Source: an uncultured bacterium | GTDB taxonomy: Bacteria > Fidelibacterota > Marinisomatia > Marinisomatales > AB-629-J13 | Direction: 5' to 3' | DNA: 42,852 nucleotides | NCBI GenBank assembly: GCA_964606925.1 | Contig: CAZSIH010000006.1 | Location: 1-42,852 of the forward strand | Shown here: positions 1 to 42,852 of the stretch, piece after piece | Layout: every line of letters starts with the position of its first letter | Numbering within the stretch: position 1 is the first letter of the stretch | Made by a program: the position numbers and the translations under genes | Notes under the pieces: model-generated | The model's database searches: none | Seen by the model: only the letters and a program-made list of their open reading frames with translations | What the model was told of the DNA's origin: nothing

Positions 1-513
1 CTCGCAGATTATGGAAAAGGATTTTTGACCCCAACAATCATTTCTGAAATAATTGGTATTTCTCAAAAACACAATATTCCTATTTATGTGGATCCTAAAA
101 TGAATGATTTCACCTATTTTAAAAGTGTACATATGATCAAACCAAATTTTCATGAATTCCAGTCAGTGGTAGGAAAATGGAACTCTGAGGAGGAATTTGA
201 TATTTTTGGGCATGAATTAAGAGATAATTTGAATGTGGATATTTTATTGGTTACTCTGGGCGCTAATGGCAGTACTTTATTTATAAAAAATCAAAAACAT
301 AAAATTTTAACTAAAACCTTGCAGGTACACGATGTTTCCGGAGCTGGGGATACGGTTATAAGTACTTTTGCACTTGCTGAATTATCAGGTGCAAACGCAG
401 AAGAATCAGCATTGCTGGCTAATTATGCTGCAGGTTTTGTCTGCGGGGAAGTAGGAGTTGTCCCAATTACTCTTGATAACTTAACCAAAATGATCGAAAA
501 TTATCATAATTGA
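1..513 (+). CDS. rfaE1: D-glycero-beta-D-manno-heptose-7-phosphate kinase (RfaE/HldE domain I, PfkB family), 5'-truncated by the window
   Basis: Frame is open from base 1 (LADYGKG...). Contains the VDPK, KPN and DVSGAGDTV PfkB/HldE motifs and ends A..AN.AAG..C..VG. No adenylyltransferase domain follows. Confidence 0.9.
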   Translation, partial: LADYGKGFLTPTIISEIIGISQKHNIPIYVDPKMNDFTYFKSVHMIKPNFHEFQSVVGKWNSEEEFDIFGHELRDNLNVDILLVTLGANGSTLFIKNQKHKILTKTLQVHDVSGAGDTVISTFALAELSGANAEESALLANYAAGFVCGEVGVVPITLDNLTKMIENYHN

Positions 514-581
514 GAAATCAAAAAACAAATCGTTCACTAAATTTTTCAGACTAAGGAATTTTATATAACAAAATAAAGGAA

Positions 582-2240
582 ATGGTACCATACAGGATTT
601 ATTATATTCCCTTACTCGGAATTATTTCTTTTAACATTCTTTTCAGTCAATACGATCCAAGATTTAATCCATTTGACTGGATCACCATAAGCAAAACCGG
701 AGCGATTACGTCTATTTCCGAAGGATATTCCTATATTTATTTTGGGACTGAAAACGGAGGTGTGTTAAGATATCATATTTATGCAAACGAAATGGACATT
801 CCGTTAACGATGGCTCAGGGATTATCTTCCAACGGAATTCAATCCGTCCACTTTGATTTTGATACCGGAATTCTTTGGATAGGGACAGATACCGGATTAG
901 ATTATTCTCACATGCGAGAAGGTGGATGGACACATATTAAAAAAAGAGATATTGGAATGAACAGGAAATTATTCACCCATCAAATTGGATCCACAACAAA
1001 AAATCTCTGGTTGAGGAGTAATAATCAATATATTAAACTGGATCATGTTTCTGGGATTTTGTTATCAATAATGTCTTTTCCCGATGAGGAAAATATACAA
1101 TGGAGCCCCTCTTATTCTCCAGAAAGAGTCTTACTTCCGGAGCCTTTTGACAATTATCTTATGATGGATGGATGGATGTACAATAACGGGGATTTAATTG
1201 ATCCACACAGGAGGGATAAATTTATAACAGTATTTTATTCAGCACGATACGGAGATGTTTGGCTGGGAATTAATGACGGGATCATATTGAAAGGAGATTT
1301 TCATATGGAAACATTTTATCCCATTCGATTCGGATTATCAGATTCAGATGTAACTGCATTATTGAAATCTCAAGACGGATTTTGGGTTGCAGGAAAATCC
1401 ACGCCTCCAGAGGGAATCACTTTTTTTGATCATAACCAAAATTATTTTAAATCTCATGATTTTGAAGTCAATATAAATATGACTCCCCAAAAAATATATT
1501 CCGTTATAAATGTACATGATGAGTTATGGTTTGGAGGATCCATGGGAATTCTTGTTTATAATGAAGAAAAAGATTATTGGAGATTATTGGATGAAACTAG
1601 AATCCAACTGGATGGTTACATAAACACAATGACATGGGATTCTAATTTTGTCTGGATCGGATCAAATACAGGAATCTCCAGAATGAATCCGATAAATAAA
1701 CGAGCAGAACCTGTTAGTATTCATTCTCATCTTAGTATAGAACCATCATTCAGAAATGAAATAATTTATGATATGGAATATATTGGAAAAGAAATTTGGA
1801 TTGGTACGAAATATGGACTGTTTATTTATGATGAAATAACAGAATCTGTGTTTGATTTCAGGGAATTTGGGAACTTCACATCTCTTGGAGGTGGCGAGAA
1901 TCAATTTTCAGATTTTTGGGAAATTGAGGAATATAATAATTTAGTTTATATTGCTGCAAAACAAGGTCTAATTTCTTATGACAGGCAAACGAGATTTTGG
2001 AGAATAATATTCAGATTTAACTCTGTTCGTCAACAAAGGATTTACTCGATGACCTTTAACGAGAATTACGGATTTTTCGGAAATAATTCAGGTTTGTTCA
2101 AATTTGATTTTGAACACTATTTTATTGACGAATATTCTTATCCTTTCCTGGGTCGGGTGAATACCCTTTATTTAGAGGATGAGGAATTATGGATTGGAAC
2201 ATCTAAAGGGTTAACACGGTTTTTATGGAAAAATGATTAA
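582..2240 (+). CDS. Secreted double beta-propeller protein (two-component-regulator propeller / PorZ-like repeats)
   Basis: Signal-peptide-like N-terminus. Repeated blades GLSSNGIQSVHFD..GILWIGT..GL, WLG, LWFG, VWIG, IWIGT, LWIGT. Confidence 0.7.
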   Translation: MVPYRIYYIPLLGIISFNILFSQYDPRFNPFDWITISKTGAITSISEGYSYIYFGTENGGVLRYHIYANEMDIPLTMAQGLSSNGIQSVHFDFDTGILWIGTDTGLDYSHMREGGWTHIKKRDIGMNRKLFTHQIGSTTKNLWLRSNNQYIKLDHVSGILLSIMSFPDEENIQWSPSYSPERVLLPEPFDNYLMMDGWMYNNGDLIDPHRRDKFITVFYSARYGDVWLGINDGIILKGDFHMETFYPIRFGLSDSDVTALLKSQDGFWVAGKSTPPEGITFFDHNQNYFKSHDFEVNINMTPQKIYSVINVHDELWFGGSMGILVYNEEKDYWRLLDETRIQLDGYINTMTWDSNFVWIGSNTGISRMNPINKRAEPVSIHSHLSIEPSFRNEIIYDMEYIGKEIWIGTKYGLFIYDEITESVFDFREFGNFTSLGGGENQFSDFWEIEEYNNLVYIAAKQGLISYDRQTRFWRIIFRFNSVRQQRIYSMTFNENYGFFGNNSGLFKFDFEHYFIDEYSYPFLGRVNTLYLEDEELWIGTSKGLTRFLWKND

Positions 2241-3504
2241 ACAAAAAATAAAAAAAGAACGAACTCATTGGATAATAGCATTCCTGTGTTTGTTTGTTTT
2301 TATGGCAAATAGTTACAGCAAGGATAAAAATAATGATGTGGGTAACTACAAAAAGATCCGAATAAATACGGTACCAGTAACTACTCAATGGCAGGATTCC
2401 ATTTTGGTTAAAATGTATCTGGATATTCCTTTAAAAACTCTTCAATTTATTAAAAGAAACAATGAATTTATTTCAGGGTATGAAGCCCAAATAGTAGTGA
2501 TGAATAAAAAAGGAAAATTACTTCATAAAAATACTTGGACTGATTCGATCCATGTTCAACATTATATTGAAACAATCAGGAAAACCGAAACCATCACTTT
2601 ATTCACAGAAAAAATGATTCCTATGGATAAATATGTCGTAATGGCGAATGTTCTTGATATTGAAAGTAGAGAATTTTATAAAGTAAGTCAGGATTTAGAA
2701 TTAGAAATTTCAAAAACACCCTATATTAATAAACCGGTAGTACTTCTTGAAAAACCGGGAAATTGGGGTTTTTTACCCGATCTCATCCCCAGTTGGAATT
2801 ATTTTCTTTCCTCAGGAAAAGATTCAGTCAGTCTGTTTATTTCTGGATTCAGTCAATCGGATAACTGTGAACTTGAATGGGAAATAATAAGTAAAATTGG
2901 AAAAGAACAGGTAAGAAAGGAAAATAAAATTCCTGTTAATATCAGTTATTTTCACCATTATGTACACCTTCCCATTTCAATTTTTTCCGATTTGTCCTAT
3001 ACGTTCATGGTAAGAGTAAGAGATGGGAAAAAACAGGATGAACAATCTATAGAATTGATTATCCTGAAACCGGGTATCTCAAGTAGGGTAACTGATATTG
3101 ATGAAGCATTGGATCAGATGAAATACATTCTTACCTCAATAGAGCGTTCTGAAATAAAAAAATCTAAGAAAGCTGAAAAGGAACAATTATTTAAAACATT
3201 CTGGGATGTCCGGGATCCGTCACATGAAACATTAGAAAATGAACTCATGGATGAATATTATAAACGGGTGGCATACACAGTAGAACATTTTAGCGGATTT
3301 CAGGATGGGTGGAAAACAGATATGGGAATGATTTATATTTTATTTGGATTTCCGGATGAAGTGAAAAGGTATTCAGATTATTCAAACCAAAAAGCGTTCG
3401 AAATATGGTATTATTTTACCGTGAATAAAACCTTTAGATTTGTTGATGCGAATGGTTTCGGTGACTATCAATTGGAAACACCCCATTTTATTTCAATTCC
3501 CTGA
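2233..3504 (+). CDS. GWxTD domain-containing protein
   Basis: FW..RDP...T..NE...EYY.RV.Y....F, GWKTDMGMIYI.FG.PD, E.W.Y, F.FVD..G.G.Y.L; N-terminal signal/TM segment. Confidence 0.9.
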   Translation: MIKQKIKKERTHWIIAFLCLFVFMANSYSKDKNNDVGNYKKIRINTVPVTTQWQDSILVKMYLDIPLKTLQFIKRNNEFISGYEAQIVVMNKKGKLLHKNTWTDSIHVQHYIETIRKTETITLFTEKMIPMDKYVVMANVLDIESREFYKVSQDLELEISKTPYINKPVVLLEKPGNWGFLPDLIPSWNYFLSSGKDSVSLFISGFSQSDNCELEWEIISKIGKEQVRKENKIPVNISYFHHYVHLPISIFSDLSYTFMVRVRDGKKQDEQSIELIILKPGISSRVTDIDEALDQMKYILTSIERSEIKKSKKAEKEQLFKTFWDVRDPSHETLENELMDEYYKRVAYTVEHFSGFQDGWKTDMGMIYILFGFPDEVKRYSDYSNQKAFEIWYYFTVNKTFRFVDANGFGDYQLETPHFISIP

Positions 3505-3518
3505 TTGACTGGCTTAAA

Positions 3519-4052
3519 ATGGAAGATAAATTAATCCTCACATTAACCCATTCTGAAAAGATGGTCTTATTGAAAAAACTGAGTTCGATTTTGGACGAAT
3601 CCGGGACAAAAACGGAAATTACACTCATTGAATCTATTTTATCAAAATTAAAATCAAATAATGAAGTCGTGCTTTATATTGATGGAGCTGCAATGCCGGA
3701 CAGACAAGGAGCGGGAATTGGTGGAGTATGTTATAAAAATGAAAAGAAGGTATTTTCCTTCTCAAATTATATTGGAAATAAAACCAATAATGAAGCTGAA
3801 TATTTTGCATTGATTGATGGTTTAAATCATGCCCTTGAAAAAGAACTAAAAATCATCACAATCTATTCTGATAGTCAACTCATTGTAAATCAGATCAATG
3901 GAAAATATCAGGTTAAAAATGAGAGAATGAAAATATGTTATCAAAAAGCTATGAATATTTTATCCAATTTTAACCGCTGGACCATAACCCATATTCCTCG
4001 GGAGAAAAATAAAGAAGCAGATTTTCTCAGCAAACAAGGTTTGCAAGGGTAG
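3519..4052 (+). CDS. rnhA: Ribonuclease HI (archaeal/actinobacterial-like type) with N-terminal helical extension
   Basis: YIDGA, TNNEAEY, SDSQL.V.Q..G.Y, HIPREKN.EAD.L; all four acidic catalytic residues are present. Confidence 0.88.
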   Translation: MEDKLILTLTHSEKMVLLKKLSSILDESGTKTEITLIESILSKLKSNNEVVLYIDGAAMPDRQGAGIGGVCYKNEKKVFSFSNYIGNKTNNEAEYFALIDGLNHALEKELKIITIYSDSQLIVNQINGKYQVKNERMKICYQKAMNILSNFNRWTITHIPREKNKEADFLSKQGLQG

Positions 4053-4179
4053 AAAACAATAAATCGAATAGGATTTTCCTTTAACTGCAAGAAAAATTAT
4101 TATTCATGTGAATTGTAAAAGGATATAATTCAAGTTTGCTGTAATTTTCATCCTCATTAACTAAGTCTTTCTATATCAA

Positions 4180-5208
4180 TTGAGTCTACTTTCTATATTA
4201 ACTAAACCCTTTAGCTGGTTATCCGGTGATATTGCTATAGATCTGGGTACAGCGAATACCCTCATCTGGCTTCGAGGAAAAGGAGTGATTATCAATGAAC
4301 CTTCAATCGTTGCCAGGTCAGTTCATGATGAAAAGATTTTTGCTGTTGGAAACGAAGCAAAGGAAATGGTAGGAAAAACTCATAGGGATATCGAGACAAT
4401 TCGGCCATTACGGGATGGGGTGATTGCAGATTTTAATATGACGGATGGAATGCTGCAGGGATTTATTCGAAAGGTTGAATTAAATCGAATCGCAAGAGTA
4501 AGAATGGTCATTTGTGTTCCCAGTGGAGTTACTTCTGTAGAAAGGAGAGCGGTAAAGGATTCTGGAGAAAGAGCAAATGCAAGGGAAGTATATCTCATTG
4601 AAGAACCAGTTGCTGCTGCAATAGGAATAGGGTTGGATATCAGTAAACCTATTGGAAATATTATTGTTGACATCGGGGGAGGAACTACGGAAATTGCAGT
4701 CATTTCGCTTAATGGTGTTGCTACCAAAGAATCCATTCGAATTGCCGGTGATGAAATGGATGAAGCCATTGTACAATGGTTTAGAAACGAACATAAATTA
4801 GAAATTGGAATACCCACGAGTGAATCTATTAAAATAGCTGTAGGGTCTGCAATGCGAATGAAACCGGAAACCATTTCTGTAAAGGGAAGAGATTTGGTGA
4901 ACGGAATTCCAAATACTATTGAAGTTTCTTCGGATGAAATTCGGCATGCATTAAAAGACCCGATAAATAGTATTGTGGAATCCGTAAAACATGCTCTGGA
5001 AAAAACGCCTCCTGAATTAGCATCTGATATTTTGGATCGAGGCATTATTCTGACAGGGGGTGGAAGTCTTCTTCATGGCTTGGATCAAATAATCAGAGAA
5101 CGGACAAATATTCCGGTTAATCTATCGGAAAACCCATTGTTAACTGTGGTAAAGGGAACTGGAATGGTTCTTGAAAATCTGAGGAAATATAAAGATGTGT
5201 TGATTTAA
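4180..5208 (+). CDS. mreB: Rod shape-determining protein MreB
   Basis: IAIDLGTANT, IRPLRDGVIAD, VDIGGGTTE, LTGGGSLL; TTG start. Confidence 0.98.
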   Translation: MSLLSILTKPFSWLSGDIAIDLGTANTLIWLRGKGVIINEPSIVARSVHDEKIFAVGNEAKEMVGKTHRDIETIRPLRDGVIADFNMTDGMLQGFIRKVELNRIARVRMVICVPSGVTSVERRAVKDSGERANAREVYLIEEPVAAAIGIGLDISKPIGNIIVDIGGGTTEIAVISLNGVATKESIRIAGDEMDEAIVQWFRNEHKLEIGIPTSESIKIAVGSAMRMKPETISVKGRDLVNGIPNTIEVSSDEIRHALKDPINSIVESVKHALEKTPPELASDILDRGIILTGGGSLLHGLDQIIRERTNIPVNLSENPLLTVVKGTGMVLENLRKYKDVLI

Positions 5209-5213
5209 CTTTT

Positions 5214-6017
5214 ATGAAAAAAATATTTTCATTTGTAGTGGAAAATAAACAACATGCTTTATTTATTAGTTGTACAATTATTTCTTTTACACTTCTTTTT
5301 ACAGATAATTCCACGAAAAATGTAGCATTGTTCAGGTCCAGAGTTATTGATTTATTTTCTTCCCTGTACAAACCCATTACTTGGATCAAATACTCATATA
5401 CATTAGATGAAGAAAACACTCTTTTAAGAGGAAAAGTTCTTCAGTTATCTTTACAAGTGTCATCAATGCAATTTCTTGAATATGAAAATAAAAGATTGCA
5501 GGACTTGTTATCTTTCCAAAGGGAAAATCAATTAACCTTATTACCATCGAAAGTGATCAATAAGGGCATATTACCCAACATTAATTCACTGACAATCGAT
5601 GTGGGAAAAAAATCCGGTGTCCAAAAAAACGATCCTGTTCTTACTCCGAATGGCGTCATCGGAAAAGTATTAATTGCAGGAGAATCTTCTTCTATTGTCC
5701 AACTCATTAATGATATAAATTATCGATTAAGTGTTAGAGTTTTACCCCAGGGGAATACAGGAATATTAAGGTGGTATGGAAACAATAAATGTCAAATTAG
5801 AGAGGTTCAAAAAAATGCTATAATTCACGTCGGTGATGGAGTGATAACATCCGGTTTCAGCAATATATACCCGAAAAACTTACCCGTTGGAACTGTGAGT
5901 GGTATAATAGATAAATTAGGGAGTTTTGAAAAAATTATTTTGGTTCAAATTACAGAGGACATAGAATCCCTTTTAGATGTATTTGTTATCCTTGAGGGAA
6001 AGAATGAATCAAATTAA
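5214..6017 (+). CDS. mreC: Rod shape-determining protein MreC
   Basis: N-terminal TM, coiled coil (EN.RL..LL), ID.G...GV, GVIG.V, V.TSG...IYP..LPVG; follows mreB. Confidence 0.95.
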   Translation: MKKIFSFVVENKQHALFISCTIISFTLLFTDNSTKNVALFRSRVIDLFSSLYKPITWIKYSYTLDEENTLLRGKVLQLSLQVSSMQFLEYENKRLQDLLSFQRENQLTLLPSKVINKGILPNINSLTIDVGKKSGVQKNDPVLTPNGVIGKVLIAGESSSIVQLINDINYRLSVRVLPQGNTGILRWYGNNKCQIREVQKNAIIHVGDGVITSGFSNIYPKNLPVGTVSGIIDKLGSFEKIILVQITEDIESLLDVFVILEGKNESN

Positions 6018-6480
6018 GATTTATGTTATTGGATTGATTATTTTGGGAGTTCAAATTTTGCTTTCTGATTTTTTATCATTGAATGGAATTCGACCTGATT
6101 TCATTCTCATTTTTATTCTGTATATCAGTGTGCAATATGGCAGTTTTCAAGGAGTATTATTGGGCTTCAGCTTGGGAATTATGGCAGATTTATTAGGTGT
6201 AAGTACCTCATTTGGATTGTCTCCCTTAACATATTCTATTACAGGATATATTCTTGGATTACTTTTTTATCATAATAAAATTCATACTCAATTTCAATTT
6301 CATGGTGTCTGGTTATCCGTTATACTTTTCCATTTTTTATGTACAACTTTTATTCGATATCAATCCATAGTACTTGACAATCTAATCCATTTTTTTCTAT
6401 TGTGGATTTTAACTTCCTTATATACTTTAGGATTTGCAGGTATTTTACAAATTATAAATCCACTATATAAAAAACCCTGA
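6004..6480 (+). CDS. mreD: Rod shape-determining protein MreD
   Basis: Hydrophobic multi-TM protein with PDF.LI and G...D motifs; lies between mreC and mrdA. Start set at ATG 6004. Confidence 0.88.
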   Translation: MNQIKIYVIGLIILGVQILLSDFLSLNGIRPDFILIFILYISVQYGSFQGVLLGFSLGIMADLLGVSTSFGLSPLTYSITGYILGLLFYHNKIHTQFQFHGVWLSVILFHFLCTTFIRYQSIVLDNLIHFFLLWILTSLYTLGFAGILQIINPLYKKP

Positions 6481-8256
6481 ATGTTAAAAGCAGAAAATAT
6501 AATTCACAGAGGGCAAATAAGGGTTGTAAAAGGAATTATTTCGGTTACTTTTTTTATTTTGATCGCTCGATACTTTTATATTCAAATTGTCAAGCATGAG
6601 GTGTATCATGAAAAAGCGGAAGTGAATCGAATTCAGGCATTTTCACTTCCTGCACCACGTGGACTTATATTGGACAGAGATAAAAACATTTTGGTAGATA
6701 ATTATCCAACTTTTGTCCTTTCAGCGATTCCCCAAGAATTTGAAAATAAACAAGCTAAATTTGATTTGATAAATGAGTTAACGGGAATTCCATTTGAAGT
6801 ATTGGAAAAAAATTACACACGATATTATCGAAATAGGTTTGTTACTGCCCGTTTAGCTAAAAATCTGAATTTTAAACAATTGAGTCTTTTAGAGGAAAAT
6901 AAATCAAGTCTCGCTGGAATACATTACAATAAACTTCCGGAAAGGTCATATCCAAGCCAGATAAATGGTTTTCATTTTTTAGGGTATGTCCGGGAAGTAG
7001 ATCGTGTAAAATTAAAGAAATTGGGTGACCAAACCACATATGATTTAGGAGATCTAACCGGTTGGAATGGTATTGAAAAATATTATGAAAAATATTTGAC
7101 CGGTCAAAAAGGTATAGATTTTTTCGAAGTAAATGTAAGAGGAGAAATCGTAGGACAACTGGTGGATCGAATCATTCAGCCTATCCCCGGAAATGATATG
7201 AGGTTAACCATTAATTCCGAATTACAAGAAGCAATGGAAAATTCAATGTCAGGAAAAAAAGGTACTGTATTGGTATCCAATGCAAAAACGGGAGATATTT
7301 TAGCTTATGTGAGTTCACCCGGATTATCTCCTCAAATATTTTCTGGTGGGACTTCACATGAACAATGGAAAAAAATTATTAAAGATCCAAAGACTCCGCT
7401 TTTGGATAGGAATTCTTCAGGTTTATATCCTCCTGGGTCAATTTTTAAATTAATTTTACTTTTTCCACTTATTGAAGAAAAAAAAGTATTACCAAACTGG
7501 GAAACATTTTGCAGTGGAAGTTACAGCTTTGGAGATAGAATTTTTAATTGCTGGAAAGAAGAGGGTCACGGTATAGTCAATATGGAAAAAGCTGTGGCTC
7601 AATCATGTAATATTTATTTTTTTCAAGCTGTCCAGTCCGTTTCTTTGGAAAAATGGGCAGCAACATCAATAAATTTTGGTTTTGGGACAAAAACACAGAT
7701 TGATTTACCGGAAGAAAAGAATGGGTTAATTCCTAACAGGAATTACTTAAACAAAAAATATGGTAAATGGGGTTGGTCGAAGGGAGCAATGCTGAATCTT
7801 GCGGTTGGTCAGGGAGAAATACTGGTTACACCACTTCAATTATTACAATTTGCAAATCTCACCGCAACTCATGGACATACCAATAGGTTACATTTTAATT
7901 ATGGGGAATTCAAACAATTGAATCTTTCAATGAATTATTCTGAAAACACGTGGAGGCTGGTTGACAGATTCTTAATTGCTACCGTATCACAATCTGGCGG
8001 AACAGGTAAATTAGCAGATCCTCATATCAACGGGTTGAAAGTATCAGGAAAAACAGGGACTGCCCAAAATCCCCATGGTGAGCCTCATGCATGGTTTTTC
8101 GGTTTTGGAAAGTACAGGGAAGAAATCATTTCGATTGTTGTTCTCATTGAAAATGGAGGACATGGCGGTGAAGTATCCGCTCCCATCGCTAGATTAGCTT
8201 TTGATATTTATTTCTCAAATAAAAATATTGATCTATATACTTATGGGAATAATTGA
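6481..8256 (+). CDS. mrdA: Penicillin-binding protein 2
   Basis: APRG.I.DR, YPPGSIFK (SxxK), SCN (SxN), GKTGTAQ, HAWF. Confidence 0.96.
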   Translation: MLKAENIIHRGQIRVVKGIISVTFFILIARYFYIQIVKHEVYHEKAEVNRIQAFSLPAPRGLILDRDKNILVDNYPTFVLSAIPQEFENKQAKFDLINELTGIPFEVLEKNYTRYYRNRFVTARLAKNLNFKQLSLLEENKSSLAGIHYNKLPERSYPSQINGFHFLGYVREVDRVKLKKLGDQTTYDLGDLTGWNGIEKYYEKYLTGQKGIDFFEVNVRGEIVGQLVDRIIQPIPGNDMRLTINSELQEAMENSMSGKKGTVLVSNAKTGDILAYVSSPGLSPQIFSGGTSHEQWKKIIKDPKTPLLDRNSSGLYPPGSIFKLILLFPLIEEKKVLPNWETFCSGSYSFGDRIFNCWKEEGHGIVNMEKAVAQSCNIYFFQAVQSVSLEKWAATSINFGFGTKTQIDLPEEKNGLIPNRNYLNKKYGKWGWSKGAMLNLAVGQGEILVTPLQLLQFANLTATHGHTNRLHFNYGEFKQLNLSMNYSENTWRLVDRFLIATVSQSGGTGKLADPHINGLKVSGKTGTAQNPHGEPHAWFFGFGKYREEIISIVVLIENGGHGGEVSAPIARLAFDIYFSNKNIDLYTYGNN

Positions 8257-9463
8257 AAAAATTAAAGAAGCAAATTATATTATCATCGGTGTAACCTTTC
8301 TTTTGTTTTTTATTGGATTACTGGCGTTGTTAAATATTGCCATTCATCAGGGTGGTACAATTCAATCCAGTTCATTTTTAAAACAGACTCTATTTGTGTT
8401 TCCGGGAATTGTACTGTTTTTTATTACATTTTATTTACCTAAATCTTTTTATCATAAATCCGCATATTTGGTTTATGGAGCTATCGTTCTGGCAATATTA
8501 TTTCCATTTATTGGTCAAAAAATTTCCGGAACATATCGATGGATTGATATTGGTCCAATTGGTATTCAGCCATCTGAATTTGCAAAGTGGATTGTTGTTT
8601 TAGTGTTGGCACGTTATTTATCTGATCATAATTTGGATTTGAAAAAATTCCGCACAATAATCATCTCCATTATTGTGGCAATTGTCCCCACAATAATCGT
8701 ATTAAAACAACCGGATTTGGGGTCTGCTATCATTATTTTATCTACACTGATTCCCATGATTTATTGGTCACGTGTTAATCCATATTTTATTTTTCTTTTA
8801 GTGGGTCCTTTAATTAGCATTCTGACGGCTTTTCATAATGTGTCCTTTACAATTTGGGGAATCACCATGATTGGTATTTTGTATATTGCACGCCCAAATA
8901 TAGTCCATGGTGTCATGACATATTTTTCTTTTTTACTGCTTGGTTTGTTGTCACCTTGGATATGGAGTTTATTGACTCTTTATCAACAAAAAAGAATTCT
9001 GACTCTTCTGAACCCAGATTTAGACCCTCTGGGTTCTGCCTATCAGGTGATTCAAAGTCAAACAGCTATTGGTTCCGGAGGTTTTTTTGGAAAAGGATGG
9101 GGAAATGGAACACAGACTCACTTGAAATTTTTACCTGTACAGGAATCTGATTTCATTATATCAGTCATTGGTGAAGAGATGGGGTTTGGATTCATTATGG
9201 TATTATTTTGTTTATTTGCTTTGTTAATTTTTCAAATTGTTAAATTAGCTTTTGAATCTAATGATCGTTTTTCAAGTCTCGTTTTGATTGGTATAGGAAC
9301 TATTCTTCTATCACATATATTTGTAAATACAGCAATGGCAGTTGGGTTGATTCCTGTCAAAGGATTACCGCTTCCATTTATTTCTGCCGGAGGTTCGTTC
9401 CTATTATCTTGTTTTATGATGATCGGTTTAGCATTGAATATGGGAATTAACTCATTTGAATGA
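8243..9463 (+). CDS. rodA: SEDS peptidoglycan glycosyltransferase RodA
   Basis: RWI, QPSEFAK, QPDLG, GYQ-like ..Q.IQS..AIGSGG..GKG, DFI..VIGEE.GF, G.PLPFIS.GGS. Start set at ATG 8243. Confidence 0.96.
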   Translation: MGIIEKIKEANYIIIGVTFLLFFIGLLALLNIAIHQGGTIQSSSFLKQTLFVFPGIVLFFITFYLPKSFYHKSAYLVYGAIVLAILFPFIGQKISGTYRWIDIGPIGIQPSEFAKWIVVLVLARYLSDHNLDLKKFRTIIISIIVAIVPTIIVLKQPDLGSAIIILSTLIPMIYWSRVNPYFIFLLVGPLISILTAFHNVSFTIWGITMIGILYIARPNIVHGVMTYFSFLLLGLLSPWIWSLLTLYQQKRILTLLNPDLDPLGSAYQVIQSQTAIGSGGFFGKGWGNGTQTHLKFLPVQESDFIISVIGEEMGFGFIMVLFCLFALLIFQIVKLAFESNDRFSSLVLIGIGTILLSHIFVNTAMAVGLIPVKGLPLPFISAGGSFLLSCFMMIGLALNMGINSFE

Positions 9464-9535
9464 TTCTTTAATCATTTGAACATATTTTTATTAGAGATTA
9501 AATTCCCTGATGCTATTTGCCCACTATTTTATATT

Positions 9536-10312
9536 TTGAAAAATTCCTTCTTATTTATTTTAAATTACATTCTTTTTTGTTTGTGTTCCGGTTCGGTCTA
9601 TTCTCAGGTCAATGCGGAAAAAGAGTTGAAACGTCTGAATGCTAAAATTGATCGAGCAAATGTACGACTTGATTCATTGGAAACTAAAAACAGTGAATTG
9701 ATCCCTGAGTTGAGATCGGTTCTCCAAAATAATACACAGTCACAGGAACATTTGGATTCTTTAAATGAAAATATATTTATACTGATAAAAAAACTGGATG
9801 ATAAAATTACAATTTTAGAAAAAAAAACAACCTTCATTGAAAATAAACTCTTTACATTGACAAACAGTTATAAAGAATTGTCAGCTATAGGGTATCAATC
9901 TGGTAAAAATGATGTGGTGGAAAAATTGACTTCAGAATCCTATCAACAAAAATATAATGAGAGTTTGCATTATTATCAGAATGGCATGTTTGATTTAGCC
10001 GCACTGGGATTTACACGTTTAATAGAGGATGATCCATTAAATCCACTTGCGGATAACAGCCAATATTGGCTGGGGGAATGTTTTTACTCTAAAACGGAAT
10101 TTAAAAAAGCTATTTCAGGATTTAAAAAAGTAAGAAATTTTCCTGGCACGGACAAAGATGATGATGCCCAATTAAAAATTGGAATGTCTTATTTAGCAAT
10201 GAATAATAAACCTGATGCAAAAGAACAATTTTTAAAATTTTTAGATGTATATCCGGAAAGTGAATATACAATTATTGTGCGTGAATCTTTAAAACAAATA
10301 GAATTGGAATAA
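9536..10312 (+). CDS. cpoB: CpoB/YbgF-like periplasmic coiled-coil + TPR protein
   Basis: Signal peptide from TTG 9536 (start uncertain), coiled coil, then ADNSQYWLGECFY and K.DDAQLK.G, YP.S, typical of YbgF TPRs. Confidence 0.75.
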   Translation: MKNSFLFILNYILFCLCSGSVYSQVNAEKELKRLNAKIDRANVRLDSLETKNSELIPELRSVLQNNTQSQEHLDSLNENIFILIKKLDDKITILEKKTTFIENKLFTLTNSYKELSAIGYQSGKNDVVEKLTSESYQQKYNESLHYYQNGMFDLAALGFTRLIEDDPLNPLADNSQYWLGECFYSKTEFKKAISGFKKVRNFPGTDKDDDAQLKIGMSYLAMNNKPDAKEQFLKFLDVYPESEYTIIVRESLKQIELE

Positions 10313-10314
10313 TT

Positions 10315-11139
10315 ATGAAACTCTTTTTTCTGACATCGGAAATAACACCATTTACTCTACCTTCAACATTAGGAAATTACTCAGCAAAAGTATCATTACT
10401 ACTTCAGGGTAAATCCCATGACTTGAGAACAATGATCCCCAAATATGGTTATATTAGCGAAAGAAAATATATATTGAGAGAAGTGATCAGATTAAGGGAG
10501 ATTCCCTTTGAATTTGATGGTGTTGATCAATCATCTTCGGCTAAAAGTGCATTCATTCCAAAGACTCGTGTTCAGGTATATTTTTTGGAACACTTAGAAT
10601 GGTTTAAACCCCTTTCCACTTTATTATACAAAGCTAAAAATGGACGTATTCTGTCTGATAATGATGTGAGGTTTGCTTATTTTGCATGTGCAGGGCTTGC
10701 AATTCTACCTCATTTATTTTGGAAACCGGATATGTATCTTTGTCATGGATGGCAGTCCAGTCTCGTACCGCTTTTATACCATCAGAAATATAAAGATAAA
10801 GTTTCAAAAAATATAGATTACAAAAATATAAAATCTGCTTATATCGTCCATTCTATGGATGAATTTTGTCAATTTAAACGAGAATCATTTGAAGCAGCAG
10901 GACTCAAAATCCCTGATTATCTGGATAACGATATTGTCAATACTCATGAAACCGCTGTTCATTACGCTGATAAAGTAATTGTATTTAATTTTCCCGGTTC
11001 TTCCCTTGTGGATGATTTTATGAAACTAAAAGCCGTTGAAAAGCATAGTAATAAAGTATCTGTGATTGATTGGAATGATGAGGAATCTCCTGATTATTTC
11101 ACATTATCCGATAAAATTGATGAGGTATTGACCTCTTAA
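10315..11139 (+). CDS. Glycogen/starch synthase N-terminal-domain-only protein (Glyco_transf_5)
   Basis: SEITPF, MIPKYG.I, R....EVIRL, DN..RF..F, W.PD...CHGWQ. At 274 aa it lacks the C-terminal GT-B domain. Confidence 0.8.
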   Translation: MKLFFLTSEITPFTLPSTLGNYSAKVSLLLQGKSHDLRTMIPKYGYISERKYILREVIRLREIPFEFDGVDQSSSAKSAFIPKTRVQVYFLEHLEWFKPLSTLLYKAKNGRILSDNDVRFAYFACAGLAILPHLFWKPDMYLCHGWQSSLVPLLYHQKYKDKVSKNIDYKNIKSAYIVHSMDEFCQFKRESFEAAGLKIPDYLDNDIVNTHETAVHYADKVIVFNFPGSSLVDDFMKLKAVEKHSNKVSVIDWNDEESPDYFTLSDKIDEVLTS

Positions 11140-11165
11140 TACATTGAAGATAAATACTTTAAAGA

Positions 11166-12377
11166 ATGAGAAAAAATTTGTTACATTATATTTTCACAGG
11201 AATAGTTCCCTTCATATTTCTTCTTTCCTGTTCCGATAAAAATTATTCTATAACCCACCCTGAATTTGAGGGAAATTTTGAATTTCATTCCCTCACAGTT
11301 GATAATATCGTTTCAGGATATTCCTATATAACCTCGCCCAAATTAGGCGACCATACTTATTTATATTCCGGTTCTAAAAATAATTACAATTGTGAATTCA
11401 CATTAATTGATTTCACCTCATATTATGCACTTAATGCCTATCCTGAAGTTTTTTCCGATTCGGTTACGGTGGACAGCATGATTTTAAGAATATATTTTCC
11501 TGATTCAGCTAATTTCATTCCCGCAATTTTTGTTTCTTATTTGCATCATGAAATCGATTCAATATTTCACGAAGATAAAACCCTTTTTCCTGAATTTGAT
11601 CCTGATGGGTTTCCCCTCTCTTTTGGATTAGGTGATTTTCAGTTGAGTGAGGAAGATTCAAATTCCACAGTGAATTCCATGGAAGTGATGATAAAAGATA
11701 CAGCTAAAATAAGTGAGTTTTTGTTTTATTCAGAAGACACATCCAAGTGTTTTTTATTATCACAAACGGAAACATCCGATTTTATTAAAATGTACAGCAG
11801 CGAATCTTTTTATAAACCGGAGTTTTATATTTATTATACCTTAACTGATAGTTCTGATTCCAGTTATGCAGCATCATTTTCCTTACCAATTTTACAGGAT
11901 GTTACACTTATCGACCCACCGGATTTTTCAAACTTACCTCAAGATTCTCTTTATATTGGTGGTAGTTTATTTAAATCTGTAATTCAATTCGATCTGGATT
12001 CTTTCTCAGGATTACCGGATCAATTTATTCTCAATGATGACTCCTATATCTTTTTAAACACTCCGTTCGATGCCGAAGCTGGAACTGTTACTGTGTTAGC
12101 CTATTCCTTATCGGACAGTATAATTGACCTTGGACATTATTTTCATATTGAAGAAGAATATTCTGTAGATAAATCTGTATATATTCCCGCTTGGATCGAA
12201 AATGGAAAATTAAAAATAAGAATACAATCTTATCTTCAATACGCACTCACGGAGGAAATAGAACATTTTGGTATCAATTTGCAGGGAAGTATTCATAATG
12301 ATCCATTTTCAATTTTATCAATAGAAAAACCTGATTCTGGATTTTCAAATATCTCAATTGAATATGTTGACAATTAA
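11166..12377 (+). CDS. Hypothetical acidic lipoprotein (possibly DUF4270-like)
   Basis: Lipobox LLSC. Contains VDS..L.I and F/YS.E....P...IYY patterns, and follows the half-GlgA gene as DUF4270 does in Bacteroidota (from recall). Confidence 0.6.
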   Translation: MRKNLLHYIFTGIVPFIFLLSCSDKNYSITHPEFEGNFEFHSLTVDNIVSGYSYITSPKLGDHTYLYSGSKNNYNCEFTLIDFTSYYALNAYPEVFSDSVTVDSMILRIYFPDSANFIPAIFVSYLHHEIDSIFHEDKTLFPEFDPDGFPLSFGLGDFQLSEEDSNSTVNSMEVMIKDTAKISEFLFYSEDTSKCFLLSQTETSDFIKMYSSESFYKPEFYIYYTLTDSSDSSYAASFSLPILQDVTLIDPPDFSNLPQDSLYIGGSLFKSVIQFDLDSFSGLPDQFILNDDSYIFLNTPFDAEAGTVTVLAYSLSDSIIDLGHYFHIEEEYSVDKSVYIPAWIENGKLKIRIQSYLQYALTEEIEHFGINLQGSIHNDPFSILSIEKPDSGFSNISIEYVDN

Positions 12378-13635
12378 AAAATTAATAATTCTGATAATAT
12401 TTTTTGCAATTTGTTATTCACAAAGTATGATAAACAGTTACGGAATGGGTAATCCCGGTTTATACAAAGATGTTGCTTCAACAGGACTTTCCTCTTCAGG
12501 TTTAATTCCAGGATACGGACGGCAATTTTCTTTAATGAATCCATCAACTTGGTCATCATCCAAATTCTCTATATTCTCAAGTACATTCATGGGTACTACC
12601 CGGTATGTTAATAGGGAAAATGTTGAAAATCAACATTCAAATATTGACTTGGTGATTTTTATTGTTCCTATTAAACAAAAATATGCAATTGGTGTCGGAT
12701 TTTTTCCCTATGCGGATCAAAATGTACAATTTAACAGAACCGATCTGATGACATATGAAAATGGGGAATCCTCATTATTAAATCAAAGTGTGGATTATTC
12801 CGGAGGATTATCTTCTTTACGATTTGCTTTCGGATTCCCTTTCGGTAATATTGGTCTTGGTGGTTGGGGATTTGATTTGTTATTCGGTTCCACAAGAGTA
12901 CACAAAATCACTGATTTAAAAGATGACTTTTATATTCATGATCAACGAAAGTTGTTTAACGGTATTATTTCACAATTTTATTTCACTTCAAATCCATTTT
13001 TTATTGATACTCAGGAAATAATATTGTATTTGAACTTGGATTTTACTATGAGAAATTTTTCAGCAGAAGTACAATCTTACCAACCTTTTATTGATGTAAA
13101 TAAAAACGGAATTCATGATGTATCTTTAATTGATTTCCCGGGGATAGATAAATCTCCTGATCCTGTCATTACGCAATTTCGAAATTTTTATAATCCAATA
13201 GAATTTAATTTTGGAGTTAACGTAAAATATACATCAGATATTTCATTCATGTACGAAGGCGGAATATGGAAAAATACCGGCAATACTCCCGATGAATTAT
13301 TTGAATTTAAAGATGGATTATCAAAAAAAATATACCTCTCTCAGGGACTGATTAAATATGCGGGAGAATTTCCCCAAAATATTATTCATAAATTACATTG
13401 GAGGACGGGTTATTCAATTTCACAAATGAATTTTCAAAATAATTCCAATCAAGTTGACAAGTTTGATGTATCAATTGGCATGGGATTACCATTTGGTAAA
13501 TTGGGAAATCAAATTGATTTTGCAGTCACTTTTTCAAAAATAAAAAGTGGGAATTTGATTAATGAAACTGTAAAATCGTTTAAAATAGGATTAACGATAG
13601 GAGATATTTGGTTTGTTAAAAGAAGGAATAGATAA
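12364..13635 (+). CDS. Outer-membrane beta-barrel protein (FadL/PorV-superfamily-like)
   Basis: Signal peptide, S..S.YG.G, NP motif, G.GGL, amphipathic strands, and C-terminal WFVKRR as in conserved FCB barrels. ATG at 12364. Confidence 0.7.
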   Translation: MLTIKKLIILIIFFAICYSQSMINSYGMGNPGLYKDVASTGLSSSGLIPGYGRQFSLMNPSTWSSSKFSIFSSTFMGTTRYVNRENVENQHSNIDLVIFIVPIKQKYAIGVGFFPYADQNVQFNRTDLMTYENGESSLLNQSVDYSGGLSSLRFAFGFPFGNIGLGGWGFDLLFGSTRVHKITDLKDDFYIHDQRKLFNGIISQFYFTSNPFFIDTQEIILYLNLDFTMRNFSAEVQSYQPFIDVNKNGIHDVSLIDFPGIDKSPDPVITQFRNFYNPIEFNFGVNVKYTSDISFMYEGGIWKNTGNTPDELFEFKDGLSKKIYLSQGLIKYAGEFPQNIIHKLHWRTGYSISQMNFQNNSNQVDKFDVSIGMGLPFGKLGNQIDFAVTFSKIKSGNLINETVKSFKIGLTIGDIWFVKRRNR

Positions 13636-14919
13636 ATGAATATTTTGAAGAAAAGATGGATGTATTTTTGGATTACCTTATCCATGTTTTTTATAACAAT
13701 GTGTGTACCTCCCTCGTCCGGTCCAGAGGATAATTCAGTTGCGGAACAGGCAAAACTGGATTCATTGCGCCTTCTGAAATGTCCTCGATTTATGAGCAGT
13801 GCCGCAGAATATTATCGTAACCGGAATTGGAGAGAAACTGTGGAAATGTATTCACAGATCCTTGAATTGGGATGTGATGTTTATGATCCTGTTTTGGCTC
13901 CACCGGAAGAAATTTATCAATATTATGCAATTGGTCATGAGTATTTAGGCGAGTTTAGTGAATCTGAAAAAGTAATATTGAAGGGACTTCAAAAATTGCC
14001 TCAAAATGTAAATCTCAGAAAGCGATTGGCTTATTCATACAAAAAACAAAATAAAATGGATCAGTATATCAATGAAATGGAACGCATTGTGGATTTAACA
14101 GAAAATGACACAAATCTTATGATGGAATTATCCAATGCCTACGGAGAATTAAAGCGATATGACGATAAGGTTTATATCTTAAAACGACTTTTGAAAGAAG
14201 ATCCGAATAATGAAATAGCACAGGGAGAACTTGCACTTACACTGGAAAAAAGCGGTGAAGATCCTTTGGAATTTATTAAGGAACGATTTGAGAATAATCC
14301 TGATAATATTGCTTATGGACTCGATTATGCAGAGCGTCTCATAAAAAATAACCGTTATGATGAAGCAATTAATGTCTTTCAAAAAGTTATTCGTGTAGAT
14401 GGATCTAATAAAAGTGCATATCGAAAGATCGGAGAAATTTATTATGAAATGGATGACCTTGAATCCGCCTCTGAAGCATTTGAGGAATTATTTATGTTGG
14501 ATCCTCGTGATGTTAAAATTGCAATAAAAATTTCGGATATCAATATTGAACTGGATCAATTTAAGGATGCTAAAAAATGGGCAAAAAAAGCTGATAAGAT
14601 ATCACGGTCATCAGGTGAGTCTGTGAGTCAGATCGGTAAGGTTTATTATAAGGGATTTCAATATTGTCGAAGTGAAATGATCAGCTTGGATGACAGGATT
14701 GTTGCTTCTCTTGCATTTAGAGAATTTGAAAAAGCAGGAGAAAAGGGATATAAAAGGAATTCAGGTTCAATGCAGTGGTTAAAAGAGAATGAAGTATTAT
14801 TTGGGAAAGCAAATTGGTTCATGTTAGATCCTGAATCAAAAAGAAGAGGGTTTGTCAAACCATCTTCGTCCTGTTATAATTGGATTGATGATAAACTTGA
14901 AAAACAAGCGGATTGGTAG
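13636..14919 (+). CDS. Tetratricopeptide-repeat protein, probable lipoprotein
   Basis: Hydrophobic leader ending ITMC (atypical lipobox); many TPR-like repeats (L..DP.N, Y..IG..Y). Confidence 0.8.
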
Positions 14920-14920
14920 G

Positions 14921-16222
14921 TTGACTTCCCTACATGAATCTGATAGTCGTATCTTTAAAATTCTTCAACGGGAATATGTTAGAGAAAGGGATACGCTTGA
15001 ACTAATTGCTTCGGAGAATTTTGTCAGTCCAGCAGTATTAGAAGCCGCCGGAGGTATTATGACAAATAAATATGCCGAGGGATATCCTGGAAAGAGGTAT
15101 TACGGTGGCTGTGAACATGTTGATGAAGCGGAAAATTTAGCTCGTGATAGGGCAAAACAACTGTTTAATGCGGAATATGTCAATGTTCAACCCCATTCAG
15201 GATCTCAGGCGAATATGGCGGTATTAATGACTTTCTTGAATATAGGAGATACAGTTCTTGGTTTGGATTTATCTCATGGAGGTCATTTAACTCATGGAAG
15301 TCCCGTCAATTTTTCCGGTCAGTTATATAATTTTGTTTCTTATCACGTTCGAGCTGAAACAGGAAGGGTGGATTTTAACCAAGTCCTGAAATTAGCGAAA
15401 GAACATAAGCCGAAATTGATCATTTGCGGAGGAAGTGCTTATCCACGATTTATTGAATTTGAGACGTTTAGAGAAATCGCTGATAAAACAGGATCATTTC
15501 TCATGGCAGATATTGCTCATCCTGCTGGATTGATCGCCTCCGGTTTGCACCCATCTCCCATGCCATTTTGCGATGTGATAACAACTACAACTCATAAAAC
15601 ACTCCGTGGACCTCGAGGAGGAATGATTATGATGGGAAAAGATGAAAAAAATCCCTGGAGTAAAATTGCTCCGAAATCCGGACGTGTGAAAAATATTTCC
15701 GAACTTTTAGATTCAATGGTCATGCCGGGAATTCAGGGTGGTCCATTAATGCATATCATCAGTGCAAAAGCAGTAGCGTTTGGAGAAGCTCTGCTTCCGG
15801 AGTTTAAACAATATTCTGGTCAAATTGTTCAAAACGCAAAATGCTTTGCTGAAGAAATGATGAAAAGAAATTATGTTGTTATTTCCGGAGGTACAGATAC
15901 ACATCTTGTGTTAATTGATTTAACAAAAAATGACATTTCCGGTAAAAAAGCGGAGCAATCTCTGGAATTAGCGGGAATCACTGTAAATAAAAATATGGTT
16001 CCTTTTGACAAGAGAAGCCCACTGGTCACCAGCGGAATTCGCATTGGAACATCTGCAATAACAACAAGAGGAATGAAGACAGATCAAATAAAATTAATTG
16101 CAAAAATGATTGATTATATTGTGAAAAACCATGAAAATGAAAATAAGATTAATACTGTAAGAGATCAGGTCAGGGAGTTGTCAGGTGATTTCCCATTATA
16201 TCAGGAATTATTTACATCCTGA
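14921..16222 (+). CDS. glyA: Serine hydroxymethyltransferase
   Basis: [44 protein letters not shown] (PLP lysine). Start set at TTG 14921 just after the upstream stop. Confidence 0.98.
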
Positions 16223-16244
16223 TATATTTTCACTGAAGGTTCCA

Positions 16245-17099
16245 TTGAGGTTCATTTCTTATTATTTTATAGGTGGACTCTTTTTAATTTTTGTAAACGG
16301 ATGTACGCCTGTTTATCTTCTCTCTCATCATCCGAATCTGAGTGAAAAAGTATTTGAATTAAAAGTAAACAGGACATTACGAAAAGCGGAGGAAAATCCT
16401 TTTAATTCAACCATCCTTCTTGAAGCACAAATACGATTAACCCAATATGGATATATTTTTCAATTAGAAATGGGAGATCGGAAAATTTATAATGATTATT
16501 TAGCATCCAAACAAGTGTATTCTGAAGCAAAACAGTCTTTTTCTGAAGCATTAGTTCTTGGTAAAAATGCGCTGAGAATTTCCTATCCTGAAATTGATCT
16601 ATGGCTGTTGGATCCTGAACATATAAAAATAAATTTTGAGATACAGCATATTTCCAATTTATATTGGACAGCAGCTTCAATAGGTGGATTCATCAAAGCA
16701 GGGAAGGGATCTCCGGAAGCAGTGGTATTATTACCTCAGGTCGGTTTACTCTTGAATACCGCTTTGAATCTTGATCCATCTTGGGGAAACGGACGTATTT
16801 ATTCAGCATTAATCTCTTACACAATGTCTGAATTTCCTGTTACCAAAGAAAAGAGAAAAAGGGTGAAATATTTTTTTGATGAAGCTGTCAGATTATCTTA
16901 TGGAAAAGATGCAGGTCCGTATGTGGCATATGCTGAGTCGGTGTCCGTAAAAAATCAGGATAAGGATGAATTTATCCATTTACTGAATAAAGCATTTACG
17001 ATTCCCTCTTCGGATGATGAGGAAATTAATCTTCAAAATCTTATCGCACGAAACCGTGCAAAATGGTTATTATCCAGAACTGATGAATTATTTTATTAA
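16245..17099 (+). CDS. TRAP transporter TatT component lipoprotein
   Basis: Lipobox VNGC, Y...F, LYWTA...G, AL.LD.....G, V.YAE......Q...EF..LL..A, N.IA..RA.WLL....ELF; directly upstream of dctP. Start (TTG 16245) uncertain. Confidence 0.82.
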   Translation: MRFISYYFIGGLFLIFVNGCTPVYLLSHHPNLSEKVFELKVNRTLRKAEENPFNSTILLEAQIRLTQYGYIFQLEMGDRKIYNDYLASKQVYSEAKQSFSEALVLGKNALRISYPEIDLWLLDPEHIKINFEIQHISNLYWTAASIGGFIKAGKGSPEAVVLLPQVGLLLNTALNLDPSWGNGRIYSALISYTMSEFPVTKEKRKRVKYFFDEAVRLSYGKDAGPYVAYAESVSVKNQDKDEFIHLLNKAFTIPSSDDEEINLQNLIARNRAKWLLSRTDELFY

Positions 17100-17114
17100 G
17101 ACTATCTGTAAAAC

Positions 17115-18128
17115 ATGAGAAGAATTTTTATCCTGATTATTTTCATTGGATTGACTTTCCCGTTATTTGCGAAGAAAACCGTAATTAAATTAGCAACTTT
17201 AGCTCCTGATGGTTCAGAATGGTACTATATGTTGGTTGATTTAGGACAACGATGGGAAGCCGCAACCGAAGGCAGAGTCAGACTTAGAATATATCCTGGT
17301 GGAGTAATAGGCGATGAACGGGACATGATACGAAAAATGAGAATTGGGCAGATCCACGGAGCCGCTATTACTGCGGAAGGATTATCTGAACTTAACCCTG
17401 ATTTTTATATGTTTTTTATTCCCCTGCTCTTTGACAATTATAAGGAAGTTGATTTTATTCGATCTGAATTGAAAGATGATTTATACAATGGAATTCGATC
17501 AAATGGATTTGAACTCATGATGATCAATGATGTGGGTTGGGTTTATTGGTTCACAACTCAACCTATAAAAAATCCGGATGATCTTAAAAACCATAAAATA
17601 TTTAATTGGGCAGGAGATTACAAATTTTCTGAAATTTGGGAAAAAGCCGGATATCAATCCGTTCCTCTTTCTTCTATTGATATTCTTCCGGGTTTACAGA
17701 CGGGATTAATTGATGCCATCTCCAGTAATCCACAGTTTGCGCTAGCCCAGCAGATGTTCGGAATTTGTAAAAACATGCTTGAGTTAAAATGGGGATTATT
17801 AACGGGAGGAATTGTCGTTGATTCAAAAATATTTAATAGTATTGATTTCAAGGATAAAGAAGCAATTTTAAACATTTCCAAAGAATTTGAAAAACAATAT
17901 CAGGCAACTCTAAGGTATCGAGATAAAGAAGCTATTGAAGTGATGAAGGAGTACGATTTAAAAGTAACTCAACTCACTGTTGAAGAAAAAAACAACTGGA
18001 ATTCAATCGTGGACGATTGGTACCCAAGTATTCGAGAAATATTTACACATCCGGAATTTTTTGACAAAATTATTGAATTAAAAAAATCATATAATAAAAA
18101 GATAGCAGATTCGAATGACTCTGACTAA
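17115..18128 (+). CDS. dctP: TRAP transporter substrate-binding protein DctP (TatP type)
   Basis: IKLATLAPDGS.W, T.GRV...IYPGG..GDE..M.RKMRIGQ, LQTG.IDA. Confidence 0.92.
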   Translation: MRRIFILIIFIGLTFPLFAKKTVIKLATLAPDGSEWYYMLVDLGQRWEAATEGRVRLRIYPGGVIGDERDMIRKMRIGQIHGAAITAEGLSELNPDFYMFFIPLLFDNYKEVDFIRSELKDDLYNGIRSNGFELMMINDVGWVYWFTTQPIKNPDDLKNHKIFNWAGDYKFSEIWEKAGYQSVPLSSIDILPGLQTGLIDAISSNPQFALAQQMFGICKNMLELKWGLLTGGIVVDSKIFNSIDFKDKEAILNISKEFEKQYQATLRYRDKEAIEVMKEYDLKVTQLTVEEKNNWNSIVDDWYPSIREIFTHPEFFDKIIELKKSYNKKIADSNDSD

Positions 18129-19929
18129 TCCCCCAGTCGATCATGAAAACCATTTTAATGAGAGACTGAAATGGGGTGAAGATGTTCTGGCTATTTCTGT
18201 GTTTTTTGCCATCACGTTTCTTCCTTTTTATGACATCATTGCAAGGATCTTTCAACTAAAAAGTATTCCCGCTTCTCAAATAATTATTCAACATCTGACG
18301 CTTTGGACAGGATTTCTGGGAGCTGTTCTTGCTACACGTCAAAATAAACTGCTAGCACTTACCCGAAAACCATTATTTGTTTCTGATGACGATTTCAATT
18401 TTGGAAGATGGATTTCCAAATCAGTTTCTTTTATCATTCTATGTTCTTTGATATGGGGAAGTATCCAGTTAATAAAAACTGAATTTCAGTTTCCCATTGA
18501 TATTGCACCCCACATCCCAAGATGGGTAGCTCAACTCATCATGCCGGTTGGATTTTTCTTTATAGCGTTGGAAGTTATTCTCAGAAGCGGAAACAATGCC
18601 ATGTACCGTGCTTCTATTCTAATGATGGCAATTGGGTGGTATATTGTGTGTTTTTCAGGTAATCTACAGGATTCTGGATGGTTCCCCTGGGTGGGAAGTC
18701 TTATTATTTTATTTTCCGTCTATCATGGTTTGCCAATATTTTTAGCATTGGGAGGCCTGGCTGTTTTGTATTTTTGGATGGATTATACTCCTATAGCATC
18801 CATTGCCGCAGAAACGTACAGGATCGTTGTATCACCAACACTACCCACCATTCCTCTTTTTACTTTGGCCGGTTATATTTTAGCTGAAAGCGGAGCTCCA
18901 AAACGAATTTACATTTTTTTTAAATATGCGTTTGGATGGCTGCAGGGAGGAACACCTGTAATTGTAGTTTTACTGTGTTCTTTTTTTACTGCGCTAACGG
19001 GCGGTTCTGGTGTCACAATTCTTGCATTAGGCGGAATTCTTTACCCATTATTAAAAAATGAAGGATATTCAGAAAAATTTTCATTAGGATTGATCACGGT
19101 CTCAGGATCTTTGGGTTTACTTTTTCCTCCCAGTCTTCCTATGATAATTTATGGAGTAACCGCCGGAGTAAATGTTAAAGATCTCTTTATTCAGGGGTTT
19201 ATTCCGGGAGTGATTTTAGTACTGAGTATGGTTGGGTGGGTATATTTTCAGGGGAAAAAACATAAAATTGAAAGATCCAAATTTAATTGGGATAAATTAA
19301 GAAATAGCTTTTGGAAAGCAAAATGGGAAATTATCCTGCCCTTTTTAATCCTCACCGGAGTGTTCAGCGGATATATGACATTGGTGGAAACTGCGGCATT
19401 TACGGTCGTGTATATTTTAAGCATTGAAATTGTGGTTTATAAAGATTTACCAATAAAAGACCTGCCAAAAATTATCATTGACTGTGCTACCTTAATTGGG
19501 GGGGTATTGATCATCCTTGGTGTAGCAATGGGATTAACAGCCTATCTTGTAGATGCACAGATTCCCATGCGGTTACTGGAATGGATACAATCTGCAATTT
19601 CGTCTAAAATAGTATTTTTATTACTTCTAAATGTTCTGCTTCTTCTTATAGGATGCATGATGGACATTTTTTCTGCAATCATAGTTTTTGTTCCTCTCAT
19701 TGCACCTCTGGGTTTATTTTTCCAACTGGATCCAATACATTTAGCAATTATTTTTATTGCGAATCTTGAATTGGGATATTTTACCCCACCCATCGGGATG
19801 AATTTATTTTTATCTGCTTATCGTTTTAATAAATCCATGCCCGTTCTTTATAATGCGACCCTTCCATTTTTCCTGATTCGATTATTATTCGTAATGGTTC
19901 TCACATATGTTCCTTTGCTTTTTTATTAA
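18115..19929 (+). CDS. dctM: TRAP transporter fused DctQ-DctM permease
   Basis: N-terminal ~160 aa with four TMs (DctQ-like), then IPLF.LAG, TGGSG, GSLG.L.PPS, TPP.G.NLF (DctM). Confidence 0.92.
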   Translation: MTLTNPPVDHENHFNERLKWGEDVLAISVFFAITFLPFYDIIARIFQLKSIPASQIIIQHLTLWTGFLGAVLATRQNKLLALTRKPLFVSDDDFNFGRWISKSVSFIILCSLIWGSIQLIKTEFQFPIDIAPHIPRWVAQLIMPVGFFFIALEVILRSGNNAMYRASILMMAIGWYIVCFSGNLQDSGWFPWVGSLIILFSVYHGLPIFLALGGLAVLYFWMDYTPIASIAAETYRIVVSPTLPTIPLFTLAGYILAESGAPKRIYIFFKYAFGWLQGGTPVIVVLLCSFFTALTGGSGVTILALGGILYPLLKNEGYSEKFSLGLITVSGSLGLLFPPSLPMIIYGVTAGVNVKDLFIQGFIPGVILVLSMVGWVYFQGKKHKIERSKFNWDKLRNSFWKAKWEIILPFLILTGVFSGYMTLVETAAFTVVYILSIEIVVYKDLPIKDLPKIIIDCATLIGGVLIILGVAMGLTAYLVDAQIPMRLLEWIQSAISSKIVFLLLLNVLLLLIGCMMDIFSAIIVFVPLIAPLGLFFQLDPIHLAIIFIANLELGYFTPPIGMNLFLSAYRFNKSMPVLYNATLPFFLIRLLFVMVLTYVPLLFY

Positions 19930-20048
19930 TTTATGGAGTCGAATTTCTTCAATATCCAGAATCCTTTTACTCACAATTCTATCGCAAGAAATCTTTTCAA
20001 AGTTTTAGTAAGAACCAAAATGGAACTAATTTTAATAAAAAACATTAC

Positions 20049-20078
20049 TTGACTGAAAACAATGTACTGAAATAGATT
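20049..20078 (+). promoter_or_regulatory. Putative sigma70 promoter for porV-family gene
   Basis: TTGACT-N18-TAGATT within a 248-bp intergenic gap; GGAG ribosome-binding site before ATG 20178. Confidence 0.45.
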
Positions 20079-20177
20079 CGTTTACACAATGGAGACAACT
20101 ATTTAAAAACGCTATTAATTGTAAGAAAAATACGGTGAAATCCCGTTAATTTAATTCATTATTTATTTGGAGAAAAA

Positions 20178-21500
20178 ATGAAGCGTTTTACCCTAATACC
20201 TTTGATGGTTCTAAGTTGTCTCACTCCCGCAATTGGAAGTGAAGCAGGAGCCATATTTTTACTCATTTCACCCGGAGCCAGAGCAGGGGGAATGGGAGAA
20301 GCAAATGTGGCGGTTGCCGATGATGCGTATGCCAGTTATTGGAACCCTGCCGGATTAGGATTTTTAGAAGGATCAGAACTTGCTATGATGCATGTAAATT
20401 GGCTACCAAACCTTGCTGATGATCTGTATTATGATTTTTTTGCATTCAGAAAGCATGTACCCGATTTAGGTACATTTGGAGGTCATCTGATTTATTTGAG
20501 TCTGGGTGAACAAATTCGTATGGGGGAAGGTCCTGAAGATTATCTGGGTACATTTACAAGTTTTATGATGGCGACCACTATATCTTATAGTTCATTATTA
20601 TCACAATATTCTTCATTTGGTATAAATGCAAAGATTTCTTATCAGCATTTAGTAGATCTGGGAGCCGGTGCTGAAAAAGGGAAAGGAACCTCTCTGGATT
20701 TCGGGTTTGACCTTGGATATCTCAGAAAAGAATTCCTTACCCCAAAATTGGATATTGGAATAACAATCACAAATATTGGACCTAAAGTAGCGTTCATAGA
20801 TCCTGCACAAGCAGATCCCCAACCTACAAACCTTACCTTTGGAATTAATTACAGGGTGATTGACAGTGAATTCAACAAATTATCCCTAATTTATGATGTA
20901 AATAAATTACTTGTTGCATCCTATCCCGATATGGATTGGGATGGAGATGGTTTTGTCGGTCGCTATGATGATGAAGGTCATTACAGCATTAGCGGAGAAT
21001 ATAATCAAAATGGAGATCAGGAAACTGCGCATACAGATCCCGTTTATATTGCATTATTTACATCATGGGTAGATGACTGGCTATTAGGCGGGGATACTGA
21101 TTTTAGCGGTGATGGGAAAATCGGCGGATATGATTCAGAAGGATTTCCGACAGATTCAATTTCTTTTGGTGCTCCAGGATATGGTGAATATGGATGTGAG
21201 GACACGGAAATTAATTGTTCAGAAGAAAATTTAGTTTTGGAGGTTGGTACGGGTGATTCCAGAACTATTAAAAATGAGTTAGAAAAACTGGTTCATAATT
21301 TTGGAATGGAATATTGGTATTCCAAGTATTTTGCCCTGCGGGCAGGTTATTATTTGGATCAATCCGGAAAAATATCAAATCCGACATTTGGAGTTGGACT
21401 GCGGTTTTCCGGTTATGGATTTGATTTTGGTTACACTTCCGGAGATCCTGGGCATCCACTTACCAACACAATGCGCTTTTCCCTTAACTGGGAATTTTAA
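20178..21500 (+). CDS. porV: PorV/PorQ family outer-membrane barrel (T9SS shuttle-like)
   Basis: FLLISPGARAGGMGE..VA..DDA.A.YWNPAGL, WLP.L..D, N.GPK, P.NL..G, FALRAGYY, HPL.NT.RFSL. Confidence 0.88.
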   Translation: MKRFTLIPLMVLSCLTPAIGSEAGAIFLLISPGARAGGMGEANVAVADDAYASYWNPAGLGFLEGSELAMMHVNWLPNLADDLYYDFFAFRKHVPDLGTFGGHLIYLSLGEQIRMGEGPEDYLGTFTSFMMATTISYSSLLSQYSSFGINAKISYQHLVDLGAGAEKGKGTSLDFGFDLGYLRKEFLTPKLDIGITITNIGPKVAFIDPAQADPQPTNLTFGINYRVIDSEFNKLSLIYDVNKLLVASYPDMDWDGDGFVGRYDDEGHYSISGEYNQNGDQETAHTDPVYIALFTSWVDDWLLGGDTDFSGDGKIGGYDSEGFPTDSISFGAPGYGEYGCEDTEINCSEENLVLEVGTGDSRTIKNELEKLVHNFGMEYWYSKYFALRAGYYLDQSGKISNPTFGVGLRFSGYGFDFGYTSGDPGHPLTNTMRFSLNWEF

Positions 21501-21515
21501 AACCCTTCGTATTTA

Positions 21516-24305
21516 ATGTATAAAAATTTCTGCAGGATTTTAATCCCATTCCTGCTTTTCGCACTTCAGTATATTTCTGGTGATGTGATTGGACAAAAAA
21601 AAGTGATTTGTCTTCGGGTGGAGTTTCAGGAAAGTGAATCCTCTGGTACAACAGGAAATGGCCATTTTTTAATGAATCCGGATACATCATGCGGAAATTA
21701 CCTTATTGATCCTCCTCCCCATGATAAAGCATATTTTGAATCCCAATTGAAAGCAATGAACAATTATTTTCAAAGTGTATCCTACGAAAAATTTGGAATA
21801 GACTTGGAACAATCCAAAATTTATCCGGAATCGAATAATTTTGCATATACCTTACAGTTTCCCATGAATTATTATAATCCCTATGGCGAAACTGAAACTG
21901 TAAAAGAAGAGAGGTTAGTTAAATTATTCAAAGATGCAATTTCTGTTGCTGATTCTGTAGATTTAATTTCATTTGATGATTCAGATTTTGTGATTGTTTT
22001 TCATGCAGGAATTGGACAGGATTTCAGTTTACCATATTTGGATCCAACGCCGGAAGATATTCCAAGTACTTATGTGGATAGAGAAATGTTGGGAGAACCA
22101 TTTCTGGGTATTGAACATGGAATTATTCTACCGGAAACGGAAAACCATTTATTGTATGAAGAGGGAAGTGTTTTATTTGATCAATCTTCCCAACCTTGTG
22201 ATTATCAATATGGATTAACGGGAGTCATGGCTTTGATGGTTGGATTTGCTTCCGGCTTACCACCACTTTGGGATTTGGAGTCAGGAGAAAGTAGAATCGG
22301 TATTTTTGGACTAATGGACCAAGGATCAAATAATGGGAGAGGTTTAATCCCTTCTCCTCCCGATGCATGGACACGAATAGTTGCAGGGTGGGAAACACCA
22401 ACAACAATAAGTACTCTGAATTCGGTTTCAATATTGTCAAGACATGAAGGTAATATTTTCAAAGTAATTATGACTGATACTGAATATTTTCTCATTGAAA
22501 ATCGAAATAATTGGATTTATTCAAATGTGAGTATTGATTCACTAAGATATACCCAGTGGGAAGAAACGGACCGATACCCACCATTTATTGAGATATTGAT
22601 GGATTCGGTTAATATTGAAAAAGATGATAACGGTGTCATCACCCAAATTCCCAATTACGATTTAGGATTACCTGCTTCCGGTTTGCTGATTTGGCATATT
22701 GATGAAACTATAATAAATAATGGAATCGATAATTACACTATTAATTCGGATCGTATTCTAAAAGGGGTTGACTTGGAAGAAGCAGATGGTGCCCAAGATA
22801 TTGGTTATCCGTCTATTTTTCTATTTCAGGATCCATCCAGTGGTTATTTTGGAGATATGTGGTTTGACGGAAATCCTGAGTATGAAAGATTAAACAGTGA
22901 ATTTGATCTCCCTGAATTTGGTCCATTTACGTATCCAAATACACATACCAATAACGCTACTGCAACCTATTTAAAAATATTTGATATAAGTGAGCCAGGA
23001 GATACAATGTCATTTTCGGTTTCAAATTCTTATCAATTAGACGGATTTCCAGATTTCTCTGCACATTTCCAATTAATTTACCAATATGAATCAGGGCAAA
23101 ATATTATTGGAGGAATTGATTCAGTCCGGTGGGCTTCATATCTCGATCCATTTGAAAGGACAATTTTATATACTAAGCAATCAATTGAAAATTCATTGTT
23201 TTTTACCCAAGGGAGGGTAATTGAGGAAGAAATACTACATATAATCGAACACGGGGAAAACACATCCATTTGGAATAAGTTTGAATGGAAAGAACATGAA
23301 AATAGATACGATTTGATGGAGCAAACTTTTTATGATTCAATTATTTACATTCTCGCTGAATTAGAGACAGATGTTTTATTTAGTGTAAATGATGAATCTT
23401 ATAATAATTTTTTAAAAACCGCCATGGTAATACAAGAAAATGATACGGTTTCTTTCTTTATTGATGAAAATATTTTGAGGATAGAATCGGGATTTTCAGA
23501 TGATAAATCGGTCTATTTTGACCATAATTTAAATAATCTTATTGCTATTGATTTAGATTTGGATGGAAGGGGAGACGCAATTATTTTGGATGAAAATGGA
23601 ACTCTATTTGCTATAGACCAAAATGGTAGTTTAATGCCGGGATTTCCTGTCAATGGAAGTTTTGATGGAAATATTTTTGCCAATCAGATTTTAGATGATA
23701 ATCACCCTGAAATTATAGTTGAAGATTTAATTAATAAGAAATATTTCATCATTAATTGGAATGGAGATATTGAATTATCTTTTCCTTTATCAAACTCAGA
23801 AAGAGTAAAATTTATTTATGAAAGGATTTTAAATGAGGGTAGTTTTATTTTCAAAGTCAAAGAGGTAGGTACATCTTTTTCAATATGGTCTTTTTCCTTT
23901 GGATCGGATTCGTCCTATATATCTTATTGTTGCAATGAGTGGAATTATCCTAACGGAGATATGGGACACACCCGAACGTTAAAATTGAACTATTCAATTT
24001 CATCCCCAATTCAAGATCAATTATTTGATTCAAACAGAACTTATGCTTATCCGAATCCGGCAACTGAAAATTACGTAAAGATCAGAATTCAGGTAGAATC
24101 TGCCAATAATATCGAATGCAAGATTTATGATTTAGCTGGATTTTATATTGATAAACTAATTTTAGATAATCCAATTCAGGGAATGCCGAATGAAATAGTT
24201 TGGGATGTGTCTGATGTAGAATCAGGAATTTACTATATTGATCTTACGGTTCAGGGAAATAACCAAACCCAGTCGAAATTGATCAAAGCAGGAATTGTGC
24301 ACTAA
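21516..24305 (+). CDS. M6 (immune inhibitor A)-like metalloprotease homologue lacking zinc ligands, with FG-GAP-like region and T9SS type A C-terminal domain
   Basis: YF..VSY, IVFHAG.G, EYFLIENR, GLLIWHIDE, LEEADG..D; DLDLDG and PGFPV; CTD YAYPNP...IYDLAG...WD...SGIY...K. Confidence 0.8.
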   Translation: MYKNFCRILIPFLLFALQYISGDVIGQKKVICLRVEFQESESSGTTGNGHFLMNPDTSCGNYLIDPPPHDKAYFESQLKAMNNYFQSVSYEKFGIDLEQSKIYPESNNFAYTLQFPMNYYNPYGETETVKEERLVKLFKDAISVADSVDLISFDDSDFVIVFHAGIGQDFSLPYLDPTPEDIPSTYVDREMLGEPFLGIEHGIILPETENHLLYEEGSVLFDQSSQPCDYQYGLTGVMALMVGFASGLPPLWDLESGESRIGIFGLMDQGSNNGRGLIPSPPDAWTRIVAGWETPTTISTLNSVSILSRHEGNIFKVIMTDTEYFLIENRNNWIYSNVSIDSLRYTQWEETDRYPPFIEILMDSVNIEKDDNGVITQIPNYDLGLPASGLLIWHIDETIINNGIDNYTINSDRILKGVDLEEADGAQDIGYPSIFLFQDPSSGYFGDMWFDGNPEYERLNSEFDLPEFGPFTYPNTHTNNATATYLKIFDISEPGDTMSFSVSNSYQLDGFPDFSAHFQLIYQYESGQNIIGGIDSVRWASYLDPFERTILYTKQSIENSLFFTQGRVIEEEILHIIEHGENTSIWNKFEWKEHENRYDLMEQTFYDSIIYILAELETDVLFSVNDESYNNFLKTAMVIQENDTVSFFIDENILRIESGFSDDKSVYFDHNLNNLIAIDLDLDGRGDAIILDENGTLFAIDQNGSLMPGFPVNGSFDGNIFANQILDDNHPEIIVEDLINKKYFIINWNGDIELSFPLSNSERVKFIYERILNEGSFIFKVKEVGTSFSIWSFSFGSDSSYISYCCNEWNYPNGDMGHTRTLKLNYSISSPIQDQLFDSNRTYAYPNPATENYVKIRIQVESANNIECKIYDLAGFYIDKLILDNPIQGMPNEIVWDVSDVESGIYYIDLTVQGNNQTQSKLIKAGIVH

Positions 24306-24306
24306 T

Positions 24307-24451
24307 TTGATTTTCACTTTAATAAAACTGAAAAATCAATTCAAAAACCCCCACTTTTTTTCTCCCCTTTTAAAGGAGAGAATGATAGGGAATAGCATAA
24401 ATTGGTCGATCAATTTACTTTCCCCTGTCATAGGGGAAATAAAAAGGGGTA
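24307..24451. repeat. Cluster of four inverted repeats (terminator / REP-like / structured RNA)
   Basis: TTGATTTTCA/TGAAAAATCAA; TTCTCCCCTT/AAGGAGAGAA; near-perfect palindrome TAAATTGGTCGATCAATTTA; TTTCCCCT/AGGGGAAA. Confidence 0.65.
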
Positions 24452-24588
24452 CTAATTTTTGTAATGACTACCAGTCTCGTACAAAAATTGATTTTGATGT
24501 TATTGATTTTTTAAGGTTTAAATAATTTAGGCATAATCCAATCGTATTTTTCTATTCAATTTTTTATATAACCAAGGGAAGAATAGGA

Positions 24589-27534
24589 GTGATACTAAAA
24601 AATAGTTTTTTACACATAGTTATTACAAATTTAATATTCATTTCTGTTTCTGTTGGACAAACCAAATACAACCATCCCGAAATTGATTGGCAAACATTTG
24701 AAACTGAACATTTTTTAATTCATTTTTATGATGACACGGAACATTCTGCCAGGGAAGGTGCTAAAGTCGCTGAACGAATCTATCCGATTATAACTGATTT
24801 GTACAACTATGAACCTCCCCAAAAAACTCACATTATTTTTACAGATGTTGATGATATTTCAAACGGTGCTGCCTATTATTACGATAATAAAATTATTATC
24901 TGGACGTCTCCTTTAGATTTTGATCTGCGAGGAAGTCACCGCTGGCTGCAGAATGTGATCACTCATGAATTCACACATATTGTTTCCATACAAAAAGCCA
25001 TGAAATTCGGTCAGAATATTCCCGGAGGATATCTCCAATTTATGGGATATGAAGATATCAAACGAAAAGATGTCTTGTATGGCTACCCAAATGTGCTCAT
25101 AAGTTATCCTATCCCAGGAACGGTTGTTCCGCCTTGGCTTGCAGAAGGAACAGCTCAATATATGTATGAAAATGCAGATTGGGATAATTGGGACACTCAT
25201 CGAGATATGATTTTGAGAGACAGATTTTTAAACGACAATTTGTTATCCCTTGCGGAAATGAACACATTTGGGAAAACCGGAATTGGAAATGAATCCACCT
25301 ATAATTCTGGTTATGCTCTCTGCAGTTTTATTGCTGAAAATTACGGAAGTGAATCTTTGCGGAAAATTATGGATGAATTATCTAATCCATTTTCTTTTTC
25401 AGTATATTCTGCTATAGAAAACACTATAGGAATTTCTGCTAAAAAATTATATAATAATTTCAAAAATGAACTTGGGAATAAATATTCAAATTTTGGTAAG
25501 ATCATTTCTGACAATGAAAAAACGGGAAATATTATTATATCAGAAGGGAGTACTAATCTTCATCCTGCTTGGTCTCCAATTGGAGATAAATTTTCTTATA
25601 TATCGAATAAAAATAATGATTATTTTGGACAAACTTCACTTTATGTCTATGAAATAAATACAAAAAAAGATACGTTAATATCCAGCGGTGTCCAGAGTAA
25701 GGCTTCGTGGAGTGGTGATGGAACTAAAATTGTTTATTCTAAAAAACCAAAATATCCCAATAAACATGGATCAAAATATTTTGATTTATTTCAATACGAT
25801 TTCAAAACTAAAAAAGAGTCACGGCTGACGAATGAATCCAGAGGGTTTTCCCCGGTATGGATTTCTGATTCTACTTTAGCATATATTGCCACATTCGGAG
25901 GAATCCAAAATATATTTTTATGGGACAATGAATCAAAAACATCCGATAAACTGACGAATTTCAGTGATAAACGAATCGTCCATTCCCTCTATTTTGATAA
26001 TAATAATGACAGGATTATTTTTGATCATACTTTGAATCATTTTCGTGATGTCGGTTATTATGATTTTAAAGAGCAGAAAATCAAAAATATATTGGCCAAT
26101 CCATGGGATGAACGCTCATTAATTAAGAATAAAAATAGTTATATTTATTCTGATGACAAATCAGGAATTTTTAATTTGGCAATGATTGATGACTCCGGAA
26201 ATAAAAAATATATTACCAATGTAACCGGTGGTACGTTTATGCCGGATGTGAATGAAAAAGGGCAGATTCTATTTTCAATTTATAAAAATGGTAAATATTC
26301 AATCTCCATTATAGAATCAATTCAATTTTGTGAACCACCTGTTTTAAGAGAAAGAGAATTTGATTTTACACCACCAATTATGACAGAGAGGGAAGATAAA
26401 AAAGAAACATACGAAGACCAGTTTCCCCCCATGTTTATCCTGCCAAAATTGATGAGTGACTATAAAACGATCAAACCGGGATTTTATTTCTACTCCAGTG
26501 AAATTTTGGAACGATTAACCCTTTTTGGTGGGGCTTCTTCAAATTTGAATAAGGATATGGATTTATTTTTTTTATTGGAGTTCAAGCGATTTTATCCAAC
26601 ATTATTTGTGGAAGTATTTTACCTTACCAGGAATAAATTTGAACAAAATCAATATTCGGTTTATCCGGTAGATGATAATTTAAAATTCAGAATGATCCAG
26701 TTTAGATTTGGAGCAAAAATATCTGTTCTGGGAATCCACTCCGTTGAATCTTACTTTACTTGGCAAAGATACAGGGCATTTTTCAAAAGAAGCATCCCTC
26801 TTGAAAACTTCCAGGGAGGCGCTGCTTATGATTATTTTCGTGGATTATTAGCAGGAATACAATGGAAAACAAAGTCATTAAAACGCAGAGCCGGTTTTGG
26901 ATTTCTCCCCTCAAAAGGATTTGAGATTGATCTACACATTAGCTATGAACATAATGAATTTATCACCGGATTGAATCTGTCTGAATCGGGAACATTATTG
27001 GAAGAGTTTTCTCCGAATCATACCGGTAAATTGGAAACAACAGGAACTTACAATTTAGAAATCCCTAAAACAAATGGATGGATGCTTTCAACCAACACAA
27101 GTTTAGGATATCTCACCAATTCAAAAGTAGATTCCTTTTTTCACTTTTTTGCAGGAGGCTTGCCGGGATTAAAAGGATATCCTTTTTATAGTATAGAAGG
27201 AACAAAAAAAGGAATTGAAACTATGTCCCTTAGAATTCCAATAATAAAAAATCATAACATTCCCATTGGTTTTTTTACATTTCAAAACAGCTCCCTTGGA
27301 TTCGTTTATAGCATAGGAGATGCATGGAGAAAAACTAATGAAATTGAGTGGAAACAATCAGCCGGACTAGAGTTAAGAATCAATGGATTTTCCTTTTATA
27401 ATTATCCAACGGCAATCACCATGGAAATTCATAGAGGATTGAATTCATTTACCAATGAGATTGGGGGTGAAACTCTTAAATTCGGAGGTGAAAATCAGTT
27501 TTATTTATCGATTTTATTTGGTTTTAATAATTAA
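24589..27534 (+). CDS. Peptidase MA (HExxH) + TolB/PD40 propeller + Omp85/BamA-like barrel protein
   Basis: W....TEHF...F, THEFTH, PPWLAEG; PAWSP.G and SWS.DG repeats; GG..GLKGY loop-6-like motif; C-terminal beta-signal-like YLSILFGF. Confidence 0.78.
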   Translation: MILKNSFLHIVITNLIFISVSVGQTKYNHPEIDWQTFETEHFLIHFYDDTEHSAREGAKVAERIYPIITDLYNYEPPQKTHIIFTDVDDISNGAAYYYDNKIIIWTSPLDFDLRGSHRWLQNVITHEFTHIVSIQKAMKFGQNIPGGYLQFMGYEDIKRKDVLYGYPNVLISYPIPGTVVPPWLAEGTAQYMYENADWDNWDTHRDMILRDRFLNDNLLSLAEMNTFGKTGIGNESTYNSGYALCSFIAENYGSESLRKIMDELSNPFSFSVYSAIENTIGISAKKLYNNFKNELGNKYSNFGKIISDNEKTGNIIISEGSTNLHPAWSPIGDKFSYISNKNNDYFGQTSLYVYEINTKKDTLISSGVQSKASWSGDGTKIVYSKKPKYPNKHGSKYFDLFQYDFKTKKESRLTNESRGFSPVWISDSTLAYIATFGGIQNIFLWDNESKTSDKLTNFSDKRIVHSLYFDNNNDRIIFDHTLNHFRDVGYYDFKEQKIKNILANPWDERSLIKNKNSYIYSDDKSGIFNLAMIDDSGNKKYITNVTGGTFMPDVNEKGQILFSIYKNGKYSISIIESIQFCEPPVLREREFDFTPPIMTEREDKKETYEDQFPPMFILPKLMSDYKTIKPGFYFYSSEILERLTLFGGASSNLNKDMDLFFLLEFKRFYPTLFVEVFYLTRNKFEQNQYSVYPVDDNLKFRMIQFRFGAKISVLGIHSVESYFTWQRYRAFFKRSIPLENFQGGAAYDYFRGLLAGIQWKTKSLKRRAGFGFLPSKGFEIDLHISYEHNEFITGLNLSESGTLLEEFSPNHTGKLETTGTYNLEIPKTNGWMLSTNTSLGYLTNSKVDSFFHFFAGGLPGLKGYPFYSIEGTKKGIETMSLRIPIIKNHNIPIGFFTFQNSSLGFVYSIGDAWRKTNEIEWKQSAGLELRINGFSFYNYPTAITMEIHRGLNSFTNEIGGETLKFGGENQFYLSILFGFNN

Positions 27535-27555
27535 TTGTTTTTGGAGAAATGGAAC

Positions 27556-28545
27556 ATGAATAAGTTTGTTTTATCAATGTTTTTTTGTACTTCCATCATT
27601 TTTGGAGGAAATCTACTGGAAAACTATGACGGTAGGTTTGAACCGAATTATATCTTGAGTGATACTACAGATATATCAACCTCTGAAGAATCAGTTAATT
27701 CTAAACAAATATATCCCGCCCGTTCATTGGTGCGATCTTTGATTTTTCCCGGATGGGGACAAATTTATAATCAATCCCCGTGGTGGAAATCGGTATTATT
27801 TGCTGGAGTGGAAATTGCCGGAATTGCAGGATGGCTGGAATGGAATAAAAAAGCAGAAGGAGTACGATTGGATTATGAAAATTTTGCTGATAATAAATGG
27901 AGCATTTTAAATTGGATAACATTCACACAACAATTAAGTGATATTATTTCCGACAGTCTTCCAGCCTGGGATACAGATGTAAAAATAGAAGGAACTCATC
28001 ATTTGGATATTGTTTATAATGATCAGATATATTCGTCTGATTGTTTATATGATTTGAATTGGGATATGGAAGGAGGTGAGGATGATTGTACACTTCCCGG
28101 AACTCCGGACGGTATGGATGAGGATCTTTATAATACTGCATATATTCCGACATTAATTGAGAATGGTTCAATAAATGTTATTAAGGACAGAGATTATTAC
28201 GAAAATATTGGAAAATATGATCAATTTGTGGCAGGTTGGGATGAAATATTGGGAAATTATATTATTCAGTACAAGGACGTTGGAGACACGACGGAAATTA
28301 TTATTTCCAGTTCAATAAAAGATAATTATTTATCTCAAAGGGAAAAAAGTAATGAGTATTTGACCATGGCAACTTATGCTGTCAGCGCAGTGATGTTTAA
28401 TCATATTCTCAGCGCATTTGAAGCTGTTTGGACATCAACTCGTAAAACAAGAGAGACTAAACCGATTGATACTTCTGTGAAACTCATCTATGATAAATAT
28501 GCTCAATATGGAGTTGGTGGAGTTTCTTTTTCAATAAATTTTTAA
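27556..28545 (+). CDS. Exported/membrane protein with DUF5683-like motif
   Basis: SLIFPGWGQIYN..WWK, YYE.IGKY.QF..GW, N...SA..A; aromatic C-terminal strand. GGAG site before ATG 27556. Confidence 0.65.
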   Translation: MNKFVLSMFFCTSIIFGGNLLENYDGRFEPNYILSDTTDISTSEESVNSKQIYPARSLVRSLIFPGWGQIYNQSPWWKSVLFAGVEIAGIAGWLEWNKKAEGVRLDYENFADNKWSILNWITFTQQLSDIISDSLPAWDTDVKIEGTHHLDIVYNDQIYSSDCLYDLNWDMEGGEDDCTLPGTPDGMDEDLYNTAYIPTLIENGSINVIKDRDYYENIGKYDQFVAGWDEILGNYIIQYKDVGDTTEIIISSSIKDNYLSQREKSNEYLTMATYAVSAVMFNHILSAFEAVWTSTRKTRETKPIDTSVKLIYDKYAQYGVGGVSFSINF

Positions 28546-28555
28546 ATATGAGTAT

Positions 28556-29314
28556 ATGATGAATTATTTAAGATTATGGATTGTCGTTCCCACATTAATT
28601 TGGATGGGATGCGCAGGAAATATTACGGATGATGATAATTATGATACCCAATTCAAGGAAGCATTACGCTTATTAGAAAAGGAAAAATTTATCAGTGCGC
28701 AGGATATTTTAAACAGATTGGCAATTCGGGCGTCTCATACTGACATGGGTGATAACATTCAATATCATTTGGGAGAATCATATTTTTTAAACGAAGAATA
28801 TCAGTTAGCTATCATTGAATATGATAAATTGGTCCGAAGAATGGGATTCAGTCCCTTGGTTGAACAGGCTCGTTGGAGAATTTGTGAATGTTATGTAGCC
28901 ATGTCGCCTAAATACTATTTAGATCAAGTATCTTCAGAAAAAGCTATCGATAAACTTCAGGAATTTCTGGAAGATTATCCTTATTCTGATCAAAAAATAT
29001 CTGCAAATAACACTGTTCAGAATTTGAGGAATAAATTGGGTGAAAAAGCAATTGGAGCCGGAATATTATATATAAAATTAGGTGCTTATGACTCTGCAAT
29101 TCTTGCTTTTGAACAGATGCTTGAAGATTTTTATGATACAGAATATGTTTCAGAAGCACATCTGGGGATTATTCGTTCCTACAGCGCCATGGAAAAAGTG
29201 GATGAAGTCGAAAAATACTATCAATCTTTTAAACATGTATTCTCCAATGATATGGATATAGAAGCTAATGAAATCATAAATGATTTGAAAAAAAGAATAT
29301 TAAAAAAAGGGTAA
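28556..29314 (+). CDS. bamD: Outer membrane protein assembly factor BamD
   Basis: Lipobox WMGC, TPRs, SP....DQ....AI..LQ.F...YP.S, Y.K...Y.SA. Confidence 0.88.
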   Translation: MMNYLRLWIVVPTLIWMGCAGNITDDDNYDTQFKEALRLLEKEKFISAQDILNRLAIRASHTDMGDNIQYHLGESYFLNEEYQLAIIEYDKLVRRMGFSPLVEQARWRICECYVAMSPKYYLDQVSSEKAIDKLQEFLEDYPYSDQKISANNTVQNLRNKLGEKAIGAGILYIKLGAYDSAILAFEQMLEDFYDTEYVSEAHLGIIRSYSAMEKVDEVEKYYQSFKHVFSNDMDIEANEIINDLKKRILKKG

Positions 29315-29901
29315 TGAAAATATGTTTATTCGGAGGAACATTTGATCCTCCTCATTTAGGTCATTTACTCATTGCACAAACGGTTTGTGAAGCAGAAAAT
29401 TTTGATAAAATAGTATTTATTCCTGCGCTAAATCCTCCTCATAAAAATCGGAATGATATTACCCCGGTTAAATTAAGGTTGGAAATGCTTGAAACCGCTG
29501 TATTGGATAATCCCCGATTTGAAATATCACAAATGGAGATACTGAGGGGTGGAACATCCTTTTCTGTCGATACAATAAAGCAATTCAAAACTGAAAATCA
29601 ATTAACTAAAGATAATCTATTCTTTCTCATAGGAAGTGATACACTGGGGAAATTTGATTTATGGAAAGAACCAAAAATAATTGTGGATGAATGTTCTGTT
29701 CTGGTAGCAGTTCGCCCAGGATTTAAACCAAGTACCATTCCGAATTGGATTTTGCATAATATCCAATTCGCAAATATCCCGAGATTTGAAATATCCAGTT
29801 CTAATATTCGCAGACGTTGGAAGGAGAATAAAACAATTCGATACATGGTAACTCTATCTGTATGGGATACGATCAATAAATACAATTTATATTCATCATG
29901 A
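29314..29901 (+). CDS. nadD: Nicotinate-nucleotide adenylyltransferase
   Basis: GGTFDPPHLGH, PPHK, IGSD, ISSS.IR. Confidence 0.96.
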   Translation: MKICLFGGTFDPPHLGHLLIAQTVCEAENFDKIVFIPALNPPHKNRNDITPVKLRLEMLETAVLDNPRFEISQMEILRGGTSFSVDTIKQFKTENQLTKDNLFFLIGSDTLGKFDLWKEPKIIVDECSVLVAVRPGFKPSTIPNWILHNIQFANIPRFEISSSNIRRRWKENKTIRYMVTLSVWDTINKYNLYSS

Positions 29902-30818
29902 TCACCAGTATTCTTTACCTGATCTTTGGATCAATTTTATTATTTTTTGGAGCAGACTGGATGGTGAAATCGTCTGTTCATATAGCTACAAAATTAAAAA
30001 TTTCCAGGTTTGTAATTGGGCTTACAATTGTTGCATTCGGTACATCTCTTCCTGAGTTGGGTGTGAGTTTAAAAGCAGCATTATTTGATAAATCTGGAAT
30101 TGCAATAGGGAATATAATCGGATCCAATATAACCAATGTACTTTTGGTATTAGGATGTTGTTCGTTGATCAGTCCAATAACAATTTCATTTACAAAAATC
30201 AAAAGAGATCTGTTGATATATTTAGGTGTCTGTGTTGTCCTGATTTTATTTTTGTGGAATGGTAATTTAGATCGATGGGAAGGAATTCTCTTGTTCGCCG
30301 GTGTTATAATTTACACTATTTATTCTTTTAGGACGGGTAATTCCCAGGATGAAGAATTTGAAGACTCAATTTCCTCATGGCGATGGACAATTTTACTTTT
30401 AGTGTTAGGTATCGTATTGCTTTATATTGGATCTGAAATTTTTATTGAAGGGGCCATCCTTTTTGCAACAATCATGGGAATAAGCGAATTAATCATAGGG
30501 ATGTCTGTGGTTGCCTTAGGAACATCCATCCCTGAATTAGTGACTTCCGTAGTTGCTACCGTTAAAAAAGAATATTCTATTTCAATAGGCAATATTATTG
30601 GTTCCAATTTATTTAATATATTATCTGTATTGGGATTAGTCTCTATTATTACACCTTTATCTGTTGAAAAAAGCATTTTTAATTTTGAAATTCCTTTCAT
30701 GATTGGAACCGGACTATTATTAATACCCATTGGTTTCATGAATAAACCAATTTCAAAAGGGATTTCCATTTCTATGCTCCTAGGATATACCGCATTCATT
30801 TTTATATTATTCATTTAG
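29898..30818 (+). CDS. Calcium/sodium antiporter (YrbG family)
   Basis: Two alpha repeats GTSLPE...GNIIGSN and GTSIPE...GNIIGSN. Confidence 0.93.
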   Translation: MITSILYLIFGSILLFFGADWMVKSSVHIATKLKISRFVIGLTIVAFGTSLPELGVSLKAALFDKSGIAIGNIIGSNITNVLLVLGCCSLISPITISFTKIKRDLLIYLGVCVVLILFLWNGNLDRWEGILLFAGVIIYTIYSFRTGNSQDEEFEDSISSWRWTILLLVLGIVLLYIGSEIFIEGAILFATIMGISELIIGMSVVALGTSIPELVTSVVATVKKEYSISIGNIIGSNLFNILSVLGLVSIITPLSVEKSIFNFEIPFMIGTGLLLIPIGFMNKPISKGISISMLLGYTAFIFILFI

Positions 30819-30830
30819 CAAATATTTAAT

Positions 30831-31496
30831 ATGATCTTATTTCAGAATGTATCACTTCAGTACGAGCCTGAAGCCGGTGTTCAAGATATTACATTTCAAA
30901 TCCAACCGGATGAATTTGCTTTTCTGATCGGTCCCACAGGTTCGGGAAAATCCACCATTCTGAAATTGATTTATATGGAGCTGTTTCCTGATAGCGGAAC
31001 CATTGAAATATTAGGATTTTCTTCAAAAAAAATTAAAAAAAGGAAAATTCCATTATTGAGAAGAAAAGTGGGAATGATATTTCAAGATTACAGGTTATTA
31101 AGAGATAGAAATATCTTTGAAAATATTGCTTTACCCCTCCATGTTATTGGATACGGAAGGGAAGAAGTATTTGATCGGGTAAAAAATGTAATAATTGATG
31201 TGGGATTAGAAGGGAAAGAAAAGAGAAAACCGGATGAACTTTCAGGTGGAGAACAACAGAGAGCCTGCATTGCAAGGGCACTTGTGAAAGAGCCGGAAAT
31301 TATTTTAGCTGATGAACCCTCGGCTAATTTGGATCCTGATTCCGCCAGGAATTTGTTGGAATTATTAGAAAATATCCATTCAAATGGTACACTTGTTTTG
31401 ATGGCAACTCATCAATGGAAGCATTTTTATTTTGATTTAATAAAAGACCGGGAACATCGGATTTTTAATATTGAAAATGGACGGTTAGTTGATTAA
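30831..31496 (+). CDS. ftsE: Cell division ATP-binding protein FtsE
   Basis: [34 protein letters not shown]; upstream of ftsX. Confidence 0.93.
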
Positions 31497-32359
31497 TGAA
31501 TAAAACTGTTTTTCTGATAGTAGAAGGATTAACAAATTTGTGGAGACATAAGGGTACAGCTTTTATCTCAATTATAACGGTTTGTTTGTCTCTTGTTTTT
31601 TTAGGACTTTTGTTAATCATCGATGAAAATTCTGATAAATTTCCGAAATTATTCCGATCAAAGTACAAGGTGGAGGTCTTTTTTAAAGAGGAAGTAACCG
31701 ATGAGGGTGCTGAGCATATTATCCGGCAGATTGCAACTCATTCTATAGTGAAAAAAGTAACTTTGGTCAAAAAGGAAGATGCACTCCATATTTATAAAGA
31801 TGAATTTGGGGAAAATGTTTTGGATATGTTAGGATTCAACCCATTTCCTGCAAGTTGTATCATTAAATTGCAGGAACAGAATTTTGCAACAACCAAAGCA
31901 GAATCACTACTAAGGAAGATAAAGAAAATCAAAGGAGTTTCATCTATTTATTATCAGGGAAAATTGATTACAAGACTGGAAACTCTGTATGGTTACTTTC
32001 TGGGTTACATGAAAATTCTGGTAGGAGTTGTATTGATGATTTCCATTCTCTTTATTACCAATACGATAAAACTGACCATTTATGCACGTTCCGAATTAAT
32101 TCAGAATTTAAAATTGATAGGAGCTACAAATATCTTTGTAAAGATTCCATTTATATTTGAGGGAATGTTTCAATCAATCACCGGAGCATGTCTTGCTTAT
32201 GGGATTTTGATTATTATGATGGATGGGTTAAACAGCATATTGAATGAGTGGGTTTCTATTCAATTGAATATGGATGGATTATTGCCTGTTTGGTTAATAA
32301 TCGTTTCTACCACAATTGGTTTGATAGGCAGTTTAAAGGCGGTGTCAAAATTTCTTTAA
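31496..32359 (+). CDS. ftsX: Cell division permease FtsX
   Basis: TM1, periplasmic NP.P.S, I.NTIKL.IYAR..I...KLIGA...F...PF..EG. Confidence 0.93.
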   Translation: MNKTVFLIVEGLTNLWRHKGTAFISIITVCLSLVFLGLLLIIDENSDKFPKLFRSKYKVEVFFKEEVTDEGAEHIIRQIATHSIVKKVTLVKKEDALHIYKDEFGENVLDMLGFNPFPASCIIKLQEQNFATTKAESLLRKIKKIKGVSSIYYQGKLITRLETLYGYFLGYMKILVGVVLMISILFITNTIKLTIYARSELIQNLKLIGATNIFVKIPFIFEGMFQSITGACLAYGILIIMMDGLNSILNEWVSIQLNMDGLLPVWLIIVSTTIGLIGSLKAVSKFL

Positions 32360-32386
32360 TTATTTTTAATAGAAACGCCTACTTCC

Positions 32387-32416
32387 TTGACATTAGAATC
32401 CTGACTTGGTTAATTT
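32387..32416 (+). promoter_or_regulatory. Putative sigma70 promoter of hrcA-grpE-dnaJ
   Basis: Perfect TTGACA (32387-32392), N18, TAATTT (32411-32416). Confidence 0.55.
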
Positions 32417-32423
32417 TTACGTT

Positions 32424-33458
32424 ATGATTAAACACGAAAAATATAGTTTGACCCGGAGGGATAAAAAAGTATTAAAGGCGACAATTGATGAATTTATCAC
32501 ATTAAATCAGCCGGTAGGATCAAAATTTTTAAAAGAACAATATACTTTTAGGTTTAGTCCTGCAACCATCAGAAATATTTTATCAAAATTAGAGTCCTAT
32601 AATTTATTAACTCATATTTATACATCTTCCGGAAGGACACCGACGAATAAAGGGTATCGTTATTATGTGGATAAATTTGATTCAAATTTTTCTTCACATC
32701 TTATACATGTTTATAAATCCCATTTTAAAAAGTTAGAATCTCTTGCTTCTGATGTAGACTTATTAATGGAATCCACCGCAACTCTCTTATCAAAAATTAC
32801 CAAATTATTCGGATTGGTTATGCTTTCCGGAATCGAGAAGAGTGCCCTGATTAATATAGAATTGGTTCATATTTCTTCAGAAAGAATATTGATTGTTTTG
32901 GCACTTGAATCCGGTCTTATTAAAAATATTGTATTAAATCTCAAATGTGAGATTAAGAAAAAGGAAATAAATAAAATAACCGAATTTCTGAACGAAAAAT
33001 TACTGGGGTTGACTTTAAATGAAATAAATGAAAGTATAAAAGGAAGATTGAAAGAATCAGATATTTATCATCATGAAATTGTCCAAATATTAATTGAACA
33101 CCCTTCGATCAATGAAACCAAAGGAGAACAGCCAGTCATTTATACCTCCAATATTCATGAATTACTCAAACAACCTGAATTTCAGGAAGCATCCATAATC
33201 CGGAAAACTCTGGAAGCACTGGATTCAAAACAATTTCAGTCTTGTTTCACATCTTTTAATGATGATAATAATGGGTTTACGCTCATTGGTGATGAACACG
33301 AATTTGAATTAATGGATCATTGTTCAATTGTGTCCTCCCCCTTTAAAGGAGAACAGTTAATGGGACAATTAGCGATAGTTGGTCCAACTCGAATACCCTA
33401 TCATCAAATTAAAAAAACATTAAACTATTTAGCGGAGGTCATGTCCCGTGTGTGCTGA
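32424..33458 (+). CDS. hrcA: Heat-inducible transcription repressor HrcA
   Basis: PVGSK.L, SPATIRN, TSSGR.PT.KGYRYYVD, VGPTR.PY. Start set at ATG 32424. Confidence 0.95.
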   Translation: MIKHEKYSLTRRDKKVLKATIDEFITLNQPVGSKFLKEQYTFRFSPATIRNILSKLESYNLLTHIYTSSGRTPTNKGYRYYVDKFDSNFSSHLIHVYKSHFKKLESLASDVDLLMESTATLLSKITKLFGLVMLSGIEKSALINIELVHISSERILIVLALESGLIKNIVLNLKCEIKKKEINKITEFLNEKLLGLTLNEINESIKGRLKESDIYHHEIVQILIEHPSINETKGEQPVIYTSNIHELLKQPEFQEASIIRKTLEALDSKQFQSCFTSFNDDNNGFTLIGDEHEFELMDHCSIVSSPFKGEQLMGQLAIVGPTRIPYHQIKKTLNYLAEVMSRVC

Positions 33459-34005
33459 TAAAGTTAAAAATGGACAGGGAGAGACAGTGGTTAAAAACGG
33501 AGAACCAAAAAAAAAGAAGACCATCATTCCAAAATTAAAGAAAAAAGATAAAACTCCAACGATTCAGGAAAAATACTCTATACTTGAAGATAAACATCTT
33601 AGGCTGAAAGCAGAATTTGAAAATTTCCGGAGGAGGAAAGAAAAAGAGATCATCCAGTATTTAGAATATGATGGAATACGATTCATTGAGAAAATATTGC
33701 CCATAGTTGATGATTTTGACCGAATGCTCCATGCAACCGGTAAAAGTTCGGAGAATATGAACAACGCTTCCATAAAAGAAGGGGCTGAGATGGTATTTAA
33801 AAAAATAATCAAATTTCTTGATGATACCCAGGTAAAACCGTTTGGAGAACCGGGGGATTTATTAGATTCAGATCTTCATGATGCTATGATGACTAAAACT
33901 GATAAGAAAAAGAAAGATGGAGAAATATTGGAAGTATTTGAAAAAGGGTACCGTTATAAAGAAAAAGTGATTCGTCATGCGAAGGTTATTGTGAATAAAA
34001 GATGA
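33448..34005 (+). CDS. grpE: Nucleotide exchange factor GrpE
   Basis: LRLKAEFENFRRR, LP.VDDF.R, H.AM, KGY....VIRHAKVIV. Confidence 0.95.
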   Translation: MCADKVKNGQGETVVKNGEPKKKKTIIPKLKKKDKTPTIQEKYSILEDKHLRLKAEFENFRRRKEKEIIQYLEYDGIRFIEKILPIVDDFDRMLHATGKSSENMNNASIKEGAEMVFKKIIKFLDDTQVKPFGEPGDLLDSDLHDAMMTKTDKKKKDGEILEVFEKGYRYKEKVIRHAKVIVNKR

Positions 34006-35093
34006 AAGATCTGTATGATATAATCGGTGTGAGTAAATCTGCATCAAAAGATGAGATTAAGAAAGCATACCGGAAAGTTGCCATGAAATATCATCCTGAT
34101 AAAAATCCGGGAGATAAGCAAGCAGAACAAAATTTTAAGGAAGCTGCAGAAGCGTACTCTGTACTGAGAGATGATCGTAAAAAAGCGCAATATGATCAGT
34201 TTGGTCATGCAGGAGTTGGAATGGGAGACCAGGGCGGAGGTCAGGGATTCAGTGGAATTCATATGTCTATGGATGATATTTTCGATCAATTTGGGGATAT
34301 TTTTGGAGGAACCCCATTCGAATCATTTTTCGGAGGAGGTCAATCAAGACGGCCTCGTTCCCGGGGATCAGATATTAAAATGAAATTAAAGGTTACTTTT
34401 GAAGAAATATTGGGTGGGATTGAGAAAAAAGTAAAATATAAACGCCGAATTCCTGATCCGGAAACAACTTTTATCAATTGCAGACACTGTGGTGGTTCAG
34501 GGCAGGTAACACGGATCACACAATCGTTTCTCGGACAAATGCGCAGTACAACTGTGTGTCCTCATTGTAATGGAACTGGAAAACAAGTTGGAACTCGTTC
34601 GAGACATGCAGGACCGGATGGATTGATCTTGGATGAAAAAACTATCTTAATAAAAATTCCTCCTGGGATTGAAGATGGTAATTATATGACCTTTGATGGA
34701 AAAGGACATTTTGGACATGGTGGAGTTCATCCTGGAGATTTGATTGTTTTTTTTGAGGAAATTCCCCATAAATATTTTACCCGGAATGAACGTGATGTTT
34801 TTATTGAAGTCAGGTTATCCTTTTCTCAGGCAGCCCTGGGAGATAAAATACAAATTCCTACACTGGAAGGAAAAGCATCATTAACAATTCCGGTAGGAAT
34901 ACAATCGGGCCAGATTTTGCGGATGAAAAGAAAAGGATTCCCAAAATTAAGGGGAGGAAGTCGTGGTGATCAATTAGTACATATTCAACTAAATACACCC
35001 CAATCCCTTAAGAGAAAAGAGAAAGAAATATTCAGCAAATTAACAGAGTTAAACGGAAAAGAAAAAACAACCTTTTCAAAAGTAAATTTTTAG
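34002..35093 (+). CDS. dnaJ: Chaperone DnaJ with reduced zinc finger
   Basis: J domain with HPD, G/F region with DIF motifs, two CxxCxGxG repeats, C-terminal domain. Confidence 0.95.
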   Translation: MKDLYDIIGVSKSASKDEIKKAYRKVAMKYHPDKNPGDKQAEQNFKEAAEAYSVLRDDRKKAQYDQFGHAGVGMGDQGGGQGFSGIHMSMDDIFDQFGDIFGGTPFESFFGGGQSRRPRSRGSDIKMKLKVTFEEILGGIEKKVKYKRRIPDPETTFINCRHCGGSGQVTRITQSFLGQMRSTTVCPHCNGTGKQVGTRSRHAGPDGLILDEKTILIKIPPGIEDGNYMTFDGKGHFGHGGVHPGDLIVFFEEIPHKYFTRNERDVFIEVRLSFSQAALGDKIQIPTLEGKASLTIPVGIQSGQILRMKRKGFPKLRGGSRGDQLVHIQLNTPQSLKRKEKEIFSKLTELNGKEKTTFSKVNF

Positions 35094-35094
35094 T

Positions 35095-35520
35095 ATGAAA
35101 GCATTCACTCAACAGGAAAAGAATGTAATCTTATTTTTAACAGTTTTTTTTGCAATCGGGATTATCGTGGGAACTATTAGAAATGGATCAATATTTTCGA
35201 GTCAAAAATCTACATTACAGGATAAATCAAAGTTTAAATCCTTAGCTAAATCTGTATATGATGATAATCAGGAAACTAAAATTGATAAATCCATTGCAGG
35301 TTCTCAAGGATTAATTAATATAAATGAAGCTGAAAAGGATGAATTGATCACTTTACCAAAAATTGGTCCGGTAACTGCTGAAAGAATTATAAGATATAGA
35401 GAAGATTATGGTAAATTTTCATCAGTGAATGAATTAAAAAATGTAAAAGGAATTGGTGATAAAACTATGGAGAAAATCTTGTCGTTAATAACGATTGAAT
35501 TTGAAGAAAAAAATAAATGA
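35095..35520 (+). CDS. comEA: ComEA family helix-hairpin-helix DNA-binding protein
   Basis: N-terminal TM; ININ.A...EL..LP.IGP..A.RII.YR...G.F.SV.EL..VKGIG.K. Confidence 0.92.
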   Translation: MKAFTQQEKNVILFLTVFFAIGIIVGTIRNGSIFSSQKSTLQDKSKFKSLAKSVYDDNQETKIDKSIAGSQGLININEAEKDELITLPKIGPVTAERIIRYREDYGKFSSVNELKNVKGIGDKTMEKILSLITIEFEEKNK

Positions 35521-36251
35521 ATAAAAAATTAAATGACCTTATAGAGTTAATAATTGTTTTTGGATTAGTATTTATTCTGTTTGCAATTTATGTCCCCGTG
35601 TCAATTTGGGAGGAAGAAGAACAATACGAAAATATTAGTCATTTTCGTATGAATACGATCAATCATATTCAAGAATTTTATAAGGGTCTTACTGGTGATT
35701 ATGCAACAAGTGGACTTTGGGCAATGAATGTTGTAAATGCCGTTAGAGATTCACTTACAGCAGATTCAACATATCTTGATAATCAGTTATTGGGATTATA
35801 TCAAAATAAAATTACCCTGAAAATACCAGACGGGTTTGATGTTGAATTTGATACAACATTCGGATTTCAGAGGTTTCGAAGGGATAGCATAATGGATACG
35901 ACGGTAAAAGTATTAACTTTTTCTGAGCAGTTATCCAGAAATGATACAGTTTACATTCAGAAAAAAAATCTACCTGAGATGTTAGAATCTGAAAATTTTC
36001 GTGAAATCTTGGGTGAAGAGTCTGTGAGCAGGGTTGAGGTGGTTGATTATTACGAGACATTCATGCCTGATACATCCATGTTTTATTGTCCTTTAACTAT
36101 GCAACCTTACAAGATAGAATTTATTAAGGATAAATTACGAATCGAATCCCCTATTGATCGTCTTTATAAAGAACCAAGATTCTTAATATTTTCTCTAAAA
36201 TCGCCAAACCACGGATTTATTGAAGACGGATTGCTGAGTTGGTCTAAATAG
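35517..36251 (+). CDS. Type IV pilin-like membrane protein lacking the prepilin cleavage site
   Basis: LIELIIV...IL.AI..P helix with Glu and Pro at pilin +5 and +22 spacing; I...Q..Y....G.Y; CP....Y. The ORF is solid; the product call is inference. Confidence 0.55.
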   Translation: MNKKLNDLIELIIVFGLVFILFAIYVPVSIWEEEEQYENISHFRMNTINHIQEFYKGLTGDYATSGLWAMNVVNAVRDSLTADSTYLDNQLLGLYQNKITLKIPDGFDVEFDTTFGFQRFRRDSIMDTTVKVLTFSEQLSRNDTVYIQKKNLPEMLESENFREILGEESVSRVEVVDYYETFMPDTSMFYCPLTMQPYKIEFIKDKLRIESPIDRLYKEPRFLIFSLKSPNHGFIEDGLLSWSK

Positions 36252-36260
36252 GTTTAATTA

Positions 36261-37925
36261 TTGTTAAACCTCGTTCTAACTGATTCGTCCCTTTATTGCG
36301 CTCAATGGGATTATCAGGAACGTAATCCGGTTTTATTTTCACTGGTAAAGGTTGATTACCATTCCTCTATTTCGTCAATAAGGTCAGATCCTGGTGAAGT
36401 TAAAAATACTATTTCAACTGCCATTTCCCAGGTAAATGACTTTAACAAAATCCATGGAACGACAGCACAGGTAATCTTTGATTGTTCACTCACTGAAAAA
36501 GATTCAATCATAATCGGAGATTTATCTGAGAACAGTGACATAGAAAAATTCCTTTTATGGACCTTAAAAAAACGGTGGGGAACCCAGATTAATAAACTAT
36601 CTTATTCGTTTATCCCGGGAAAATTTCATTATTATTATTTCGCATTTCCACGGATTCTTTTAGCTCAATTAAATAATATTTTAAATGAATTAGGGTTGAT
36701 GAATATTTCATTTCAGCCCATTGAATTGATTTTTAGATCAGCAGCAGGGGAGAACGGGGTTTTATTTAATGAGGGAAAATCGGATTCTTTTTTTAGTTTT
36801 ACTGAAAATGGGATCACGTCATGCAAAATATTAAAAAGAAAAGATCACTTTGTATTTGCGGATATCATAGGAAATGAGGAGGATATTAAAACCAACATAA
36901 ACGATGATAATTTTAATATTTTAAGTGCAGATAAAGTTAAAAAAGAAAATCAGGTCTGGAAAAACAGGAAAATCATACAGTTAACTCCATTACAGAATAT
37001 AATCACAGAAAGTATTGATTTTAAAATGGATATTTCTGACAGGATTTTAAATGCACTAGATCGCTCCATTTCACAACATTCCGAAGGGAATGATGTTAAT
37101 TATTTCTTAAATCCATTCATAAATATAATAGATCATGAAGAGTTGGGTAAGAGAAAACAAAGTCGGGTTTCGGGAAATGATTTCTTATTTGATAAAAAAA
37201 ACAAATCTGTAAATGAAGACCAAAAAGAAACTGGATCAAAATGGATCATGTTTCTACTATTAATTACTTTGTCAGGATTAATCCTTTTAAAGAATATCGA
37301 TTCAGAAAAATGGAAGGATGATCTGATAAGATTGTTTCATCCAACAAACGATACTGAACAGTCAACAGTTCAAATTTCAGGTAATTCAAAAGCCTACCAA
37401 TTTGAACCGTATGAAGAATATAATCTGTCCAGTGCTATTCTATATTCTGCTTTATACACTTTTGAAAGTATAGAAATAAATAATATAATATACTTATCTT
37501 CATCTGATAATAATTATACTATTGTTAGTTCAAGCGATACATTATTTCCGCTTTTGTCTTCAATTGGTGTGATTGACAATGAAATCATATTAAAAGATAA
37601 TCATTTTCAGACGGAATTTACTCTCAATACAAAAAAAACTAACCCGAACTCTTTTATACAAAGTGTTGAAGAAATCATCTCTATTTTTGGAAAAAGCAGT
37701 TCATTGACTTCTCACAGAAAATTGGAGACAAAGGAGAGTGAAAAATTTATTTATGATCCCCTTATTTTAAGTTTTAGTCAGATTGAGTCTCCATTGGGTG
37801 TGTTAAACCAAATGAAAGATTTAGGTGGAAACGTTCTCGTACGAAAAATTGAATACACTCCGTCAGATGAAAATAGGAAAAAACCAGGTTTGACAATTTA
37901 TCTTTCTGTTATTCAAATGGATTGA
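36261..37925 (+). CDS. Hypothetical bitopic membrane protein (possible PilM/PilN or GspL-like architecture)
   Basis: About 325-aa soluble N-terminus, one TM (WIMFLLLITLSGLILL), about 210-aa C-terminal domain; TTG start. Confidence 0.5.
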   Translation: MLNLVLTDSSLYCAQWDYQERNPVLFSLVKVDYHSSISSIRSDPGEVKNTISTAISQVNDFNKIHGTTAQVIFDCSLTEKDSIIIGDLSENSDIEKFLLWTLKKRWGTQINKLSYSFIPGKFHYYYFAFPRILLAQLNNILNELGLMNISFQPIELIFRSAAGENGVLFNEGKSDSFFSFTENGITSCKILKRKDHFVFADIIGNEEDIKTNINDDNFNILSADKVKKENQVWKNRKIIQLTPLQNIITESIDFKMDISDRILNALDRSISQHSEGNDVNYFLNPFINIIDHEELGKRKQSRVSGNDFLFDKKNKSVNEDQKETGSKWIMFLLLITLSGLILLKNIDSEKWKDDLIRLFHPTNDTEQSTVQISGNSKAYQFEPYEEYNLSSAILYSALYTFESIEINNIIYLSSSDNNYTIVSSSDTLFPLLSSIGVIDNEIILKDNHFQTEFTLNTKKTNPNSFIQSVEEIISIFGKSSSLTSHRKLETKESEKFIYDPLILSFSQIESPLGVLNQMKDLGGNVLVRKIEYTPSDENRKKPGLTIYLSVIQMD

Positions 37926-37931
37926 GAATAT

Positions 37932-38459
37932 ATGAGGATACTCAGCGGGATTTATAAAGGTGTGGATATTAAAACATCCTCGAAACAAAATTATAGACCG
38001 ACACAGACAAAAGTCCGGAAAAGCATTTTTGATTCGTTGGGTTCTCTGGAATATTGTACCGTTTTGGATTTATTTTCCGGTACCGGTATTTTGGGATTTG
38101 AATCAGCAAGCAGGGGAGCGCAATCTGTGGTTTTTGTTGAAAAAATTCCTTCCATTTATAGAATGTTAAAATCAAACGCATCCTTGTTTCCAAACAGTAA
38201 TTTTAGTATAAAAAGAAATGATGCAATTCAATATTTGAAAATATCTCAACCATTCGATTTAATAATTGCAGATCCGCCTTATAATTATTTTAACCGAAAC
38301 ACCGGAATAGATGTAGATTTATTCATTGACTTGATATTGGATAAATTAAATTTGCAGGGTAGATTTATTTTTGAATGTTCTAAAAGAATAAATTTCTGTT
38401 ACCCCGTAAAAACTAAAGTATTTGGAGAAACTAAAGTGTGTGTGGGAAGAAAAGAATGA
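37932..38459 (+). CDS. rsmD: 16S rRNA m2G966 methyltransferase RsmD
   Basis: MRI.SG..KG, RPT...VR..IF, LDLFSGTG.LG.E..SRGA, DPPY. Confidence 0.93.
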   Translation: MRILSGIYKGVDIKTSSKQNYRPTQTKVRKSIFDSLGSLEYCTVLDLFSGTGILGFESASRGAQSVVFVEKIPSIYRMLKSNASLFPNSNFSIKRNDAIQYLKISQPFDLIIADPPYNYFNRNTGIDVDLFIDLILDKLNLQGRFIFECSKRINFCYPVKTKVFGETKVCVGRKE

Positions 38460-38935
38460 AAAAAATAATATATCCCGGAACATTTGACCCAATTCACAAT
38501 GGGCATGTGGATATTGCAAAGCGGGCCTCAGCTATATTTGATGAATTGATTTTTGTTATAGCAGAAAATCCAAAGAAAACCCCGCTTTTTTCAATAGAAG
38601 AAAGAAAAATGTTTGTGGAAGATTCTGTGAGAAGTATTCAAAATATAAAAGTAATGTCAACAGGAAAACTCGTTGTGGAATTTGCAGTAAAAGAATCTGC
38701 AGTAGCAATTATCCGTGGGTTAAGACATGTAAGTGATTTTGAATTTGAATTTCAAATGGCATTAATGAATTACCATTTGAATCCAGATATTTCCACCATG
38801 CTTATGATTCCGGATGAAAAATATATTCACTTAAATTCCACAATAGTGAAAGAAGTGGCAGAATTGGGAGGGGATATTTCACAGTATGTACCAAAACTTG
38901 TTCTTGAACGTTTAAACACTAAGTTTAAGCGGTAA
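38456..38935 (+). CDS. coaD: Pantetheine-phosphate adenylyltransferase
   Basis: YPGTFDPIHNGH, IRGLR..SDFEFE.QMA..N. ATG at 38456. Confidence 0.96.
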   Translation: MKKIIYPGTFDPIHNGHVDIAKRASAIFDELIFVIAENPKKTPLFSIEERKMFVEDSVRSIQNIKVMSTGKLVVEFAVKESAVAIIRGLRHVSDFEFEFQMALMNYHLNPDISTMLMIPDEKYIHLNSTIVKEVAELGGDISQYVPKLVLERLNTKFKR

Positions 38936-38983
38936 TTATTTTATAAATTCCACCTCTTTTTTCTAACTTATAATTTTAATTAA

Positions 38984-39277
38984 ATGCCTACATACGATTA
39001 TAAATGTACCCAATGCGGACATGAATTTGAATTATTTCAATCCATGTCAGAAGATCACATTAAAAACTGCCCTGAATGTGAAGGGAAAGTCCGTCGTTTA
39101 GTGAGTGGTGGGTCCGGACTCATTTTTAAAGGTTCCGGCTTTTATCTGACGGATTATGTAAAACGAAAAGAAAAAGAGAAACCATCTTCCGAAAAAAACG
39201 GAAAAGAAAAGAAAAAAACTAAAACTGATAGTCCTAAGGAAAAGAAAACTGAATCAAAAAAAGTGATTAAAACCTGA
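38984..39277 (+). CDS. FmdB family zinc-ribbon protein with Lys-rich tail
   Basis: [26 protein letters not shown]. Confidence 0.9.
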
Positions 39278-39278
39278 A

Positions 39279-40541
39279 ATGCCGGAAAAAATAAAAATAG
39301 AAAATGGATGTATAAAAACCCCAGATAATCCTGTAATTCCTTTTATTGAAGGAGATGGAATCGGGAAGGATATTTGGAAAACCGCACAAAAAGTTTTTGA
39401 TGCTGCTGTGAATCGTGTTTATGACGGGAATCGAAAAGTAGATTGGAAAGAAATATTCGCCGGTGAAAAAGCATTCAAATTAAAGAATTTATGGCTGCCG
39501 AAAGAGACATTAGATACAATTAGGGAGTACCATATTGCAATCAAAGGTCCTTTGACAACTCCGGTAGGTGGAGGAATTCGTTCTTTGAATGTGGCTTTGC
39601 GCCAGGAATTGGATCTGTATGCATGTGTGAGACCGATTCAATGGTTTCCCGAAGCTCCGTCACCAATTATCCATCCTGATTGGGTGGATATGGTTATTTT
39701 TCGGGAAAATACCGAAGATATTTATGCCGGTATAGAGTGGATGGCAGAGACCGATGAAGTGAAACAGGTCATACAATTTTTAAAAAATGAGATGGGTGTC
39801 ACTCAAATACGGTTTCCTGAATCGTCATCAATTGGTGTAAAGCCTGTATCGAGGGAAGGGACAGAGCGACTTGTTTCTGCCGCAATAAAGTATGCGATAG
39901 ATCATAAACGGAAATCCGTTACATTAGTTCATAAAGGAAATATTATGAAATATACGGAGGGAGCTTTTAAAAATTGGGGATATGCTCTTGCAGAAAGGGA
40001 GTTTGGTGATCACGTATTTACCTGGGTTCAATATGATGAAATTGCGGAAATTGAAGGAAAAGACAAGGCAAATAAAGTTCAATCACAGGCGATAAAGGAT
40101 GGGAAAATAATTATCAAAGATATGATCGCAGATGCATTTTTACAGCAGATTCTAACCCGCCCAATTGAATACGATGTAGTTGCAACATTAAATTTAAACG
40201 GTGATTATTTTTCTGATGCAGGAGCGGCAATGGTGGGAGGGATTGGAATCGCTCCGGGAGCAAATATTAATTATGAAACAGGGCATGCAATTTTTGAAGC
40301 AACCCATGGTACTGCGCCTAAATATGCAGGAATGGATAAGGTAAATCCCTCCTCGGTCATTTTATCCGGCGCATTGATGTTTGATTATTTGGGATGGTCA
40401 GAAGCAGGTGAGGTCATTAAAAAGGGAATAGCAGAGACAATTAAGTCAAAACACGTGACATATGATTTTCATCGTTTGATGGAGGATGCGGTTAAATTAT
40501 CCTGTTCTGAATTTGGAGATAAAATAATCCAAAATATGTAA
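39279..40541 (+). CDS. icd: NADP-dependent isocitrate dehydrogenase
   Basis: [52 protein letters not shown]. Confidence 0.97.
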
Positions 40542-40577
40542 CCTGTTTTGGATTGAATTCAGGCGAAAATCTGAATC

Positions 40578-41537
40578 ATGTTTATTGATATCACCACAGT
40601 GGAATTATGGGGAGGAGACGGAGGAAGTGGAGCTGTGTCATTTCGTAGGGAGAAATTTATCCCCAAAGGAGGTCCTGACGGTGGCGATGGTGGTGACGGC
40701 GGGAGTTGTGTTTTTAAAGTGGATTCAAACCTTAGAACTTTAGCTGATATTCGATATTATTCAATTTATAAAGCCGGCAGGGGAGACCCCGGCGGAAAAA
40801 ATAACAGACACGGTAAAAACGGAGAGAATCGTGAGATCATGGTACCACCGGGAACAACCATTAAAAAAGAAAATTCAGATGTAGTTTTATCTGATTTAGT
40901 TGAAAATACCGATAAGTTTATTCCATGCAAGGGCGGAAGAGGAGGAAAAGGTAACAGCCATTTCAAATCATCTCGAAATCAATCACCCAGAAAAGCACAA
41001 CCGGGGAAAAAAGGGGAGAAGGGTGTTTTTCAAATTGAATTAAAATTACTTGCAGATGTAGGACTGGTGGGATTGCCGAACTCGGGAAAATCTACTCTTT
41101 TATCCGTATTGTCCAATGCAAATCCGAAAATCGGTAATTACCCATTTACAACGATCAATCCTAATTTAGGATTGGTAAAATTCAGTGAATATAAATCATT
41201 TGTAATGGCAGATATTCCGGGACTTATCGAAGGCGCAGGAAAAGGAAAAGGGCTGGGGCATCAATTTTTAAAACATATAGAAAGAACCCGGGTTCTGGTT
41301 TTTCTCGTTGATGTTAATGATGAAGATCCAAATGAATCCCTGAATATTCTCATGCAGGAAATCGAAAACTATAATTTAGATATTTTAAAGAAACCAAGAA
41401 TAATCGTTTTGACGAAAAGTGATACTTTAGTGTCCAATAATCAATTGGATTTACCGGATTATCCGAAAATTTCTTCAGTTTCAGGAGATGGGCTGAAATC
41501 ACTGGTTAACTCTTTAACAGTGTATTTAGATGAATAA
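40578..41537 (+). CDS. obgE: GTPase ObgE/CgtA
   Basis: Gly-rich Obg fold (FRREKF.P.GGPDGGDGG), GLPNSGKS, YPFTT, DIPG, TKSD. Confidence 0.97.
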   Translation: MFIDITTVELWGGDGGSGAVSFRREKFIPKGGPDGGDGGDGGSCVFKVDSNLRTLADIRYYSIYKAGRGDPGGKNNRHGKNGENREIMVPPGTTIKKENSDVVLSDLVENTDKFIPCKGGRGGKGNSHFKSSRNQSPRKAQPGKKGEKGVFQIELKLLADVGLVGLPNSGKSTLLSVLSNANPKIGNYPFTTINPNLGLVKFSEYKSFVMADIPGLIEGAGKGKGLGHQFLKHIERTRVLVFLVDVNDEDPNESLNILMQEIENYNLDILKKPRIIVLTKSDTLVSNNQLDLPDYPKISSVSGDGLKSLVNSLTVYLDE

Positions 41538-42627
41538 AACTGAAATAACTGGCTTGATCAATGTTCTAAATGTACCGGGATTGGGAAGCCAGAAAGCAAG
41601 ACAACTTGTAACAAAATTCCCATCACCCAAAGATATTTTTAATGCACCTACAAAAGATTTGTGCAGTGTACCGGGAATTAAGATCAAAACTGCAAATGCA
41701 ATTCATGGATATTCAGATTTTGATTTCGGGAAAAAAGAAGTGGAAAAATCTGAAAATTTTAAAATAACTTTCAGCACATTCTGGGATGATACCTATCCAT
41801 TCCTATTGAAAAAGATTTTTGACCCACCGGCATTACTTTATATCAAAGGAAATCCACTCATTTCAAGAGAAGATTCAGTGGCCGTAGTTGGCACAAGGTC
41901 TCCAACGCCTTACGGTCGTTCCGTTACCAAAAAGTTCACGGAATATTTGGTAAATAAAGGGTTGACGATCATCAGTGGTTTGGCACGGGGGATAGATACA
42001 AACGCTCATAAAACAACCTTAAAACTTGGGGGAAAGACAATCGCAGTCTTGGGATCCGGAATTGATGTTATTTATCCGTCTGAAAATAAAAATGTTGCTG
42101 ATTCCATCATTGAGAGCGGAACCATCATTTCAGAATTTCCATTTGGTAAAAAACCGGAAGCAGGAAATTTTCCGAAACGAAATCGGATTATAAGTGGATT
42201 ATCTCACGGTGTCTTGGTAGTTGAGGCAGGGAATAAAAGCGGAGCTATCTTAACCGCCCTCAATGCGGTAGATCAAAACCGTGATGTCTTCGTGATCCCC
42301 GGAAGAATCTCCGATACAAAAAGCACGGGGTGCAACCGACTGATCAAACACGGTGGAATGTTAGTTGATTCGGGAAATGAAATTTTCACAACCATTCAAC
42401 CAAAGTTATTTAATCCAACGGAATCGAGACAAACAGAGTTAGCAATAAAATTGACGAAACCGGAACGATCATTAATTTCGTTATTATCGTCAGACCCTGT
42501 CCATATTGATGAATTATCTGAAAAAGCAAATATTTCCGTTACACATTTGTTAACACAACTGTTAAATTTGGAATTGAAGGGAGTGGTGCATCAATTAAGC
42601 GGGAAGCAATTTATTTCAGTGATTTAA
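41530..42627 (+). CDS. dprA: DNA-processing protein DprA
   Basis: YP.LLK.I.DPP, AVVGTR, SGLARGID, FP.RNRIISGLS, VVEA..KSG; C-terminal winged helix. Confidence 0.96.
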   Translation: MNKTEITGLINVLNVPGLGSQKARQLVTKFPSPKDIFNAPTKDLCSVPGIKIKTANAIHGYSDFDFGKKEVEKSENFKITFSTFWDDTYPFLLKKIFDPPALLYIKGNPLISREDSVAVVGTRSPTPYGRSVTKKFTEYLVNKGLTIISGLARGIDTNAHKTTLKLGGKTIAVLGSGIDVIYPSENKNVADSIIESGTIISEFPFGKKPEAGNFPKRNRIISGLSHGVLVVEAGNKSGAILTALNAVDQNRDVFVIPGRISDTKSTGCNRLIKHGGMLVDSGNEIFTTIQPKLFNPTESRQTELAIKLTKPERSLISLLSSDPVHIDELSEKANISVTHLLTQLLNLELKGVVHQLSGKQFISVI

Positions 42628-42639
42628 GTACCAACCGCT

Positions 42640-42667
42640 TTGATATGGAAACGGACTTAGGTAATTT
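42640..42667 (+). promoter_or_regulatory. Putative tRNA promoter
   Basis: TTGATA-N16-TAATTT about 30 nt upstream of the tRNA. Confidence 0.35.
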
Positions 42668-42697
42668 CCCAACCTGTTTTCACAGAGTAAATATTTT

Positions 42698-42787
42698 GGA
42701 GAGGTGGCCGAGCTGGCTGAAGGCGCTCGCCTGCTAAGTGAGTAACTGTTTTACGACGGTTCGAGAGTTCGAATCTCTCCCTCTCCG
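42698..42787 (+). tRNA. tRNA-Ser(GCT)
   Basis: Acceptor stem GGAGAGG/CCTCTCC plus discriminator G; anticodon arm CTCGC-CT-GCT-AA-GTGAG; long variable arm; T arm GAGAG-TTCGAAT-CTCTC. CCA is not encoded. Confidence 0.96.
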
Positions 42788-42835
42788 CAACTGTAGCAGA
42801 CCCTGTAGCACATTTTAAGCTAAAAGGAGTCCGCT

Positions 42836-42852
42836 ATGGCGTCTCTCTACAA
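42836..42852 (+). CDS. 5' end of an ORF (MASLY[K/N]...), possibly a tyrosine integrase
   Basis: AAGGAG ribosome-binding site, then ATG GCG TCT CTC TAC AA, 48 nt after the tRNA 3' end; only five full codons are visible. Confidence 0.4.

Follow-up and report, generated by a model that had tools for sequence, protein, structure and literature searches.

What does a gene for a PorV-family barrel do beside genes for a T9SS protein that has lost its protease motif, an Omp85-type barrel that carries an intact one, a DUF5683-like protein and BamD? Such a run of genes lies on a 42,852-nucleotide contig of an uncultured bacterium of the Marinimicrobia (the whole stretch analysed, which we refer to as the window). 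Marinimicrobia (SAR406) abound in the interior of the ocean, and many predicted T9SS cargo proteins are encoded in those of their genomes that we searched, while knowledge of the T9SS comes almost wholly from a few Bacteroidota. An earlier note on this DNA had described five co-oriented envelope genes with these domains, and suggested that the inactive protein may be the dedicated partner of PorV, the Omp85-fused peptidase supplying proteolysis, in a T9SS/BAM-linked variant of surface assembly or quality control.

The description holds: all five open reading frames were confirmed at the coordinates given there, all on the + strand, and their domains are upheld by profile scores and structural models (Table 1). 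The porV gene, the gene for the CTD-bearing inactivated M6-like protein (which we refer to as M6i), the peptidase-propeller-Omp85 gene and the DUF5683-like gene form one colinear, conserved outer-membrane module, whilst bamD is a phylum-specific neighbour and not a core part of it. The module probably forms an unstudied T9SS accessory, with a mechanism that we infer from genomic data. Two of its parts were catalogued beforehand, the M6i family (NCBIfam NF052323) and the 'WD40-Omp85' subfamily (Heinz & Lithgow 2014); in the literature on T9SS, PorV and inactivated metalloproteases, on DUF5683, on fused Omp85/TolB/metallopeptidase proteins and on the Marinimicrobia T9SS, no description of the module as such was found.

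Table 1 Features of the PorV locus in the window.
Feature	Position	Strand	Description
porV (P0001)	20178..21500	+	440 aa; PorV/PorQ family, FadL/PorV-family outer-membrane barrel
M6i (P0002)	21516..24305	+	929 aa; CTD-bearing inactivated M6-like protein
Spacer	24306..24588	.	283 nt, AT-rich, two short hairpins
Peptidase-propeller-Omp85 gene (P0003)	24589..27534	+	981 aa; zinc peptidase, TolB-like propeller and Omp85-type barrel
DUF5683-like gene	27535..28545	+	336 aa; Pfam DUF5683 32.3 bits
bamD	28556..29314	+	252 aa; TIGR03302 104.4 bits; TPR lipoprotein

A PorV-family barrel and an inactivated M6-like protein

The porV product scored 240.3 bits against the family model NF033709 (cut-off 90) and 85.8 bits against Pfam PorV, and at 183.7 bits it fell under the cut-off of 250 for the PorV equivalog (NF033710), which KSB1-like orthologues at the same gene position reach in two metagenome loci (L143 and L146, 260 and 250 bits). 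It was the best of eight PorV-family matches in the genome. Its sole match among PDB sequences (E-value up to 10) was F. johnsoniae PorV (6h3i_F, E-value 1.7e-25), spanning both ends of the protein (residues 23–272 and 364–440), and an Asp/Gly-rich insertion occupies residues ~250–360. An identity as BamG was considered and rejected on account of this match.

M6i comprises a signal peptide, an M6-like domain, a middle region and a type-A T9SS CTD (residues 845–923), the last of these over the cut-off in two models (PF18962, 36.9 bits, cut-off 27; TIGR04183, 30.9 bits). It matched NF052323 ('T9SS-dependent M6-like inactivated metalloprotease') across the N-domain and C-terminus with 423 bits and, because this is under the cut-off of 600, we class it as a diverged relative and not as an equivalog; the match to peptidase family M6 (TIGR03296, 50.1 bits, cut-off 110.8) was also under threshold. 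Residues 240–244 read LMVGF where HExxH would be expected, and LMxGF replaces HExxH at the motif position in all 24 of 24 M6i orthologues. By profile M6i belongs with the NF052323 proteins, in which HExxH is likewise lost and a type-A CTD present, but the members above the cut-off, which are ~1040–1075 aa long and come from lineages of the KSB1/Calditrichota type, frequently retain the final His (LMFGH), whereas the Marinimicrobia proteins carry LMxGF. The genome also encodes a true M6 protease paralogue (contig C76; TIGR03296, 123.9 bits, HEFFH), to which hhalign aligned M6i with a probability of 66%, although the register around the zinc site is doubtful; pairing LMVGF with HEFFH gave the best ungapped register, yet this score was reached in 229 of 500 shuffles and is therefore not significant alone. 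Profile searches of PDB sequences with M6i, as a single sequence and as an alignment, gave no match.

A peptidase-propeller-Omp85 protein and its DUF5683-like neighbour

Profiles identified a Peptidase_MA_2 domain and a TolB propeller in the 981-aa protein. The zinc site is HEFTH (residues 126–130), with HExxH kept in 37 of 37 orthologues, the TolB-like beta-propeller (residues ~310–575) is supported by both profile and fold, and a POTRA-less, Omp85-type barrel of 16 strands occupies residues ~615–977. The AF2 model (mean pLDDT 81) placed this barrel at the C-terminus, after the peptidase, the propeller and a linker of ~40 residues. Modelled by itself (pLDDT 76.5), the barrel recruited Omp85 proteins throughout the Foldseek matches listed (ranks 1–50; best E-value 1.2e-6, TMq about 0.4–0.47), the best being F. 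johnsoniae BamA (9n2d_A), and a search with the whole protein was dominated by propeller matches. In VIA-align the top 16 matches were all Omp85 (Z 15.7–18.4), by a small margin, because other 16–18-strand barrels come next at Z 15.5. BamA and TamA were the best structural matches. Pfam Omp85 (PF01103) gave no match in the 981-aa protein at E-values up to 1, and 31.4 bits (cut-off 24) in the orthologue from metagenome locus L186; a barrel profile found no match among PDB sequences, and neither profiles nor the model revealed a POTRA domain N-terminal to the barrel. Within the loop GGLPGLKGYPF, the candidate for the (V/I/L)RG(Y/F)-type motif of Omp85 loop L6, G856, G857, G860, G863 and Y867 are invariant; when the barrel profile was compared with the genome's BamA in hhalign, this loop paired with 'LRGYP', the probability being just 2%. 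Judged by its modelled fold, the protein is a member of the Omp85 superfamily with a 16-strand barrel of the BamA/TamA/FhaC type, and the earlier description of an Omp85-like barrel joined to a peptidase domain that keeps HExxH is supported.

The protein belongs to the 'WD40-Omp85' subfamily, defined in the cited sections of Heinz & Lithgow 2014 (PMC4104836) by an Omp85 barrel that carries a fused TolB-like propeller on its N-terminal side. It shares with that subfamily a propeller in place of POTRA domains, but differs in its peptidase domain and its T9SS context, neither of which appears in those sections ('peptidase' occurs 0 times in them).

For the DUF5683-like gene, an ATG at 27556 is the likelier start, and the match of its product to PF18935, over the cut-off of 26.7 bits, is confined to model positions 3–48 of 151. 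The protein exhibits conserved PGxGQxYN and YENIGKYDQF motifs and a C-terminal hairpin with a terminal aromatic residue, which resembles an outer-membrane beta-signal; F or W is the last residue, after alternating hydrophobic residues, in 24 of 24 orthologues. Its nearest clusters in the ESM Atlas are ~300-aa DUF5683 proteins from Fidelibacterota, Bacteroidota and Ignavibacteriota. Co-folding of the Omp85 barrel with the DUF5683-like protein, run without controls, scored 0.00 and yielded no verdict on an interface.

Conservation of gene order

Each of the five genes was found, colinear, in 37–40 of 41 genomes within the order. Across a phylum sample of 120 Marinimicrobia genomes and the present one (n = 121), the Omp85 gene was present in 110, M6i in 109, PorV in 118 and BamD in 116. 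PorV and M6i were adjacent in 105 of the 106 genomes with both, M6i and the Omp85 gene in 89 of 106 (the remaining 17 were split over contigs, none lay distant on the same contig), and porV, M6i, the Omp85 gene and bamD fell inside 12 kb in 82/102. A similar pattern emerged in 80 metagenome loci, where, counting those with room, PorV was upstream of M6i in 68/68, the Omp85 gene downstream in 52/53, and the DUF5683-like gene followed the Omp85 gene in 43/44. Amongst distant M6i representatives, 11 of 42 reach the NF052323 cut-off, with relatives labelled KSB1 and Calditrichaeota by NCBI, and locus L151 encodes a KSB1-labelled M6i (99.9% identity). All 80 loci returned by the contig scan with the M6i alignment were labelled Marinimicrobia/Fidelibacterota or bore an uninformative label (one Winogradskyella), and the scan gives no view of other phyla. 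Adjacency held well beyond expectation when synteny was checked, both across the phylum and in KSB1-type contigs, and the idea of a non-catalytic, CTD-bearing protein fixed beside porV is borne out.

Shared descent could in principle account for such an order with no functional coupling at all, as the evidence is wholly genomic and kin are not independent. However, the order is retained at 30–45% protein identity whilst the flanks vary both upstream (GcvP, PorU or TRAP) and downstream (thioredoxin reductase, Amj or bamD), stops and starts of the module genes abut or overlap, and one family (f13, see below) is without all three middle genes, with porV left beside bamD; we consider descent by itself a very improbable explanation. 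In the window, a TRAP transporter is encoded upstream of porV and is not kept there in other loci.

T9SS machinery elsewhere in the genome and joint absence of the module

A search of the genome for components of the T9SS and BAM recovered SprA on contig C8 (579 bits, or 718 bits including neighbouring same-frame matches), a canonical BamA (474 bits) and a PorU-like sortase on contig C9 (357 bits), together with ~50 CTD matches. The NCBIfam models for GldL and GldM had no matches in the genome but also none in control genomes, and are thus uninformative, and for GldK there was merely a generic sulfatase-modifying-domain fragment. A PorU-like sortase was found in all but nine of the 121 phylum genomes (112). 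In this phylum it does not adjoin porV, and it lies ~73–80 kb from it in three genomes with both on one contig. PorU adjoins porV in just 1 of 68 metagenome loci; in locus L186, the gene immediately upstream of porV-M6i-Omp85 encodes a canonical PorU (711 bits). A substitution of M6i for PorU is contradicted by these results: M6i is no replacement, because the genome holds a PorU-like sortase elsewhere.

PorU and PorZ retain their CTDs. The locus resembles the T9SS attachment complex PorU-PorV-PorZ-PorQ of Porphyromonas gingivalis and the Bacteroidota porU-porV pair in that the gene of a CTD protein adjoins that of a PorV-family barrel, a pattern which recurs on two further contigs of this genome (PorU2-like beside PorV2-like on C55; a CTD protein with a PorQ-like barrel on C44), and in that the module is missing jointly with PorU in two lineages. 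It differs in that M6i has an inactivated M6 fold and neither the C25 sortase nor the PorZ architecture, in the addition of an Omp85-type protease and a DUF5683-like protein, and in that PorU is unlinked in Marinimicrobia.

The first of these lineages is f13, a family of streamlined genomes (~1 Mb), where M6i, the Omp85-protease and PorU were found in 0 of 6 genomes, PorV adjoins BamD in 6/6 with the three middle genes missing together, and SprA is kept in 2/2 tested. The second is genus g41, with M6i, the Omp85-protease and PorU in 0 of 2 genomes and PorV kept. The joint absences represent just two evolutionary events. The absence of M6i, the Omp85-protease and PorU together, whilst PorV is kept, points to a dispensable unit that would work after translocation; joint absence may, however, simply follow a shrunken secretome, because both lineages have very few CTD proteins (~3 hits each).

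Those small secretomes would also suit a role in surface protein degradation, in which the barrel would export its own peptidase and propeller in a type Vd-like manner, M6i would be a substrate binder delivered by the T9SS, and peptides would serve as food, the T9SS being merely used. The ~50 CTD proteins and the true M6 protease of this genome fit such a lifestyle, as do Omp85-protease paralogues unlinked to porV (C21), and PlpD, an Omp85 barrel able to display an N-terminal enzyme, offers a precedent (mentioned in the cited sections of PMC4104836). Against this, near-absolute adjacency to porV would be unexpected for ordinary cargo, no POTRA domain was detected between the enzyme part and the barrel, unlike in PlpD, and no peptide transporter lies nearby, the upstream TRAP transporter not being conserved. 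We regard surface degradation as quite unlikely.

BamD and the BAM link

The bamD product is over the TIGR03302 cut-off (81.4 bits), has YfiO and TPR Pfam matches and carries a Cys at residue 19, after the signal sequence. Of the 106 phylum genomes with both genes, 94 have bamD next to the Omp85 gene. Among 45 metagenome loci with room, bamD follows the module in 26, each of these Marinimicrobia-type, and in 0 of the 19 KSB1-like ones. Six KSB1-like loci were scanned: in five of them the place after the DUF5683-like gene is taken by another DUF5683-like gene, and in the other (L219) by an unassigned ORF. The BAM link suggested beforehand is weak, as bamD adjoins the module solely in Marinimicrobia-type loci, other genes follow in the KSB1-like loci scanned and a canonical BamA is encoded elsewhere.

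These results bear on whether the locus instead serves BAM-linked quality control, the Omp85-type protein being a BamA paralogue with a BepA-like periplasmic protease and a BamB/TolB-like propeller that would partner BamD in OMP assembly or degradation, and PorV and M6i being clients or bystanders. BepA is here presumed to be the analogue of the periplasmic protease part. BamA and TamA head the structural matches of the barrel, bamD is a frequent neighbour within the phylum, and WD40-Omp85 proteins are likened to a BamA-BamB fusion or platform in the cited sections of Heinz & Lithgow (PMC4104836). However, bamD is missing after the module in every KSB1-like locus with room, its place being taken in those scanned by the genes above, f13 retains BamD in all six genomes with no Omp85-protease found there, the canonical BamA is on another contig, and the 981-aa protein has no POTRA domain to bind BamD; BAM-linked quality control therefore appears unlikely. 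The Bacteroidota BamADGH complex (Liu et al. 2025, PMC12611786; Silale et al. 2025, PMC12578637) is similar, as there too an Omp85 barrel has BamD and a FadL-family barrel (BamG) as partners, but P0001 matches PorV and not BamG among PDB sequences, and the 981-aa protein is without POTRA domains in a genome with a separate canonical BamA.

A proposed role after translocation

We give an even chance to the overall reading, that the four genes are one conserved outer-membrane module with a role in the T9SS after translocation. M6i would be exported via SprA and remain at the surface, tethered to PorV by its uncleaved CTD much as Porphyromonas PorU is to PorV and PorZ to PorQ, and may serve there as a scaffold or binding subunit without catalysis of its own. 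The barrel of the Omp85-type protein would anchor the active zinc peptidase at the PorV/M6i site, with the TolB-like propeller as a gate, the peptidase and propeller being most likely periplasmic, like POTRA domains. The DUF5683-like protein would be a membrane partner of the Omp85-type protein, and the module would work with PorU in cargo processing, attachment, or the clearing of stalled cargo or CTDs. Points that speak against this reading are the distance between PorU and porV in the phylum, the existence of Omp85-protease paralogues away from porV, and the scores of P0001 and P0002 under their equivalog cut-offs.

More tentatively, an Omp85 barrel with a live zinc protease may be recruited to PorV via the PorV-tethered pseudoprotease, with the beta-signal-like tail of the DUF5683-like protein docked at the barrel seam. 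If true, this would be the first function for the orphan WD40-Omp85 subfamily and would mean that the T9SS outside Bacteroidota has machinery missing from Bacteroidota models. A module of four genes that keeps to porV in more than one phylum singles out three unstudied proteins as probable partners of the T9SS and provides a setting in which an Omp85 subfamily, catalogued but still orphan, can be tested, whilst its joint absence with PorU suggests the stage of the pathway to examine.

The spacer between M6i and the Omp85 gene

The spacer at 24306–24588 was confirmed and is peculiar to the present genome, the same interval measuring 0–65 nt in relatives of the same genus. Scans of the spacer yielded neither a terminator-like site nor an Rfam family that reached or approached its gathering score. 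Its second hairpin (24419–24440) is a small repeated palindromic element, which recurs on at least eight other contigs with 84–100% identity.

A conserved porV-linked gene module

The window, contig C6 in an assembly of 2.04 Mb and 94% completeness that the NCBI names of near protein relatives assign to Marinimicrobia/Fidelibacterota, carries porV, a gene for an inactivated M6-like protein (M6i), a gene for an Omp85-protease and a DUF5683-like gene, followed by bamD. ORF and profile checks confirmed the earlier note's description of five co-oriented genes (P0001–P0005). From their sequences, the best-supported reading of the first four is a T9SS accessory module. P0001 matched the PorV/PorQ family model NF033709 at 240 bits and the PorV equivalog at 184 bits, below its cut-off of 250, and its sole match among PDB sequences was F. 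johnsoniae PorV (E 1.7e-25). A type-A T9SS C-terminal domain (CTD) was detected in P0002 (M6i), which scored 423 bits, below the cut-off of 600, against NCBIfam NF052323 ‘T9SS-dependent M6-like inactivated metalloprotease’. In profile searches the 981-aa P0003 contained Peptidase_MA_2 and a TolB-like propeller, with its C-terminal 400 residues left without family assignment, the DUF5683 match of P0004 covered the first third of the model only, and P0005 was BamD. Literature searches returned no published description of the four-gene module or its porV link; two of its components have already been catalogued, the family of M6i and the WD40-Omp85 architecture.

Coordinates of the module and of associated features in the window, elsewhere in the studied genome (G000), in a relative (G003) and in metagenome loci
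Feature	Position	Remarks
TRAP transporter	window 16185-19929	directly upstream; TAtT-type T-component, DctP binding protein, fused DctQM permease; not kept beside porV in other lineages
Five ORFs, P0001–P0005	window 20178-29314	+ strand
porV	window 20178-21500	Asp/Gly-rich insertion at aa 250-360
Spacer before Omp85-protease gene	window 24306-24588	283 nt
Palindromic hairpin	window 24419-24440	22 nt, plus about 10-20 nt flank
Downstream genes	window 29314-33458	bamD overlaps nadD start by one base; then Ca/Na antiporter, ftsE, ftsX, hrcA, same strand
PorU-like sortase	G000:C9:16696-19329 (L036:6697-9303, minus strand)	868 aa; flanks maf, aconitase
PorU2-like + PorV2-like	G000:C55:492-6070 (L037)	1526-aa PorU2-like (NF052324, 165 bits) directly upstream of weak PorV2-like barrel
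P0003 paralogue	G000:C21:18565-21579 (L041:6566-9544, minus strand)	992 aa, TolB-like propeller; adjoins signal peptide peptidase SppA, no link to porV
M6i/Omp85-protease joint frame	G003:C12:13797-19463	1894 aa, no gap; same-genus relative
CreD-like envelope protein gene	L154:13096-15235	KSB1-like; between M6i and Omp85 gene
TonB-dependent-receptor-like barrel	L171:14100-17579	KSB1-like; carboxypeptidase-regulatory domain; between M6i and Omp85 gene

In this order PorV bears a ~100-residue insertion with DxDGDG-like repeats, perhaps a loop at the cell surface and possibly one that binds calcium. The streamlined family f13, whose PorV has 327 aa, lacks the insertion, as does KSB1-like PorV (about 350–400 aa).

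Synteny within and beyond Marinimicrobia

Synteny across relatives, proposed earlier as a check, proved to be conserved throughout Marinimicrobia and in KSB1-type metagenome loci. Each of the five genes was found, colinear, in 37–40 of 41 same-order genomes (40 relatives and this one). Across the phylum (120 genomes and this one), PorV was present in 118/121, BamD in 116/121, the Omp85 gene in 110/121 and M6i in 109/121. Counted from hand-transcribed gene positions, PorV and M6i were adjacent in 105 of the 106 genomes with both, M6i and the Omp85 gene in 89/106, the Omp85 gene and bamD in 94/106, and porV, M6i, the Omp85 gene and bamD all fell within 12 kb in 82/102; non-adjacent cases were all contig splits, none lying far apart on a single contig. 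A rival explanation of this conservation is that the gene order is merely inherited. The joint frame in G003 represents a genuine fusion of the two genes or else an artefact of assembly or sequencing.

Among 1.84 billion representative proteins, 584 M6i clusters were retrieved at E < 1e-30; 11 of 42 scanned clusters reached the NF052323 cut-off, and NCBI labels on their relatives were candidate division KSB1 and Calditrichaeota. Scanning metagenomes with M6i of these types as seeds gave 80 loci, including L151, whose M6i is 99.9% identical to a KSB1-labelled one. Among loci with room, PorV lay upstream of M6i in 68/68, an Omp85 gene downstream in 52/53 (exception L174) and a DUF5683-like gene after that in 43/44, and in many loci successive genes meet or overlap at their stop and start codons. 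L186 alone (1/68) has a canonical PorU (711 bits) immediately upstream of porV. A second DUF5683-like gene followed the first in five of six KSB1-like loci scanned; L219 has an unassigned ORF. Of the 45 loci long enough to show it, 26 had BamD after the module, each with an Omp85 gene scoring at least 684 bits against P0003; the 19 KSB1-like loci had none. A BAM-linked quality-control protease, a rival reading that shares its BAM link with the earlier note, loses weight because bamD adjacency is lineage-specific.

An inactive M6i and an intact peptidase

The erased protease site noted in M6i extends to all Marinimicrobia orthologues compared, with LMxGF at the motif position in 24/24, whilst KSB1-type relatives have [LI][ML]xG[HFSNA] in 22/22, the last His often retained; the loss of HExxH is solid. 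Contig C76 of the same genome encodes a true M6 protease (HEFFH present, TIGR03296 cut-off passed). LMVGF on HEFFH was the best ungapped register between the two, a pairwise match that alone is not significant, and hhalign picked a different register; the residue-by-residue mapping is one we assume provisionally.

In P0003 the intact HExxH seen earlier recurred at residue 126 in 37/37 orthologues, with H126, E127 and H130 invariant. Its proposed Omp85-like barrel was backed by structure prediction: the full-length AF2 model (pLDDT 81, pTM 0.75) comprised peptidase, propeller and C-terminal barrel, and for the barrel-only model (pLDDT 76.5) the Foldseek matches listed (ranks 1–50) were all Omp85 proteins, the best being F. 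johnsoniae BamA (E 1.2e-6). The best 16 rows in VIA-align were likewise all Omp85 (Z 15.7–18.4), with unrelated barrels close behind (Z 15.5), and the L186 orthologue exceeds the Pfam Omp85 gathering score. No POTRA domain was found in P0003. The architecture matches the ‘WD40-Omp85’ subfamily, which Heinz & Lithgow catalogued in 2014 (PMC4104836) and whose relevant passages there mention no peptidase. A third type of P0003 paralogue, about 1060 aa, was seen in relatives.

We suggest that M6i is probably a non-catalytic subunit tethered to PorV through its own CTD, that the Omp85 barrel would anchor a propeller-gated zinc peptidase, and that the DUF5683-like protein, whose beta-signal-like C-terminal hairpin is conserved in 24/24 orthologues, is probably a membrane partner of the barrel, each of these binding steps being inferred. 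As a rival to this accessory role, the Omp85-protease could be a self-displayed surface protease for feeding.

Relation to the secretion and assembly machinery

Searching the genome for sprA, porU and canonical bamA, as earlier proposed, located SprA on C8, a PorU-like sortase on C9 and BamA (474 bits) on C30. The sortase (357 bits, cut-off 420) is N-terminally short, covering model positions 473–1094 only; short forms also occur in several same-order and same-class relatives, most of the phylum having ~1300 aa and passing the cut-off. A PorU-like sortase is encoded elsewhere in the genome and M6i is therefore no substitute for PorU, contrary to the earlier idea of a dedicated PorV partner in its place. 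Further T9SS parts include about 50 CTD matches, another PorV-family barrel near SprA, a CTD protein with a PorQ-like barrel on C44, and the PorU2-like and PorV2-like genes on C55, which may be a second sortase-shuttle pair; a CTD protein beside a PorV-family barrel is a recurrent pattern in this genome. The GldL and GldM models found no match here, every control genome being silent as well.

M6i, the Omp85-protease and PorU had no match in six of six genomes of f13 (about 1 Mb, 96–99% complete), where porV lies ~1 kb from bamD (6/6), SprA is retained (2/2 tested) and about three CTD matches each were found (three genomes tested). The same three were absent in the two genomes of genus g41, which retain PorV. 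Because both lineages lack all three yet keep PorV, we argue that translocation can proceed without the module and that its components are lost together with PorU, on two loss events only, kin not being independent.

Close relatives lack the spacer upstream of the Omp85 gene, which is peculiar to this genome and in which neither an RNA family nor a terminator was detected. The hairpin within it recurs at 84–100% identity on at least eight other contigs (C15, C22, C24, C30, C40, C62, C91, C120) and resembles a small intergenic element of the REP type.
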